DNA from: Clostridia bacterium
Lineage (GTDB): Bacteria; Bacillota; Clostridia; Oscillospirales; CAG-272
Assembly (NCBI GenBank): GCA_024404505.1
Contig: JAKSPU010000001.1
Span: 8,375 to 72,374 of the forward strand
Direction: 5' to 3'
DNA length: 64,000 nt
The notes under the pieces were generated by a model, which had not been told where the DNA came from, made no database searches, and worked only from the letters and a program-made list of their open reading frames with translations. Numbering within the stretch: the first letter of the stretch is position 1; every line of letters begins with the position of its first letter. Of the stretch, positions 1 to 64,000 are shown in pieces. Both the position numbers and the translations under genes were made by a program.

Positions 1-21
1 TACAGAAGGAGGAATCCGACC

Positions 22-945
22 ATGCTTGAGCTGAAAAATATCACGATGCGCTTTGAGTCGTATGATAAACGGCAGGATCAGACCGTGCTGGACGGTCTGT
101 CGCTGACCATCCCGTCCGGCTGCATATACGGTCTCGTCGGCCCCAACGGCACGGGCAAATCTACGCTGCTGCGCTTGATCGCCGGCGTATATCAGCCCGA
201 AAGCGGCGGCATCACCCTTGACGGCGTGCCGATATGGAACAATCCGGATGCCAAGCGCCGGATCTGCTTCGTCCCGGACGACCTTGTCTTCGGGCCGGGA
301 GCCGACCTGCGCCAGCAGGCGCGCTTTGCGCGGACGATCAATCCGCAATTCGACAAGGCCCGCTTTGCCGAGCTGACCGGGCTGTTCGGCCTTGCGGTCG
401 ACAAGCCTCTCCGCAATTTCTCCAAGGGTATGAAGCGGCAGGCCGCCATCGCTCTGGCACTCGCCGGTCACCCGGACCTCTTGCTGCTGGACGAGACGTT
501 CGACGGTCTCGACCCCGTGATGCGCAACCTCGTGCGGAAGCTGCTGTACGCCGAGGTGCTGGACCGCGGCGCGACCGTCATCGCCGCCTCCCACTCCCTC
601 CGCGAGCTAGAGAACACCTGCGACCGGCTGGCGATCCTCGAGGGCGGGCGCGTGCTGTACGAGACCGATATGGATAAGATACAGTCCACGCTCTGTAAGG
701 TACAGGTCGCGTTCCCGGAGGCAAAGCCGGCATCCTTCTTCGAGGGCCTCGGACTTGCGCCGCTGTCGTTCGAGCAGGCGGGGACCGTCACGACCATGGT
801 CCTGCGCATGGACAAGAGCGAGGCGGAGGCCGCGCTGCGGGCCGTTGACCCGCTGCTGCTGAACGTCCTGCCGCTTGACCTTGAGGAGATCTTCACCTTT
901 GAACTTGAGCAGGCCGGATACGCCGTCCGGAGCCTGCTCGTATGA
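22..945 (+). CDS. ABC transporter ATP-binding protein
   Basis: ATG at 22 with AAGGAGG at 6-12. Walker A GPNGTGKST, signature FSKGMKRQ, Walker B LLLLDETFDGLD, H-loop AASHS. Confidence 0.9.
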   Translation: MLELKNITMRFESYDKRQDQTVLDGLSLTIPSGCIYGLVGPNGTGKSTLLRLIAGVYQPESGGITLDGVPIWNNPDAKRRICFVPDDLVFGPGADLRQQARFARTINPQFDKARFAELTGLFGLAVDKPLRNFSKGMKRQAAIALALAGHPDLLLLDETFDGLDPVMRNLVRKLLYAEVLDRGATVIAASHSLRELENTCDRLAILEGGRVLYETDMDKIQSTLCKVQVAFPEAKPASFFEGLGLAPLSFEQAGTVTTMVLRMDKSEAEAALRAVDPLLLNVLPLDLEEIFTFELEQAGYAVRSLLV

Positions 946-964
946 CCGGAAGGAGGTATCGACC

Positions 965-2881
965 ATGAGTGAAACATCTGCCGGACGCAGCCGCAAGGCT
1001 TACGTCTCCACGCATATCTTCAATCCCGGCCTTTACCTGCGGGGGCTGATCCGTCTGTGGGTGCCGGGGCTTGCGATCGGGATCCCGGTCATGATCCTGT
1101 CGCTTGTCATATCCATGACAAGCCGCAACAATCTGAATCTGTCGGTCATGTTGGTGAGCTACCTGACGCCGCTCCTGTTCCTGACCGCGTTCTCGTTCCT
1201 CCGCAGCCGTCGGGAAGCCGATCCGGCCTTCTCCGCACCGGTGACGCGCACCTGCCTGTACGTCACGACCTGCCTGTCCGCACTGACGGTCTGCGTCATC
1301 CTGACCGCCGCTGCGTTCCTCTGCACGCTGCCCAACATCGGCCGGAATCTGTACGTGCCGCAGGGTGCCGATCCCGCAGCCGCCGCCCGGGATGCTATAG
1401 CAGACTATGCCATCCAGACGCTGTTCAGCCTGTGTTACGGCATTCTTTTGGGTAGCACGGTGACAGTCGCCATCGTCCTCTCCGGCAGCATCGGCCACTC
1501 GCTGTTCCTGACCCTCCTGTTTATCCTTTTTGACACCGCCCTTTCGCAGACGGTCACAGCGTATGCAAAACGGCTGCCGATGATCTACACGCAGGCTTCA
1601 AGGAGCGTTACCGAATTCTGGCAAAACCTTCCCTTCCGGAATCTGTTCAGCCTCATTTTCGGCACGAGCTACAGTGGCTCCATGCTCGGGGCTTTGGGCA
1701 TCAGGCTGCTCCTGGCCGCTCTCTTCTTCGTGATCGGCTGGCTGCTGTTCCGGAAGAGAAAGGCGGAGAACGCGGGCGACCCTGCCGCCGGGCGGGGCGC
1801 GCTGCACTTCACGGTCTGCCTGTTCATCTTCATGCTGACCGCGCTCGCCTGCGGCGACCGGAACCGCAGGATCTGGTGGGCAGCCGGCGCCGTGGCACTG
1901 TACTGCGTTTACCTGCTGCTCACCACCCGGCGTCTGTCCTCACTGTGGCGCTGTCTGCCGTACGCGGCTGTGACCGCGGCGGCGACGGTACTGCTGCTCG
2001 GAGGCACGTTCTATGCCATCGAGAGCGTCATCTTCCATACGTCCATCGACGCAGAAGAAGTGGAAGCCGTCTACGTGAACAACTCCTGGATCCCGGAAGA
2101 CGTCTTCAAGTTGAGACAGGTCTACGCGTTCCAGAACACCGGCGAATACGCAAGTCAGATCGATCCGCAGTATGAATACCTGAAGCTGCGGGACCCGGTG
2201 CTGATCCAAAAAATCGCCGACATGATCAACAAGGACAAGGCCAGTCGAAGCCCGGGCACAGAGAAGAGCGAAACGGGGCTGACCGAGGATCCGAAGCTGC
2301 TCGTTGTGACCTTATACACGAAAGACGGGCGCAGCCGGCGGTATGAGTTCATGGCGGAAAAGCAGGATCAGATCGAGCTATACGACCTGTACGGCAAAGG
2401 CCAATACGAGCTGTACCGAAAGCTGACCTCCGAGCTGCCGCCGGAGGAGGAGTACCCTTGCAAATCCGTCGAAATAGGGTACCGGTCCGTCAGAGACAAG
2501 TATCCCGGTTATAAGGAGGTCCAATCCGTTCCGGAGCTGGAAGCGGTGTTCCGGGAGGAGTTTGAAACGCTGGACGAGGGCACCAAGCAGGCTCTGGCGA
2601 TGCGGTTCGCCGAGGCCATGTCTTACGGCAGGATCCTGAATTACAACGAATACGAGGTAAAGATGCCGAAGAGCAGCAAGGACGGCTTGCGGGAAATATA
2701 TATCCGCCTGAACTATCAGTATCAGCAGTCCACCAACATCTATGTGGACATCTATACGCTGTATTTCCGCATCGACCCGGAACTGATGCCGAAGACCTAC
2801 CGCTATATCTGCGCCAGCATCCCTAAAACCGAGAAATTCATGAAAGGGGTATACAGCTGCTACGAGGTCAGCCCCGATTGA
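965..2881 (+). CDS. Polytopic membrane protein with a ~280-aa polar C-terminal domain; presumed permease partner of the upstream ATPase
   Basis: In-frame ATG at 965, 8 nt after GGAAGGAGG (948-956) and 20 nt after the ATPase stop. The N-terminal ~380 aa is a series of hydrophobic helices. The Tyr/Glu-rich C-terminal domain has no motif I recognise. Function is inferred from adjacency only. Confidence 0.6.
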   Translation: MSETSAGRSRKAYVSTHIFNPGLYLRGLIRLWVPGLAIGIPVMILSLVISMTSRNNLNLSVMLVSYLTPLLFLTAFSFLRSRREADPAFSAPVTRTCLYVTTCLSALTVCVILTAAAFLCTLPNIGRNLYVPQGADPAAAARDAIADYAIQTLFSLCYGILLGSTVTVAIVLSGSIGHSLFLTLLFILFDTALSQTVTAYAKRLPMIYTQASRSVTEFWQNLPFRNLFSLIFGTSYSGSMLGALGIRLLLAALFFVIGWLLFRKRKAENAGDPAAGRGALHFTVCLFIFMLTALACGDRNRRIWWAAGAVALYCVYLLLTTRRLSSLWRCLPYAAVTAAATVLLLGGTFYAIESVIFHTSIDAEEVEAVYVNNSWIPEDVFKLRQVYAFQNTGEYASQIDPQYEYLKLRDPVLIQKIADMINKDKASRSPGTEKSETGLTEDPKLLVVTLYTKDGRSRRYEFMAEKQDQIELYDLYGKGQYELYRKLTSELPPEEEYPCKSVEIGYRSVRDKYPGYKEVQSVPELEAVFREEFETLDEGTKQALAMRFAEAMSYGRILNYNEYEVKMPKSSKDGLREIYIRLNYQYQQSTNIYVDIYTLYFRIDPELMPKTYRYICASIPKTEKFMKGVYSCYEVSPD

Positions 2882-2929
2882 CCGTGCCGGTCACGTCTGA
2901 GCGGACGAAGATCCGCGAAAGGAGAAGTC

Positions 2930-4393
2930 ATGCAGGAATACGTTACCTATGAAGCGTTCGGGGCGGTCGGAGACGGCCGCACCGACGATATGGCCGCCAT
3001 CCGGGCGGCTCACGACTACGCCAACGCGCACGGGCTGCCCGTAAAGACCGCGCCGGATGCCGTCTACTATATCGGTCCCCGCGCGACGCCGGCGGTCATC
3101 CGCACCGACACGGATTGGACGACCTCGCGCTTCATCATCGACGACACGGAGACGGACGACTATACCGCCGACGTCTTCATCGTCATGCCGGAGGGGGCGT
3201 GGACTTCCCTTCCCCTCCCGCCGCTGAAGCGCGGGCAGACGCGTGTCGACCTTGCCGCCTGCGGGATCGCGCTCGACCGCGATATGTATGTCACCGTGAC
3301 GAGCGACGAACGCAGGCAGTACATCCGGTACGGCGCGAATCAGGACAGCGGCTCCCCTCAGACGGACAGCTTCATCCTGACCCGGGATGGCACGATCCTC
3401 TCCGGCATCAACTGGGACTACACCCGTCTGACTTCGGTCCGGGCGATCCCTGTTGAGGACACGCCGCTGACCGTGCGCGGCGGCTTCTTCACGACCATCG
3501 CCAACAGGGCCGAATCGCGGTACACCTACTACGGGCGCGGCATTTCCGTCCGCCGGTCCCGCGTCACCGTGGAGGGCGTGTCCCACACGGTCACGGGCGA
3601 GGGGGACCACGGCGCTCCCTATAACGGCTTTTTCTCGTTCTCCCACTGCGCGTATGCCGTGCTGAAGGACTGCCGCGTCACGGGGCACCGCATCTATCGC
3701 ACGATCGGCTCCGCCGGCGTGCCGGTCTCCATGGGCTCCTACGACATCAACTGCTATGCCGTCATCGACATCCGCTTCCTCGGCGTGAAGCAGGACGCCA
3801 TCCTCGACCGCTCACTGTGGGGCGTGTTCGGGTCCAACTTCTGCAAGCAGATCCTGTTTGACGGCTGCGTGCTGTCCCGCTCGGACGCGCACTGCGGTGT
3901 CCGCGGGTACACGATCCGCAACTCCGTCATGGGCTGGATGGGCACCAACACCATCGGCTTCGGCGACATGGTCATGGAGAACGTCACCTGCTTCGGGCGG
4001 CATCTTGTCGGCTTCCGTGAGGACTACGGCTGCACGTGGGACGGCGATCTGACGCTCCGGAACGTCGTCTGGATCCCCGAGCCGGGGACCTGCCTTGCCC
4101 CGGTCATGTTCCACGTCCGCAACGGCGGCACGCACGATTTCGGCTACCCCTGCACGCTGCCGCACCGCATCCTGATCGAGAACGTCACCGTCGTGGATAC
4201 GAACGTGCCGGAGGGCTATCGGGGCATCCGCCTGTTTGAGGACTTCGATCCTCATCCGGCGGAGGCGGAGCCGTTCCCGCTGGAGCGGCCCGACGAGCTG
4301 ATCATCCGGAATCTCCACACGGTATCCGGCAGACCGCCCGTCATCTGCGATCACACGGCATTGCTTCAGGACACGAAGATCACGGTGGAATAA
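2930..4393 (+). CDS. Right-handed beta-helix protein (pectate-lyase-3 / GH28-GH55-like N-terminus), no signal peptide
   Basis: ATG at 2930 after GAAAGGAG. The N-terminal motif YEAFGAVGDGRTDDMAAIRAAHDYA is typical of the Pectate_lyase_3 family. The Gly/Asn/Val-rich periodic sequence is consistent with a beta-helix. Confidence 0.65.
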   Translation: MQEYVTYEAFGAVGDGRTDDMAAIRAAHDYANAHGLPVKTAPDAVYYIGPRATPAVIRTDTDWTTSRFIIDDTETDDYTADVFIVMPEGAWTSLPLPPLKRGQTRVDLAACGIALDRDMYVTVTSDERRQYIRYGANQDSGSPQTDSFILTRDGTILSGINWDYTRLTSVRAIPVEDTPLTVRGGFFTTIANRAESRYTYYGRGISVRRSRVTVEGVSHTVTGEGDHGAPYNGFFSFSHCAYAVLKDCRVTGHRIYRTIGSAGVPVSMGSYDINCYAVIDIRFLGVKQDAILDRSLWGVFGSNFCKQILFDGCVLSRSDAHCGVRGYTIRNSVMGWMGTNTIGFGDMVMENVTCFGRHLVGFREDYGCTWDGDLTLRNVVWIPEPGTCLAPVMFHVRNGGTHDFGYPCTLPHRILIENVTVVDTNVPEGYRGIRLFEDFDPHPAEAEPFPLERPDELIIRNLHTVSGRPPVICDHTALLQDTKITVE

Positions 4394-4471
4394 AGTCCGC
4401 CCGTCACTTGACAAACGCAGAAAAAAAGGATATAATGGAAGCAGAAACATCCCCGTGTAAAGGAGATACCT

Positions 4472-5578
4472 ATGAAACGTAAACTGTCTTCCGTCCTGCT
4501 TGCCTGCCTGCTCCTTGCCGTGCTGCTCACCGGTGAGCTTCTCGCCGGATGCAAGCCATCCGGCCCGTCCGGCGAGGATTCGTCCGCCGATACGCCGACC
4601 GAGGCCCCCGCGACCGAAGCGCCTACCGAGCCCGAGACCGAGCCTGAAACCGAAGAGGACACCACGCCCGTCGCACCTTTCTCCGTCTGCCTGTATACGG
4701 GCGACCTGGAAAACGGAGTATCCGGGACCTACGAGTCGCTGGACGAGGCGATCGGGGCCGCACAGAAAAAGGCTTACCTTGGTCTGCGCGTCTGTGACGC
4801 GAACGGACGGCTGGTCTACGCGCCCTATACCGAACTGCAGTGCGACCTTCTGCGCGAAGCAAAATGGGTGACCGACTACGTGCGTGAGAACAGGTTCAAG
4901 TACGGTGACGCGCCGATCAACCCCGCGATGGACTGCTCCGCCAAGCTGGTCAGCTGCGACCGTCTGGTCGAGTGGGTATACTACCGCGTCGGCTTTACCG
5001 ATCAGCCCAAATCGCACGGACTTGTCGTGTCCAACTTCTTCCCGTGGTGCGAGCAGCACGGCTTCGAGAAGATCACCAAGGTGAGAGACCTCCAGCCCGG
5101 TGACCTCGTCGGTGTGCGTCCGTCCGCAAACGGCCAATATCCGGAGCACGTCTTCATGTTCGCGGGTCCGACCAACTATGAGCGGTCCTACGTCGGCCGC
5201 GGTAACTGTCTGCGGTACGACTGCGGCTCCGATACGCGCATCCAATCCGTACAGCCCTTCAACGAGCCGATCAACGACTTCATGTGCGCCTATCGGCCCG
5301 TCATTCACACGGGTTCGCTGACCAAGCTCTCGAAGGATATGACGCTCACGCTGGACATCGGTCCCGCCTGCGAGTGGTTCGTCGCCGTCCGGGACGCGGT
5401 ATGGGGGCAGGACGACATGGACGCAGACTATAACTACGCCGTCACGATCGACGGGAAGGACTACCTGTACGAGGAGAGCAAGGGCATTATCAAGGACGTT
5501 GAGACCGGCAACGTGGGCGAGGTCCCCCGCGCATTCCGCACCTCCTTCCGCGATTCTTCCAGAAGGATGTTCAAATAA
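4472..5578 (+). CDS. Lipoprotein with NlpC/P60-like Cys/His core
   Basis: ATG after AAAGGAG. Signal peptide MKRKLSSVLLACLLLAVLLTGELLAGC ends in a lipobox, followed by a Pro/Thr/Glu linker. VSCDRLVEWVYY ... LQPGDLVGV ... PEHVFMFAG resembles the papain-fold NlpC/P60 arrangement. Confidence 0.6.
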   Translation: MKRKLSSVLLACLLLAVLLTGELLAGCKPSGPSGEDSSADTPTEAPATEAPTEPETEPETEEDTTPVAPFSVCLYTGDLENGVSGTYESLDEAIGAAQKKAYLGLRVCDANGRLVYAPYTELQCDLLREAKWVTDYVRENRFKYGDAPINPAMDCSAKLVSCDRLVEWVYYRVGFTDQPKSHGLVVSNFFPWCEQHGFEKITKVRDLQPGDLVGVRPSANGQYPEHVFMFAGPTNYERSYVGRGNCLRYDCGSDTRIQSVQPFNEPINDFMCAYRPVIHTGSLTKLSKDMTLTLDIGPACEWFVAVRDAVWGQDDMDADYNYAVTIDGKDYLYEESKGIIKDVETGNVGEVPRAFRTSFRDSSRRMFK

Positions 5579-5595
5579 ACAAGGGTGTTCGTGGG

Positions 5596-5680
5596 GCGCC
5601 TCCCCGCACCCCGCATAAGAAACTTCTTATAAAAAGTTTCTTATGGATCTTCAAGAACTTTCATAATACTGAAATTGATA
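5596..5680 (+). repeat. Intergenic hairpin repeat family A, copy 1
   Basis: Perfect 12-bp stem CATAAGAAACTT (5614-5625) / AAGTTTCTTATG (5634-5645). Flanked by CCCCGCACCCCG on the left and GATCTTCAAGAACTTTCATAA on the right. Aligns with the copies at 45.7 kb and 59.75 kb. Confidence 0.7.
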
Positions 5681-5706
5681 AGCTTGAGTGAGTGCTGAAC
5701 AGAATC

Positions 5707-5740
5707 GGCGGGTGCCTTTACAGGCACCCGCCGTTTTTTT
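5707..5740 (+). terminator. Rho-independent terminator after the lipoprotein gene
   Basis: GGCGGGTGCC (5707-5716), loop TTTACA, GGCACCCGCC (5723-5732), then GTTTTTTT. Confidence 0.85.
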
Positions 5741-5921
5741 CACGCGGGAGAGGAAGTTAGGGGGATGAGGATCGGATACGTTGAGGGAAAAGAGTACCGT
5801 GAACGGCAAAAATCAGTTGAAGAATTCAAAAAAACTTTCTTCCTCCCGCACATCGGCCCATGAAAAATCGTCCTGTATTATAGAGCTGTATCCGGCAGAT
5901 CATTTTCCGGCGTCGGGCATC

Positions 5922-5950
5922 TTTACAAACGCCGGAGAATCTGTTATAAT
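5922..5950 (+). promoter_or_regulatory. Sigma-A-type promoter upstream of the sigma factor gene
   Basis: TTTACA (5922-5927), 17-nt spacer, TATAAT (5945-5950), with a TGT extended -10. Confidence 0.6.
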
Positions 5951-6018
5951 GACAGGAGAAGATATCTTTACCCTGTCACATCGGAAAACGCACATCTCAC
6001 GCGAAAGGAGGGATGTAT

Positions 6019-6585
6019 ATGCCGACATCGGATGATACGCTGCTGTATCTGCTTCAGACGCGGGACGAATCGGCGCTGTCAGCACTGCAATCGACCTGCG
6101 GGCGGGCGGCTGCCGCGCTGTCGAGAGACATCCTGCACAGCGATGAGGATGCGGAGGAATGTGCCAACGACGGGCTTCTGCGCGTCTGGAACACGATCCC
6201 TCCCGCCTGTCCTTCAAGCGTCCGCGCCTACTATCTGCGTGTGGTCCGCAACCTGTCGCTCGATCGGCTGAAGGCCCGCATGACGCAGAAGCGGGACGGT
6301 ACGGTCGACCTCGGCGTCGCGCTCGAGGAGCTGGCGGACTGTCTGCCCGACCTCTCCGAGGGAGAGAACGAAACCGCGCTGCGCGAGCTGTTGACCGATT
6401 TTCTGCGCGGCGAGGAGCCGCTCGACCGCGCGCTGTTCATCGGACGGTATTGGTATGCAACGCCGGTCAGCACGTTGGCGGCGGAACGGGGGTTGTCCCG
6501 CTTTGCGGTCAGCCGCCGGTTGAAGGCGGTGCGCGAACGACTGCGCACCTGCCTGTGTAAAAGGGGGTATCGATATAATGAATGA
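6019..6585 (+). CDS. RNA polymerase sigma-70 family (ECF-like) sigma factor
   Basis: ATG at 6019 lies 7 nt after AAAGGAGGG. Region-2-like segment DAEECANDGLLRVWNTIPP and region-4 HTH VSTLAAERGLSRFAVSRRLKAVRERL. Confidence 0.8.
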   Translation: MPTSDDTLLYLLQTRDESALSALQSTCGRAAAALSRDILHSDEDAEECANDGLLRVWNTIPPACPSSVRAYYLRVVRNLSLDRLKARMTQKRDGTVDLGVALEELADCLPDLSEGENETALRELLTDFLRGEEPLDRALFIGRYWYATPVSTLAAERGLSRFAVSRRLKAVRERLRTCLCKRGYRYNE

Positions 6586-8137
6586 ATCGAATCAGAACAA
6601 GGGTCTGCGGATGATGGACCTGATAGGAGACCTGCCGGACGATCTGGTCCTCTCCGGCAAGCCGGAGACCGACCCGCACGCCGGGGAGGAAAAGCAGGAA
6701 AACTGGTTCCTGCGGATGATGTCCAGCCCTGCCGTTGCCGTCGCGCTGTCGCTGTGCGTGGCGTTCGGCGTGCTGTTTCTGATCGTCCGCGCGGGACGGG
6801 GCGCCGGAGGGCGTCAGACCGCCGGACAGATGCAGGTAGACGGAGCGAACGTCAGCGTCTCCGGCAGCATGGTGCTGCCCGACGGTAAGATCACGCAGAT
6901 CAGCATTTCTACCGAGCCGAGAGGGTATTTCGGAGAGCTGACCGACACCGAGGACATTCAGACCGTGGTCGACTGTCTGCTGAATATGTCGGTCAAAAAG
7001 CTGAAGGACGGAACATTCCCCACCGACAAAACCGGCATGGTGTGGGTGATAACGTTCACCTACGATGACGGTTATCAATACGAGACGTTTGAGTTTGACA
7101 AGGTCTTCGGCGAAATGCACGGTCTCAACCGGTTCAGAATCTCCGAAAAGGACGAGAAAAAGCTCGACGAGCTGCTCCGGGGCTATGTGGATCGGCATGA
7201 GGCCGAGACGTTCAGACAGCCGATCCCGGAGAACCCGCTGCTGCCCGAGGGCACGGTCACGGCGATCGACGTTTATTCCATGCCCGAGGATCCGGACAAC
7301 TTCCGGACGTTGACCATGGGCGGGGACATCGACTTGCTGTTGAATCGTCTGCTTGACATGGACCTGACGTCCGTTGAGGGCGACGACGTCGGGGCCGCCG
7401 ACCTGATCTGGGCGATGATCTTTACCTATGAAGAGGGCGGAAAGCCGTATGAGATATACGAGGCCGGGCAGATCCTGTTGGTTCTTCACGACGACGAGGT
7501 CCGCGGCCGGTACAGCATCTCACAAGAGGATGAGGCTGTCCTCGATGCACTGCTTCGGTATTTCATCGACAACAAGGCGCCAGAGGAAACCGAATCCGCA
7601 CCGACAGGCAAAACGGAGACCGAGCCGGGCAGCACGAATCCCGGAGAGGATTGGGCCGAAAGCATGGAGTTGTCGACGGACGTCATCGACACCGTCGGGA
7701 ATCTGACCGTGATGGAGTACAGTGCCATCGTCCGGATACAGGAGGGGGTCGAGTTCATCGACGGTGAATGGGTGAATAAAAACCCAGACCTGCCCGGGCC
7801 GCGGATCACGTCTGACGAGGATTGGGAAGTGCTGTTCGCCGCCTGCGGGATGGAGGCAGCGGAGATCGAACGTCTGACGGAATGGTACCGTCAGCTTGAC
7901 GGGTATCACTTCGTGTGCGTTATGGTGACGGAGGGAAGCGGCTCCAACCGGGTCGTGCCCACCGGGATCACGGTCGACTCACGCGGTTTGCTGACGTTCT
8001 CCGTACTCGAAACGATCCCATATGTCGGTACCTGCGATGTCGCTTACCACTGCCTGATCGCGGCGGTGCCGGGGTATCTGTCCTTCGACCGCGTGGAAAC
8101 GGAAATCACGACGGTACACGAACAACCCGATGAATGA
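6578..8137 (+). CDS. Single-pass membrane protein, putative anti-sigma factor with duplicated extracytoplasmic domain
   Basis: ATG at 6578 overlaps the sigma factor stop (6583-6585) by 8 nt. One TM helix (AVAVALSLCVAFGVLFLIV). Two ~100-aa internal repeats at aa 103-204 and 225-330. Confidence 0.6.
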   Translation: MNESNQNKGLRMMDLIGDLPDDLVLSGKPETDPHAGEEKQENWFLRMMSSPAVAVALSLCVAFGVLFLIVRAGRGAGGRQTAGQMQVDGANVSVSGSMVLPDGKITQISISTEPRGYFGELTDTEDIQTVVDCLLNMSVKKLKDGTFPTDKTGMVWVITFTYDDGYQYETFEFDKVFGEMHGLNRFRISEKDEKKLDELLRGYVDRHEAETFRQPIPENPLLPEGTVTAIDVYSMPEDPDNFRTLTMGGDIDLLLNRLLDMDLTSVEGDDVGAADLIWAMIFTYEEGGKPYEIYEAGQILLVLHDDEVRGRYSISQEDEAVLDALLRYFIDNKAPEETESAPTGKTETEPGSTNPGEDWAESMELSTDVIDTVGNLTVMEYSAIVRIQEGVEFIDGEWVNKNPDLPGPRITSDEDWEVLFAACGMEAAEIERLTEWYRQLDGYHFVCVMVTEGSGSNRVVPTGITVDSRGLLTFSVLETIPYVGTCDVAYHCLIAAVPGYLSFDRVETEITTVHEQPDE

Positions 8138-8147
8138 ATCCCTGCCG

Positions 8148-8179
8148 GGGGCTGACTCACAAGGTCAGCCCCTTTTTTT
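8148..8179 (+). terminator. Rho-independent terminator
   Basis: GGGGCTGAC (8148-8156), loop TCACAAG, GTCAGCCCC (8164-8172), then T7. Confidence 0.85.
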
Positions 8180-8226
8180 CACCTTTTGGGTGGTCTCCCT
8201 CCCCAGCGGGAACGCAGGGCAGCGCC

Positions 8227-8535
8227 TTACTCATTCAGCCCCAAATCCTCCATTATGTCCCCCAGCGTACAGGGCGTGACCGTCATGCGGCGCAGCGTCC
8301 GGAACAAATCTCTGGCACGGGCTTCGTCGCAGCCCGCCGGACGCAGGCTGCGGTCGGCGGAGCTCTCCATACCGATCGCGTACAACGGCGGGCGGGACGT
8401 TCCGGCTGTCAGGGGCCGCCTGTACGCGACTCGGTACAGGACGCAGGTCACACGCTGCCTGCCGGCAGGGTAATTGGAGGCACAGAGCGGCGTCAGCCGC
8501 CATACGGGGAACGCGGGATCATTTCTGGGACGCAT
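8227..8535 (-). CDS. Hypothetical 102-aa protein
   Basis: ORF with AAAGGAA about 10 nt upstream of the ATG and GC-rich third codon positions. No recognisable motif. It could be a spurious ORF. Confidence 0.3.
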   Translation of the reverse strand: MRPRNDPAFPVWRLTPLCASNYPAGRQRVTCVLYRVAYRRPLTAGTSRPPLYAIGMESSADRSLRPAGCDEARARDLFRTLRRMTVTPCTLGDIMEDLGLNE

Positions 8536-8844
8536 TTTGTCATCATTCCTTTCTTTCGGCAGAATTCCGTACGTGAATCAGCATCCCGACGCGGGGGATG
8601 CGGGTAACAAACAGTATAGCACGTCCGGGATCCGGCGATAGATTAACAAAATGCGTTTTCCCGTCCGGCGGCGTCCCGTCCGTTCCGTTCCGGGAAACGT
8701 TTTGCGTTTCCGCTGACCGTCCGGTCCTTCCGCGGCACCGTCCCGCGCGCCATATACGCCGTTTGGACGCATTTTCGTAAAATCTGACAAAAGAAACCTT
8801 CTCCGCGGCGGCCGGAGCAGGCTCGCGCGGGAAGATATTACCGG

Positions 8845-8873
8845 TTGATTTCCGCGGCGATCCGCGTTATAAT
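8845..8873 (+). promoter_or_regulatory. Sigma-A-type promoter
   Basis: TTGATT (8845-8850), 17-nt spacer, TATAAT (8868-8873). Confidence 0.6.
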
Positions 8874-8986
8874 AGAGCCGGGAACGCGGATACGCGTCGT
8901 TTTTACCATTTTGACTGTTTTGGTAATATTTATTAAATCAAACGGAACGGAAGAAAAATATTTCCGCGTCCGGAAAGGAGTACATA

Positions 8987-9253
8987 ATGAACAAAAAACG
9001 TCGTTTTCCGTCCGGTCGGGCAGCTTTCGGTCCGTCTCTGTGGGCCGGGCGGCTCATGATGATCTGTCTTCCGCTCATCACGGGCGCCGTGTGTGCCGTA
9101 GCCGCGATGGCGTACGAGGGCATCATGGCCGGGGAGGCCGGGCTGTGGATCCGTCTCGGCGATCATTTGGCCGCCATCGGTGCGTCTCTCGACGTCATGC
9201 TGGTCGGAGCGGTCATGATCGAGTGGAAGGACATATGGAAAAAGGAGCCGTAA
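8987..9253 (+). CDS. Small (88 aa) two-helix membrane protein
   Basis: ATG at 8987 after GAAAGGAG. Two hydrophobic segments (LMMICLPLITGAVCAVAAMA; LAAIGASLDVMLVGAVMI). It has its own promoter and terminator. Confidence 0.5.
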   Translation: MNKKRRFPSGRAAFGPSLWAGRLMMICLPLITGAVCAVAAMAYEGIMAGEAGLWIRLGDHLAAIGASLDVMLVGAVMIEWKDIWKKEP

Positions 9254-9264
9254 GGCTCCTTTTT
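9239..9264. terminator. Bidirectional terminator between convergent genes
   Basis: AAAAAGGAGCC, loop GTAA, GGCTCCTTTTT. The loop contains the TAA stop of the small gene. The helicase stop lies at 9268-9270. Confidence 0.75.
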
Positions 9265-9267
9265 CCG

Positions 9268-11688
9268 TCAATACTCCGTGAGTATCTCCCCGAGCCGCTC
9301 CACGACCTCGTCCGGCCGCAGGCGGTCGGCGGCGTAGGCCTTCCGCAGAAGGTCGCCGGGGATATACTCGTCGTACTTGTCGAAGATCGGCTGCTCACCC
9401 GACTGCACCAGCGACTCGCAGTCGATGCCGTCGCGGCGCGCGGACTGCTCCAGATGCGAGATCAAATCGTAGTCGCTGCCGCGCTCCATGCGGAAGGTCA
9501 TATAGTAGCAGCCCTCAAATTCGAGATTGGTGATCCTGCAGGGACCGGCGTTATGCTGGATATACTTCCGCATCGTGCGGAACGAACGAGTCCCGAGCCA
9601 CGGGAACAGGCACCATGAGTACCCGCCGAGATGCACCATGCTGTGATCCAGCATCCCGGTATTGCGGGCGACGTGCCGCGCGACGTCCAGCCGCTTGCGC
9701 GCGTTGGGCTTGAGGTACGGATAGACGGTATCCTCGGCCAGCACCTGACGCATCCGCTGCAGGACGCGGGTATGGATCTCGCCGAAGTCGCCCGGCCACG
9801 AGACCTCCATCTTGCCGTCGACTTTATGGACGTAGATCAACTTGCGCTGCACGTCCAGCTCTTCGACCTCCCAGACGCGTCCGGCGAGGGCAAAGCGGTC
9901 GCCCACGGGGGGCGGTGTGGTGATCGTGCCGATCTCGTCGGACCCGGCACGGACGGTATAGTCCTCGGTATCCTTGAAAACGGCGTAGAATTTGAAGGAC
10001 TTGAGCAGCCGCTCGCCCGCCAGACCCACGATCAGTCCCTTCTCCTCGGTCATCTCGATGAACTCATGCTCGATCATGGAGGCCATGAGAGTGCGGTAGT
10101 CCTCCTTGGAGACGTGCGCGAACGGCGGCAGGGACAGCACGCGCTCGGCCAGCCGGCGCGGAGTCAGCTCACCGGACGATGCCAGCATACTAAGCGTCTG
10201 ATGGAACAGAAGGCTCATGGGCATGGTGCGGCGCTGAGGCGGCTCGATGAAGCGGTCCTCGATGTAAAGCTGGATGACCGCGATGCCGCGCAGCAGCTCC
10301 CACGGGATCAGCTGCGGCAGCGGTGTGTTGGGCAGAGGGTCCTCCTCGCGGAAGACCATCATCATCTCCGGAGGCTCACCGCGCCGCCCGGACCGTCCGA
10401 GCCTTTGCAAAAAGCTCGTGACCGAGTTCGGCGCCTGACTCTGCAGGACGCGCTCCAGCCGTCCGATATCGATGCCGAGCTCCATTGTGACGGTGGCGCA
10501 GGTGACGGCGAACATCTCCTCGTCCTTCATCTTGGCCTCCGCCTCCTCGCGGATGGACGCGGACAGGTTGCCGTGGTGGATGAGGAACACGTCGGGGTCC
10601 CCGCGGTGTTTGGCGATCTGGCGGAGCGTCGCACAGAGGTACTCCGTCTCCTCCCGAGAGTTGGAGAACACCAGCGATTTCTTGTCCTTGACGCAATCGT
10701 ACATATACTCGTACCCTGCGTCCAGCACGGACGTGACGGCCCGCTCGGCGGCTGCCTGTGCCATAGCGTCCGCGACAGCCTCGGCGGTCGCGCGGACGAT
10801 GGCGGTGCCGGGTGCGTCCTCCCCTGCCCCGCCGTCAGCCTGCGGCTGCTGCTTTTCCTCGTACTCGCCCTCGATCAGGCGGGAGTCGGAGGTAAGGACT
10901 CGCCGCTCGGCTTCCATAGCCTCACTGTATCCGGCTTCACTGTCGGCAGGCTCGGCGCTCTGATCGCGGCCGGCGTTCTGGATATAGAAATGCTCAAGGC
11001 CCAGCCGCCAGCGGATGCGGCCCTCCTCAAAGGCAGGCACGTCGGTGGGGGTATCGGTCCCGGCGGACAGCCAATCGGCGGCGAGCGTGGGATCGCCGAT
11101 GGTAGCGGACAGACCGATGCGGCGCGGGGTACGGCCGATCAGGTGTCCGATGCGGTCCAGCTGGCAGATGATCTGATTGCCGCGGTCGGAGCCTGTCAGC
11201 GTGTGGATCTCGTCTATGACGATGTACCGCAGCTCACCGAACAGGCGGAAAATGTCGTTGGAACGGTTGATCAGCATGGATTCCAGCGATTCAGGCGTGA
11301 TCTGCAGGATGCCGCGCGGCTGGTCGAGCAGCTTCTTCTTATGGGACATGGCGACGTCGCCGTGCCAGCGCGTGACGCGGATGCCGGTCATATCGAGCAG
11401 CTCGTCCATACGGGCGAACTGGTCGTTGATAAGGCTCTTGAGCGGCGCGATGTACAGCGCCCCGACCGACTGCGGCGGATTCTCATACAGGTCGGAAAGG
11501 ATCGGGAAAAAGGCCGCCTCCGTCTTGCCGCTGGCGGTGGAGGAGGTCAGGAGCAGGTGATGGTCGGTCAAAAACAGCGTCCGGGCTGCCGCGACCTGCA
11601 CCGCCCGCAGGGCCTCCCACTTGTGGGAGAAAATATACTCCCGGATAAAGTCCGGAAATCGTTCGAATATCTGTTCGGCTTCGGTCAT
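9268..11688 (-). CDS. Superfamily-2 DEAD/DEAH helicase, Lhr/BrxHI-like
   Basis: ATG at 11688 after AAAGGAG. Motif I TASGKTEAA, motif II DEIH, motif III SAT, motif VI QRLGRSGRR. A ~330-aa C-terminal extension follows the RecA2 domain. Confidence 0.85.
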   Translation of the reverse strand: MTEAEQIFERFPDFIREYIFSHKWEALRAVQVAAARTLFLTDHHLLLTSSTASGKTEAAFFPILSDLYENPPQSVGALYIAPLKSLINDQFARMDELLDMTGIRVTRWHGDVAMSHKKKLLDQPRGILQITPESLESMLINRSNDIFRLFGELRYIVIDEIHTLTGSDRGNQIICQLDRIGHLIGRTPRRIGLSATIGDPTLAADWLSAGTDTPTDVPAFEEGRIRWRLGLEHFYIQNAGRDQSAEPADSEAGYSEAMEAERRVLTSDSRLIEGEYEEKQQPQADGGAGEDAPGTAIVRATAEAVADAMAQAAAERAVTSVLDAGYEYMYDCVKDKKSLVFSNSREETEYLCATLRQIAKHRGDPDVFLIHHGNLSASIREEAEAKMKDEEMFAVTCATVTMELGIDIGRLERVLQSQAPNSVTSFLQRLGRSGRRGEPPEMMMVFREEDPLPNTPLPQLIPWELLRGIAVIQLYIEDRFIEPPQRRTMPMSLLFHQTLSMLASSGELTPRRLAERVLSLPPFAHVSKEDYRTLMASMIEHEFIEMTEEKGLIVGLAGERLLKSFKFYAVFKDTEDYTVRAGSDEIGTITTPPPVGDRFALAGRVWEVEELDVQRKLIYVHKVDGKMEVSWPGDFGEIHTRVLQRMRQVLAEDTVYPYLKPNARKRLDVARHVARNTGMLDHSMVHLGGYSWCLFPWLGTRSFRTMRKYIQHNAGPCRITNLEFEGCYYMTFRMERGSDYDLISHLEQSARRDGIDCESLVQSGEQPIFDKYDEYIPGDLLRKAYAADRLRPDEVVERLGEILTEY

Positions 11689-11740
11689 GGGAAGCTCCTT
11701 TCCTGAAAGGAAGTCACGGAGGCGTTTTAGGGCCGCCCTT

Positions 11741-12436
11741 TTATTTTCCGAACGCCAGACAAGCCTCCATTGCCTCGCGGTTGGTCATATAGCGGACGTC
11801 GCTGCGGCCGGCCATCATGTCGAGGAACCTCGTGAACCGCTCCCAGCTGTGCAGCTTGTCAAACTCAAAGCTGTGTCCCCAGACGTAGAACAACAGTACC
11901 CTGTCATCCGGATCGGGCGTACTGATGAAGCGCTCACCCAGCTCGAACAGGTCCTCGTCCCGCTCGTAGGAGGTGGGATACCATGCAAGGAAGTTCTCGG
12001 GCGGCGTGAAATCGTGCGTCGAGCCGACAGCGCGGGCATACCGGATGCCGCAGGAGCGGATGAGCGAGATGACCCTGTCGTCAAAGAAGGGTCCGCCGGG
12101 GTACGCCATACCGACGACCTCGTACCCGCACAGCGCCTCCAGCGCACGTTTGTCATCCCCGACCTCATGGCGCACGGTATCGTCATCGCAGAGGAGCAGA
12201 TTGGGATGATGGACGGTATGTACGGCGATCTCATGACCGCGGTAGAGGGACTTCACCTCGTCGGGCAGGATCTCGTTGTGGTTGACGATGATGCCCTCGT
12301 GGTCGATGTCGTGGATCGTACCGAACAGGCCGGAGTTGAGGTTAAAGGTAGCCTTGATGCCCCGCTGATTCAGCATGGGCACGAAGCGGCGGTCCTGTAC
12401 GGTGCCGTCGTCAAAGGAAAGAGTAAGTATCTTCAT
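11741..12436 (-). CDS. Polysaccharide deacetylase (CE4 family)
   Basis: ATG after AAGGAGG. LTLSFDDG, GIKATFNLNSG, HTVHHP and FYVWGHSFEF motifs. Confidence 0.85.
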   Translation of the reverse strand: MKILTLSFDDGTVQDRRFVPMLNQRGIKATFNLNSGLFGTIHDIDHEGIIVNHNEILPDEVKSLYRGHEIAVHTVHHPNLLLCDDDTVRHEVGDDKRALEALCGYEVVGMAYPGGPFFDDRVISLIRSCGIRYARAVGSTHDFTPPENFLAWYPTSYERDEDLFELGERFISTPDPDDRVLLFYVWGHSFEFDKLHSWERFTRFLDMMAGRSDVRYMTNREAMEACLAFGK

Positions 12437-12448
12437 GCCGGCACCTCC

Positions 12449-13768
12449 TTACAGCGCGTACGTCAGGAACAGCACGGTGTCCGGGCCGATGGTCTCCGGC
12501 AGCCCGCACGCGGCGCACAGGTGGTCTTTGTCCGACAGGCAGCACGAGGTCAGCGTACCATCGGTGCAGAGATCGAGGGGCAGCGGCGTGTCACCGGGGT
12601 TGGAGATCAGAACGGCACCCGTTCTGCCATCGGACGCGGCCAGCGCGTAGGGGACGGCAGCCGCTGCGGCCGCGTCCGACGCGGTGTCGAAAATGACGGC
12701 GCACTCACGGCCCAGCTGATAGAGCTTGTTGAAGTGTACGAACGCATAGTAGGCAGCGAGAGGCTCGCGGGTCAGCGGGTTGAACAGACCGCCGTACATA
12801 CTCGTACCGAAGCGGGCGTCGTAGAACATGGCAGAGTCCAGAGGCATCTGCTGCATCGCGCACAGCATGGCGGCGGTGTAAGCGGCGTGCTTGGCCGTAC
12901 CGCGCAGGTGAGGCGCACAGTTCCACTCGTTGCAGGTCGTTTCGGTTTCGGTGAAGCCGTACTTGTCCAGCTGCTCACGGGCGTAGCGCGCGAACTTGCC
13001 TGTGTTCTTGATGGAGTCGTAGCTGTGCCACGAGAAGAAGTCCAGCGGACAGTCGTTGGCCTTCACGTACTTCAGGAAGTTATCGAAGAAGATATTGAAA
13101 TGCTCGGCGCGGGCGTTGGTGAATCCGGCGGAGGGGATGAACTCCCCCGTGATGGCGTAGAAGCCGCAGGAGCCGTAGCCGCCGATCTTCAGGTGCGGGA
13201 ACCTCGCCTTGAGGTACTTGGACGCGGTGCCGTACAGCTCGTAGTACTGCTCGGGCGTTCCCTTCCACATCGGGTTGTTTTCTATCAGGTCGCTGTTGTC
13301 CGGCTCGTTCCAGATCTCCCAGTAGCGGATGGGGTAGGTGAAGCCGTCCGCCCAGCCCTCGGTGTAGTGGCGGATGATGCCCTCGCATATCTTCGCCCAC
13401 TTGAGGTTGTCCTTGGGCGGGAAGATACGGTAGGAATGGATATGATGGTAGTTTTCGATGGTGACGCCAAGGCGGTAGAAGGGCTCGGTGCCGTTGTCCA
13501 TCAGGCCCTTGATGAGGACGTCGGTGAAGCCGAAGATATAGCTGGCGGGATCCTCGGGATCGGCGTCAAAGTCCGGGAACACGTTGGGGATGTCCACGTA
13601 CATACCGCCGCCGAGCGCGCCGCCGACGTCATGCAGGCGGGAAAACGGCATACCAGCCTCCTTGAGGTAATGCATCATGGAGGTATCGATGCCGGAAAAG
13701 GGAGGCTGTCCGACTCCGTGCATGGGCTTGACAGCGGGGCCGAGATCGTGGAAGTCGATTCTCATCAT
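12449..13768 (-). CDS. Clan GH-A glycoside hydrolase, GH39-like
   Basis: ATG after CAGGAGGAA. YWEIWNEPDN (acid/base region), FFSWHSY and TTCNEWN (candidate nucleophile). No signal peptide. Confidence 0.7.
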   Translation of the reverse strand: MMRIDFHDLGPAVKPMHGVGQPPFSGIDTSMMHYLKEAGMPFSRLHDVGGALGGGMYVDIPNVFPDFDADPEDPASYIFGFTDVLIKGLMDNGTEPFYRLGVTIENYHHIHSYRIFPPKDNLKWAKICEGIIRHYTEGWADGFTYPIRYWEIWNEPDNSDLIENNPMWKGTPEQYYELYGTASKYLKARFPHLKIGGYGSCGFYAITGEFIPSAGFTNARAEHFNIFFDNFLKYVKANDCPLDFFSWHSYDSIKNTGKFARYAREQLDKYGFTETETTCNEWNCAPHLRGTAKHAAYTAAMLCAMQQMPLDSAMFYDARFGTSMYGGLFNPLTREPLAAYYAFVHFNKLYQLGRECAVIFDTASDAAAAAAVPYALAASDGRTGAVLISNPGDTPLPLDLCTDGTLTSCCLSDKDHLCAACGLPETIGPDTVLFLTYAL

Positions 13769-13788
13769 GGTAGGTTTCCTCCTGTATA

Positions 13789-15195
13789 TCAGAAATCAAG
13801 GTCTTCGGGGTTGAATATCTTCTTTTCCGTTGCGGGGACTTCTTCGGTCTTTTTCTCGGCGGCGGTGGGCGCCCAGGCGTCTCCTTCGTCGTCGTCACCG
13901 TGCTTCAGCGTGACCGCGCTGCCGACCACCTGCTCAAAGGTGGCCTCCGGGTTCTGCATGAGGATGTTCAGCACGGTCATGTAGTCGCGCAGCATTTCGC
14001 GCGGTGTGATCATGCTGTCCGCGCCCGCGCGGGACAGGCACAGGTTGAGGAACGCAAGCTGCTCCTCGTCGGTGAGACGGACGTCCCAGTTATAATACTG
14101 CGCGTACAGCTGCGTGATGCGGCGGATGAGAGCCAGCAGCTCGTCGTCGGACAGACGGCGCAGGCGGATGACGGGTCCGATCAGATTCTTGAAGCCGTCC
14201 AGCGCGAAGCGGCTGTCACACAGGCGGGACCGAAGCGCCTCGTAGCTGAACAGCCCGCGCCGCGTGTCCTCGAGGAACTGCGGCGTCCCGCCGAACACGA
14301 TGCCGAGACCGGGCGCGCGGCCCTGCAGCGTATCGTTGAACATCGCAAGGATCTTCTCGTAGTTGTTCTCCCGGCTGACACGGTGCGCGATCTTGAAGAG
14401 GTTGACGCACTCGTCGATGAACACCATGAGGCCGCGGTAGCCCATGCGCTTAGACAGCGCCGCCCACAGCTTGAGGAAATCGTACCAGTTCTCGTCATCG
14501 ATGATTACGGACACGGCAAAGCCGAGGTCGTTCCGGGCTTCCGTTTTGGTGGCGTATTCACCGCGCAGCCAGCGCAGGCAGGCACTCATGCGGGTCTGGG
14601 ACGCTTCCCCGCCCTCCAGATACGCCTTGTAGTACGCCGTGATGACGCGGGAAAAGTCGAAGCCGCCGACGAGGAACTCCAGCTCGCGCATGGTCTCGCT
14701 GACCTTGGCGGACAGCTTGTCGGGGAACGAGGGATCGTCGGCAGACACGCCGCCGCAGATCAGCTCGTCCTGCATCTGACCGATCCAGCGGGCGATCAGG
14801 CGCGGCAGCGCACCGCCGTCAGGCGATGCCTTGGAGGCGAGATTCTTCATCAGCTCGCGGTAAGTCGCCACACCGGACCCACCGGAGCCGTACAGACGGC
14901 GCTCGGGGGACAGGTCGGCGTCAGCCGTCAGGAAGTCACGCTCCAGCGCGTAGCCGCGGATCAGCTGGATCAGGAAGCTCTTGCCGGACCCGTAACGGCC
15001 GATCAGAAAGCGCATGGAGCCGCCGCCGCTGTCCAACATCTCAAGGTCGGAAAGCAGCGCGGCGATCTCATCCTTACGCCCGATGGCAATGTAGGGTGCA
15101 CCGGCGCGCGGCACGACGCCGGCGGACACCGACGACAAAAGGGATCCCAAGATCCGGCGGGGGACCTTGATCTGTTTTTCAGGATTCTGGGGCAT
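13789..15195 (-). CDS. P-loop ATPase, DUF2791 / BrxD-like
   Basis: Walker A GRYGSGKS and Walker B LMVFIDEC. The N-terminal layout (VPRAGAPYIAIGRKDEI) and overall size match my memory of the DUF2791 family. Confidence 0.7.
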   Translation of the reverse strand: MPQNPEKQIKVPRRILGSLLSSVSAGVVPRAGAPYIAIGRKDEIAALLSDLEMLDSGGGSMRFLIGRYGSGKSFLIQLIRGYALERDFLTADADLSPERRLYGSGGSGVATYRELMKNLASKASPDGGALPRLIARWIGQMQDELICGGVSADDPSFPDKLSAKVSETMRELEFLVGGFDFSRVITAYYKAYLEGGEASQTRMSACLRWLRGEYATKTEARNDLGFAVSVIIDDENWYDFLKLWAALSKRMGYRGLMVFIDECVNLFKIAHRVSRENNYEKILAMFNDTLQGRAPGLGIVFGGTPQFLEDTRRGLFSYEALRSRLCDSRFALDGFKNLIGPVIRLRRLSDDELLALIRRITQLYAQYYNWDVRLTDEEQLAFLNLCLSRAGADSMITPREMLRDYMTVLNILMQNPEATFEQVVGSAVTLKHGDDDEGDAWAPTAAEKKTEEVPATEKKIFNPEDLDF

Positions 15196-15223
15196 ATCTT
15201 ATCACCCTTTCTGTTTTCCGCCG

Positions 15224-17104
15224 TCAGACCTTCAACGCCTGACGGACAAGTTCACGGTAATCTTCAAGTACGGTATACACGCCGTCTCCGCGATCGTCGA
15301 GGATCACGTCCCCGACCTCGCCGTCGGCCGTGATCGCGTTGATCTCCTCGGCAACGGCATCGGGCATGGTGCGGCGGCTGACGGCGAACGCGCGCTGCCC
15401 GGGACCGTCCTCGTTCAGCGCCATGCGGACGAAGGTACACAGCTCGCCGAGCGCGTCAGCCAGCGAGACGGACGCGGGTGCGTCCGGCAAGGTGTCCTGT
15501 TCAGCCGGGAGCGGCTCCCTTGGGAGCGGCTCCACGTCCGGTACGGGATCCGCAGCGGGAACGGGTACGTCCTCGGGGACGCTGTCCTCTGCCCCGAACG
15601 CGTCGGTCAGGATGCGGGTGGTATCCCACGACGAGCGCTCGATAGCATCGGCATCCGCCAGCGTCACCTGCTTCTGCGGCAGGTCGTACAGCTTTTCGTA
15701 GGCCGGTGCCGGCTCGTCCTTTTTGGGAGCGGACAGCGGCTGGGTGGGCGCGAACGGACGCAGGTATACGTCCACGGCGTCCCGGACAGGGATCGGCAGC
15801 GTCAGGATGGACAGCCGCGACCGTACACCGATCCAGCCGCGGATGCGGTTCTCAACGTGCTTGACCACGTCCCCGATCAGGAAGCGGAATTCGTGGGAGC
15901 GTGAAAAGGACGTATAGGACACGGTGATGCGCCGCTTGTTGCGGTAGGCGCAGAGGGCGCCCGTATAGGCATCACGCGTGACGGACGAGTCCTGCATCGT
16001 GATCAGCGGGGCCTGACCGTTCCGCCCGAGCAGCAGCGGCAGGATCGCCGCCACGGCGCCGGGAACGAGCTTGTCAAACATCGGCGCCTGCTCGCCCTGC
16101 GCGAATTTGCTTTTGTGGTAATCATACTGACAGCAATGCCGCAGGAGGATGCGGGCGCTCTCAAGGTCGTGGCTGTCCCCCGTGACCGCGGCGGTCAGGT
16201 AGAATTCCTTGAGCCGGCTCATCTCGATGATGTCGCCGAGTGCCGGCATCAGGCGGTCCACAGGCGCGTTCAGGCGGTGGATGAGGCAGTAGTCGCACAG
16301 CCACTCGCACATATAGTGGTCAAGCTGGGGGTACCGCTTGCGGTAAGCGATCCAGACATCGGCCATGCGGTCACGCGCAGCGGCAGCCTCCGCGTCGTCG
16401 GCGGGCAGATTGATCAGCTCGAACAGGTACAAGAGGATATAAGCGTAGTCCGTATCCGGGTATTCCCCGCCGCGGACAGCCTCGCGCCAGCGCAGATACC
16501 ACGCCGTTTGTCCCTGCGTGAGCTGGGCATACTGAGGCAGGAAGGAGAAGAACGACTCCCGCCGCGCGGACTTATCCGACGGCTTCCGAGCCGCGTACCG
16601 GACCGCGTCGTGGGCAAATTCGTCAAAGTAATGGAAATTGGATCTCCACTCGTACACGCTGACCTTATGCAGCAGCACGCCGTCCGGCACGTACTCGAGG
16701 CACGGCGAATCCATCTGTGCCTCGTCCGCCGTGTGAGGCGGGACGAAGTGCGGCGTACCGCGGTCAACGGACAACGGGCGGTCACCTCGCGGGGCCGAGG
16801 AAGCACCGTACGGATTCGGATTGTCCTTCGGCGCCGTCCTGAGCGGCTGATCCGGACGGGCGGACGGATAGTCCTCCCGGCGGACGGTCAGCGGAACGGC
16901 GGCGACGGTGTCCTCCGCCGCGGGCGGACGTTGGTCAAGCTCGACCTCGACCGCCGACGGCGGGGTCTGCGCCGGACGGACGACGATCCGGGACGGACGG
17001 GAGCCCGGCAGAAGGTTTTCCACGTTCCAGAAGTCGTCCAGCTCCTTTTGGCGCGCTCGATCTCCGATCGTATCTTCGATCGCAGCGTTTTTCTTTTCCT
17101 GCAT
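15224..17104 (-). CDS. TerB-N / TerB-C domain protein
   Basis: ATG at 17104 after AAAGGAGGAAAAAA; the longer ORF to 17173 has no RBS. TerB-N-like FFSFLPQYAQLTQGQTAWYLRWREAVRGGEYPDTDYAYILLYLFELINL. TerB-C-like C-terminus MPDAVAEEINAITADGEVGDVILDD..YTVLEDYRELV. Confidence 0.7.
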   Translation of the reverse strand: MQEKKNAAIEDTIGDRARQKELDDFWNVENLLPGSRPSRIVVRPAQTPPSAVEVELDQRPPAAEDTVAAVPLTVRREDYPSARPDQPLRTAPKDNPNPYGASSAPRGDRPLSVDRGTPHFVPPHTADEAQMDSPCLEYVPDGVLLHKVSVYEWRSNFHYFDEFAHDAVRYAARKPSDKSARRESFFSFLPQYAQLTQGQTAWYLRWREAVRGGEYPDTDYAYILLYLFELINLPADDAEAAAARDRMADVWIAYRKRYPQLDHYMCEWLCDYCLIHRLNAPVDRLMPALGDIIEMSRLKEFYLTAAVTGDSHDLESARILLRHCCQYDYHKSKFAQGEQAPMFDKLVPGAVAAILPLLLGRNGQAPLITMQDSSVTRDAYTGALCAYRNKRRITVSYTSFSRSHEFRFLIGDVVKHVENRIRGWIGVRSRLSILTLPIPVRDAVDVYLRPFAPTQPLSAPKKDEPAPAYEKLYDLPQKQVTLADADAIERSSWDTTRILTDAFGAEDSVPEDVPVPAADPVPDVEPLPREPLPAEQDTLPDAPASVSLADALGELCTFVRMALNEDGPGQRAFAVSRRTMPDAVAEEINAITADGEVGDVILDDRGDGVYTVLEDYRELVRQALKV

Positions 17105-17193
17105 AGGCTTTTTTCCTCCTTTTCCCCGCCGTCCGGCGGACGCGCGGACGGCAAAACTCCGGTGCGGCGGCACCGGTCGGTCTGTATCATATT

Positions 17194-17222
17194 ATTGTAT
17201 CATACGCAAGGTGATTTGTCAA
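17194..17222 (-). promoter_or_regulatory. Sigma-A promoter of the TerB/BrxD/helicase operon
   Basis: On the minus strand: TTGACA (17222-17217), 17-nt spacer, TACAAT (17199-17194). Confidence 0.65.
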
Positions 17223-17454
17223 CGGAATTCAAAAAAGTTTTACCGGCAAATCGTTTTTGGTGCGTCCGCTCTCCGCGTGTTTCTTCCGGGCCGGGTCCCG
17301 GTGGCTTCAAACGTCAAAAGAGCCGACAGGCTTTACGCAGACCCGCAAAAAGTCCGGTATTGCGGTCTGAAACGGCAAAATAAGCCGATATTGCAATGTT
17401 TGGGGTATCTATTCGTCAAATTCAAGAAAATTCAGACGAATACCGCTAAAACTG

Positions 17455-17483
17455 TTGACAATCCGTCCCCTTTGTGCTATACT
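17455..17483 (+). promoter_or_regulatory. Sigma-A promoter of mgtE
   Basis: TTGACA (17455-17460), 17-nt spacer, TATACT (17478-17483). Confidence 0.7.
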
Positions 17484-17592
17484 GTATCAGCCGCGGGAAC
17501 GCTCACGCGCCGTGCGGCCCATGTGGGGAGCGGGTTTGCCTTGCCGCCTGCCCCATATCCAAATCAAGCAAAGAAACGGGGGATGAATCGTT

Positions 17593-19233
17593 ATGATGAA
17601 CGAAGACCAGAACATGGATCGGGACAATGACATTCTGCAAAGCAGCGCCGATCAGACGGAGACCGTCCGCATCGACACGGAAAGCACGGTTCACCCGCCC
17701 GAACGTGATCCGGCTCATGAGCCGGATACCGACACCGCGGACGCCGGGCTGACCGACAACAGCCTTACCGACGACAGCATCATCGACAGCGAGGTCGAGG
17801 CCGCCGCCGAAGAGATCCAGAAGGAAGTGGACGAGGATCTTCCCACCGAATTCGAGCAGCACGAGCAGGTGATCGAGAACACCTTCGAGTGCCTTGTCGA
17901 CCTGCTTGACAGCCGCCACTACGTTGATTTCCGCCGGGCGCTGGAGGACCTGCAGCCCGTCGAGGTCGCGGACTTCTTCACCGAGCTGCCCGCCGCGCGG
18001 ATCCCGACCGTATTCAAGCTGCTGACCAAGGATCAGGCAGCCGACGTGTTCGCCGAGCTGGAGGTCGAGGAGCAGCAGCGAATCATCGACGCCATGACCG
18101 ACCGAGAGATCGCGGTCATTCTGGAAGACCTCGCACTCGACGACGCGGTCGATATGCTGCAGGAGCTGCCTGCCAGCATCGTCCACCGCATCATGAAGAA
18201 CACCACGCCCGAAACGCGGGCCGACATCAACCGCCTGCTGGCGTACCCCGAGGATTCCGCCGGCAGCGTCATGACCGCCGAATTCATCGACCTCAACCGC
18301 AGCATGACCTGCGCGGAGGCCGTCGATCATATCCGCAGGACCGGTATCGACAAGGAGACCGTGTACGTCGCGTACGTCACGGATTCCTCCCGCGTGCTGC
18401 AGGGCATCGTTCCTCTCAAGAAGCTGCTGTTTGCCAAAGAGGACGAGCTGATCAGCGACATCATGGACGAGAACATCATCTGCGCGTCCACGCTGGACGA
18501 CCAGGAGACCGTCGCGTCCATCATTTCCAAGTACGATATGCTGGCTCTGCCCATCGTGGACCGCGAGCATCGCCTCGTCGGTATCGTCACGGTCGACGAT
18601 GCCATGGACGTCATGGAGACCGAGGTCACCGAGGATATCGAAAAGATGGCCGCAATCGTGCCCTCCGACAAGCCCTACCTCAAGACCGGTGTGTTCGAGA
18701 CGTGGAAGCAGCGCATCCCGTGGCTGCTGCTCCTGATGGTCTCCGCGACCTTTACGTCCACCATTCTCGGCCATTTTGAGGACGCGCTGTCCAAGATGGC
18801 CATCCTGACCGTCTTTATCCCCATGCTGATGGACACCGGCGGAAACGCGGGCGGTCAGACCTCCGTCACCATCATCCGCGGTCTGTCCCTTGGCGACATC
18901 GAGCCCTCCGACATCATGCGGATCATCTGGAAGGAATTCCGCGTGTCGCTCTTGTGCGGTCTGTCCGTCGGCATCGTGTGCTTCATCAAGACCATGCTGG
19001 TCGACTTCCGGCTCGCGTTTACGGCAGACAACGTCCGCACCTCTCTCGTGGTGTGTCTGACCATCTGCATCGCCATCATGATCGCCAAAATGATCGGTTC
19101 CCTGCTGCCCGTTGGCGCCAAGAAGCTCGGGCTTGACCCGGCTGTCATGGCCAGCCCGTTCATCACGACGATCGTTGACACGCTGACGCTGCTGCTGTAC
19201 TTCACCGTGGCCAAGACCTTCCTGCCGCTGTAA
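17593..19233 (+). CDS. mgtE: Magnesium transporter MgtE with acidic N-terminal extension
   Basis: MgtE N-domain, CBS pair (DIMDENIICAS...IVDREHRLVGIVTVDDAMDV), membrane domain with DTGGNAGGQTS. Confidence 0.9.
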   Translation: MMNEDQNMDRDNDILQSSADQTETVRIDTESTVHPPERDPAHEPDTDTADAGLTDNSLTDDSIIDSEVEAAAEEIQKEVDEDLPTEFEQHEQVIENTFECLVDLLDSRHYVDFRRALEDLQPVEVADFFTELPAARIPTVFKLLTKDQAADVFAELEVEEQQRIIDAMTDREIAVILEDLALDDAVDMLQELPASIVHRIMKNTTPETRADINRLLAYPEDSAGSVMTAEFIDLNRSMTCAEAVDHIRRTGIDKETVYVAYVTDSSRVLQGIVPLKKLLFAKEDELISDIMDENIICASTLDDQETVASIISKYDMLALPIVDREHRLVGIVTVDDAMDVMETEVTEDIEKMAAIVPSDKPYLKTGVFETWKQRIPWLLLLMVSATFTSTILGHFEDALSKMAILTVFIPMLMDTGGNAGGQTSVTIIRGLSLGDIEPSDIMRIIWKEFRVSLLCGLSVGIVCFIKTMLVDFRLAFTADNVRTSLVVCLTICIAIMIAKMIGSLLPVGAKKLGLDPAVMASPFITTIVDTLTLLLYFTVAKTFLPL

Positions 19234-19257
19234 AAAGTGCATAAAAGGAGTTCCGAT

Positions 19258-19662
19258 ATGACGCAGGTAGTGGCAGCCCTGATCCGCGACCGCGGGGCGG
19301 GGACCTTCATGATCTGTCAGCGGCCGGCGCACAAGGCGCGAGGGCTGCTCTGGGAGTTCGTCGGGGGCAAGATCGAGCCCGGGGAAACGGGACAAGTGGC
19401 GCTGATCCGCGAATGCCGCGAGGAGCTGGGGATAGAGGTGGCCGTCGGCGCGGTGTTCTGCGCGGTGGACCACGTCTACCCGGACATCACGATCCGCCTG
19501 ACGCTGTACGAGGCGGAGATCGCGTCGGGCGAGCCTCAGCTGCTGGAGCATAACGATCTGCGCTGGATCACGCCCGCGGAGATCGGGCAGTATGAGTTCT
19601 GCCCGGCAGACGAGGACATTCTGGCGTTGATCACGGACAGATACGAAAAAGGGACATGGTAA
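19258..19662 (+). CDS. NUDIX hydrolase (MutT-like)
   Basis: ATG at 19258 after AAAAGGAG. Nudix box GGKIEPGETGQVALIRECREELGIEV. Confidence 0.85.
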   Translation: MTQVVAALIRDRGAGTFMICQRPAHKARGLLWEFVGGKIEPGETGQVALIRECREELGIEVAVGAVFCAVDHVYPDITIRLTLYEAEIASGEPQLLEHNDLRWITPAEIGQYEFCPADEDILALITDRYEKGTW

Positions 19663-19668
19663 AAATAC

Positions 19669-19705
19669 AGCCCGCACCGGCAAACGCCGGTGCGGGCTTT
19701 TTGTT
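19669..19705. terminator. Bidirectional terminator between the NUDIX gene and the giant lipoprotein gene
   Basis: 13-bp stem AGCCCGCACCGGC / GCCGGTGCGGGCT with loop AAAC. T-run downstream and A-run upstream. Confidence 0.85.
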
Positions 19706-19719
19706 GTTTGGGGATACGG

Positions 19720-22700
19720 TCAGGAGAGAGTGTAGCCCCAGACGACGGGACAGTTGAAGGGGTTCCAATCGTCGGACCATCCGGAAGGCTGGGAGGTGGA
19801 TTCGCAGTAGATGGTCAGGTTGGGGCAGTTGTAGAACGCATAACCGCCTATGCTCGTCACGCTGTTTGGAATCGTGACGTTCTCCAAACCAGTGCATTCA
19901 AAGAAAGCATAATCACCGATGCCCGTCACTTTCTCGCCCACAGGGGATACGTTCGGGATCACCACATCTGTATCCGTGCAGATACCGATTCCACTTATAT
20001 AACAAGTACCGTCGCAATTTGAAGTAAACTCAAGCAGGCTACTATTGGCGTTTCCTCCGCAACGAGTACATATACCATCGACAAATGTATGCCCCAACGC
20101 AGATATATCTTCTTGCTCAATCTGACCGCAGATACGGCATACTGATTCCAAGCAGCCTTCACAAATACAGGTCGGCTCGAAAACGACTTCGCTCTCCCAC
20201 TCATGATCCGGCTTCGAGTAGACGATCAGGCCGTCACTACAGTAGATGTACACGAAGACAGCGTGCTCCATGCCCTCGGCCAGCTTATAGGTGAACGGCA
20301 TCGCCGCCCACTGTGCCTTCGTGCCGAGGTAGTCGAACTCCTGCATGAAGCCGTATCCTACAACGGTCAGCGTCCCTGTGACGGTCACGGATTCGGGGAT
20401 CTCAAACTTCACCTGCTGGACGGACATGACCTTCGCGTCGATCTCAAGCACCGGCAGGCCCTTGTACAGCTCCGGCACGACGGCCGCGTAGGTCTTGGAG
20501 GTCCCGGGATTCGGATGCGTGTACTTGACTAGGATATAGCCCGTTCCGGCATCGTTCAGTTTGAAACTCAGCGCGGGGCTGATCACGGGCGCGGGCCCGT
20601 CGGAGCAGGTCACGCTGCTCGCGGGCACAAACGTCCCCATAGAAGGATAGCAGCTTTCAAACTGAAGACTACTCCACTGCTGTCTGGTACCTTCGTAGAT
20701 CACAGGCAGCATGGTACCCGTGCCGACGTCGAAAGCGTAGTCGCCGATCGACGTGACCGTGGTCGGAACGGTGATTGAGGTGATCGGACATTCATCATGA
20801 TAATACTGCTCACACAGACCGGCTGCGATCCCGGTCACGATATCCCCGTCCGGAGAAACGGACGGGATGACGATATCGTGATCGGTGCAGCTCATGAGGC
20901 CGGTAAGCGTGCAGGTGCCGTCACCGTTGGAGGTGAACTCAAGGCCCTTACTGCCGGTGTGATAATTCCACACGACCGGGCAGTCGGAGGGGTTCCAGTC
21001 CGTGTTCCAACCGCTCGGCTGGGACGCAGCACGGCAGAGGATAGTCAGATCCTTACAGCTGGCGAATGCGTCCGCATCGATCGAAGTCACCGAAGCAGGG
21101 ATCTCGATGCTCTTCAGAGCGGTGCAATTCAGGAACGCGTTTTTGCCGATACCGATCACGGTATCCGGGATATTCACGTCGGTCAGGGACGTGCAGCCCT
21201 GGAAAGCACCGAGTCTGATCTGCGTCAGCCCTTCGTTCAGGGTGATCGTCGTCAACTTGGTACAATTGCAGAAAGCATAATTGTTGATCCCCGTGACGCT
21301 GTCCGGGAGCGCAATGGTTTCGATGTCGGCGCAGTTATAGAAAGCGTAGGTGCCGATGACCTTCACACTTCCGTCATCCGGGATCACGCTGTTTCTGCAG
21401 CCCGTCAGGAGCGTACCGGTCGATTTTTCGATGAGGCAGTTCCCGGCGCTGACGTAATACGCGTTATCGCTGCTTACTTGAATGTTTTGCAGATAACGTC
21501 CGACACAGAAGGCGTATTTTCCGATATTCGTAACGCTGCCCGGAATGACGACACTCCGCAAGTTGGCCCTGTTGAAAGCGTAATCGCCGATCGTTGTCAG
21601 ACCCTCGGGAAGCGTTACACCGGTCAGTTTCGCGTTGTCCCGGAATGCGTTCTCACCGATGCCCGTCACGAGATCGCCGGAGGGAGAGTATTGCGGTATC
21701 ACGAGATCGGTATCCGTGCAGGTGCCGATGCCGCTGACATAGCAGGTCCCGTCGCCGTTGGAAATAAACTCAAGAATCTCTGTGATGATCTGCTCACCGC
21801 AGCGCGTGCATTTGCCGTCAGCGCCGACGTCATGTCCGAGCGCGGGGATCACGGTCCGCTCGATAACGACGGCACCGCAGACCGTGCAATGGCTGCCCTC
21901 CGTCAGGCCGTCCTCGGTGCAGGTCGGAGCCACGGCGGGATCGGTCACGAGCGTGTGACCGAGTGCGGGGATAACTGTCTGTTCAGCCGTCACTTCTCCG
22001 CAAACGGAGCAGTAAGCGTCTTCAGTCAGACCCTCTTCGGTGCAGGTCGGAGCTGCGGCAGGCGTAGTCACGAGCGTATGACCCGAAGCGGGAATATCGA
22101 TCTGCTCAACCAGCACGCTGCCGCAGATGCTGCAATGCACACCGGCAGTCTTGCCGGGAGTCGTACAAGTGGCTTCCACAGCCGGATCCTCGACCTGCGT
22201 ATGGCCGAGTGCGGGGATAACGATCTGATTGACGACGATCTCACCGCAGACCGTGCAGCGGCTTCCTTCCGTCAGGCCCTCTTCGGTGCAGGTCGGAGCC
22301 ACGGCGGGATCGGTCACGAGCGTGTGACCGAGCGCGGGAATGACCTCCTGCTTTACGAACACCTCACCGCAGACCGCGCATCTGGAGCCTTCGGTCAGAC
22401 CGTCCGCCGTGCAGGTGGGCGCAACAGCCGCATCGATCTGAGTGATATGTCCGCCGGCGGAGGAAATGACCTCGCCGCAGACCTCGCACACCTGATCTTC
22501 GGTGCAGGTCGCGTCCGGCCCTATCGTATGGCCCTTGGCGGGAATGACGTTCTGGGGAATAAGCACTGTGCCGCAGACGGAGCAATGTTGCCCTTCGGTC
22601 TTGCCGTCCTCGGTACAGGTCGGAGCTACGGCGGGGTCGGTCACGAGCGTGTGACCGAGCGCGGGGATAACTTTCTGTTCGGCAGTCACCTCTCCGCAGA

Positions 22701-25700
22701 CGGAGCAGTAAGCGCCTTCAGTCTTGCCGTCCTCGGTACAGGTCGCAGAGACAGCCGGAATGACTTCCTCGGTGTGGCCGAGTGCGGGGATCCCGGTCCG
22801 CTCGGTGACGACAGCGCCGCAGACCGTGCAATGGCTGCCTTCCGTCAGGCCGTCCTCGGTGCAGGTCGGAGCCACGGCGGGGTCGGTCACGAGCGTATGA
22901 CCGAGCGCGGGGATAACTTTCTGTTCGGCAGTCACCTCTCCGCAGACGGAGCAGTAAGCGCCTTCGGTCTTGCCGTCTTCTGTGCAGGTCGGAGCCACGG
23001 CAGGCGTAGTCACGAGCGTGTGACCCGAAGCGGGGATTTCGATCCGCTCAGCCAGCACGCTGCCGCAGGTGCTGCAATGCACGCCGGCGGTCTTGCCGGG
23101 AGTCGTACAAGTAGCTTCCACAGCCGGATCCTCGACCTGCGTATGGCCGAGTGCGGGAACGACGATCTGCTTGACGATGACCTCACCGCAGACCGCGCAA
23201 TGGCTTCCTTCCGTCAGGCCCTCTTCGGTGCAGGTCGGAACGACAGCCATATCCGTTACGATCGTATGACCGGCGGCAGGCAGGACCTGCTGCTTCGTAA
23301 AGACCTCACCGCAGGTCGTGCAGTGCGAGCCTTCGGTCAGACCGTCTGTGGTACAGGTGGGTGCAACGGCTTCATCGATCACGACCGTGTGACCCAGCGC
23401 CGGCAAAATCTCGCGCTTGACGATGGTCGTGCCACAGACGGCGCAGTACGTACACTCGGTAACACCGATGGACAGACAGGTCGGCTCCCTGCCGGGCTCG
23501 GTCACGAGCGTATGCCCTCTGGCAGGCAGGATCTGCTGTCCCTTGATGACCTTGCCGCAGGTCGCGCAGTGCGAGCCTTCGGTACGGCCGTTCTCGGTAC
23601 AGGTCGGGGCTGCGGCGGGATCGGTCACGATCGTATGATCGAGCGCCGGAATATCAGCCTGAAGGAAGAGGACGGCGCCGCAGACCGAGCAATGGCGGCC
23701 TTCCGTCTTACCCATTTCGGTACAGGTCGGAGGCACGGCGGGATCGATGACAGGAGTGTGTCCGAGCGCGGGAATGGTCTTCTGCGCCGTGAATATTTCA
23801 CCGCAGACCGCGCAGTGGCTGCCTTCGGTATTGCCGTCATCGGTACAGGTCGGGGCGACCTCGGGATCGGTCACAGGCGTATGACCGAGCGCGGGAATGA
23901 CCTCCTGCTTTACGAACACCTCACCGCAGACCGCGCATCTGGAGCCTTCGGTCAGGCCGTCCACCGTGCAGGTGGGTGCAACAGCCGCATCGATCTGAAT
24001 GATATGTCCGCCGGCAGAGGAAATGACCTCGCCGCAGACCTCGCAGACCTGATCCTCGGTGCAGGTCGCGTTCGGGCCCAGCGTATGGCCCTTGGCGGGA
24101 ATGACGGTCTGGGGGATAAGCACGACGCCGCAGACATAGCAATGTCGGCCTTCGGTCTTGCCGGGCTCCGTGCAGGTAGGCTCGACAGCCTTGTCGACAA
24201 CAATCGGATGTCCGGCTGCGGGCAGGACTTCTCTCGGGGTAAGGATCGCGCCGCAAACGGTGCAGTAAGAGTATTCCGTCACGCCGATGGACGAGCAGGT
24301 CGGCTCTACGCCGGGCTCCGTCACGATCGTATGACCGAGCGCCTCGCGGACCTCCTGTCTGACTAGAACCTCACCGCAGACACAGCAGTGAGAGCCCTCG
24401 GTAAGACCGGTCCCGGTGCAGGTCGGCTCGACCGCTTCATCGGTCACAGCCATGTGTCCGAGTGCGGGCACGATGCGTGCTTCCTCAAGAGTGATACCGC
24501 AAACCGCGCAGTAAGCTCCTTCGGTATGTCCGTCCGTGGTGCAGTCGGGGTCGACCGCCTCGTTGATGACGATGGTATGCCCGAGTGCCGGGATAACGTC
24601 CTGAACCGTGAAAACGGTGCCGCAGACCGCGCAGCGGCTGCCCTCTGTCCGGCCCGTTTCGGTGCAGGTCGGCGGGACGGCGGGATCGGTCACGAGCGTG
24701 TGGCCGAGTTTTTCAATGATCGTTTGTTCCTCAAGTATGGTACCGCAGACGGCGCACACGGTGCCGGCGGTCTTGCCGTCCTCAGTGCAGGTCGGCTTGA
24801 TTTCGGGCAGTATCGCAGGCGTATGTCCGCGGGCGGGCAGGACCTCCTGCGCCACCAGGATCTCACCGCAGACCTCGCAATGCCTGCCCTCGGTCAGGCC
24901 GTCCTCGGTGCAGGAAGGTGCGGCAGCCGGATCGATCACGACGGTATGGCCCGTGGCGGGAATGACCTCCTGCGTCTTGAACACGAAGCCGCAGACGCTG
25001 CAATGCAGGCCTTCGGTCTTGCCGGGAGCCATGCAGGTCGCTTCGACAGCCTCGTCCACGACCTCGGTATGACCGAGCGCAGGCAGGACCTCCTGCGGAA
25101 CAAGCACCTCACCGCAGACCGCGCATCTGGAGCCTTCGGTCAGACCGGTCTCGGTACAGGTGGGAGCGACAGCTGCGTCGGTCTGGACGATATGTCCGCC
25201 GGCGGACGAGATGATCTCTCCGCAGACCTCGCAGACCTGATCCTCCGTGCAGGTAGCATCGGGACCCAGCACGTGGCCGTGGGCAGGGATGATGGTCTGT
25301 GCCTCGAACACAACGCCGCATGCGGAGCAGCGGGAACCGGCAGTCCGACCGGGCTGCGTGCAGGTAGGCTCGACCGCCTCATCTGTCACGATCGTATGTC
25401 CGAGCGCCGGGATCGGCTCCTGCTCGGCCAGCACAAGATCGCAAGCCGCGCACACGGCGCCGTCCGTCATACCGTCCTCGGTACAGGTAGCCGCGTAGCC
25501 GGGGATCGCCAGGGTCTGGTGACCCTTCGGCGGGATCGCCTGCTGAGCGGTCAGCGTCTCACCGCAAACCGTGCAGATGCTGCCGTCCGTGACACCTGCT
25601 TCCGTGCAGGTGGCCGGTTTCCCTTCCGTTCTGACGGCTGTATGGCCGAGTGCGGGTATCTCGGCAGCCTGCTCGGTCACAGCACCGCAGACGGTGCAAT

Positions 25701-26289
25701 GCGAGCCGCCGGTAGAGCCGGGCTTGGTGCAGGTAGCGGCGACGTCATCATCGGGCGCCGGCGTATGTCCGAGTGCGGGCAGGATCTCGCCCTCCTCGAC
25801 CACGATACCGCAGAAGGAGCAGTGCGTCCCGCCCTTATGGCCGGGCTCGGTACAGGTGGCGGCGGTATTGGCGGTGGACACGACGTTATGACCGGACGGA
25901 GCTATATCGCGCCATTCAGCCTCGCCGCAGGCACAACTGCGGACCTCCTGACCGGCGGTGGTACAGGTCGCTTCCGTGACCGTATGCCAGCTGCCGTAGG
26001 AGTGGACGTGATCCGATCCGGTGTCCGGCTCGGTCTGGACCTCCGTATCAGCCTCGGAGTCCTCTTCAGCAGTCGACGGCTCGGTATCCGGCTCGATAGG
26101 GCGGGTCGTGACGGGCGTAGTCCGTTTCTCGGTGACCGGCTCGGTAGCGGGTTCGGTATCCGGCTCGATCGGCACGTCCGACTCGTCGAGCGTGATCACG
26201 GAAGGCCCGGGATTTATCAGACTGCATGACGACAGCATGAGTGCCGCCGCGCACAGGAGAGCAGCGAGTGCCTTTGCCTTTTTCCTCAT
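19720..26289 (-). CDS. Giant (2190 aa) surface lipoprotein: His/Cys3 41-aa repeat array plus BspA-type leucine-rich-repeat cassettes
   Basis: ATG at 26289 after GGAGG. Signal peptide MRKKAKALAALLCAAALMLSSC ends in a lipobox. 31 full and 3 short tandem modules. Three LRR cassettes with IPxSVTxIGxxAF repeats. Confidence 0.85.
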   Translation of the reverse strand: MRKKAKALAALLCAAALMLSSCSLINPGPSVITLDESDVPIEPDTEPATEPVTEKRTTPVTTRPIEPDTEPSTAEEDSEADTEVQTEPDTGSDHVHSYGSWHTVTEATCTTAGQEVRSCACGEAEWRDIAPSGHNVVSTANTAATCTEPGHKGGTHCSFCGIVVEEGEILPALGHTPAPDDDVAATCTKPGSTGGSHCTVCGAVTEQAAEIPALGHTAVRTEGKPATCTEAGVTDGSICTVCGETLTAQQAIPPKGHQTLAIPGYAATCTEDGMTDGAVCAACDLVLAEQEPIPALGHTIVTDEAVEPTCTQPGRTAGSRCSACGVVFEAQTIIPAHGHVLGPDATCTEDQVCEVCGEIISSAGGHIVQTDAAVAPTCTETGLTEGSRCAVCGEVLVPQEVLPALGHTEVVDEAVEATCMAPGKTEGLHCSVCGFVFKTQEVIPATGHTVVIDPAAAPSCTEDGLTEGRHCEVCGEILVAQEVLPARGHTPAILPEIKPTCTEDGKTAGTVCAVCGTILEEQTIIEKLGHTLVTDPAVPPTCTETGRTEGSRCAVCGTVFTVQDVIPALGHTIVINEAVDPDCTTDGHTEGAYCAVCGITLEEARIVPALGHMAVTDEAVEPTCTGTGLTEGSHCCVCGEVLVRQEVREALGHTIVTEPGVEPTCSSIGVTEYSYCTVCGAILTPREVLPAAGHPIVVDKAVEPTCTEPGKTEGRHCYVCGVVLIPQTVIPAKGHTLGPNATCTEDQVCEVCGEVISSAGGHIIQIDAAVAPTCTVDGLTEGSRCAVCGEVFVKQEVIPALGHTPVTDPEVAPTCTDDGNTEGSHCAVCGEIFTAQKTIPALGHTPVIDPAVPPTCTEMGKTEGRHCSVCGAVLFLQADIPALDHTIVTDPAAAPTCTENGRTEGSHCATCGKVIKGQQILPARGHTLVTEPGREPTCLSIGVTECTYCAVCGTTIVKREILPALGHTVVIDEAVAPTCTTDGLTEGSHCTTCGEVFTKQQVLPAAGHTIVTDMAVVPTCTEEGLTEGSHCAVCGEVIVKQIVVPALGHTQVEDPAVEATCTTPGKTAGVHCSTCGSVLAERIEIPASGHTLVTTPAVAPTCTEDGKTEGAYCSVCGEVTAEQKVIPALGHTLVTDPAVAPTCTEDGLTEGSHCTVCGAVVTERTGIPALGHTEEVIPAVSATCTEDGKTEGAYCSVCGEVTAEQKVIPALGHTLVTDPAVAPTCTEDGKTEGQHCSVCGTVLIPQNVIPAKGHTIGPDATCTEDQVCEVCGEVISSAGGHITQIDAAVAPTCTADGLTEGSRCAVCGEVFVKQEVIPALGHTLVTDPAVAPTCTEEGLTEGSRCTVCGEIVVNQIVIPALGHTQVEDPAVEATCTTPGKTAGVHCSICGSVLVEQIDIPASGHTLVTTPAAAPTCTEEGLTEDAYCSVCGEVTAEQTVIPALGHTLVTDPAVAPTCTEDGLTEGSHCTVCGAVVIERTVIPALGHDVGADGKCTRCGEQIITEILEFISNGDGTCYVSGIGTCTDTDLVIPQYSPSGDLVTGIGENAFRDNAKLTGVTLPEGLTTIGDYAFNRANLRSVVIPGSVTNIGKYAFCVGRYLQNIQVSSDNAYYVSAGNCLIEKSTGTLLTGCRNSVIPDDGSVKVIGTYAFYNCADIETIALPDSVTGINNYAFCNCTKLTTITLNEGLTQIRLGAFQGCTSLTDVNIPDTVIGIGKNAFLNCTALKSIEIPASVTSIDADAFASCKDLTILCRAASQPSGWNTDWNPSDCPVVWNYHTGSKGLEFTSNGDGTCTLTGLMSCTDHDIVIPSVSPDGDIVTGIAAGLCEQYYHDECPITSITVPTTVTSIGDYAFDVGTGTMLPVIYEGTRQQWSSLQFESCYPSMGTFVPASSVTCSDGPAPVISPALSFKLNDAGTGYILVKYTHPNPGTSKTYAAVVPELYKGLPVLEIDAKVMSVQQVKFEIPESVTVTGTLTVVGYGFMQEFDYLGTKAQWAAMPFTYKLAEGMEHAVFVYIYCSDGLIVYSKPDHEWESEVVFEPTCICEGCLESVCRICGQIEQEDISALGHTFVDGICTRCGGNANSSLLEFTSNCDGTCYISGIGICTDTDVVIPNVSPVGEKVTGIGDYAFFECTGLENVTIPNSVTSIGGYAFYNCPNLTIYCESTSQPSGWSDDWNPFNCPVVWGYTLS
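21838..25893 (-). repeat. In-frame coding tandem array: 31 units of 123 bp plus 3 units of 81 bp
   Basis: Unit consensus GHTxVxDxAVxPTCTExGxTEGSHCxVCGxVxxxQxxIPAL. I counted the units directly from the translation. Degenerate units extend the array to about 21770 and 26010. Confidence 0.9.
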
Positions 26290-26589
26290 CAATAATGCCT
26301 CCATCAAAATGAATATCCTTAGCGGATAGAATTGTCCACTATTTATAATACCATATTTTGAGGTCCAAGTCAACCCCTTACTGCATTTTTTCTTTGTGAA
26401 CGGAGGTCGTTTGCCGTTGTACACGGTCGATTTTCTCCGCGCCTCCGGGCGCGGAGAACGAAGAGGCATCCCGCGCTCGGGACCTTCCCCCTGCCCTCCC
26501 GTACGCGGGGAAGAGAGGAAGACCGGCGCTCTGCCGCCGGAAGCCGGGCGTTTCCGGATCGCCGGAAGTTCAGACTGACCTTTTCCCTC

Positions 26590-26690
26590 ACCCCCCCTGC
26601 CCCCCCACCCCGCAGACGAGGGGGAATATCTTATTTTATAGCAGGGAGAAGGGATCGGCTGTGCCGCGCCCTTCTCCCTGCCCCCTCATC
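26590..26690 (+). repeat. Intergenic repeat family B, copy 1
   Basis: GGGGGAATATCTTATTTTATAG followed by a perfect 12-bp hairpin CAGGGAGAAGGG (26642-26653) / CCCTTCTCCCTG (26669-26680). An inverted copy lies at 45930-46012. Confidence 0.65.
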
Positions 26691-26837
26691 CTGCGGGATG
26701 CGGGGAACGGCAAAAAGGCGGGCGCCCATGACGGCACCCACCTTTCTCGTTCAGCGTAAACTCAACCTTGGCCAATCTTTATCCTTATTCAGCCTCCATA
26801 TTCAAGTTTTTTCGCAGAATACAGGGATTCGGTCCGT

Positions 26838-28295
26838 TCAGTCCATCACGGACGTCCCCTTCACGACGGCATTGACCTTCGCGGCGTCCGCCGTGGTGAC
26901 GCGCCCGTCGTCGAACATGACGTCCGCACAGGCCAGGGTATACCCGTAGACCTTCATAAGTCCCCGGGCACAGGAGTTGAGCATGGCTACGTCGACAGCT
27001 GTCAGCACGCCGTCTCCGTTGATGTCTCCGCGGATATTGACGGTCGCGTTCAGCAGGACGTCCCCGTCGACCGTCACCTCCAGCTCGCGGGCCACACGCC
27101 CGCCGCCGCTGATCGTCAGGACATACTGCCCGACCGGAATATGCTCAAAGGCATAGATGGTATCGCAGACGGCCATGGTCTCGTACCCCATGTCCCCGTT
27201 GAAGATGTATACGGTATCGCTCAGCGCCGTCACGGTCTGCCGGGCCGCGATCTCTCCGGTCCCCGCGTCCGTCAGCGTCATCACGATGGCTCCGTCGGGT
27301 CCGGGCGCGTTCACCGTTCCGAACAGGGAGAAGGTCCCCGGCTGGTCGTTCCAGCTCCAGACCACCTGACAATCGGACGGATTCCACCATTCGCTCCAGC
27401 CGGCAGGGGCGATCTCCGTCTCGCAATATAAGGTCAGCAGCACACACCCGGCAAAGGCATCGTCTCCGATGAACGCGGTATCCCTGCGTATCCCGATACT
27501 CACAAGGTCGGTGCAATCCGCAAACGCGGATTCACCGATGCGGCGGACGCCGCCCGGGATCACCGCACGGATCAGGCCGCGGCAGGCATAAAAGGCCTTG
27601 TCTCCGATCACCGCCACACTGCCGTCGTCGGGGATCTCGCTGTTCCGACACCCGGCCAGCAGCGTCCGGCTGCCGCGCTCGATCAGACAGTTGCCGGAGG
27701 CGCAGTAGACGGGATTCTGCTCGTCGACCGTGATCGAGGTCAGTCCGGAGCAGGCGGAGAAGGCCAGCCAACCGACATCGGTGACAGAAGCCGGGATATG
27801 CAGATCCGTCAGCGCGCTGCAGCCGTTGAAGGCGCCGGCGCCGATAGACACAAGTCCGACGGGAAGCTCCGCGCTTTCGAGGGACGTGCAGCCCTCAAAG
27901 GCCTCGGTCCCGATCACGGTCACGGTATCGGGGATCACGACGGACGTCATGCCTGTGCAGCCGCAGAAGGCGTAGTCTCCGATCGAGGTCACGCCGCGGC
28001 CGATCACGGCGGTCAGGACGGCGTTCCGATACGCGTCGTATCCGGGATCGTCCGGGTCGCCGCACCAGCAGGGATCCATTTCTCCGGACCCGCTGATGTA
28101 CAAAAGACCCGTGACGGACCAGAACGACCACGTCACGTTCGTGCCACAGGAGCCGCTCGCGGTAGGCGGAGCAGACGGCAGACCTGATATATCGTCTGCA
28201 CGGGCAGGAACGGCAGCCGGCATCAATGTCACGATCATCACGACCGCCAGAACGACAGCCGGCAGCTTATACGCGTTGCGGTCTGTATGCTTCAT
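26838..28295 (-). CDS. Secreted BspA-type LRR protein with C-terminal dockerin
   Basis: ATG at 28295. Signal peptide KLPAVVLAVVMIVTLMPAAVPARA. LRR units (IPDTVTVIGTEAF, IPASVTDVGWLAF and similar). Dockerin repeats DINGDGVLTAVDVAML and DVMFDDGRVTTADAAKV. Confidence 0.8.
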   Translation of the reverse strand: MKHTDRNAYKLPAVVLAVVMIVTLMPAAVPARADDISGLPSAPPTASGSCGTNVTWSFWSVTGLLYISGSGEMDPCWCGDPDDPGYDAYRNAVLTAVIGRGVTSIGDYAFCGCTGMTSVVIPDTVTVIGTEAFEGCTSLESAELPVGLVSIGAGAFNGCSALTDLHIPASVTDVGWLAFSACSGLTSITVDEQNPVYCASGNCLIERGSRTLLAGCRNSEIPDDGSVAVIGDKAFYACRGLIRAVIPGGVRRIGESAFADCTDLVSIGIRRDTAFIGDDAFAGCVLLTLYCETEIAPAGWSEWWNPSDCQVVWSWNDQPGTFSLFGTVNAPGPDGAIVMTLTDAGTGEIAARQTVTALSDTVYIFNGDMGYETMAVCDTIYAFEHIPVGQYVLTISGGGRVARELEVTVDGDVLLNATVNIRGDINGDGVLTAVDVAMLNSCARGLMKVYGYTLACADVMFDDGRVTTADAAKVNAVVKGTSVMD

Positions 28296-28495
28296 ACCAT
28301 TCCCCCCCTTCCCCGCCGCGCGGACGGCAGCGGACATTGCTTTGGATAGTCATCTATAGTGTATCATAATCTTTTTCAAAAATCAATCGGTTTCCGGGAA
28401 AATCCGAAAAAAATTTTCAACGGTGCAGAAGACGACTTGAATGCTAACAAATCCGGCTTTTTTCATGGCTTTTCCTATGTATCCGCCTTTATAGT

Positions 28496-28522
28496 TTAGC
28501 ACTCTTTGCGTGCGAGTGCTAA
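28496..28522 (+). promoter_or_regulatory. CIRCE (HrcA operator) inverted repeat
   Basis: TTAGCACTC-N9-GAGTGCTAA is an exact match to the consensus. It lies 159 nt upstream of the clpB ATG. Confidence 0.85.
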
Positions 28523-28680
28523 TTTTAACAGTTATAGCTATATTTGTTCACAAAATCATGCGGTTTTCGGTATATAATAGGATCGGAAACAAAGGATAAC
28601 GATACCCGGTGTCCGCAGCCCGGACGCCGAATCTAAAGACGGGACGGACAAGTTCACCGCCCCGGAGGGAGGTATAAAAT

Positions 28681-31284
<2,604 letters not shown>

Positions 31285-31307
31285 GTGCCGAGAAATTGAC
31301 CCCTGCA

Positions 31308-31348
31308 GGGAGGCAGCTCAAAATCATAGGGCTGCCCCCCTTGCATTT
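31308..31348 (+). terminator. Probable terminator after clpB
   Basis: GGGAGGCAGC ... GCTGCCCCCC (one mismatch), followed by the weak T-tract TTGCATTT. Confidence 0.4.
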
Positions 31349-31431
31349 CCCGTAATAATGTGCTATAATAAAGTCGGATGCGGCCGGTGGGCCGCAAGAA
31401 ATCCTACTATATGAAAGAGAGGGTGATACCC

Positions 31432-31938
31432 ATGATCTGTACATCCGCAGAAGCAGCCAAGCTGCTGAAGGAACTGACCGAGGAAATGAACGACCTGCTC
31501 CGCATGGAATCCATGAGCTGCTCCTACGTGGCCGCTGTCGGTGAGGATCTTGAGGCGGTCCGTCCCGTGTACGATTTTGCCGGAACGCAGGCGCGGCTGG
31601 ACCTCCTTGAGGCCAAGACCCGCCGGATCAAGCACGCGATCAATCAGTTCAACGCCTCGCACCTCGTGCCCGGCTTTGACATGACCATCGATCAGATCCT
31701 CGTCTACATCCCCCAGCTGTCCCGCCGCAAGGACAAGCTCTCCGGCATGAAGAACACGCTGCCCAAGGCCCGTGTCAACAATCGCGGCACCGGCACGATC
31801 ATCGAGTACAAGTACGCCAACTACGACCTCGATACCGTGACCGCCGAGTATGACCGCGTGGCCGACGAGCTGCGCCGCGCCCAGCTCGGTCTGGACGCCG
31901 TCAACTCCACCGAGACCTTCGAGCTGGACATTGACTGA
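31432..31938 (+). CDS. Hypothetical cytoplasmic helical protein (168 aa)
   Basis: ATG at 31432, 8 nt after GAGAGGG. Heptad-like helical sequence. Distant resemblance to the DIP1984-type family; that assignment is low confidence. Confidence 0.55.
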   Translation: MICTSAEAAKLLKELTEEMNDLLRMESMSCSYVAAVGEDLEAVRPVYDFAGTQARLDLLEAKTRRIKHAINQFNASHLVPGFDMTIDQILVYIPQLSRRKDKLSGMKNTLPKARVNNRGTGTIIEYKYANYDLDTVTAEYDRVADELRRAQLGLDAVNSTETFELDID

Positions 31939-32220
31939 TCCGGTTCTTCCGTGGCCTGCCCGGTTTTTGAAAACCGCCGCCCTCGGGCGACAGATTTCAA
32001 TCTTTTTTATAAGATCGGTTATCGTTCAATGTGATCGTTTTCCGTTATTTCCGTTATCTGTTATAGTTGAGGTTCAACGTTACGGTCGATCATGATGATT
32101 TTATTTTTTCGGAGCTTGCTCCCCCCTGCCGGGCAGGTCAGAAAACTTGACCCACGCAGCCGAAGTACGGTTATAGGCTGCCGGACGAAGTGATTGCGGG
32201 GCGTTTGCCCCGAAATAAAA

Positions 32221-32256
32221 CAGGCCGCCGCACTATCGTGCGGCGGCCTGTTTTTT
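32221..32256. terminator. Strong bidirectional terminator
   Basis: CAGGCCGCCGCAC, loop TATC, GTGCGGCGGCCTG, then TTTTTTGTGTTTT. An A-rich tract lies upstream. Confidence 0.8.
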
Positions 32257-32288
32257 GTGTTTTCCGCTTTCCGTGAAAGCGGCAGGAA

Positions 32289-32699
32289 TTATACGGAATG
32301 ATACAGGATCAAGAATATGATCGCAAGCACGAAAAGCACGCCTCCGGGGATCAACGGATAGATCCAGATACCGGCAGGTTCCTTTTCGTTTTTCCGCTGT
32401 ACATAGTCCGCGTAAGTCTCGGGACGGCGGGAAGCCCGTCCGGGGACAAGCCGGTCAAACAGATAATGTGCCGAATAGCCGAGTCCGCGGAAAGCACCCG
32501 CGTCCGAGATGGCGATCAGACCTGCGGAAAACAGCAGGACGAGTCCGGATACGGTAAAAGCGTCTGACAGGCAGCGGATAACCGCCAGCGTCATCGTTTC
32601 TCCCCCGGACAGCCGGCTGATCAACACTGCGGCCGCGATCGCCAGACCGATCACGGAGGCGATCACGAAGCCGACAGCTGACTTTTTGCCGCCGCTCAC
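32289..32699 (-). CDS. Small membrane protein (DUF3899-like)
   Basis: GTG at 32699 overlaps the oppF stop (GTGA). Three hydrophobic helices. The ATG alternative at 32744 would overlap oppF by 49 nt. Confidence 0.5.
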   Translation of the reverse strand: MSGGKKSAVGFVIASVIGLAIAAAVLISRLSGGETMTLAVIRCLSDAFTVSGLVLLFSAGLIAISDAGAFRGLGYSAHYLFDRLVPGRASRRPETYADYVQRKNEKEPAGIWIYPLIPGGVLFVLAIIFLILYHSV

Positions 32700-33799
32700 A
32701 ATCCGAGTTCCTTCCTGTACTTTGCTTCCTCGGCGTCGTTGCACTTGACAAAGTGGCCGGGGATGATCTCCCGCATCGTAGGCTGCTGCTCGGAGTAGTC
32801 GTGGTCGCTCAGCGGGTTGTACACGATACGCTTTCTGGCCTTTTCCGTCAGCGGGTCGGGGAGCGGGATAGCGGAGAGCAGCGACTTGGTGTACGGATGC
32901 AGCGGGTGAGCGAACAGCTCGTCACTCGAAGCCAGCTCGACCATGTGGCCGAAGTACATGACGCCGATGCGGTCGGAGAAATACTTGACGACGGACAGGT
33001 CGTGCGCGATAAACATGATGGTCAGGCCCAGCTCCTTGCGGAGGTCGTTCAGTAGGTTGATGACCTGTGCCTGAATCGACACGTCAAGTGCGGAGATAGG
33101 CTCGTCGGCGATGATCAGCTCGGGGTTGAGGATGATCGCACGTGCGATGCCGATTCTCTGCCGCTGACCGCCGGAGAATTCGTGCGGGTAACGGCCGGCG
33201 TGCTCATGCACGAGTCCGACCAGATCCAGCACGCGGTACACGGCGTCGTCGATGGTCTTCTTATCGGTCACGCCGCGGATGATGAGGCCCTCCGCGATGA
33301 TCTCGCGGACGGTCATACGGGGATCGAGCGATGCGATGGGATCCTGGAAGATCATCTGCATCTTGTTCATCAGCTCACTGTGGGTGTCCTTCTGGTCCTT
33401 CTGGGCTGCCTTGATCTCCTTCTTCAGCTGATCGGCAGCTTCCACATCACCGTTTTTGCGCGCTTCCTTCATCTGATTCTTCAGGCTCCGGGTGCCGGCG
33501 CAGATGCGCTCACCCTTGAAGTACACGCTGCCGCTCGTGATGTCGTACAGGCGGATGATGCTTCGTCCCGTAGTGGTCTTGCCGCAGCCGGACTCGCCGA
33601 CGAGGCCGAAGACCTCACCCTTCTTGATATCGAAGGACACGTCATCGACGGCCTTCAGCTCACGGCCGGGGCCGATGCGGAAGTATTGGCACAGATGCTC
33701 GACGCGGAGCAGGATATCCTCGTCATCGCGGAACACAGCGACGTCCCCTGCGGGTTCTGTCTTGGCTGCCTCGGCGGCAGTGATCTCATAATCCGTCAT
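32696..33799 (-). CDS. oppF: Oligopeptide/dipeptide ABC transporter ATP-binding protein, OppF-like
   Basis: ATG after [24 protein letters not shown] and IIADEP motifs plus the C-terminal oligopeptide domain. About 35 extra residues precede the Q-loop. Confidence 0.9.
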
Positions 33800-33800
33800 G

Positions 33801-35978
33801 TCAGATATCCTCCTTTGCTGCCGCTTCCTGTGCCCGTTTCTTCATCCGTTCGATACGGTCGGTGACGATCTTCGGAGGATGCGTCTCGGGCGCGTCAGGA
33901 TGGAGCAGCCAGGTGGCGGCGTAGTGTGTGTCGCTGATGGCGAACATCGGCGGCTGCATCTCGTAGTCGATCTCCATGGCGTACTTGTTCCGCGCGGCAA
34001 AGGCGTCGCCCTTGGGCGGGTAGATCATGTTGGGAGGTGTGCCGGGGATGGCTTCCAGCTTTTCCTTGGTATCAAGGTCAGGCATGGACGACAGCAGCGC
34101 CCACGTGTACGGATGACGGGGATCGTAGAAGATGTCGTTCGCGGTGCCGCATTCCACAATCTTGCCGGCATACATGACGGCGATACGGTCTGCCATGTTG
34201 GCCACAACGCCGAGGTCGTGCGTGATGAAGATGACGGACAGGTTCCGTTCTGCCTTGATGCGGTTGATCAACTCGAGGATCTGGGACTGGATGGTCACGT
34301 CGAGGGCGGTCGTCGGCTCGTCGCAGATCAGGATGTCCGGGTCTGCCGCCAGCGCGATGGCGATGACGATACGCTGACGCATACCGCCGGAGAACTCGAA
34401 CGGATACTGGTTATAACGCAGCTCGGGGTCGGGCAGACCGACCTCCTTGAGCAGCTTGATGGCGCGCGCCTTGGCCATTTTCTTGGAAATACGGTACACG
34501 ACGGCGCTGGCCTGCTCCTTGAGCCAATCGATCAGCGCGACGGTCTTTTCCTGCTCGTCGAATGACGGATCGGCGTCGATATCCCGCTTCAGGCTGTCCT
34601 GAAGGGTGCGGATGACGGTGCGGATGTTCTCCTTAGCCTGATCCAGATCGACCACGGCGGCGGGGACGACCTTCCAGTCCGGCGTCTTGCCGGCGGCGTC
34701 GAGCTGCTGCCACTTGGCCGTTTCCTTCTCAAAGCGGGCGATCTCCTTGGGGTTGTTCTTCACGGCGTCGAAGTACTCGTCAACGGCGTGCGTGATGCCG
34801 GAGCCAAAGGTATACTGTGCGCCGTCCTTGACGATCTCCATACGGTCGATGGACGCCTCGACGTGCCCGATCTTCTCCTTGAGCAGATCACCCGTCGCCT
34901 TGCGGTCGAGCTCCTCGCCGTCAAAGTAAGTCAGCAGCGAATCCATCTCGGTAAGGACTTCCTTCTTGGCCGCAATGGACACGTCGTGGCTGTGACGGAC
35001 GGCCTCCGCGCTTTCCTTGATGAAGGCCAGCATGAAGTTGTCGTCCAGATACTTTCTCGTCATGGCGTTCATCTCATGAAGCTCCATGGCGTCGATCGTT
35101 GCCATATCGCCCGGATTCTTATACATATAGTATCCGAGCGTGAAGTAATTGGGCTTTTCCTTTTCGAGGGCTGCCGTCAGGATCTCGTTGATCCGGTCGA
35201 TGGCTGCGCGGGTGTCCTCGCCGAGCTTCTTTTTACGGGCAGAGCCCATTCCGTTCTTGACACGGGCAAGCAGCTCACGGGTCTCGTCGTTCTCCGCGAC
35301 AAGATCGGTGTGATAGGTCATCGGGAACTGCTTGAGGATCGTGCGGAGGAAAGCGGTGATCTTGACGTTCTGTTTCTTTTCGATCAGGAACAGCTTCTCG
35401 TCGATCTCTGCCTTCAGTTCCTCGACGGCACGGTGCTTTTCGTTATAGGCGCCCTCCAGCTTCGTGCTCTGGATGCAGAAGTTATTGAAGGTATCGCACT
35501 GCTCGACGTTGTACACGCGCTGGGAATCGGTCGTGGCAATGGCGTTGCGGCTCTCGATGAGCAGCTGCAGCTTGCCGTTGAAATTGCGTCTCGCGTTGCG
35601 GCTGTTGGAGCCGGACTTGAGCAGCATGGCCTCGGTCAGCTGCTTGCCGACCTTGACGATGGGATTGAGGGAGGACAGGGGGTCCTGGAAGATCATGGCG
35701 ATCTTATCGCCGCGCAGCTTGACCATGTCCTCCTCGGGGATCTTGAGGAGGTCCTTACCGTCGTAGATGATCTCACCGCCGCCGACGATGGCGTTGTTCG
35801 CCAGGATCTGCAGGACGGCCTTGGAGGTAACGGACTTACCGGAGCCGGATTCGCCGACGATGCAGAGCGTTTCGCCCTTGTTGAGGTCGAAGGACACGTC
35901 GCGGACGGCACGAAGGATACCGTTATCGGTGCGGAAATTGACGATGAGGTCTTTAACTTGAAGAATCTTTTCAGCCAT
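33801..35978 (-). CDS. oppD: OppD-like ABC ATP-binding protein with a ~370-aa insertion
   Basis: GESGSGKS, MIFQDP, FSGGMRQR and ILICDEP motifs. Start is either the ATG at 35978 or the GTG at 35987. The Q-loop and signature motif are about 430 aa apart. Confidence 0.85.
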   Translation of the reverse strand: MAEKILQVKDLIVNFRTDNGILRAVRDVSFDLNKGETLCIVGESGSGKSVTSKAVLQILANNAIVGGGEIIYDGKDLLKIPEEDMVKLRGDKIAMIFQDPLSSLNPIVKVGKQLTEAMLLKSGSNSRNARRNFNGKLQLLIESRNAIATTDSQRVYNVEQCDTFNNFCIQSTKLEGAYNEKHRAVEELKAEIDEKLFLIEKKQNVKITAFLRTILKQFPMTYHTDLVAENDETRELLARVKNGMGSARKKKLGEDTRAAIDRINEILTAALEKEKPNYFTLGYYMYKNPGDMATIDAMELHEMNAMTRKYLDDNFMLAFIKESAEAVRHSHDVSIAAKKEVLTEMDSLLTYFDGEELDRKATGDLLKEKIGHVEASIDRMEIVKDGAQYTFGSGITHAVDEYFDAVKNNPKEIARFEKETAKWQQLDAAGKTPDWKVVPAAVVDLDQAKENIRTVIRTLQDSLKRDIDADPSFDEQEKTVALIDWLKEQASAVVYRISKKMAKARAIKLLKEVGLPDPELRYNQYPFEFSGGMRQRIVIAIALAADPDILICDEPTTALDVTIQSQILELINRIKAERNLSVIFITHDLGVVANMADRIAVMYAGKIVECGTANDIFYDPRHPYTWALLSSMPDLDTKEKLEAIPGTPPNMIYPPKGDAFAARNKYAMEIDYEMQPPMFAISDTHYAATWLLHPDAPETHPPKIVTDRIERMKKRAQEAAAKEDI

Positions 35979-35979
35979 A

Positions 35980-38292
35980 TCAGTCACTTCCCTTCAGAGC
36001 CGGGTTGATCGCGTCGCGGAGACCGTTGCCGAACAGGTTGAAGCTGATCATCAGCAGCGCCATGATGATGGACGGGAACACGATCAGGTAAGGATACGAT
36101 TTGATATACTGTTGATTATCGGCCAGCATGACACCGAAGGAAGCCACACCCTGCAGACCGAGGTTCAGGTATGCCAGCGTGGACTCGCTGAAGATGGTAC
36201 TGGGGATCATCAGCACGCTGGACGTTACGATGGTACCCAGCGAGTTGGGCAGGATGTGCTTGAAGATCAGGCGCTTGTCGCTGGAGCCGAGCGTGCGGGA
36301 CGCCAGCACGTACTCCTGCTTCTTGAAACGGTAGAACTGCGTTCTGGTGCCGCCGGCGGTACCCATCCAGCCCGTCATACAGAGGGCGAGGAAGAAGGTG
36401 AAGAAGTTGTTGCCGAAGTGCAGGATACAGAGCGTCATGATGACGATCCACGGCACACCGCCGAGGATATCGCAGAAGCGCTCCATGAAGAGGTCGACAG
36501 CGCCGCCGAAGTAACCGGAGACAGAACCCCAGACAAGGCCGAAGAAGAAGCAGAACAGGAACGTGCATACGCCCAGCAGGAGCGAAGTGCGGAGACCGGT
36601 GAAGATGCGCGTCAGCACGTCGACGCCGTTCGCGTCGGTGCCGAGCAGGAAGATCGGCATCCGGTCGTAGCCCATCTTACGGTAGCGGCTGGCCATTGCG
36701 GTGACCTCAAGCAGCTTGCCCGTCTTGGAATTGAGCTTCTGGGCAGCGATACCGTCGATCGGGCAGTCGTCGGACAGACGGACGAAGGACTCCGGACCGA
36801 CCTTGGCGTCGTAGGAGCACCAGCCGTTGGCGATGTACTTGTTCAGGTCGGACGCGGCGACGGTAGTTTCCTGCGCGTCGTACACGTTGGCATAGGTATC
36901 AAAGACGAAGCTGCAGTAGTAGACCTCGGACGCGAAAATGCCCTTGCGGCCCGTGCACTGCCAGTAGCCCTTCGGGAATTCGCCGAGGCTGTTCTTGGCC
37001 TTGAGGACCATAGAAGTCGCGTCGGTGAAGCCGATCTCGGAAAGGTCGGCGTAGTTTTCGACGTTCTCATCGGCCTTGATCTCAACGGACTTGATGAGCA
37101 GGTAGGAGTAAGCGTCGTCTTCACAGGGCTTCAGTTCGAAGGTCAGGCGGCCCTTCACGGAGGTCAGACCGCTGCCGCAGACCGCGCCGGAAAAGTCAAG
37201 CTCGGCGTTGTCATAGCTCGTCCCCCACTCACGGAGAACGGTCTTATTGCCGTCGGTGTCCTCAAAGTAAATGCGGTACTCACCGAGCTTGCTCTCGCCG
37301 ACATTGTCGGTAGCGTCAAACACGATGGAAGCGGTATAATGTCCGGCATCCGTGATTTTGAACTCCTCGGTGCGGAGCGTGGTATTCTGGTTGGTCTTGG
37401 TGAGAGTGAGTGCGGACAGCGCAGCGGGAGACACGACGGTCTCGTCCGCCTTCACGGCGAACTCCTCCACGTCGGCATAATCGTAGTTGCCGTTCTGGGA
37501 GCCGATCTCCAGCACGATGTATCCGTACTCGCGTTCAATATCGTTGGCAGCCAGCGCGGCGGACAGATCCAGCGTGATCTTCTCGTCATAAACGCGGATC
37601 AGCGCACCGTCCTCTGCCTCCCATTCGGGCAGCGTCAGGTACAGCGTATGGTAGTCACCCTTGAAGATGGCACGGTAACCGCCCTCGCCGACAGCGTCCT
37701 CGCTGCCGAGATAGCGCATATTGAATTCAACGGTATAGCTGCCGTCCTTCATCGCCTCGAACGTGGGGGTCTTGAAGGCGACGTTCTGCGAGTTCTGGTT
37801 CTCGAACATTACATAGCCGCCGCGGCCGTACTTGGTTGCCTGATTGATCAGGGTCGGCTGCTCGTCGACGACGAGAGAGCCTTCCATGACGGCGGGCTTA
37901 TAGAAGCCTGCAGGACATTCGTTCTCCCGGTCGTACATGATGCCGGACGCGGAGCCGTCCAGATTCTCTTTCTTCTCATAGGTCTTGGTGCCGTCCCAGA
38001 AGCCGAAGCCGGCCGGGAACAGCTTGGGCTGCAGGAAGCGCTCAGAGGCACTCACGCGGTCCACGTCGTTCTTCGAGAAGATCGGAACAAAGATAGCCAT
38101 CAGGATCAGGATGCCCAGGATGATGGACGCCACGACGGAAGACTTGTTCTTCTTGAAGCGCTTGAGGGCGTCCTTGGCAAAGGTCGTCGGCTTGGTCTCG
38201 AACTTGGTATCCTGGATGCGGGTACCCTCGTTGACGAAGGTGAACGACTTCTTGTCGATCTGATAATCAGCGGGATTGAAAAACTTATCCAC
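35980..38292 (-). CDS. oppC: OppC-like permease with a ~470-aa extracytoplasmic insertion
   Basis: GTG start overlaps the oppB stop by 1 nt. TM1 at aa 52-72. The canonical permease core (LLGTDANGVDVLTR ... ) begins only at aa 545. Confidence 0.8.
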   Translation of the reverse strand: MDKFFNPADYQIDKKSFTFVNEGTRIQDTKFETKPTTFAKDALKRFKKNKSSVVASIILGILILMAIFVPIFSKNDVDRVSASERFLQPKLFPAGFGFWDGTKTYEKKENLDGSASGIMYDRENECPAGFYKPAVMEGSLVVDEQPTLINQATKYGRGGYVMFENQNSQNVAFKTPTFEAMKDGSYTVEFNMRYLGSEDAVGEGGYRAIFKGDYHTLYLTLPEWEAEDGALIRVYDEKITLDLSAALAANDIEREYGYIVLEIGSQNGNYDYADVEEFAVKADETVVSPAALSALTLTKTNQNTTLRTEEFKITDAGHYTASIVFDATDNVGESKLGEYRIYFEDTDGNKTVLREWGTSYDNAELDFSGAVCGSGLTSVKGRLTFELKPCEDDAYSYLLIKSVEIKADENVENYADLSEIGFTDATSMVLKAKNSLGEFPKGYWQCTGRKGIFASEVYYCSFVFDTYANVYDAQETTVAASDLNKYIANGWCSYDAKVGPESFVRLSDDCPIDGIAAQKLNSKTGKLLEVTAMASRYRKMGYDRMPIFLLGTDANGVDVLTRIFTGLRTSLLLGVCTFLFCFFFGLVWGSVSGYFGGAVDLFMERFCDILGGVPWIVIMTLCILHFGNNFFTFFLALCMTGWMGTAGGTRTQFYRFKKQEYVLASRTLGSSDKRLIFKHILPNSLGTIVTSSVLMIPSTIFSESTLAYLNLGLQGVASFGVMLADNQQYIKSYPYLIVFPSIIMALLMISFNLFGNGLRDAINPALKGSD

Positions 38293-39320
38293 TACTTCGC
38301 CCCCATTCTGATACGAGGATCGATGATGCTGTACGAGATATCGAGGAAGACACCGGCCAGCAGGCTGACGGACGTGAATATGGCCATATCCACGAACAGG
38401 ACGTTATAGTCCTTCGCGTTCAGTGCGTTCACGAACAGACCGCCGATGCCGGGGATGCCGTACAGGCCCTCCAGCACCATGGAGCCGCCCATGATACCGA
38501 TGAATTCCGCCAGAATGGACGGGAAAATAGGCACCATGGCGTTCCGCAGAGCGTGACGCGTGATGGACTGGTTGCGGGTAAGTCCCTTGGCTCTGGCCAG
38601 CAGCAGGTAATCGCTTTCCATGACTTCGCAAAGCTCGGCTCTGGTGAAGCGGCAGTAGCCGCAGATGGAGCCGAAGGACAGGCAGAACACCGGCAGGATG
38701 TAACCCAGCACCTTCTGGGAGGTGGGGTCCGTCGGATTCGGCCACTGTGTCGGCAGAACGGCGTTCTGGTAGCACAGCAGAAGCATCAGGAACGTGATCA
38801 GGACAAAACTCGGCACGGATATGAAAATCATGACCATCGTCGAAATGACATGGTCAGTCATTGTATTCTTCTTGAGAGCCGCCCATATACCGAGGGCAAT
38901 GCCCGCCGGCACCGAAATCAGGACGGAAATGATATTGATCTTCATCGAGGTGACCAGACGCTCTCCGATGATGACCGTAGCCTTGACGTTGGGCTCGATG
39001 GTCTTCGACACGCCCCAGTCCCAATGAAGAATGTTGCCCAGCCAATGAACGTACTGCTCCATGACGGGAACGGAATAATAGTAGGTTTCCTCACCGGCCT
39101 TGGAGGTCAGCTTCTCGACGTAGGTCTCGCCCTCCCTCGGCGTCTTGGTGGAAACAAGATAACCGGAATGCTCCTGAGAGGTGTAGAACGCCATTCTCTG
39201 GGAATACGTTCCGACAAATCGCTCAGGCTTCAGCATCTTCATGAAAATAAAGGTCAAAGAAAGGATGATGAACGCCGTGACGACGGCCAATCCTATTCTT
39301 TTCAGGATGTACTTCCACAT
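38292..39320 (-). CDS. oppB: OppB-like permease
   Basis: ATG at 39320. N-terminus MWKYILKRIGLAVVTAFIILSLTF and ABC transmembrane type-1 core. Confidence 0.85.
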   Translation of the reverse strand: MWKYILKRIGLAVVTAFIILSLTFIFMKMLKPERFVGTYSQRMAFYTSQEHSGYLVSTKTPREGETYVEKLTSKAGEETYYYSVPVMEQYVHWLGNILHWDWGVSKTIEPNVKATVIIGERLVTSMKINIISVLISVPAGIALGIWAALKKNTMTDHVISTMVMIFISVPSFVLITFLMLLLCYQNAVLPTQWPNPTDPTSQKVLGYILPVFCLSFGSICGYCRFTRAELCEVMESDYLLLARAKGLTRNQSITRHALRNAMVPIFPSILAEFIGIMGGSMVLEGLYGIPGIGGLFVNALNAKDYNVLFVDMAIFTSVSLLAGVFLDISYSIIDPRIRMGAK

Positions 39321-39438
39321 GATGTATTCTCCCCATTTTAACGCAGAAAATCGTAAGGTCACAAATCGCCTTACGATTGATCCCGATATAGGATCCGCCT
39401 GCGGGGAGACCCCGCAGACGGATCCGGAAATTCAGGTC

Positions 39439-42243
39439 TTACTTGGTGATGTCAACCGTCTTGATGTAGGCAGGAGCCACATGGATATCGGCTGCAGCCA
39501 CATCATAGCCGAAGTACACGTCAATACCGTTAGCGTAAGCGGCATCGACGAACCACTTGGCATCAGCAGCGGCGACCTTGAAGGTCACGGTGATCGTACC
39601 GTTGCCGTCATCGACCACGTTCCAGGTCGTGCCCTCGAAGGACTGGACGGAGACTTCGTTGTAGTCGGAGTAGTCATCGGCGTTCGTACCGAAGATGACA
39701 CCGTCAACCTCGTTGAGCTTGACACCGTCCATGTACTTGATGGTGATGGTACCCTCAACGGAACCGTCAGCACCAGCCTTGATGTCGGAATCAATGGTAT
39801 ACATAGCATCCAGAGCGCCATCCTTGACAGCGGCACCTGCGGTGGAAGCCTGATGCAGAGCATCGAAGGACCAACGCATACCGTTGTAGACCAGGATATC
39901 GCCCAGAGGATCGTTGGTATCAAGACCCCAGTTCAGCGTGAAGCTGCCGGAGATCTCCTGATCGGAAGAGAGGACCTCGAAGAAGCCGAGCGGGTCAAGA
40001 GAGTTACCGGAAATGGAACCGAAGCCGATATCGAACTGACCCAGCATCATGGAGTCGTAAGCGAACATATAGTCCTCGCCGACGGCGAAGGTGACGTCCA
40101 GCTTGTACTTGTTGCCGCAGACGGACTCATCGTTGAACGCTGCTTCCCAGTACTGCTTGACATACTTGTGGTAGCCTTCCTCATGAGTCGGGTACATCCA
40201 GACGATGTTCAGCTCGATGACGGTCGGGTTCTCGGGCGTGCCGGGCTGGTAAGCGCCGGAAGCCTCGAGCTCGTCGAGAGCCATACGGAAGTAGTCGCGG
40301 GCAAGCTCAAGGGAGTAACCGTTCTGGGTATCCTCGAGCAGGCTTGCAACAGCCTTCTTGTGAGCGTCGGTCATATCATAGGAAATACCGTTCTCGGGGT
40401 CGGACATATAGTTGGAGGACAGGTAGTTGACGGAGGAAATGGAGCCCTTGGCCACGGCGAACTCGTCGCGGTTAAAGGCGTAGCTCAGAGCCTGACGGAA
40501 GTGACCGTTGTTCAGAGCGGGCTCGACAGTCCAGTACTGATCCTTGGGGGTTTGGGTAACGATACCGTTCTCACCGAACATCTTCTCCCAGGTCTCTGCA
40601 TCCAGAGCGTTCATGTTGAGCTTGAAGCAGGAGTCACCGGAGGTGGTTCTGGTGCGGGGGTCAGAGCTGTACTGCTCGAGGTAAGTATCGGGAATACCGG
40701 AAGCATCGATCTTACCGGCGAGGAACTCCTTGATGCCGGCTTCCTTATCGGTGGAAGCAGCCTTCAGGATGTTGAGGTGGATACCCTCAATGGCATACTT
40801 GGTGGAAGCATACACGTAGTTGGGGTTCTTCTTGTAGACGATCTGCTGATCGCTGTCCCACTGCTCGAAGATGTAAGCACCGAGAGACAGAGAGTTATCA
40901 ACGGGCGTGGAGGACTTGTCTTCGCTGAACTGCAGGAAGTTGTCAACACCGACGAGCTCGATGAAGCTCTTGGGAACGGGCTGATACAGGCTGGAGGAGA
41001 TGTAGTACTTAGCGTAGTACTCGGTCACGGCTGCACCCAGCGTGAACTCGAAGTACCACTTGCCGCCCTCCTGATAAACCTTTACGCCGACCTTGCTGAA
41101 GTCGTACTTGCTGTCGTCGAGGATGCCCTTGGGAGCTTCCTTGGTGGCATCGTAGTACTCCTTGGCGCCGACGATGTAGGAAGCACCGGAGCCGTTTGCG
41201 AGCTCACCGCCGCGGTAGTAGTCGTTGCCCTGGTTGAGCAGCAGCTTGAAGGGAGTGATGTAGTCCTCGGGCTGGACGGCCAGATTGTTGTACTTGTCGG
41301 CATACTTACCGAGCGTAGAGTACTTGAGGTCGGTGCGCAGCTCGAAGCGCCAGGTGGTAGCCTGCTTGGTCTCTTCGTTGAGGTTCATGGGCTGAGGCTC
41401 GGTAGCGGCCAGCTCCTTGACCCAATCGTAACCGTCCTTGGTATCGTTCATGAAGACGGTGTAGTAGGAACCGCCGATGTAACCGTAAACGTCGCCGACG
41501 TCAGAACCCTGAGAGTCGAGATAGTTGGCGGTACCGGGGTCGGCTGCCTCATAGGTGTGGTAGTAACGCTTCCACTCGGCCTTGTTCTCGGAAGCGAGCT
41601 CGCCGGTCAGAGCGCCCTCTGCCAGCACGCCGAAGCCGTAGCCGGGGATGTAGGTCTCGGTGCCGAGGGTGACGCGCTCATTGTACATGACGTAGCCGCC
41701 GTTCTCGAACATCGTGATACCGGTGATACCGTTGCGGACTGCGTAAGCCTCGAGGATACCGAGGATCTCGGTCTTCTCGGCAGCGCTCTTGCTCGTGAAG
41801 GAGAAGACGCCGTTGGCAAGCGGGATGCAGTCGGCAATGGCCTTCTTGGCGTCGCTGAACGCCTTCTGGACATCGTTGGTGGTGTAAGCCGCGTCGATAG
41901 CGGTCTCACCGGCGGTCTGAGCCTCCTTGATCTTGGCGTCGACGTCAACGGACACGCTGCCGATCGACTCCACGAGAGCCTTGAGGTCTGCCTTCATGTA
42001 AGCGCGGTAGTCCTCGATGCTCTCGAGGTAGCCGCCGTACACTTCGGCACCGCAGTAATCGCACTTCTTGTCTTTGTTTTCATCGACATGAGCGCAGGGG
42101 ACATCGGCGCCGCACTTATCGCACTTGAGATCGTGGTCGGCATCGACGTGCTCGCAATCCTTCTCATCCTTGCAGGACACGAATGCCGCAGCAATCATGA
42201 CAAGAACCAGAGCGAGCGCAAGAATTCTGGTAGATTTCTTCAT
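39439..42243 (-). CDS. oppA: Family-5 (OppA-like) substrate-binding lipoprotein, 934 aa
   Basis: ATG after AGAGGAGG. Lipobox AAFVSC. Duplicated CxHVD..KCDxCGAxV motif at aa 30-68. An SBP_bac_5-like core and a ~200-aa C-terminal extension. Confidence 0.8.
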   Translation of the reverse strand: MKKSTRILALALVLVMIAAAFVSCKDEKDCEHVDADHDLKCDKCGADVPCAHVDENKDKKCDYCGAEVYGGYLESIEDYRAYMKADLKALVESIGSVSVDVDAKIKEAQTAGETAIDAAYTTNDVQKAFSDAKKAIADCIPLANGVFSFTSKSAAEKTEILGILEAYAVRNGITGITMFENGGYVMYNERVTLGTETYIPGYGFGVLAEGALTGELASENKAEWKRYYHTYEAADPGTANYLDSQGSDVGDVYGYIGGSYYTVFMNDTKDGYDWVKELAATEPQPMNLNEETKQATTWRFELRTDLKYSTLGKYADKYNNLAVQPEDYITPFKLLLNQGNDYYRGGELANGSGASYIVGAKEYYDATKEAPKGILDDSKYDFSKVGVKVYQEGGKWYFEFTLGAAVTEYYAKYYISSSLYQPVPKSFIELVGVDNFLQFSEDKSSTPVDNSLSLGAYIFEQWDSDQQIVYKKNPNYVYASTKYAIEGIHLNILKAASTDKEAGIKEFLAGKIDASGIPDTYLEQYSSDPRTRTTSGDSCFKLNMNALDAETWEKMFGENGIVTQTPKDQYWTVEPALNNGHFRQALSYAFNRDEFAVAKGSISSVNYLSSNYMSDPENGISYDMTDAHKKAVASLLEDTQNGYSLELARDYFRMALDELEASGAYQPGTPENPTVIELNIVWMYPTHEEGYHKYVKQYWEAAFNDESVCGNKYKLDVTFAVGEDYMFAYDSMMLGQFDIGFGSISGNSLDPLGFFEVLSSDQEISGSFTLNWGLDTNDPLGDILVYNGMRWSFDALHQASTAGAAVKDGALDAMYTIDSDIKAGADGSVEGTITIKYMDGVKLNEVDGVIFGTNADDYSDYNEVSVQSFEGTTWNVVDDGNGTITVTFKVAAADAKWFVDAAYANGIDVYFGYDVAAADIHVAPAYIKTVDITK

Positions 42244-42409
42244 GAAGAAAATCCTCCTCTAAAATTTCTTCCGTTCATGCGGCCGTACGTCCTCTCCCCG
42301 GTATACAGGCTGCCGGCGCGGAAACCGCGCGGGGCCGTCGTCCGTCGGATACGTCCGTATGAGCAGGGACGCATTATCATCCGCCCTTCACATGAACAAA
42401 GATAGGATT

Positions 42410-42438
42410 ATTATAATCGAAACAGTCCGATTTGTCAA
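42410..42438 (-). promoter_or_regulatory. Sigma-A promoter of the opp operon
   Basis: On the minus strand: TTGACA (42438-42433), 17-nt spacer, TATAAT (42415-42410). This leaves a ~160-nt leader. Confidence 0.65.
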
Positions 42439-42650
42439 GACTTTATTCCCGGTTTTCTTCTGGTTTTTTGGTTTTCCTGCCTCTTTCTTCGTATTTTTCG
42501 ATATTTTTCGGATTACGATCGGCTCCCGTGAGCCGATCCGTCCGTTTTTCCGTCCCGTCGGGCTTGATAGTATGAAGCGAGCCGGACCGCTTCCGACGGA
42601 TCAGCGGCCCGGCTCGCTTCAGCTTATACTATAAAATGTAAGCTCCGTTT

Positions 42651-43454
42651 TTATCCGTTCTGCCTCAGCACCTCAAAAGCCAGCACCGCCGCGGAGGCTG
42701 CCGACGACAGAGAGCCGCGGAAGCCGCCCTTTTCGCTGTACCCGATGCGGACGGTCAGATCGGCGGCATCCATCACCGCCCGGCTGATGCCGCGCTTTTC
42801 CCCGCCGATCACCAGGAGGAGCGGCCTTGAAAGGTCGGCTTCCCACAGATCGACGGAATCGCGGATGCCGGCACACACGACGCGGTATCCGCGTGCTTTG
42901 AACGCGGCAGCCGCTCCGGCGGGCTCGCAGACGTACAGCGGCATTTTCTCCGAGGTGCCGGCACTCGACCGCGCCACGAGTCCCGCGCAGCCCATCCAGT
43001 TGCGCGGCGGCAGGATCACGCCGTCCGCGCCCGCCGCGTACAGCGAGCGGATCGTATACCCGAAATTGTAGGGATCCTCTATGCCGTCCAGCAGCACGTA
43101 GAAGCCGTCCGGGCGGATCGCCCCGAGACTGTCCGCAAGCAGCGGCAGCGTCCGGTCGGAGCAGGCAGCCGCGATGCCGCCGTGCGTCGTGCCGGAGGTC
43201 AGCGCGTCGAGATCGGCCCGCGGGACCGGCACGATCGAAAAACTCTGCTCCTGTGCCTTATGCTTCAGGAAAGCAAGCTCGCGCGCCTTTTTCTCCGTCC
43301 TGTCCTTATCCACGTAGACGGTCAGTACGCGGCGGTCGTTGAACGCCCGGATATCCGGGTCCAGCACGGCGGATATCGCCGTCATGCCTTCAAAAAGGTC
43401 GGGAGCGGCGGTCCCGCCGTTATCGGTCGGCACAGAGTCTTCAATATCGGTCAT
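42651..43454 (-). CDS. rlmB: TrmH/SpoU-family RNA 2'-O-methyltransferase (RlmB-like)
   Basis: ATG at 43454 after GAGAAAGGAA. SpoU motifs LLDGIEDPYNFG, LLVIGGEKRGISR and SLSSAASAAVLAFE. Confidence 0.8.
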   Translation of the reverse strand: MTDIEDSVPTDNGGTAAPDLFEGMTAISAVLDPDIRAFNDRRVLTVYVDKDRTEKKARELAFLKHKAQEQSFSIVPVPRADLDALTSGTTHGGIAAACSDRTLPLLADSLGAIRPDGFYVLLDGIEDPYNFGYTIRSLYAAGADGVILPPRNWMGCAGLVARSSAGTSEKMPLYVCEPAGAAAAFKARGYRVVCAGIRDSVDLWEADLSRPLLLVIGGEKRGISRAVMDAADLTVRIGYSEKGGFRGSLSSAASAAVLAFEVLRQNG

Positions 43455-43591
43455 ATCGGTTCCTTTCTCCGCCGCGAGCAAAGGGCGGAATACGGTATTT
43501 TTATCGGCCCCGGCAGGATAATCTGCGTTCCCGGCGCATAGATTGCTGTGTAACGTCGAGGCCGGTGCATCCCGGCGGGAGGGTCTTACGA

Positions 43592-43879
43592 ATGATGTAC
43601 ATAGCGTCAGACAAGGAGCGCTGCGTGGCGCTCGCGGTGTACCTTGTGGAAAACAGGACGACGGTCCGCGCGACGGCCAAGCGCTTCGGCATCAGCAAAA
43701 GCACGGTCCACAAGGACGTCACGGAGGTGCTGCGGCACGTCGATCCCGTGCTGTACGGGGAGGTGTGCCGCGTGCTGGAAACCAACAAGCAGGAACGTCA
43801 CCTGCGCGGCGGCGAGGCGACCCGGCAGAAGTATCTGTCGGAGCAGGCCGGGCAGCACGGCTGCGCCCCGCACACATGA
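43592..43879 (+). CDS. spoIIID: Sporulation transcriptional regulator SpoIIID
   Basis: ATG at 43592, 8 nt after GGGAGGG. VRATAKRFGISKSTVHKDVTEVL and NKQERHLRGGEATRQKY. Confidence 0.85.
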   Translation: MMYIASDKERCVALAVYLVENRTTVRATAKRFGISKSTVHKDVTEVLRHVDPVLYGEVCRVLETNKQERHLRGGEATRQKYLSEQAGQHGCAPHT

Positions 43880-43956
43880 TACCACAAAAGGGCGGATTTG
43901 TCAATCTGTTTGCCGTTTATACGCACACGGAAGCGGCGGGAAATGCGCCGTTCCTG

Positions 43957-43985
43957 TTGCAATTTACGCGGCGATGTGTTATAAT
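43957..43985 (+). promoter_or_regulatory. Sigma-A promoter with extended -10
   Basis: TTGCAA (43957-43962), 17-nt spacer, TATAAT (43980-43985), preceded by TGT. Confidence 0.65.
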
Positions 43986-44038
43986 GGAGGCGGATCAAGT
44001 CCCCGCGCACGGGGACTCAAAGAAAAGGAGTAACGACT

Positions 44039-44875
44039 ATGGAAAAATGTATCCGTTTCCCCGGCTTCCGTTACCGCGCGCTGACGCTCAGTTACGACGA
44101 CGGCGTGATTTACGACGAGCGGCTGATTGACACCATGTCCGCCCACGGCATCAAGGGCACCTTCAACCTCAACTCCGGCAATATGCCCGCTCCGGGCGTT
44201 CCGAGCCGCCGCTTCCCGGCGGAGGACGTCAGACGCGTGTACGACAATCCCTGCGTTGAGGTCGCCACGCACGGCTACAATCACCTTGAGCCGCTGCATC
44301 AGGACATCCCCTCCTTCGCGTCCGAGATGCTGCGCGACCGTCTCGCGCTGGAGCAGCTGACCGGTAAGATCGTCCGCGGCATGGCGTACGCCTACGGCGG
44401 CTTCAACAAGGAGCTTGAGTCCGTGCTGAAAACGGTGGGCATCACCTACAGCCGCACGACGCGGGCGACCCACGGCTTCGGCATTCCGGCCGACTGGCTG
44501 GAGTGGCACCCGACCTGCCATCACAACGATGGTGAGCTGATGAATCTCTGCGACAGATTCCTTTCCTCCGACGGAAAGAACGATTGGGCGCGTATGCTGT
44601 CCGACCCCCTGATCTTCTACGTTTGGGGCCACAGCTACGAGTTCAACGACAACAACAACTGGGAGATCATCGAGCAGTTCTGCGAGAAGATGGGCGGTCA
44701 TGACGAGATCTGGTACGCGACGAACGGTGAGATCCGCGATTACATCGAGGCAGCCCGTTCGCTCGTCTGGTCGATGGACAGCACGATCGTATACAATCCG
44801 ACCTGCACCGACGTGTATATGCATCTCGACGGCAAGCCCGTGCTGATCCCCGCCGGTCAGACGCTGAAGCTCTGA
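44039..44875 (+). CDS. Polysaccharide deacetylase (CE4), distant paralogue of 11741-12436
   Basis: LTLSYDDG, GIKGTFNLNSG and FYVWGHSYEF motifs. Confidence 0.85.
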   Translation: MEKCIRFPGFRYRALTLSYDDGVIYDERLIDTMSAHGIKGTFNLNSGNMPAPGVPSRRFPAEDVRRVYDNPCVEVATHGYNHLEPLHQDIPSFASEMLRDRLALEQLTGKIVRGMAYAYGGFNKELESVLKTVGITYSRTTRATHGFGIPADWLEWHPTCHHNDGELMNLCDRFLSSDGKNDWARMLSDPLIFYVWGHSYEFNDNNNWEIIEQFCEKMGGHDEIWYATNGEIRDYIEAARSLVWSMDSTIVYNPTCTDVYMHLDGKPVLIPAGQTLKL

Positions 44876-44876
44876 T

Positions 44877-45626
44877 ATGCGGTACGACGCGGAGGATGCC
44901 CGCTACATCCGGGCAGAAAATATTGAAGAGTTCTGCAACACCAACGAGGTCCTGCTCACGTCCGCGCCGCGCGGCATCGTGCTGGAGTTCCCGGGACTCG
45001 GCGGCGGCTCCTGTCTCGGCGGCGATATGGAGCTGCACCCGTACGTCGGTCCGCACGCGCAGCGGCTGGCCGACGCGGGGCTGTTGCTCGCGTACACGTT
45101 CCCCGGTCCGTGGAGCTGGATGAACAAGGGTGCCGTCCGCATGACGGACCTTTTGGTCGACGCGATCCGTGAGAAGTACGGACTCGGCGCGGACTCGCCG
45201 CTCGGTGTATCGGGCGGCAGCATGGGCGGTCAGGGTGCTTTGATGTACGCCTGCCGCAGTCGTCACCGTGTGACGGCCTGCGCGGCAGCCTGCCCCTGCT
45301 TTGACGTACCGGCTGCCGTGTCCGTCAAGCCCGCGTTCCCGCGGACGTTCCTGCGTGCGGTCGCGGACTACGATATGCCGTTCGGGGAGGCGCTGCTGAC
45401 GTTGTCGCCGCGTCACTGTGTGGACGAGCTGCCCTCTATTCCCTACTTCATCACCTGCGACTGTGCCGACGAGCTGTTCCCGGAAGCCGGGATGGACGAG
45501 TTCGTCGCCGCCATGCGCGGCCGCGGTCTGTCCGTCGGCTACCGAAAGATGCCCGGCATGGGACACGGTGGATTCACACCCGAGGTGCGGGAGGATCTGA
45601 CGACGTTTTTGGTTGAGAATACCTGA
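44877..45626 (+). CDS. Alpha/beta-hydrolase esterase
   Basis: ATG 1 nt after the upstream stop. Nucleophile elbow GGSMGG and C-terminal GMGHGGF. Confidence 0.7.
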   Translation: MRYDAEDARYIRAENIEEFCNTNEVLLTSAPRGIVLEFPGLGGGSCLGGDMELHPYVGPHAQRLADAGLLLAYTFPGPWSWMNKGAVRMTDLLVDAIREKYGLGADSPLGVSGGSMGGQGALMYACRSRHRVTACAAACPCFDVPAAVSVKPAFPRTFLRAVADYDMPFGEALLTLSPRHCVDELPSIPYFITCDCADELFPEAGMDEFVAAMRGRGLSVGYRKMPGMGHGGFTPEVREDLTTFLVENT

Positions 45627-45699
45627 AAGTTGTATTTATGCCCGGGGACGCGCCGGGGCTCTACTCAATGACAAGAGAAACACTGAAGCTGCGCTCTAC

Positions 45700-45795
45700 A
45701 CCCCGGGGACGCGCCGGGGCTCTGCCCCGGACCCCGCTTAAGCCCTTCTTGAAAGAAGGGCTTAAGGATCCCAAGAACTTTTAAAAAAAGATTAT
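45700..45795 (+). repeat. Intergenic hairpin repeat family A, copy 2
   Basis: Perfect stem CTTAAGCCCTTC (45737-45748) / GAAGGGCTTAAG (45755-45766), followed by GATCCCAAGAACTTTTAAAAA. Preceded by a 22-bp direct repeat CCCGGGGACGCGCCGGGGCTCT at 45641 and 45702. Confidence 0.7.
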
Positions 45796-45929
45796 TGACC
45801 GAGGTTGCGTTTACGCTGAAAGAGATAGGTGGGAGCCATCCCGGGAGCCGGCGTTTCCGGAAACGCCCACGCGGGGGCCCCTTACCCCGCTCGGGATCGG
45901 GCAGATGGCATCTGCCCGATCCGTGCAAA

Positions 45930-46012
45930 CCGGGGGAACGGGGGACGCGTCTCCGTTCTCCCTGCTATAAATAGAACATTCCCCCCGCCCACCGGGCGGG
46001 GGGCAGGGGGTA
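45930..46012 (-). repeat. Intergenic repeat family B, copy 2 (inverted relative to copy 1)
   Basis: The reverse complement reads GGGGGGAATGTTCTATTTATAGCAGGGAGAACGGAGACGCGTCCCCCGTTCCCCC. It aligns with 26620-26680. Confidence 0.65.
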
Positions 46013-46066
46013 GGTCTCCGAGTGCCGGAAGCGCGAGGCGTTCCCCATTTTTATAGCGGGAATAGC

Positions 46067-46095
46067 AAAGGGGCTGCCGCGGCAGCCCCTTTGTC
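46067..46095. terminator. Hairpin terminator downstream of the YesL-like gene
   Basis: AAAGGGGCTGC, loop CGCG, GCAGCCCCTTT. Confidence 0.6.
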
Positions 46096-46100
46096 ATAGT

Positions 46101-47036
46101 TTATTTGCTCTGCACCGGGTCGATCATATACTTCTTGACCACCGGCCACGCGGCGTAGGTGTACATGAAGCCCGCGAAGGCGAGGAAGAACATGAACGGA
46201 AGAATGATCACCGCGTAGATGCGGATGCTCACGCACAGGACGATCAGCGCCGCGGACAGCAGAGCCATCAATACGATGCCGAGTGCGCCCATCAGGTTGC
46301 GCTTGACACCGAGCGCCGTGAAGATCAGCGCGTTCTTCAGGATCTTTCCGATCTTCATATCGAACGTGACCAGCATGAGATACAGGTAGAAGCGCATGAA
46401 CATCCAGATGATGAACAGCGCGATGATGAGGACGTACATGAAGTTGTTCCATCCGGTGGCGGGCGCGCTGAGGAAGTACAGGAAATCAAAGACCAGCGCG
46501 AAGACGACAGCGCAGTCGATGAGTCCCATGAAGAAGCCCTGCTTGAGATTCTTCTTGATGGCGTAGAAGAAATCGGACAGGATGAACACGCCGTCCCCCC
46601 GCACGAGGTTGCGGAGGATGTAGGTGCAGCCGCACATCTGCCAACCGTAAGTGATGACGTGGAACGCGGCCAGAATCCCGATCACCCACCACGCGTAGGT
46701 GTTGTACGCGGGAATGTGGTACAGGCCCGAGAACATGGTCAGGAGCGTCATGCCGACCGAAGTCGGCTGCGCGGTCTGGGCACCGATCAGCGGCAGCGAC
46801 AGCGGGTAGTACTGTGCCGCGGTCTTGGGTCCGGCGAGATATACGTACAGGCAGATCAGCAGCGGGATGATCTGCACCAGCATGACGAGGTTCAGGCTGA
46901 TGAGCTTCCAGAACTTGCGTCCCCAGAGCTTGAAGAAATATTTGATGTTCGGCGTGGTGTCCTCGCCCTTTTCGACGCCGGGACCGTCCCGGTTCTGGTC
47001 AAACAGCCGAAAGCCTTTTCCGTTTTTGAGCGCCAT
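46101..47036 (-). CDS. YesL/DUF624-like integral membrane protein
   Basis: ATG at 47036. N-terminal FFKLWGRKFWKLISLNLVMLVQIIPLL followed by about 6 TM helices. Confidence 0.6.
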   Translation of the reverse strand: MALKNGKGFRLFDQNRDGPGVEKGEDTTPNIKYFFKLWGRKFWKLISLNLVMLVQIIPLLICLYVYLAGPKTAAQYYPLSLPLIGAQTAQPTSVGMTLLTMFSGLYHIPAYNTYAWWVIGILAAFHVITYGWQMCGCTYILRNLVRGDGVFILSDFFYAIKKNLKQGFFMGLIDCAVVFALVFDFLYFLSAPATGWNNFMYVLIIALFIIWMFMRFYLYLMLVTFDMKIGKILKNALIFTALGVKRNLMGALGIVLMALLSAALIVLCVSIRIYAVIILPFMFFLAFAGFMYTYAAWPVVKKYMIDPVQSK

Positions 47037-47227
47037 ATCCTATCCTTTCGCCCGTCTGCCGGACGACGGACGACAGACCGTCCGTCCCTGCGGGCCATGT
47101 ATCCGTACACTGATGTCGACGGCATCCGCGCGGCGCGCAGATACCTCTTCATGGTAATCATAACATGAAAATATGATTTCTGTATGAACAAAAGCCGGTT
47201 TTCTCCGGATTTATCGCAAAAATAACT

Positions 47228-48142
47228 TTATACCTTTTTTCTGCCGTCAGGAAGATTCAGCAGGATGATCGCGGCGAAGATGCAGCCCATGCCGAGCAGC
47301 TTCAGCGCGTCATGCGACTCGTGATACACGGTCATGCCGATGAGGGCGCCGACCAGCGGCTCGACCGCCACAAGGATCGCCGCCTTGCCGGAATCCATGC
47401 GCCGGAGGCCCCAAGTGTAGAGGAAGTACGGCAGGACGGTGCTGACAAGTCCGATCCCGGCGCCCCACAAAAGCAGCGTCGGATCGGCCCGGAACGAGGA
47501 CACCGTCGCGCCGATCTTCCCTAACGGAGTCGAGCCGATCAGACCGAAGAAGAACGTGTAGAAGGTGACGGTCACGGTGTCGTACCTGGCAAGCGCATAC
47601 CGCCCGAAAATCGTATAAAGGGCGTAGAACAACCCCGCGCCCAGACCGGTGAGGATGCAGAACGGCGGGATGGTATATCCGCCGCCCAAGAGACCCGCCA
47701 CCAGCACGCAGCCGCCGACGGTCAAGACCAGCGCGATCAGCTTGACGGGTGTGATGCGCTCCCTGAACAGCACCGCCGACATGAGCATGATGAACACGGG
47801 CGACGTGTACAGCAGCACGACGGCGACGGAGGCGTCGGTGTGCGTCATGGTATAGAAGTAGCTGATGTTGAACAACACGACGCTGACGATGCCCGTGCCG
47901 ATGAACATCCACACGTCGCGGAGGCGGATGCGGAGCTTCCCGGGATCGGTGATCAGCGTGAACGCACCGAACATGAGCGTAGCCATGACCATGCGCACCC
48001 ACGCGATCTGAAAGGAATCCAGCCCCCCGGCGTTGAGATGCTTGATGAAGATACTGATGCAGCCCCACAGGACGCCTGCCAGAATGACCGCTCCCGCGGA
48101 GAAACAGGAAGACGCCGTCTTCCCGGAAAGATTCGGTTTCAT
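47228..48142 (-). CDS. EamA/DMT-family transporter
   Basis: 304 aa with about 10 TM helices in two EamA-like halves. Confidence 0.8.
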   Translation of the reverse strand: MKPNLSGKTASSCFSAGAVILAGVLWGCISIFIKHLNAGGLDSFQIAWVRMVMATLMFGAFTLITDPGKLRIRLRDVWMFIGTGIVSVVLFNISYFYTMTHTDASVAVVLLYTSPVFIMLMSAVLFRERITPVKLIALVLTVGGCVLVAGLLGGGYTIPPFCILTGLGAGLFYALYTIFGRYALARYDTVTVTFYTFFFGLIGSTPLGKIGATVSSFRADPTLLLWGAGIGLVSTVLPYFLYTWGLRRMDSGKAAILVAVEPLVGALIGMTVYHESHDALKLLGMGCIFAAIILLNLPDGRKKV

Positions 48143-48339
48143 ATGATGTCCGCTTTCGTCTGAAATTTTTCATGCGCAGGAAATCCTCCGCACGACCGCA
48201 TCATTGTATCACATTCCTGCGGGAAAGTCAATGGGGAGACATGAAATAGCCGGACGAAAGAGCGCGTATCGGTCGGAAACGCACCGTACCGGACGGCAGG
48301 CGGCAGTAAAAAATACAACTGAATGTTACAATTTTCTCC

Positions 48340-48368
48340 TTGCATTTTTCACCATAAAATGGTATACT
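48340..48368 (+). promoter_or_regulatory. Sigma-A promoter with extended -10
   Basis: TTGCAT (48340-48345), 17-nt spacer, TATACT (48363-48368), preceded by TGG. Confidence 0.65.
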
Positions 48369-48485
48369 GAAGGTATCCGGACGCGTTCGTCCGGCCCCGT
48401 GCATAACAGCACAACTGCATAACAGCATCACAAACGACATTCTGACGTACGACATATAACGAAAAGCGAAATGAGGTATTCAATC

Positions 48486-51400
48486 ATGTCAGCAAAACAG
48501 TTCCTTCGTCCGTTATGTTCCGTTCTGATGGCCGTTCTGACCCTCACGACAGGTGCGCTGCCCGCGTTCGCGGCAGACGAAGCACGCGCCGACCGCATTT
48601 CCCTTCCCTACACTGTGTCCGACACGAACGCCCGCGCGTACGAGTACCTGTACGTCGCCGGAGGATACCATTCCGTTGACAACGGCTGCCCCGCGTGGGG
48701 TACCGCCGAGCCGCGGAACGTCCGCATGATCGGCGACACGATGGGCTGGATCACGGTGACGTACACCGACGGCACGTCGCAGGACATCCCGCTCGTCTTC
48801 GGCTACACGATGTGGTACCGTGCCACATGGCAGGAGGCATCCGCTCCGTTCAAGCAGGGGAACATTGACAGGTCTCTCACCCAAACGCTCAAGGAGACCC
48901 TGTCGCTCAAGGGTGCCTTCGAGGGAGAGGATACCTGCGTCATGCGTATCCGTCTGAACGGCAAGGCCGTCCGCTCGGTCGAGCTGAAGGATGACCCCGA
49001 CAAGGACGGTGAGCCTGTTCTCAAGGGGGCTCTGCTGACCAGCGGCACGCCGTCGGGCCTTTCCGTCGGCGGTGTGTCCTTCTCCGCGTCGGACAGCTTC
49101 CTTGAAAAGCACACGATCGACGCCTCCGATCCCTTCCCCGACACTATTCGGGAAAATCTCGCGGTCCTCACCCACGCGCTGTATACCTACGAGGAGGACT
49201 ACGCGGCAGCGCCCGTATTCGAGTTCCCGGAGGACTATACCGGCAGCCGCACGGTGTTCTCCGGCTCGCCCTTCGCCAATATCGCCACCGGCTCCGTGTA
49301 CCACAACGTAAAGAGCATCCTTGACCGCGTGGACGAGGACGGTATGCTGCACACGTCCTATAAGGGCGCACCCTCGTGGCGGTACGACGGCTTCGGCTAT
49401 TGGGTCGTAAATGCAAACTCCTACTATGAATCCTACTACTCCCGCGACGGCGGCCGTGCGCTGATGACGCTCAACGAGTACGGATACGCGGCAGTGTCCG
49501 ACGTATCGGTCCGGTACGCCAACCGGCAGATGATGTACTTCCCGAAGAAACGGCTGACCATCGGCGGCGTGCAGATCCCGGGACATTTCACCGTCGTCGT
49601 CAACCAGCCGATGCTCTACTCCACCGTTCTCGTGCCGCAGGCGGGCTGGGCGACCAAGTACACGCAGGCAAAGTTCGGCAGCGAGTACCAGAACCTCGGC
49701 AATCAGGAGACCGACGGTCAGGGCCTCATGATGATGGCCAACTACACCACGTGGAAAAACCTCGGCGCGTCCTCCGATTGGGTCGCCTCCAATTGGACGG
49801 AGATCAGCGAGGCGCCCGCGTGGATCGCATGGTGCTTTGACCATCCCGATCTCTCCTTTGCCAAGGACGGCGTGCTGTACGCCGAGAGCGAAGCGGGCAT
49901 GATGTCGTACACGCTGTACTGCAACGTACCGTGTATGCTCGGTCTGTACGGTTACGCGGAGATGGCGGAGGCCGCCGGACACACGGCGGAGGCCGCGGAT
50001 TGGCGCGCGCTCGCCGACAGCATGAAGGCCGCGATCACGTCCCGCTTCCTGCGTGCCAAAACAGGCACGTGGAGCAGCGCTAGCTTCGGCTTCTTCCACG
50101 ACCCGGTGCTGACGATGCTTTCCGATATATACGGTTATGATCCCGAGGGCTGGCCGGAGGCCTTCTCCGATTGGATCGCCGCCTCGCGCAAAACGTACAA
50201 TTCCGATATCGCGTCCGTGGCTGACTATGATTGGTACGGTGCGGGCGGCATCGGCTACCACCACAGCATGATTACGCAGAACGCCCTGCTCAACGACCGG
50301 ATGGCCGACGCGTCAAAGCTCGTGGAGAACCTCTGCCGCATCAGCTACTCCCCGCGTCTGCCCGATCCCTATATCATCCCCGAGGGCATCACCTTTGACC
50401 GCGCGACCGGCGCGATCCGCCGTCAGGGCGACCTCGGAAACCTCGTGCAGGCTGCCGAGGCGATGAAATGCTTCGATATCGTGGCCGGTATCGGCGGCGT
50501 TACGGGCAGCAGCCTGTCGATCACACCGCGCCTGCCCGCCGGGTGGGCTATGACCGCCGCGGACCGTGACGTGCAGTATTCGGACGCGCGTGCCGACGTG
50601 ACGGTCAGCTATCCCGCCGACGGGATGCAGACGGCTTCTGTCCGGCTGACGCAGTCCGGCGGTATAGAGACGGTCAGTTTCCGCTTCGGTCCGCTTCCGG
50701 CGGACACGCAGTATGCCGCCGCTTCCGTAAACGGTGTGAACGTCCCCTGCCGCTTCTCCCTGTCGGGTGACAGCGCGTGGGTATACGTAACCTTTGACAA
50801 CCGCGACGGTGAGACGGCAGACCTCGTGCTGCTGTACGGCAATACCGTCGGAGAGCTTGGCACCTTCCCGGCGTCTGCCGCCGAAACGGAGCCCTCCGGC
50901 ACCGATACGGATGCCGTGACCGGGGAAGACACCGCTGCCGATACGGTCGAAACCGCCGCGCCTGACGGCGGCTGCCGGGCTTCGGCTGCCGGGCTGTCCG
51001 TGCTGGCAGCCGCCGCGCTGGGACTCCTTGCGGTCGGCACCGTAAAGAAAAAGCACGCGCTGACAGCCGTATGTCTTGCCCTGTGCCTCCTGCCCGTTCT
51101 GGTGGGCTGCCACACGCCGTCCGATCAGCCGGACGAGACCTCCTCAGACGTGCCGACCGACACGTCCGCGCCGGATACGGCTGCCGAAACGGCTGACCCC
51201 CGCGTCCCGACGATCATTGCCACGGCTCCAGCATGGGAGACGATGCCGGATCAGCCGGACGATCCCACCCCGACGGTCGATCCCGCGACCCTCACCGATC
51301 TTGTGAAGGGCAATCAGTATGCCACGATCACGGCCTCCACCACCGAGGGCAGCAACCCGCAGGGTCCGCTCGGTCCCCTGTCCTGCTTTGACGGAGACCT

Positions 51401-52214
51401 CAATACCCGCTGGAGCTCCGATCAGCACGACGTGGACGGCTGCTGGCTGTGCGTCGATTTCGGATACCCCGTGCAGGTCGGCGGACTCTACGTCAACGAG
51501 GTGAAGATCTGGGGCAAGGTGTCCGCTTGGGAAGCGCAGTATTACAGCGAATCCAAGCAGGAATGGGTCACGGTGTACGAGGATTACAGCTTCACCGACG
51601 GCACCTTCTACGGCTTTGAGGAGCCGACCGAGGAGACCTACCGCTTCCGCCTCATGTTCTTTGAAAGCAGCTCGCTCGCCGTCTCCCTCTGGGAAGTCAA
51701 CATGATGGGCATCTTTGCCGAGGTACCGGAGGGGACGGAGCCGCGCGCACCGCAGTCCGACGTCCCCGGCGACGACACACCGGACGGTCTGACCGATCTC
51801 GCGCCCGGCTGCATCTACTCCGCATCGTCCTCCGAGAACGCGGGGACCGCTGCGGAGCTGAAGCCCGCCTTCTGCTTCGACGGACGGGACGACACCCGCT
51901 GGAGCACCGTGTTCCACGATCTCTACGAATCGTGGATCGCCGTCGACTTCGGCAGGACCGTGACCGTAGAGAGCTTCACGGTCAACGAGGTCACGAACTG
52001 GGGCCACGTCACGTCCTACTCCGCGCAGGTCATGCAGGACGGCGCGTGGGTGACGGTTTACGACGGCACGACCTTCCCGGTCGAACGGAACGTGAAAATC
52101 CCGCTGTCCGCGCCCGTACAGGGGACCGGCTTCCGCCTCCTGTTCCACGACGGAGAGACGCTTTCGGAAACGGTCACGCTCTCCACCGTAAACGTTTGGG
52201 GAACCCGGAATTAA
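48486..52214 (+). CDS. Large surface protein: unknown ~800-aa domain, central membrane hairpin with lipobox, two C-terminal F5/8-type-C (discoidin/CBM32-like) domains
   Basis: ATG at 48486 after GAGGT. Signal peptide ...TTGALPAFAADEA. Internal AAGLSVLAAAALGLLAVGTVKKKHALTAVCLALCLLPVLVGC. FDGDLNTRWSS and FDGRDDTRWST motifs. Confidence 0.75.
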   Translation: MSAKQFLRPLCSVLMAVLTLTTGALPAFAADEARADRISLPYTVSDTNARAYEYLYVAGGYHSVDNGCPAWGTAEPRNVRMIGDTMGWITVTYTDGTSQDIPLVFGYTMWYRATWQEASAPFKQGNIDRSLTQTLKETLSLKGAFEGEDTCVMRIRLNGKAVRSVELKDDPDKDGEPVLKGALLTSGTPSGLSVGGVSFSASDSFLEKHTIDASDPFPDTIRENLAVLTHALYTYEEDYAAAPVFEFPEDYTGSRTVFSGSPFANIATGSVYHNVKSILDRVDEDGMLHTSYKGAPSWRYDGFGYWVVNANSYYESYYSRDGGRALMTLNEYGYAAVSDVSVRYANRQMMYFPKKRLTIGGVQIPGHFTVVVNQPMLYSTVLVPQAGWATKYTQAKFGSEYQNLGNQETDGQGLMMMANYTTWKNLGASSDWVASNWTEISEAPAWIAWCFDHPDLSFAKDGVLYAESEAGMMSYTLYCNVPCMLGLYGYAEMAEAAGHTAEAADWRALADSMKAAITSRFLRAKTGTWSSASFGFFHDPVLTMLSDIYGYDPEGWPEAFSDWIAASRKTYNSDIASVADYDWYGAGGIGYHHSMITQNALLNDRMADASKLVENLCRISYSPRLPDPYIIPEGITFDRATGAIRRQGDLGNLVQAAEAMKCFDIVAGIGGVTGSSLSITPRLPAGWAMTAADRDVQYSDARADVTVSYPADGMQTASVRLTQSGGIETVSFRFGPLPADTQYAAASVNGVNVPCRFSLSGDSAWVYVTFDNRDGETADLVLLYGNTVGELGTFPASAAETEPSGTDTDAVTGEDTAADTVETAAPDGGCRASAAGLSVLAAAALGLLAVGTVKKKHALTAVCLALCLLPVLVGCHTPSDQPDETSSDVPTDTSAPDTAAETADPRVPTIIATAPAWETMPDQPDDPTPTVDPATLTDLVKGNQYATITASTTEGSNPQGPLGPLSCFDGDLNTRWSSDQHDVDGCWLCVDFGYPVQVGGLYVNEVKIWGKVSAWEAQYYSESKQEWVTVYEDYSFTDGTFYGFEEPTEETYRFRLMFFESSSLAVSLWEVNMMGIFAEVPEGTEPRAPQSDVPGDDTPDGLTDLAPGCIYSASSSENAGTAAELKPAFCFDGRDDTRWSTVFHDLYESWIAVDFGRTVTVESFTVNEVTNWGHVTSYSAQVMQDGAWVTVYDGTTFPVERNVKIPLSAPVQGTGFRLLFHDGETLSETVTLSTVNVWGTRN

Positions 52215-52290
52215 ACCGCTGTGCTTCCCCGGCAGGGAGAAACTCCCATCCTCAAAACGGTCAAAACGCGCAAAATCTCCCTGCCTCCCC

Positions 52291-52319
52291 TTGACAAAGC
52301 CGCCTGAAAAGGGTATAAT
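52291..52319 (+). promoter_or_regulatory. Sigma-A promoter of the pheA-aro operon
   Basis: TTGACA (52291-52296), 17-nt spacer, TATAAT (52314-52319). Confidence 0.7.
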
Positions 52320-52361
52320 GAAAAAGAAGAAACAGGCAGCTGATATGCCCGTCATGCGTGC

Positions 52362-52412
52362 AAGCCCGCCGGCTCATCCGCCCGGATCTGCCTTGGCGGG
52401 CTTTGCGTTTTT
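52362..52412 (+). terminator. Leader terminator-like hairpin (putative attenuator)
   Basis: AAGCCCGCC (52362-52370) pairs with GGCGGGCTT (52395-52403), with further inner pairing, then TGCGTTTTTCC. It ends about 25 nt before the pheA RBS. Confidence 0.55.
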
Positions 52413-52438
52413 CCGGTCGGAGGAAAGTGAGGTAGGAT

Positions 52439-53524
52439 ATGGACAAACTCACAAAGGCAAGAGAGATCATAGACGAGGTCGACGCCCGCATGGCGGAGCT
52501 GTTCGTCCGGCGCATGGAGGCGGCAGAGCTGATCGCCGCCTATAAAAAAGAACAGGGCCTGCCCGTCGAGGACAAGGCGCGGGAGGCGGAGATGACGGGC
52601 CGCCTTGCTGTGCACGTCCCGGCAGCCCTCCGCCCGTACTATAAAGGCTTCCTTGCGTCCGTCATCGGGGAATCCAAGAAGTATCAGACGCTGCTTATGC
52701 AGACGACGCGCACGGCGTTCTGCGGAGCCGAGGGCGCGTTCGCGCACATCGCCGCCCGGCGCATTTTCCCGTCCTGCGTGACGGTCCCCTGCCCCGACTT
52801 TGCGTCCGCCTACCGCGCCGTCGAGACCGGCGATTGCTCCTGTGCGGTGCTGCCGATCGAGAACAGCTTTGCGGGCGACGTGGGCGCCGTCATGGACCTC
52901 GCCTACCGGGGCAGCCTGTCGATCGGCGGTATCTGGCATCTGCCGCTCGATCAGAGCCTGCTCGCCCTGCCCGGCACGCGCATGGAGGACATCCGCGAGG
53001 TGCGGAGCCACCCGCAGGCGCTGTCGCAGTGTATGCCGTTCCTGAAGAAAAAGGGATGGCGGCTGTCCGAGGCAGCGTCGACCGCGTCCGCAGCGCGTGA
53101 GCTGGCAGCCTCCGGGCGTACCGACACGGCTGTCATCGCCGCCCGCGAAACGGCGGAGCTGTACGGTCTTTGCGTACTGGCCGACCGTATCAACGAGAGC
53201 CGGACCAACACGACGCGCTTTGCGGTATTCACCCGCGCACCCGCCGTGCCGCGTCCGCAGGACAAGCATTTCGTCCTGATGTTCAATACGAAAAACCGGC
53301 CCGGCGCGCTCGGAGACGCGATCTCCGTCATCAGCGGGCATGATTTCAATCTGAAATGTCTCAAGAGCCACCCGACCGGGGAGGAAAACTGGGCATACTA
53401 CTTCTACACGGAGGGCGACGGCGACCTGTCCACCCCCGCCGGGCAGCAGATGCTGACCGCGCTTTCGAGGGTCTGCGATAAGGTCAAGCTGCTCGGCAGC
53501 TTCGGCGAGGAGATCACACTGTGA
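52439..53524 (+). CDS. pheA: Bifunctional chorismate mutase / prephenate dehydratase
   Basis: CM type II N-terminus (IDEVDARMAELFVRRMEAAELIAAYK), PDT domain, C-terminal ACT-like region. Confidence 0.9.
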   Translation: MDKLTKAREIIDEVDARMAELFVRRMEAAELIAAYKKEQGLPVEDKAREAEMTGRLAVHVPAALRPYYKGFLASVIGESKKYQTLLMQTTRTAFCGAEGAFAHIAARRIFPSCVTVPCPDFASAYRAVETGDCSCAVLPIENSFAGDVGAVMDLAYRGSLSIGGIWHLPLDQSLLALPGTRMEDIREVRSHPQALSQCMPFLKKKGWRLSEAASTASAARELAASGRTDTAVIAARETAELYGLCVLADRINESRTNTTRFAVFTRAPAVPRPQDKHFVLMFNTKNRPGALGDAISVISGHDFNLKCLKSHPTGEENWAYYFYTEGDGDLSTPAGQQMLTALSRVCDKVKLLGSFGEEITL

Positions 53525-53550
53525 GGTCCCCCTCACGGAAAGGAGACGAC

Positions 53551-54591
53551 ATGGCTGTATTGACGATGGCTCCCGGCAGCCGGAGCTACGACATCACCGT
53601 TCAAAGAGGCGCACTGAGCCGCGTCGGAGAGCTGTTCGATCTCGACCGCCGGGTGCTGATCCTGACCGACAGCGGCGTTCCGGCGCAGTACGTACAGGCA
53701 GCCGCGGGCGCCTGCCGCACACCGTTCATCATGACTGTGCAGGCGGGCGAGGCGAGCAAGTCCCCCGAATGCTGGCTGCGCGTGCTGTCCCGGATGGCGG
53801 ACTGTGGCTTCGACCGCCACGACTGCCTCGTATCGGTCGGCGGCGGGGTCGTCGGGGACCTCGGCGGCTTTGCGGCAGCGTGCTATATGCGCGGCATCGA
53901 CTTCTATCAGGTGCCGACGACGCTGCTTTCGCAGGTGGATTCGTCCATCGGCGGCAAAACGGCGATCGACCTTGACGGGTACAAGAATCAGGTCGGCGCC
54001 TTTTGGCAGCCGGCGGGCGTGCTGATCGACCCGGACGTGCTGGACACGCTGGACGCGCGTCAGTTTGCGTGCGGGATGGCGGAGATCATCAAAATGTTCG
54101 CTTTGTACGACGGGGAGATGTTCGCGCGGCTGGAGCGTGGCGGGGCAGCTCTGCCCGCCGACCGGGCGCTGACCGGGGAGGTCATCCTGCGGGCGCTGGC
54201 TGTCAAAAAGCGCGTAGTCGAGGCGGACGAGACCGAGAGCGGGCTGCGTAAGGTATTGAATTTCGGCCATACCGTCGGCCACGCGATCGAGAGCGCGGCC
54301 GCGGAGTCGGGCGATCCCCTCTTCCACGGGGAATGTGTCGGTCTCGGGATGCTGTGCGTCACGCACGGAACGGTCCGGGAGCGCATCGCGGGGCTGATCA
54401 AGCAGTACGGTCTGCCGCTCACCTTCAGGGGCCGCGCGGACGCGCTGCTCAAAGCGATGACACACGATAAAAAGTCCTCCGGCGGCATCCTCACGACGGT
54501 GCGGGTGCCGGAGATCGGACGATTCACATTTGAGCAAACGACCGCGGCAGACCTGCTGCGGGAAAGCCGGGAGGTGCTGGACCTGTTATGA
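53551..54591 (+). CDS. aroB: 3-dehydroquinate synthase
   Basis: ATG at 53551 after AAAGGAG. GGGVVGDLGGFAAA and GHTVGHAIE motifs. Confidence 0.9.
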   Translation: MAVLTMAPGSRSYDITVQRGALSRVGELFDLDRRVLILTDSGVPAQYVQAAAGACRTPFIMTVQAGEASKSPECWLRVLSRMADCGFDRHDCLVSVGGGVVGDLGGFAAACYMRGIDFYQVPTTLLSQVDSSIGGKTAIDLDGYKNQVGAFWQPAGVLIDPDVLDTLDARQFACGMAEIIKMFALYDGEMFARLERGGAALPADRALTGEVILRALAVKKRVVEADETESGLRKVLNFGHTVGHAIESAAAESGDPLFHGECVGLGMLCVTHGTVRERIAGLIKQYGLPLTFRGRADALLKAMTHDKKSSGGILTTVRVPEIGRFTFEQTTAADLLRESREVLDLL

Positions 54592-55694
54592 GAAACGTAT
54601 ACGGAAACGTCCTGACGCTGACACTGTTCGGGGAAAGCCACGGATCGTCGGTCGGAGCCGTGCTGGACGGACTCACGCCCGGCATCCCTGTCGACGAATC
54701 GTTCATCCGGCGCAAGCTCGCCCAGCGGCGCCCGCAGGGGGCGCAGTCGACGGCGCGGGTCGAGGCAGACGAATACGTCATCGAAAGCGGCGTATACCGG
54801 GGCTTCACCACCGGGTCTCCGCTGTGCATCCGCATCCCGAACACCGACGCGCACAGCCGGGACTACGACGCACTCGCCGGGAAAGCCCGTCCGGGGCATT
54901 GCGATTACCCGGCCTTCTGCAGGTATCGCGGCTTTGAGGACGCGCGCGGAGGCGGCCATTTCAGCGGTCGCGTGACCGCCGCGCTCGTCGCCGCCGGTGC
55001 GGTCGTGACAGGTGCTCTGACCCGGAAGGGCATCCGCATCGCCACGCATCTGTCCCGCTGCGCGGGCGTCAATGACCGCGCGTTCGACTATAACGATCTC
55101 TCCGCCGATATGGACCGGCTGGACGAGGTACCGTTCCCCGCGCTGGACGAATCCGCCGGGGCACGCATGATCGGTGCCATCCTCGCCGCAAAAGCCGACG
55201 GCGACAGCGTCGGCGGCGTTCTGGAGACCGTGGTCACGGGGCTGCCCGCCGGGATCGGCGAGCCGTGGTTTGATACCGTCGAGGGCGCGCTTTCCCGCGG
55301 TCTGTTCTCCGTTCCCGCCGTCAAGGGTGTGGAGTTCGGGGACGGATTTGCACTCGCGGACGGGCGCGGCAGCCTCACAAACGACGCCTACCGCGCGGAG
55401 AACGGCGTCATTTCCACCGTGACCAACCACTGCGGCGGTGTCTGCGGCGGTCTGACGACCGGGATGCCGCTCGTGTTCCGCTGTGCCGTCAAGCCTACGC
55501 CGTCCATCGGGAAGGAACAGGAAACCGTCGATTTCCTTCACGGCGACAACGTAAAATTGACGATCCCGGGACGGCACGATCCATGCGTGGCCCACAGAGC
55601 GCGGGCTGTCGTCGACGCCGTCACGGCGCTGACGATTGCGGATCTGCTGACCGTCCGGTACGGCGCGGACCGGCTGTCCGGAGGCGCGGAATGA
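54588..55694 (+). CDS. aroC: Chorismate synthase
   Basis: ATGA overlap with aroB. N-terminal TLFGESHG and GGGHFSGR. Confidence 0.95.
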   Translation: MRNVYGNVLTLTLFGESHGSSVGAVLDGLTPGIPVDESFIRRKLAQRRPQGAQSTARVEADEYVIESGVYRGFTTGSPLCIRIPNTDAHSRDYDALAGKARPGHCDYPAFCRYRGFEDARGGGHFSGRVTAALVAAGAVVTGALTRKGIRIATHLSRCAGVNDRAFDYNDLSADMDRLDEVPFPALDESAGARMIGAILAAKADGDSVGGVLETVVTGLPAGIGEPWFDTVEGALSRGLFSVPAVKGVEFGDGFALADGRGSLTNDAYRAENGVISTVTNHCGGVCGGLTTGMPLVFRCAVKPTPSIGKEQETVDFLHGDNVKLTIPGRHDPCVAHRARAVVDAVTALTIADLLTVRYGADRLSGGAE

Positions 55695-56959
55695 GCAGGA
55701 CCGCAATGGAGTACGGCTGCATCGGAAATCCGCTCGGGCACAGCTGGTCCGTGGATATCCACCGGCTGCTCGGACTGTACGAATACCGTCTGACGGAGCT
55801 TGCGCCCGATGAGGTCGGACCGCTCCTGACCGCGCGGAGATTCCGGGGCATCAACGTGACCATCCCCTACAAGCAGACCGTCATCCCGTACCTTGACGAG
55901 ATCGACCCGGAGGCTGCCGCCGTCGGCGCTGTCAACACGATTGTCAACCGGGGCGGGCGTCTCTGCGGCTACAACACCGACCTTTACGGGATGCGGCAGC
56001 TGCTGGCAGTCAGCGGGATATCGCTGACCGGACGCTCCGTCGCGATCCTCGGGACCGGCGGTACGTCACTGACCGCGCGGGCAGTTGCACGGGGCGAGGG
56101 CGCCCGCAGGATCATCCGCGTATCCCGGACGCCGTCGGAGGCGGACGAGATCTCCTATATGGATTTAAGGCGCATCGCCCCGGAGGTGGACGTACTGATC
56201 AACACGACGCCGGTCGGTATGTTCCCGTACGAGGACGCGTCTCCGGTCTGGCCCGATGACTTCCCTGCCCTGCAGTCCGTCGTGGACGTCGTTTACCGCC
56301 CCATGAACACGTGGCTCGTCAACCTTGCGCGTTCCCGCGGCGTGCGTGCCGTGAACGGCCTTTATATGCTCGTTGCACAGGCCGCACAGGCTGCGGCGAT
56401 GTTCTTTGACGACCCCGGCATGACGGAAAAAACGTCCGCCGTGTTCCGCCGCGTGAGGGCGGACAAGCAGAACGTCGTGCTGATCGGGATGCCTGGATGC
56501 GGCAAATCCACCGTCGGACGGCTGCTGGCCGACCGGCTGGGGCGGCACTTCTTCGACAGCGACGAGGCTGTCGCCGCAAAGATGGGGATGCCGGTCCCGA
56601 AGTATATCCGGACCGCCGGCGAGTCCGCGTTCCGTGACGCCGAAACGTACGTGCTGCACGAGCTGTCGCGGCAAAACGGGGCTGTGATCGCTACGGGCGG
56701 CGGCGCGGTCACGCGCCAAATTAACGTGGAGACGCTCAGCCAGAACGGTCTCCTCGTACTGCTCGACCGTCCGCTCGGTGAACTGCCGGTCACGTCCGGC
56801 AGGCCGCTGTCCTCTGACCGGGAGGCGCTCGCCCGCCTCTTTCGTGAGCGGGAGCCGCTGTACCGGGCGGCAGCCGATCTTGTCCTGCCGGTGACCGGCA
56901 GTCCCGAAGAAACGGCGGACCGGTTGGCTGAAGCATTGAAAAAAGAGGTTATTTCATGA
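55691..56959 (+). CDS. aroE: Fused shikimate dehydrogenase / shikimate kinase
   Basis: ATGA overlap with aroC. AroE motifs (GNPLGHSWS, NVTIPYK, GAVNTIV), then the AroK P-loop GMPGCGKST. Confidence 0.85.
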   Translation: MSRTAMEYGCIGNPLGHSWSVDIHRLLGLYEYRLTELAPDEVGPLLTARRFRGINVTIPYKQTVIPYLDEIDPEAAAVGAVNTIVNRGGRLCGYNTDLYGMRQLLAVSGISLTGRSVAILGTGGTSLTARAVARGEGARRIIRVSRTPSEADEISYMDLRRIAPEVDVLINTTPVGMFPYEDASPVWPDDFPALQSVVDVVYRPMNTWLVNLARSRGVRAVNGLYMLVAQAAQAAAMFFDDPGMTEKTSAVFRRVRADKQNVVLIGMPGCGKSTVGRLLADRLGRHFFDSDEAVAAKMGMPVPKYIRTAGESAFRDAETYVLHELSRQNGAVIATGGGAVTRQINVETLSQNGLLVLLDRPLGELPVTSGRPLSSDREALARLFREREPLYRAAADLVLPVTGSPEETADRLAEALKKEVIS

Positions 56960-57396
56960 GGATATTGGTCATCAACGGCCCCAATCTCAACCTTCTCGGT
57001 GTGCGGGAGCCGGATATATACGGTCGGGAGACCTACGCCGACCTGCTTGCGAAGATCCAAAAACACGCCGATGCACGCGGCGTAGAGGTCGATTTCGTGC
57101 AATCCAACCATGAGGGTGCGCTTGTGGATGCGATCCAGAGCGCGTTCGGAACGGCGGACGGCATCATCATCAACCCCGGTGCCTACACGCACACCAGCAT
57201 CGCGCTGCCCGACGCCGTGAAGGCGGTCGGCGTCCCGACGGTCGAGGTGCATATCTCCGATCCCGACACGCGCGAGCCGTTCCGGCGGATCAGCTATATC
57301 CGCGCGGCGTGCGCCGCGACGGTCAAGGGGCACGGCACCGACGGCTACTGCGAGGCGCTCGACATCCTGCTCAGCCTCTGGGAGGCGCGGGCATGA
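56956..57396 (+). CDS. aroQ: Type II 3-dehydroquinate dehydratase
   Basis: ATGA overlap with the upstream gene. ILVINGPNLNLLGVREPDIYG. Confidence 0.95.
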   Translation: MRILVINGPNLNLLGVREPDIYGRETYADLLAKIQKHADARGVEVDFVQSNHEGALVDAIQSAFGTADGIIINPGAYTHTSIALPDAVKAVGVPTVEVHISDPDTREPFRRISYIRAACAATVKGHGTDGYCEALDILLSLWEARA

Positions 57397-58622
57397 GGGC
57401 TGTCATCCGGCCCGGACAGGCGCACGGACGCGTAACGGTGCCCGGCTCCAAAAGCGCGGCACACCGGCTGCTGATCGGTGCGGCGCTGTCCGACGGCACG
57501 ACGGAGATCCTGTCCTGTCCGGACAACGAGGACACCGGCGCGACGGCGGATTGTCTCCGCGCGCTCGGTGCGTCCGTCATCCGCGTGGGAGATGCCGTTA
57601 CGGTGACAGGCATCGCGCCGGACGAATCCGGCGCGACACGCGTCCTTCCCTGCCGCGCGAGCGGCTCCACGCTGCGCTTCCTGCTCCCGCTTGCGCTGAC
57701 GGACGGCGTGCCGGCCTGCTTCACGGGTGTGCCGCGTCTGTTTGAACGTCCCCTGTCCGTCTACGAGGATATCTGCCGGACGAGAGGCATCCGCTGGGAG
57801 CGGAAGACAGACCGGCTGACTGTCTGCGGACGGCTGACAGCGGGCGGGTACGCGGTCCCCGGAGACGTCAGCAGCCAATTCATCACCGGTCTTTTGTTCG
57901 CGCTGCCCCGCCTTGAGGGTGACAGCCGCATCGTGCTGACCACGCCCTCGGAGAGCCGCCCGTATATCGACCTGTCGCTGGACGTGCTGGACGCCTTCGG
58001 CGTCCGCGTCCTCCGTCCGGACGAGAACACGTTCGTGATCCCCGGCGGACAGCGCTTTACAAGTCCCGGACGCGTCCGGGTGCCGGGCGACGAATCGGCG
58101 GCGGCCTTCTTCGGCGCGCTGAACGCGCTCGGAGGGTGCGTGACGATAGACGGTGCGGATCCCGGCAGCCGTCAGGGAGACCGCGTGTGGCGTCAGCTGC
58201 TCGGAGCGTGTGTCCGCGGCTGCCCGACGATATCGCTGCGCGACTGCCCTGACCTCGGGCCGATCCTCATGGTCGTCGGGGCGCTCATGCATGGCATCCG
58301 CCTGACCGACACATTACGACTCCGCCTCAAGGAGAGCGACCGCGGAGCAGTCATGGCCGCAGAGCTCCGCAAGTGCGGCGTTGACGTCCTCGTGTCGGAA
58401 AACGGGATCGTCGTCCCCGGCGGGCAGGTCACGCCTCCCCGCGGGACGCTGGACAGCCACGGTGATCACCGCGCGGCGATGGCGCTCGGCGTGCTTTGCA
58501 CGGTCACGGGCGGAACGGTCACGGGTGCGGAGTGCGTCGGCAAGAGTCTGCCGGAATTCTGGCGTATGCTGTCGGGTCTTGAGATCGGGGTCGGACTGCT
58601 GCCTGATGGCGTCGATTTGTAA
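57393..58622 (+). CDS. aroA: 3-phosphoshikimate 1-carboxyvinyltransferase (EPSP synthase)
   Basis: ATGA overlap with aroQ. VPGSKSAAHRLLI and DHRAAMA motifs. Confidence 0.9.
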   Translation: MRAVIRPGQAHGRVTVPGSKSAAHRLLIGAALSDGTTEILSCPDNEDTGATADCLRALGASVIRVGDAVTVTGIAPDESGATRVLPCRASGSTLRFLLPLALTDGVPACFTGVPRLFERPLSVYEDICRTRGIRWERKTDRLTVCGRLTAGGYAVPGDVSSQFITGLLFALPRLEGDSRIVLTTPSESRPYIDLSLDVLDAFGVRVLRPDENTFVIPGGQRFTSPGRVRVPGDESAAAFFGALNALGGCVTIDGADPGSRQGDRVWRQLLGACVRGCPTISLRDCPDLGPILMVVGALMHGIRLTDTLRLRLKESDRGAVMAAELRKCGVDVLVSENGIVVPGGQVTPPRGTLDSHGDHRAAMALGVLCTVTGGTVTGAECVGKSLPEFWRMLSGLEIGVGLLPDGVDL

Positions 58623-58693
58623 CGATTGGTTTAATTTGCTATTTTCTGTTGTTTCCGCGGGCTTTTCCGCGGAAGAAAGTCGGTATAAAGCCC

Positions 58694-59722
58694 ATGAATA
58701 TGAAATTCTATCGAAAGCTCCCGATCCCGCAGGACGTCAAGGCGCAGTACCCTGTGACACCGGCTATGGCCGCCGTCAAGGAGGCACGCGACCGTGCCAT
58801 CCGGCGCGTATTCACCGGAGAGGACGACCGCTTCATCCTTATCATCGGCCCCTGCTCCGCCGACCGGCGCGACTCCGTGCTGGAGTACCTCGGGAGGCTG
58901 CGTCCGGTTGCCGATGAAGTGAAGGACAAGATCATCGTCATCCCGCGGCTGTACACAAACAAGCCCCGGACGACCGGTGACGGATACAAGGGGATGCTGC
59001 ATCAGCCGGACCCGCAGAGTCATCCGGATATGCTCAAGGGCATCGTGGCGACGCGCGAGCTGCACATGGACGCGCTCCGCGACTACGGCTTCTCCTGCGC
59101 GGACGAGATGCTGTACCCGGACAACCACCGCTACCTCTCCGACCTTCTTTCCTACACGGCGGTCGGAGCGCGGTCCGTGGAAAACCAGCAGCACCGTCTG
59201 ACCGCCAGCGGTCTTGACATCCCGGTCGGCTTGAAGAATCCCACGGGCGGCGACCTGTCGGTCATGATGAACGCGATCACCGCCGCGCACCACCCGCACA
59301 CGTTCATTTACCGCGGCTGGGAGGTCGAATCGACGGGCAACCCGCTGTCCCACGCGATCCTGCGCGGATATCAGACGACGGACGGGCGCGTGGTATCCAA
59401 CTACCACTACGAGGACCTGCTCAAGGTCAACGAGCTGTACGAAAAGTCGGGTCTTGCCTGCCCTGCCGTCATCGTGGACACCAACCACGCCAACTCCGGC
59501 AAACGGTACGAGGAGCAGATCCGCATCGCGCACGACGTCATGCGGAGCCGCAAACAGAGTGACGCCATCCGCTGCCTTTGCAAGGGGCTGATGATCGAAA
59601 GTTACCTCGTCGACGGCTGCCAGCCTGTCGACGGCGGCGTGTTCGGTCAGTCCATCACCGACCCCTGCCTCGGCTGGGAGAAGACCGAGAAGCTGATTTT
59701 TGAGATCGCTGAAAGAGTATAA
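58694..59722 (+). CDS. aroG: 3-deoxy-7-phosphoheptulonate (DAHP) synthase, AroF/G/H-like
   Basis: IIGPCS and YTNKPRTTGDGYKGM motifs. The start is ambiguous between 58694 and 58700. Confidence 0.85.
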   Translation: MNMKFYRKLPIPQDVKAQYPVTPAMAAVKEARDRAIRRVFTGEDDRFILIIGPCSADRRDSVLEYLGRLRPVADEVKDKIIVIPRLYTNKPRTTGDGYKGMLHQPDPQSHPDMLKGIVATRELHMDALRDYGFSCADEMLYPDNHRYLSDLLSYTAVGARSVENQQHRLTASGLDIPVGLKNPTGGDLSVMMNAITAAHHPHTFIYRGWEVESTGNPLSHAILRGYQTTDGRVVSNYHYEDLLKVNELYEKSGLACPAVIVDTNHANSGKRYEEQIRIAHDVMRSRKQSDAIRCLCKGLMIESYLVDGCQPVDGGVFGQSITDPCLGWEKTEKLIFEIAERV

Positions 59723-59734
59723 TTTGGGATGCTT

Positions 59735-59810
59735 GCAGGACTCTGCCCTGCACCCGCTTAAGCCCTTCTTGAAAGAATGCCTTAAGAATCCCATGATCTT
59801 TAGAAAAAGG
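59735..59810 (+). repeat. Intergenic hairpin repeat family A, copy 3 (stem partly degraded)
   Basis: CTTAAGCCCTTC (59757-59768) / GAATGCCTTAAG (59775-59786), then AATCCCATGATCTTTAGAAAAAGG. Confidence 0.65.
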
Positions 59811-59892
59811 ATTTTTGACCAAAAAGCCGGACTCCTCCGCGGGCCCGGCTTTTCCATATTCTGTCCATAAAGTCTTTGCAGGATGGGGGCGC

Positions 59893-59930
59893 GGGGGAAG
59901 GGTGCTTTCTTCAGAAAGCACCCTTCCCCC
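59893..59930. repeat. Perfect 17-bp hairpin between convergent genes
   Basis: GGGGGAAGGGTGCTTTC, loop TTCA, GAAAGCACCCTTCCCCC. No flanking T-tract on either strand. Confidence 0.7.
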
Positions 59931-59947
59931 GCCAAAAGCAAATATTC

Positions 59948-60637
59948 TCAGTCCTGCGCCGCCGGATACTCATTGCAGAGCAGGCGGTAGGGGGCCTCGT
60001 CCTCCTCGATAGCCGGGAAACGGCCGGCGGGAGGATTGAAGCGGTTATCGGTATTATCGTCGTTGCACTGCGAGACCTCTCCGAGAAGCACGGCACCGGT
60101 ACCCTCCTCGACGGAGAAGTCGTGGTACATATACTGCTGGATGTGGATGGACTCGCCGGGCGTCAGCCGGACCTGCGTGCCTGCCGGCACCTGATAGGTG
60201 TGGCCGTCGGTGTGGACGGTGACGGGGTTCTCGTAGTCGATGCTCTCATCGGGCAGCGAGTTGTAGACGCGGATCAGAATGTTTCCGCCGCCGCGGTTGA
60301 TGATGTCCTCGGTCTTGTACCAATGGAAGTGGTTGAGCGCGTACTGACCCTCCTTGAGGTACAGCAGCTTCTCGGCGTACACCTTAGGGTACTTGTCGGG
60401 CATGGAGCGGTTGCCGTTGCGGATGGTGATGAGCGAGAAGCCGATCTTATCGAAGTCGCCGGAGCCGTAGTCGGTGATATCCCAGCCCAGCATACAATCG
60501 CGGACCTCGTCCCACTCGTGTCCCTTGGTCTGCCATTCCTCGGGGGTGAAATTGCAGAAGGGCGGCAGGTAGCACTTCTGCTCGGCGCACATAGCCTCAA
60601 GTTCCTTCAGAGCCTTATTGATCTCGGAGCGTTTCAT
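59948..60637 (-). CDS. D-lyxose/D-mannose-family sugar isomerase (cupin)
   Basis: Closely parallels the remembered D-lyxose isomerase sequence: LGWDITDYG, HFHWYKTEDIINRGGGN, GEVSQCNDDNTDNRF. Confidence 0.8.
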   Translation of the reverse strand: MKRSEINKALKELEAMCAEQKCYLPPFCNFTPEEWQTKGHEWDEVRDCMLGWDITDYGSGDFDKIGFSLITIRNGNRSMPDKYPKVYAEKLLYLKEGQYALNHFHWYKTEDIINRGGGNILIRVYNSLPDESIDYENPVTVHTDGHTYQVPAGTQVRLTPGESIHIQQYMYHDFSVEEGTGAVLLGEVSQCNDDNTDNRFNPPAGRFPAIEEDEAPYRLLCNEYPAAQD

Positions 60638-61902
60638 GCTTGTTTTTCCTCACTTTCGGTTTTTATATTTCGGGTATCCTTATTCTTATGAACGAGCCGG
60701 TTCGTGACCAGCACCACGACGATGCCGCAGAGCGGGAACAGCGCGGCGCACAGCATCCCGGCGCGGAAGCCGAGCTGCTCTGAGGTAAGCTCCGGGCCTA
60801 TCCACCGGCACAGACCGTTTTCGGCGACGAAGTCGGTCAGGCTGCCCACGAGCTGCGGACCGATCGATCCGCCGAGATCGCCTCCGGCAGCCAGCAGCGC
60901 GTATACGGCGACGCCGGTCGCGGGCAGCAGCTCGGATGTCCGGATCAGCGTTCCGGGCCAGAGCATGGACACGCAGAAGCCCGTCAGAGCGCAGGCCGCA
61001 AGTCCGACGACAGCGTTATGCGACAGCGCCGCGGTCAGGTAACAGACCACCGCACCCGCAAACCCGGCGAACAGCACGCGGTCGATGCGCTTCCCGTACC
61101 GGGCGTACAGGCTGCGGCCGAGTCCCAGCATGACGGCGAACAGTGCCGTGCCGCATACGTCGCCCCACAGCTTGTCAAGGCCGACCGCGGCTTCCAGATA
61201 GCCGGAGATCCATTGTGTCATGGTGTTTTCCGCCGCACCGCCGAGAAAGATGCACGCGACGCACAAGATCAGCAGCGGGTTGCGGAATATTCCGGCGGCG
61301 TTTTTGGCGTCGGACGCGGTATCCGGCGAGGGTATGTCAGCCATGGCAAACAGAACGGCGGCACACAGCGGGACCGCAGTCCAGAGAAGGGGAAGGATAT
61401 ACCATTTTTCATGGGATACCAGCTGCAGAAAGAGCGTATTGAGCAGGACGACGACCGCCACGCCCCACGCGTAGACGGAATGGAGGATGCTCATGTCCCG
61501 TTCGGGATCGTCCGACGGCAGTGCCGCGACCACGGGACTGATCAGCACCTCGGCCAGACCCGCCGACAGCGACGCGATCACGGTCCCGACAGCCAAGAAC
61601 AGGTACGCCAGCGACGGGAACAGCGGAGGCAGGATCGCATATACCAGCAGACCGGTGGCCGTGATGAGCGGCAGCAGGCGGACGGTCAGACGTACGTTGA
61701 ACAGGTGCGAGAAGAACGAGAATACAAGGTCGATGCCGAGCTGCGTGCAGAAATTGATCAGCACGAGCGTTCCAAGCAGCGTATAGGAGATGCCGTACAG
61801 CTCATGGAAGGTCAAAAACAGCATGGGGGACAGCACGGCAAACGCCGACATGGTCACGTTGACAGCGTAGCACGCCGGTCTGGTCAGCTTCTGATTTTTC
61901 AC
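60634..61902 (-). CDS. MFS transporter
   Basis: The stop overlaps the isomerase ATG (ATGA). The GTG at 61902 overlaps the tadA stop (GTGA); the ATG at 61851 is an alternative start. About 12 TM helices. Confidence 0.7.
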   Translation of the reverse strand: MKNQKLTRPACYAVNVTMSAFAVLSPMLFLTFHELYGISYTLLGTLVLINFCTQLGIDLVFSFFSHLFNVRLTVRLLPLITATGLLVYAILPPLFPSLAYLFLAVGTVIASLSAGLAEVLISPVVAALPSDDPERDMSILHSVYAWGVAVVVLLNTLFLQLVSHEKWYILPLLWTAVPLCAAVLFAMADIPSPDTASDAKNAAGIFRNPLLILCVACIFLGGAAENTMTQWISGYLEAAVGLDKLWGDVCGTALFAVMLGLGRSLYARYGKRIDRVLFAGFAGAVVCYLTAALSHNAVVGLAACALTGFCVSMLWPGTLIRTSELLPATGVAVYALLAAGGDLGGSIGPQLVGSLTDFVAENGLCRWIGPELTSEQLGFRAGMLCAALFPLCGIVVVLVTNRLVHKNKDTRNIKTESEEKQA

Positions 61903-62405
61903 AGGCCGCTCTCCTTTCCGTCGTCCGGTGCGCGGCGGCTGCGGAAGAAGTCCCGCAGGAGTGCGCGGCATTCCTCCTCGCGGCAGCCGTACTCCACGGT
62001 CACGGGGACCGTCTGCACGGGATGCCGGTGGATGGCCCAGACGCTGCCCATCGCGCCGGCGGCGGGGTCGCGCGTTCCGCAGACGACGCGGCTGACGCGT
62101 CCGCCGAGGATAGCGCCGGCGCACATGGGACACGGCTCCAGCGTGACGTACAGAGTACAGCCGGACAGCCGCCAGGAGCCGAGTGCGCGGCAGGCATCGG
62201 AAATGGCATTGATCTCGGCGTGGCCGAGAGCGGTCCGGTCGGCCTCGCGGGTATTGTGTCCCGCGGACAGGACCTCCCCGTTCCGCACCAGCACGGCGCC
62301 GACGGGAACGTCACCTGCAGCCGCGGCTTTTTCCGCCTCAGCCAGCGCAAGGTCCATGAAAGCAAGGTCCGCGGGATTGACGTTTTTGATATTGTTGTTG
62401 TCCAT
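61899..62405 (-). CDS. tadA: tRNA adenosine(34) deaminase
   Basis: HAEINAI and PCPMCAGAI deaminase zinc motifs. Confidence 0.9.
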   Translation of the reverse strand: MDNNNIKNVNPADLAFMDLALAEAEKAAAAGDVPVGAVLVRNGEVLSAGHNTREADRTALGHAEINAISDACRALGSWRLSGCTLYVTLEPCPMCAGAILGGRVSRVVCGTRDPAAGAMGSVWAIHRHPVQTVPVTVEYGCREEECRALLRDFFRSRRAPDDGKESGL

Positions 62406-62411
62406 GGCGTT

Positions 62412-63452
62412 TCACGAGAAGAGTCCCAGCAGAGAGTAGCCGAGCAGGGTCATGACGGTGACCGTGAGGCTCAGCGCGACGTATACGATCATGCCCGGCG
62501 CCCAGAAGGCACGGAAGGCGGTTCCCGCGTCCGGCTTTTCCGGGATCTCCGGATCCAGCCTTGCGGGCAGACGACCGAACAGTCCGCTCTGCGCGGGGGC
62601 GGGTGCAGTATCCCTGGGAGACTTCCGGCGGATCAGGACGACCAGCAGCAGCGCCGATCCGATGCCGAGCAGGATCACGACGGCGTCGGTCAGGTACAGG
62701 ATCGGATCGGCGGCATCGCCGAGGCGGGCGTACACCACGTCACCGATCACCGCGTACAGGTTGTTGAACAGGTGCAGGAACACGCTGCACCAAATGGAGC
62801 CGGTCAGCTCGTAGCACAGGGCCATGACCACCCCGGCGGAGAACGTGTAGAAGGTCTGGGCGGCGTTCTGGTGCATCAGGGCGAACAGGAGTGCGCTGAC
62901 GGTCAGGGCCAGCGGACGTCCGTAGCGGCGAAGGTTGCCGTAGATCACACCGCGGAACAAAAACTCCTCCGCGAAGGCGGGCGCGAGCGAGTCCAGCAGC
63001 ATGAGGGCCACCGCCGAGGCAGCCGGCATCCCGGTGTACGCCGGCACCATTTCTTCCACGATCCCGCCGATGCCGATCAGCTCAACGAACCAGAAGTTGA
63101 CGTTCGCCGTCACCGTGATGACGGCAAGGCCGGCGAAGATCAGAAGCGGGAAGTAAGCCGGCATGACGGGTGTGGTGCGGATCGGGGCGGGCTCCGGCGG
63201 CTTTTTCCGGGAGAAAACGTAGAACAGGCAGCCGGGCAGGATGAACAGCAGCAGGTATGCCGCCGCGTATATGAACGTCCGGAGCATATATCCCGGCACC
63301 GGAAGCAAAACCCGGTACAAAAAATCACCAAGCTCCTGCAGCGGCAGCCAGACCAGCTCCATAAGTCCGATCATGATGACGAGGCACCAGCCGATGCGGT
63401 TGAACATCCGGCGGCAGTTCGGTGCGGCTGTCGTTTTTCTGTTTGTACTCAT
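62412..63452 (-). CDS. CPBP-family intramembrane glutamic endopeptidase
   Basis: ATG after GGGGGAG. EEFLFRG and FALMH motifs, multiple TM helices. Confidence 0.8.
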   Translation of the reverse strand: MSTNRKTTAAPNCRRMFNRIGWCLVIMIGLMELVWLPLQELGDFLYRVLLPVPGYMLRTFIYAAAYLLLFILPGCLFYVFSRKKPPEPAPIRTTPVMPAYFPLLIFAGLAVITVTANVNFWFVELIGIGGIVEEMVPAYTGMPAASAVALMLLDSLAPAFAEEFLFRGVIYGNLRRYGRPLALTVSALLFALMHQNAAQTFYTFSAGVVMALCYELTGSIWCSVFLHLFNNLYAVIGDVVYARLGDAADPILYLTDAVVILLGIGSALLLVVLIRRKSPRDTAPAPAQSGLFGRLPARLDPEIPEKPDAGTAFRAFWAPGMIVYVALSLTVTVMTLLGYSLLGLFS

Positions 63453-63595
63453 ATATCCGTCTCCCCCGGCTTGCAGCCGGCAACATACTTACTCAATGGT
63501 ATATTATAGCAGAATCCGGTGCGTTTGTCAACAGGAACTGCGAACAAGCGGAGCTTTTGCCGCGCCTTCAGGGCGTATCCTCGCACTTTGCGCGC

Positions 63596-63665
63596 GGGAG
63601 GGGGAAAACTATATTCCTTTCACCGAGGAGAGGGGGCGCTGCGGCGCTCGGTCTCCTCGTCCCCG
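63596..63665 (+). repeat. Possible degenerate family B repeat
   Basis: GGGAGGGGGAAAACTATATTCCTTTCAC followed by the hairpin CGAGGAGA ... TCTCCTCG. Confidence 0.35.
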
Positions 63666-63715
63666 GGGAGCCGAGCGCGGATCTCCGCCACTTTTTCCCG
63701 TTTCGCCGAAAAGGC

Positions 63716-63744
63716 TTGACAAACGACGACTTTTCTGTTATAAT
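63716..63744 (+). promoter_or_regulatory. Sigma-A promoter
   Basis: TTGACA (63716-63721), 17-nt spacer, TATAAT (63739-63744). Confidence 0.7.
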
Positions 63745-63837
63745 GATTTTGAATATACCCTTGAAAAGAGGGTATGAATCCAAGTGCAGAAAGGGCTTCG
63801 GCCCGAATCTATCTGAAAAAAGGAGTTGAAAGTCCTC

Positions 63838-64000
63838 ATGGACGAAGGCAGTATACGACTGATCCTCATATTTGCAGTCCTTGTACTGTTCAGCGCCCTG
63901 TTCTCCTGTATGGAGAGCGCAATTTCTCTTATCAATAAGATCCGCGTCCGTCAGAGAGCGGAGGACGGCGATAAGCGTGCCAAATCCGCGCTGTACGTCG
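63838..64000 (+). CDS. CNNM/DUF21-family (HlyC/CorC-like) membrane protein, 5' fragment running off the window
   Basis: My own translation: MDEGSIRLILIFAVLVLFSALFSCMESAISLINKIRVRQRAEDGDKRAKSALYV. ATG after AAAAAGGAG. This is a typical DUF21 N-terminus. Confidence 0.7.
   Translation, partial: MDEGSIRLILIFAVLVLFSALFSCMESAISLINKIRVRQRAEDGDKRAKSALYV

Follow-up and report, generated by a model that had tools for sequence, protein, structure and literature searches.

The minus strand of the window (the whole 64,000-nucleotide stretch of Clostridia bacterium DNA that was analysed) encodes a surface lipoprotein with about 36 copies of a small His/Cys3 repeat. We propose, with a probability of roughly 0.6, that these copies form a structural, probably zinc-stapled stalk of interleaved sites, each shared by two repeats, which projects a leucine-rich repeat (LRR) adhesin head. 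We infer the metal identity, the exact geometry and the rod length, and read the role as a stalk from the architecture of the protein alone.

Gene and domain layout

The long open reading frame between 19,720 bp and 26,469 bp (minus strand) was the only one there with sensible content. Its true start was the ATG at 26,289 bp, which gave a 2,189-aa product with the N-terminus MRKKAKALAALLCAAALMLSSC. The features of this locus, and one related feature elsewhere in the window, were as follows:

26,345–26,373, minus strand: promoter-like site TTGACT-17-TATTAT with a TG extended -10 (10/12 matches, consensus match only)
26,298–26,302, minus strand: Shine-Dalgarno sequence GGAGG, 8-nt spacer to the ATG at 26,289 (direct sequence reading)
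19,720–26,289, minus strand: coding sequence of the 2,189-aa surface lipoprotein, stop codon included
26,224–26,289, minus strand: signal peptide with lipobox L-S-S-C, aa 1–22 (pattern recognised by eye in MRKKAKALAALLCAAALMLSSC)
26,014–26,223, minus strand: acidic Pro/Thr/Glu-rich linker PIEPDTEPATEPVTEKRTTPVTTRPIEPDTEPSTAEEDSEADTEVQTEPDTGS, aa 23–92 (translation)
25,894–26,013, minus strand: N-cap unit with H94-x-H96, Cys109 and a C119-x-C121 knuckle, aa 93–132 (translation)
21,838–25,893, minus strand: main array of 31 x 41-aa and 3 x 27-aa His/Cys3 units, aa 133–1484 (translation, unit HMM)
21,790–21,837, minus strand: C-cap GHDVGADGKCTRCGEQ with His and CxxC but no Cys14 equivalent, aa 1485–1500 (translation)
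20,209–21,789, minus strand: BspA-type LRR_5 modules and LRR-like middle region, aa 1501–2027 (Pfam LRR_5)
20,050–20,208, minus strand: second mini-array of one Cys-rich unit and the cap GHTFVDGICTRCGG, aa 2028–2080 (translation)
19,723–20,049, minus strand: C-terminal LRR_5 module, aa 2081–2189 (Pfam, translation)
19,669–19,698, no strand assigned: GC-rich 13-bp hairpin, terminator-like on both strands, directly past the stop codon
42,040–42,156, minus strand: two stand-alone C-x-H-x8-C-x2-C-G motifs at the N-terminus of an OppA-like (SBP_bac_5) lipoprotein (motif logic)

The lipoprotein signal that the original prediction placed at the start of the protein was borne out by the lipobox, with Cys22 as the predicted lipidated residue. 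The Pfam search revealed LRR_5 at 7.6e-67 over four stretches (best at aa 1641–1748), and the region between aa 1501 and aa 2027 is a putative adhesive head. The C-cap is predicted to complete the site started by the Cys14 of the last full unit. The mini-array was matched weakly by the unit HMM (7.7 bits). The protein contained 145 cysteines from Met1, 104 of them in the array region, where more than 100 had been expected. The original prediction had overlooked the N-cap unit, which is a degenerate repeat, as well as the short H..CxxCG C-cap, the BspA LRR_5 modules and the mini-array with its cap.

The repeat unit and its relatives

Parsing of the translation showed that aa 133–1484 consisted of exactly 31 units of 41 aa and three of 27 aa (1,352 aa), in agreement with the coordinates first given for the array. 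All 31 long units contained His2, Cys14, Gly18, Cys25 and Cys28; Gly1 and Gly29 were kept in 30/31, and His24, correctly described as frequent, in 16/31. We regard His24 as the partner of Asp7 and not as a metal ligand. The invariance claimed for the four ligands nearly extended to the family: 150 very divergent proteins contributed 2,311 units, and of these 97.5% had H2 (the remainder being alignment gaps), 98.4% C14, 100% C25 and 99.8% C28. Conservation in the family fell mainly on these ligands and on Gly/Thr turn residues, with no conserved patch at the surface. Mean identity between units of the array was 55% for amino acids and 61% for nucleotides (range 46–97%), and each long unit scored between E 1e-16 and 1e-23 against an HMM built from the array units. 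The array is old and diverged with a few recent block duplications, and its reading as a low-complexity artefact was dismissed. The source is a metagenome-assembled genome and some blocks of the array were 93–97% identical, so the copy number could reflect mis-assembly.

Pfam and NCBIfam contained no model for the 41-aa unit, as had been supposed, and searches of PDB sequences and with Foldseek found no solved structure with a related fold. Yet the repeat is very common: the family comprised 26,576 protein clusters at E<=1e-10, hosted by gut and rumen anaerobes, and its partner domains were all extracellular (cohesin, dockerin, X25, F5/8-C, LRR_5, choline-binding, Big_1/2 and Flg_new). The similar strings that the original prediction ascribed to LRR proteins of gut Firmicutes do occur there. 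The unit was homologous to ZBD1/ZBD2 (PMC12237041), which are CTD2/CTD4 in PMC12415215, of the Thomasclavelia ramosa M64 IgA protease (hhalign 95.2% probability, E = 2.5e-8), and hmmsearch matched 9qa6_A at E = 0.001. On the basis of AlphaFold and SAXS, these domains were described in 2025 as putatively zinc-binding, with a possibly novel "periscope" fold (PMC12237041, PMC12415215). The description of the unit as unassigned thus holds for family models but not for relatives, since two short, divergent ones have been described. These domains do not amount to a confident match with an established family, because both papers present the IgA-protease fold as potentially novel and unvalidated (PMC12237041, PMC12415215).

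Within the window, the unit HMM matched no real open reading frame besides the array gene. The motif at the N-terminus of the OppA-like lipoprotein, which the original prediction had called related, reads CEHVDADHDLKCDKCGADVPCAHVDENKDKKCDYCGAEV and was present as described but was not detected by the unit HMM; it is kin to the array unit by motif logic only.

Proposed metal sites and stalk

AF2 models of four units (pLDDT 96.2) and of one unit with short flanks (pLDDT 93.6) were all-beta, and the strands fell at the same positions in each unit. Direct-coupling analysis of 1,518 two-unit segments (Meff 980) revealed that the strongest couplings were intra-unit and seen in both copies (7-24, 19-35, 5-24, 4-23, 3-27, 9-21, 6-21, 22-35 and 23-33); the coupling maps of the two copies correlated at r = 0.86. 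The 3-27 coupling implies that His2 adjoins the CxxC knuckle of its own unit. Between units, loop 11-17 coupled with residues 37-41, and residue 15 with residues 1 and 30 of the following unit. Among the 3,984 inter-unit pairs of the three-unit alignments (mean -0.11, sd 0.27), the top two were A15-B30 (2.16) and B15-C30 (1.80); the 15-30 coupling inside one unit was about 0 to 0.4. Charge pairing of E15 with K30′ was seen across the unit junction. The inter-unit couplings were modest (about 2) compared to those within units (3–9).

A Cys or His at position His-2 was found in 63 of 98 array-initial units (64%) and in 197 of 4,460 internal units (4.4%; p = 2e-56). Units without Cys14 ended their array in 221/319 cases. 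Where a full unit followed such a unit, position His-2 was Cys or His in 43/88 cases, compared to 7/3,593 after a normal unit (Fisher p = 8e-68). A downstream His and Cys element was present at 850 of the 885 array ends, only 35 being without one, and H..CxxC-type caps lacking Cys14 followed 209 of the 885. The window lipoprotein fits this compensation rule: its repeats open with H94-x-H96 and close with GH..CTRCG caps. The extra His-2 ligand was absent from 35/98 array-initial units, so three-ligand sites or use of a unit's own Cys14 must sometimes occur.

Covariation and the compensation rule argue that the sites are built across repeat boundaries, each probably comprising Cys14 of unit i and His2, Cys25 and Cys28 of unit i+1; the ligands of adjacent sites would then be interleaved along the sequence. 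This geometry is a prediction that draws on covariation and sequence logic rather than on model distances. The original prediction had placed all four ligands within one 41-aa unit, which probably does not hold as phased. A self-contained zinc knuckle, with each unit binding one metal through its own His2, Cys14, Cys25 and Cys28 as an independent bead on a string, is nevertheless the most straightforward way to read the invariant positions, and it agrees with the high pLDDT of the single unit and with nearly all strong couplings being intra-unit. However, residues flanking Cys14 coupled to the flanks of the next unit's His2 and knuckle and showed no coupling to those of their own unit in the direct-coupling analysis. 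The self-contained knuckle, which we consider unlikely, also offers no explanation for the [C/H]-x-H N-caps, the terminal units and caps that lack Cys14 or the compensation rule, and published models of the IgA protease place its putative metal sites at subdomain interfaces (PMC12237041).

On the preferred reading, the gene product would be a gut Clostridia surface protein of the fibrillar-adhesin or "periscope" type, running from an N-terminal lipid anchor through a flexible acidic Pro/Thr linker and a rod of ~36 small all-beta modules to BspA-type LRR heads. Each module would be a three-stranded antiparallel sheet (strand A 3-7, strand C 21-25, strand D 30-35), with the Cys25-x-x-Cys28-Gly knuckle at the C-D turn and His2 adjoining. 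The Cys14 loop would run alongside residues 37-41 to the His2/Cys25/Cys28 cluster of the next module, giving a tetrahedral Cys3His site, most likely for Zn2+, shared by two consecutive repeats. The metal would replace a hydrophobic core and disulfides, the latter being unlikely on the outside of a strict anaerobe, and would stiffen the junctions such that the array becomes a continuous rod. At the N-terminal cap, [C/H]-x-H would give the otherwise absent ligand; at the C-terminal cap, the H..CxxC element without Cys14 would take the last Cys14. Extrapolation from the homologous ZBD1 (129 residues), which is about 110 Å long (PMC12237041), suggests a rod in the order of 100 nm, and CTD2 was a fully extended rod by SAXS (PMC12415215). 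The distal LRR heads would do the binding, kept away from the cell by the rod, which fits the fibrillar-adhesin layout of an adhesive domain distal to the anchor (PMC8286594).

Alternative readings and known systems

Were the metal sites functional, they might act as a store, buffer, sensor or Fe redox centre, or switch stalk extension or cell-cell adhesion through zinc as in SasG/Aap. This is suggested by the about 38 predicted sites per molecule, by the speculation in the PNAS paper that zinc may regulate CTD2/CTD4 function (PMC12415215) and by the weak top Foldseek matches, which were the Zn-dependent SasG/Aap rods. We judge it distinctly improbable, however, as full Cys/His tetrahedral coordination is typical of tight structural zinc and, by the argument made for the homologue, leaves no open position for bridging (PMC12415215). 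Sites spaced by about one module (roughly 3-4 nm, extrapolated) would be too far apart for electron transfer, and the repeat was found with many unrelated functional heads, as expected of a generic spacer. As another reading, the repeats could themselves bind ligands, such as host glycoproteins or other bacteria, and be more than a spacer. Their surface positions do vary strongly (55% mean identity), and one paper mentions stalk domains of some other adhesins that were later found to bind receptors (PMC12415215); but conservation falls on the ligands and turns, and the C-terminal ZBDs of the IgA protease were dispensable for substrate cleavage and even hampered it in vitro (PMC12237041), which makes adhesive repeats very unlikely.

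Disulfide-bonded or redox-active cysteines, with no structural metal site, would suit a Cys-rich extracellular protein, and there was weak likeness to Kazal-type inhibitors (ovomucoid E = 5.8e-5, three-unit profile) and laminin-type EGF. The unit shares with Kazal domains the local string P-x-C-x-x-D-G-x-T-x-x-x-x-C-x-x-C, but the score came from summation (per-domain E about 1), and Kazal domains require six Cys, paired in three disulfides, and follow CxxC with a helix, whereas the unit has a strand at that point; the resemblance was judged to be convergence of a short pattern. Each unit has an odd number of Cys, three, plus an invariant His, and the Cys/His swap at the cap position suits a metal ligand and not a disulfide. 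The hosts are gut and rumen anaerobes, and the homologous IgA protease showed no disulfides although it has 24 Cys (PMC12237041). We therefore regard this reading as extremely unlikely.

The preferred reading, a metal-stapled stalk, was compared with known systems. The T. ramosa IgA protease has 3 + 2 irregular subdomains with other domains between them, a C-terminal sortase anchor and a protease head, whereas the window lipoprotein has ~36 regular 41-aa Cys3His units that run without interruption as one array between defined caps, together with an N-terminal lipid anchor and LRR heads; the metal is putative in both. Most IgA-protease sites were assigned as His2Cys2 and not Cys3His in the PLoS Pathogens paper (PMC12237041), which indicates that ligand usage varies in the family. 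The G5-E modules of SasG/Aap, the staphylococcal periscope rods, are likewise tandem, elongated, single-layer beta-sheets that lack a classical hydrophobic core and serve to project a surface protein. Unlike the array unit they have no Cys, and their Foldseek matches were non-significant (TM at or below 0.26, no sequence similarity). According to a published summary, G5-E zinc is intermolecular, has His/Asp/Glu ligands and drives dimerisation, and is not an intramolecular staple (PMC12415215).

The original prediction had likened the ligands to a Zn-ribbon or knuckle-like set. The His/Cys3 set was upheld, but a classical two-knuckle ribbon was not: many Zn-ribbon Pfam models touched the knuckle weakly, none was significant per domain, A24_N_bact passed the Pfam cut-off only through summed repeats and Foldseek gave no fold match. 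The unit resembles zinc ribbons and knuckles in its four Cys/His ligands and in the CxxC-Gly knuckle that occupies a beta-hairpin turn, but has one knuckle and two isolated ligands and is extracellular. As in cross-braced fingers (RING, PHD, C1, FYVE), the ligands of neighbouring sites would be interleaved; unlike in these, the interleaving would repeat indefinitely along a tandem array. The C-terminal half is bona fide LRR_5, as in BspA-like LRR proteins. Its overall layout, an anchor followed by a repeat stalk and then a binding domain at the far end, is that of fibrillar adhesins (PMC8286594), from which the lipoprotein differs in a stalk module absent from the Pfam-modelled stalk families and in an anchor that is a lipobox and not LPxTG.

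Organisation of the repeat protein

The repeat region was contained within a single long minus-strand ORF (19720..26469) with the following features, located by window position or by residue of the protein.

26373-26345, minus strand: promoter-like TTGACT-17-TATTAT with an extended -10, upstream of the ATG
26302-26298, minus strand: Shine-Dalgarno sequence GGAGG, with a spacer of 8 nt to the ATG
26289, minus strand: ATG, the likely start codon of a 2,189 aa product
Protein start: signal peptide MRKKAKALAALLCAAALMLSSC, ending in lipobox L-S-S-C (pattern-level reading)
aa 23-92, minus strand: flexible acidic Pro/Thr/Glu linker
aa 93-132, minus strand: degenerate first unit (N-cap), opening H94-V-H96
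21838-25893 (aa 133-1484), minus strand: main array, 31 units of 41 aa and three of 27 aa
Directly after the last unit, minus strand: short cap GHDVGADGKCTRCG
aa 2028-2080, minus strand: second mini-array with cap GHTFVDGICTRCG
Most of aa 1501-2189, minus strand: BspA-type LRR_5 modules (Pfam PF13306; E = 7.6e-67, 223 bits against a gathering cut-off of 27.7, four stretches)
19698-19669: GC-rich 13-bp hairpin just past the stop codon

The number, lengths and position of the units in the main array matched the original prediction exactly. The degenerate first unit, the short cap, the second mini-array with its cap and the LRR_5 modules are additions to that description. The lipoprotein signal was also recovered, the lipobox LSSC at the N-terminal signal peptide being the predicted cell-surface anchor at the level of a pattern match. 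In total, 36 consecutive units (aa 93-1500) separate the linker from the LRR modules. The LRR_5 modules, for which an adhesive role is putative, lie distal to the anchor, which is where fibrillar adhesins have their adhesive domain (PMC8286594). Two very long antisense ORFs were found opposite the array, 20797-24366 (plus strand, 1,189 aa) and 24388-26229 (plus strand, 613 aa). Both were rejected as genes, since they are shadow ORFs, rich in Arg, Gly, Asp and Ala, that the GC-rich repeat gives rise to; so was the ORF at 17503-19683 (minus strand), a compositional shadow ORF that had no Pfam match.

Alignment of the 31 long units showed that His2, Cys14, Gly18, Cys25 and Cys28 (numbering within the 41-aa unit) were invariant, and the repeat region contained 104 Cys residues, where more than 100 had been predicted. 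On average, two units were identical in 55% of their amino acids and 61% of their nucleotides. Blocks of units were more alike: units 23-26 and 31-34 shared 85-93% nucleotide identity, units 15-17 and 28-30 shared 76-97%, and each 27-aa variant was always accompanied by the same neighbouring unit. The block-duplication record as a whole covers units 5-7, 15-17, 23-26, 28-30 and 31-34. The array thus appears to have grown by block duplication and, judged from its sequence, to be old and under selection, neither a recent expansion nor an artefact. The copy number of 34 units, which comes from a metagenome assembly, should be taken with some caution because the near-identical blocks (93-97%) are where short-read assembly could collapse or expand copies.

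Distribution, homologues and annotation of the unit

A word-indexed search returned 806 relatives from Clostridia MAGs, all of them unnamed or annotated as "hypothetical protein". An exhaustive HMMER search, in which a three-unit profile was run against 1.84 billion cluster representatives, revealed 41,111 proteins at E<=1e-3; the count fell to 26,576 at E<=1e-10 and to 10,340 at E<=1e-30. The longest protein of the family was 7,169 aa and the maximum was 48 units per protein; the dominant period in the 150 best proteins was 41 residues. The ligand set that had been predicted from the 31 long units was conserved across 2,311 near-full-length units of these 150 proteins at 97.5-100%: His2 in 97.5% (the remainder being alignment gaps), Cys14 in 98.4%, Cys25 in 100% and Cys28 in 99.8%, with Gly18 in 99.9%. 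The partner domains were extracellular without exception and comprised cohesin, dockerin, pullulanase X25, F5/8 type C, LRR_5, choline-binding repeats, Big_1, Big_2 and Flg_new.

A survey across gut Clostridia had been suggested in the original prediction; a scan of species-representative genomes gave 180 loci, mainly from gut and rumen sources. These loci fell in Lachnospiraceae, Oscillospiraceae, Ruminococcaceae, Acutalibacteraceae, Christensenellaceae and Erysipelotrichaceae, and the repeat also has carriers in culture, among them Anaeroplasma bactoclasticum, Cuneatibacter caecimuris DSM 29486 and Ruminococcus turbiniformis. A few repeat loci were in bins labelled Bacteroidales (L011, L018) or archaeon (L054); these are probably mis-binned Clostridia contigs, the alternative being horizontal spread.

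No model for the unit was found in Pfam-A (2025 copy) or NCBIfam (2026), in line with its description as unassigned in the original prediction. The only Pfam match over its cut-off on the repeat region was A24_N_bact, the prepilin peptidase N-domain (43 bits), which exceeded it because weak CxxC matches were summed over the repeats; its best stretch was the last unit plus cap (21790-21960, minus strand), in which two CxxC motifs have a chance spacing of 22 residues. Both A24_N_bact and EGF_LMN_ATRN passed gathering thresholds by such summed matches, as seen on the window protein and on homologues P0005, P0029, P0256 and P0133, and PF06750 is already precomputed on many homologues. These labels are a systematic false annotation of the repeat proteins. 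Homologues also drew sub-significant Zn-ribbon, C1, FYVE, LIM, Kazal and laminin-EGF matches centred on the knuckle. Kazal, laminin EGF, HIPIP and the prepilin-peptidase N-domain were all rejected as assignments, the matches being short and CxxC-centred or summed repeat scores. For the Kazal-type inhibitor the alignment was confined to the C3..C4xxC5 string with a per-domain E of ~1, and the unit has three Cys rather than six in three disulfides.

The original prediction had described the unit as Zn-ribbon or knuckle-like. The CxxC knuckle stood; the classical (rubredoxin-like) ribbon was rejected, as there is one CxxC per unit and the other two ligands, a Cys and a His, each stand alone. Zn-ribbon family matches on homologues had no individually significant stretch or covered only 10-15 residues at the knuckle, and Foldseek gave no match.

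A search of PDB sequences with a single segment as the query gave nothing significant, only Kazal noise. A relative surfaced only when the three-unit profile was used (hmmsearch): residues 854-973 of 9qa6_A, the Thomasclavelia ramosa IgA protease, matched at E = 0.001, and residues 1103-1143 gave another, weak match. Alignment to this segment with hhalign gave 95.2% probability (E = 2.5e-8), and the His and Cys columns coincided. On this sequence evidence the unit is detectably homologous to ZBD1/ZBD2 of the protease (PMC12237041), termed CTD2/CTD4 in PMC12415215. The repeat is therefore unassigned, as predicted, with respect to database models but not undescribed, short divergent homologues having been published in 2025: the ZBD/CTD2-type periscope domain is defined in the literature and has no database model. 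CTD2 is a fully extended rod by SAXS (PMC12415215), and ZBD1 has 129 residues and is ~110 A long (PMC12237041). The published models of the homologue have tetrahedral sites with a putative metal and it is without disulfides (PMC12237041). A metal measurement or experimental structure of CTD2/CTD4 is found in neither 2025 paper nor in the EMBO J paper on the enzyme, and none of the three covers long tandem arrays or says how large the family is. Literature on the unit itself, sought by motif strings and generic terms, was not found, and stalk domains with zinc or cysteine go unmentioned in two surveys of fibrillar adhesins. The window array is an extreme and very regular form of this recently noticed, unmodelled kind of domain.

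Composition of the putative metal site

Structure prediction, which had been proposed earlier, gave confident AF2 models of the unit (pLDDT 96.2 and 93.6) that were all-beta, with three main strands per unit; evidence on an inter-unit site came from covariation. Like ZBD/CTD2, the window unit is predicted to be a small three-stranded antiparallel beta-sheet placed end to end and without a fold homologue, and Foldseek against the PDB returned no fold relative at E<=0.001. Mean-field direct-coupling analysis of 1,518 two-unit segments (Meff 980) independently recovered the strand pairings A-C and C-D. The top couplings were intra-unit and repeated in both copies (7-24, 19-35, 5-24, 4-23, 3-27, 9-21, 6-21, 22-35 and 23-33; r = 0.86 between the two intra-unit maps), and define a three-stranded sheet of order A-C-D. 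As residue 3 coupled to residue 27 inside the Cys25-x-x-Cys28 knuckle, His2 is likely to be near the knuckle of its own unit. No coupling was seen in this analysis between the Cys14 loop and its own His2 or knuckle region. Residues 11-17 coupled to 37-41, and residue 15 to positions 30 and 1 in the unit that follows. When three units were aligned, A15-B30 (2.16) and B15-C30 (1.80) ranked first and second among 3,984 inter-unit pairs (mean -0.11, sd 0.27), compared with an intra-unit 15-30 coupling of 0.0-0.4. The pairing of 15 with 30' (the prime denoting the following unit) included an E15/K30' charge swap.

The strongest covarying pair of the family was Asp7/His24, with Ile/Val/Leu7 and Lys24 as the alternative state (D/H in 936 segments versus I/V/L + K in 316); aa 1136/1153 are an example in the window protein. 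His24 had been noted as frequent, which it is (16/31 long units), but it was rejected as a ligand as it switches to Lys24 together with position 7. The pair lies as surface side chains on the A-C sheet, and may serve to sense pH or, as a second shell, to stabilise the site.

Analysis of array ends gave three independent sequence tests that agree. Cys or His was present exactly two residues before the conserved His (His-2) in 63/98 array-initial units, defined as those without Cys in the 50 residues upstream, versus 197/4,460 internal units (p = 2e-56). A full unit lacked a following full unit in 885 places; an H..CxxC cap lacking Cys14 followed in 209 of these, His with other Cys patterns, including long units with Cys14 replaced, came next in 641, and a downstream His + Cys element was missing in only 35. 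The array ended after a Cys14-less unit in 221/319 cases, and where a full unit did follow a Cys14-less unit it had Cys or His at His-2 in 43/88 cases, against 7/3,593 after a normal unit (p = 8e-68). The simplest explanation is that each His2/Cys25/Cys28 cluster draws its fourth ligand, Cys14, from the unit before it and that, where this Cys14 is absent, the residue two positions before the His takes over. The window protein fits this rule: HxH opens the array, and the caps at the two array ends lack Cys14. A further likeness to ZBD/CTD2 would be the location of tetrahedral Cys/His sites at subdomain interfaces, to which couplings, the compensation rule and caps point indirectly in the window unit.

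We propose that the window protein is a lipid-anchored fibrillar adhesin in which the flexible acidic linker would be followed by ~36 modules and by LRR_5 heads at the distal end. A Cys3His metal site common to neighbours would clamp each junction, such that the ligands of adjacent sites interleave along the chain. On a wider reading, the 41-aa unit would be the canonical type in a very large family of extracellular modules of gut and rumen Firmicutes for which there is no model, each metal ion being shared by two consecutive repeats to give a continuous cross-braced, "zinc-stapled" rod of ~100 nm; we put this reading as a whole somewhat below even odds, at about 0.45. The length of the 1,408-residue array is an order-of-magnitude extrapolation, scaled from ZBD1.

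Of the metal-binding H/C3 set originally predicted, conservation sustained the ligands, but a self-contained site within one unit is disfavoured by the covariation and compensation statistics, by which the site would span two repeats. Pairing of the Cys residues as disulfides is likewise disfavoured, given their odd number, the invariant His, the interchange of Cys and His at the cap and a homologue without any. Zinc is the most likely metal since it suits the ligand set and the geometry of the knuckle, tetrahedral sites are present in the homologue's published models, and disulfides are implausible with an odd Cys count in strict anaerobes. A functional role of the metal (in storage, in redox chemistry or as a zinc-dependent switch) and binding of ligands by the repeats themselves are possible alternatives, neither of which had specific support.

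Surface proteins with this module number in the tens of thousands in gut and rumen Clostridia; they include adhesins, components of cellulosomes and amylosomes, and an IgA protease that is of therapeutic interest. Domain databases do not recognise the module, and its annotation is blank or wrong (for example, A24_N_bact or laminin EGF). The analysis reveals the canonical form and scale of the family, offers a testable ligand-sharing rule with defined caps and flags the systematic mis-annotation. The window protein, being unusually long and regular with clean caps, is a good template for a family model, and also a good subject for showing the metal and inter-repeat coordination. A cross-repeat site, if real, would explain how strict anaerobes can make extracellular rods that are long and rigid yet need neither disulfides nor isopeptide bonds, and would tie commensal surface display to gut zinc availability. 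The zinc-stapled rod, if correct, would be a new structural principle among bacterial stalk proteins; extracellular folding and stiffness would depend on available zinc, and host zinc withholding could therefore collapse the adhesins of many commensal Clostridia.

Neighbouring loci

The genes surrounding the adhesin gene were as follows.

12449-13768, minus strand: GH39-like protein
13789-15195, minus strand: BrxC/BrxD-family ATPase (PF10923, 3.5e-152)
15224-17173, minus strand: TerB_N-domain protein
26838-28337, minus strand: LRR_5 and dockerin protein, 499 aa (BspA LRR_5, 3e-37; C-terminal type I dockerin, 1.2e-4)
33801-35987: fused double ABC ATPase, adjacent to the OppA-like gene
35980-38292: OppC-like permease, adjacent to the OppA-like gene
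39439-42243, minus strand: OppA-like SBP_bac_5 lipoprotein, 934 aa, with two stand-alone motifs right after the lipobox

The LRR_5/dockerin gene is immediately upstream of the adhesin gene, and the adjoining position of this second LRR_5 protein suggests a local surface-adhesion gene pair, which may be a surface-display pair of a cellulosome-type organism. The related motif reported in the OppA-like lipoprotein was present as two copies of C-x-H-x8-C-x2-C-G (42040-42156). These resemble array-initial units, with Cys at His-2 and no preceding unit, and so also fit the compensation rule; the unit HMM did not detect them. Downstream of the adhesin gene, the GH39-like, BrxC/BrxD ATPase and TerB_N genes (12449-17173, minus strand) may form a small defence islet. 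The neighbouring ClpB was MCQ2428711.1, a record of the Clostridia MAG GCA_024500545.1.
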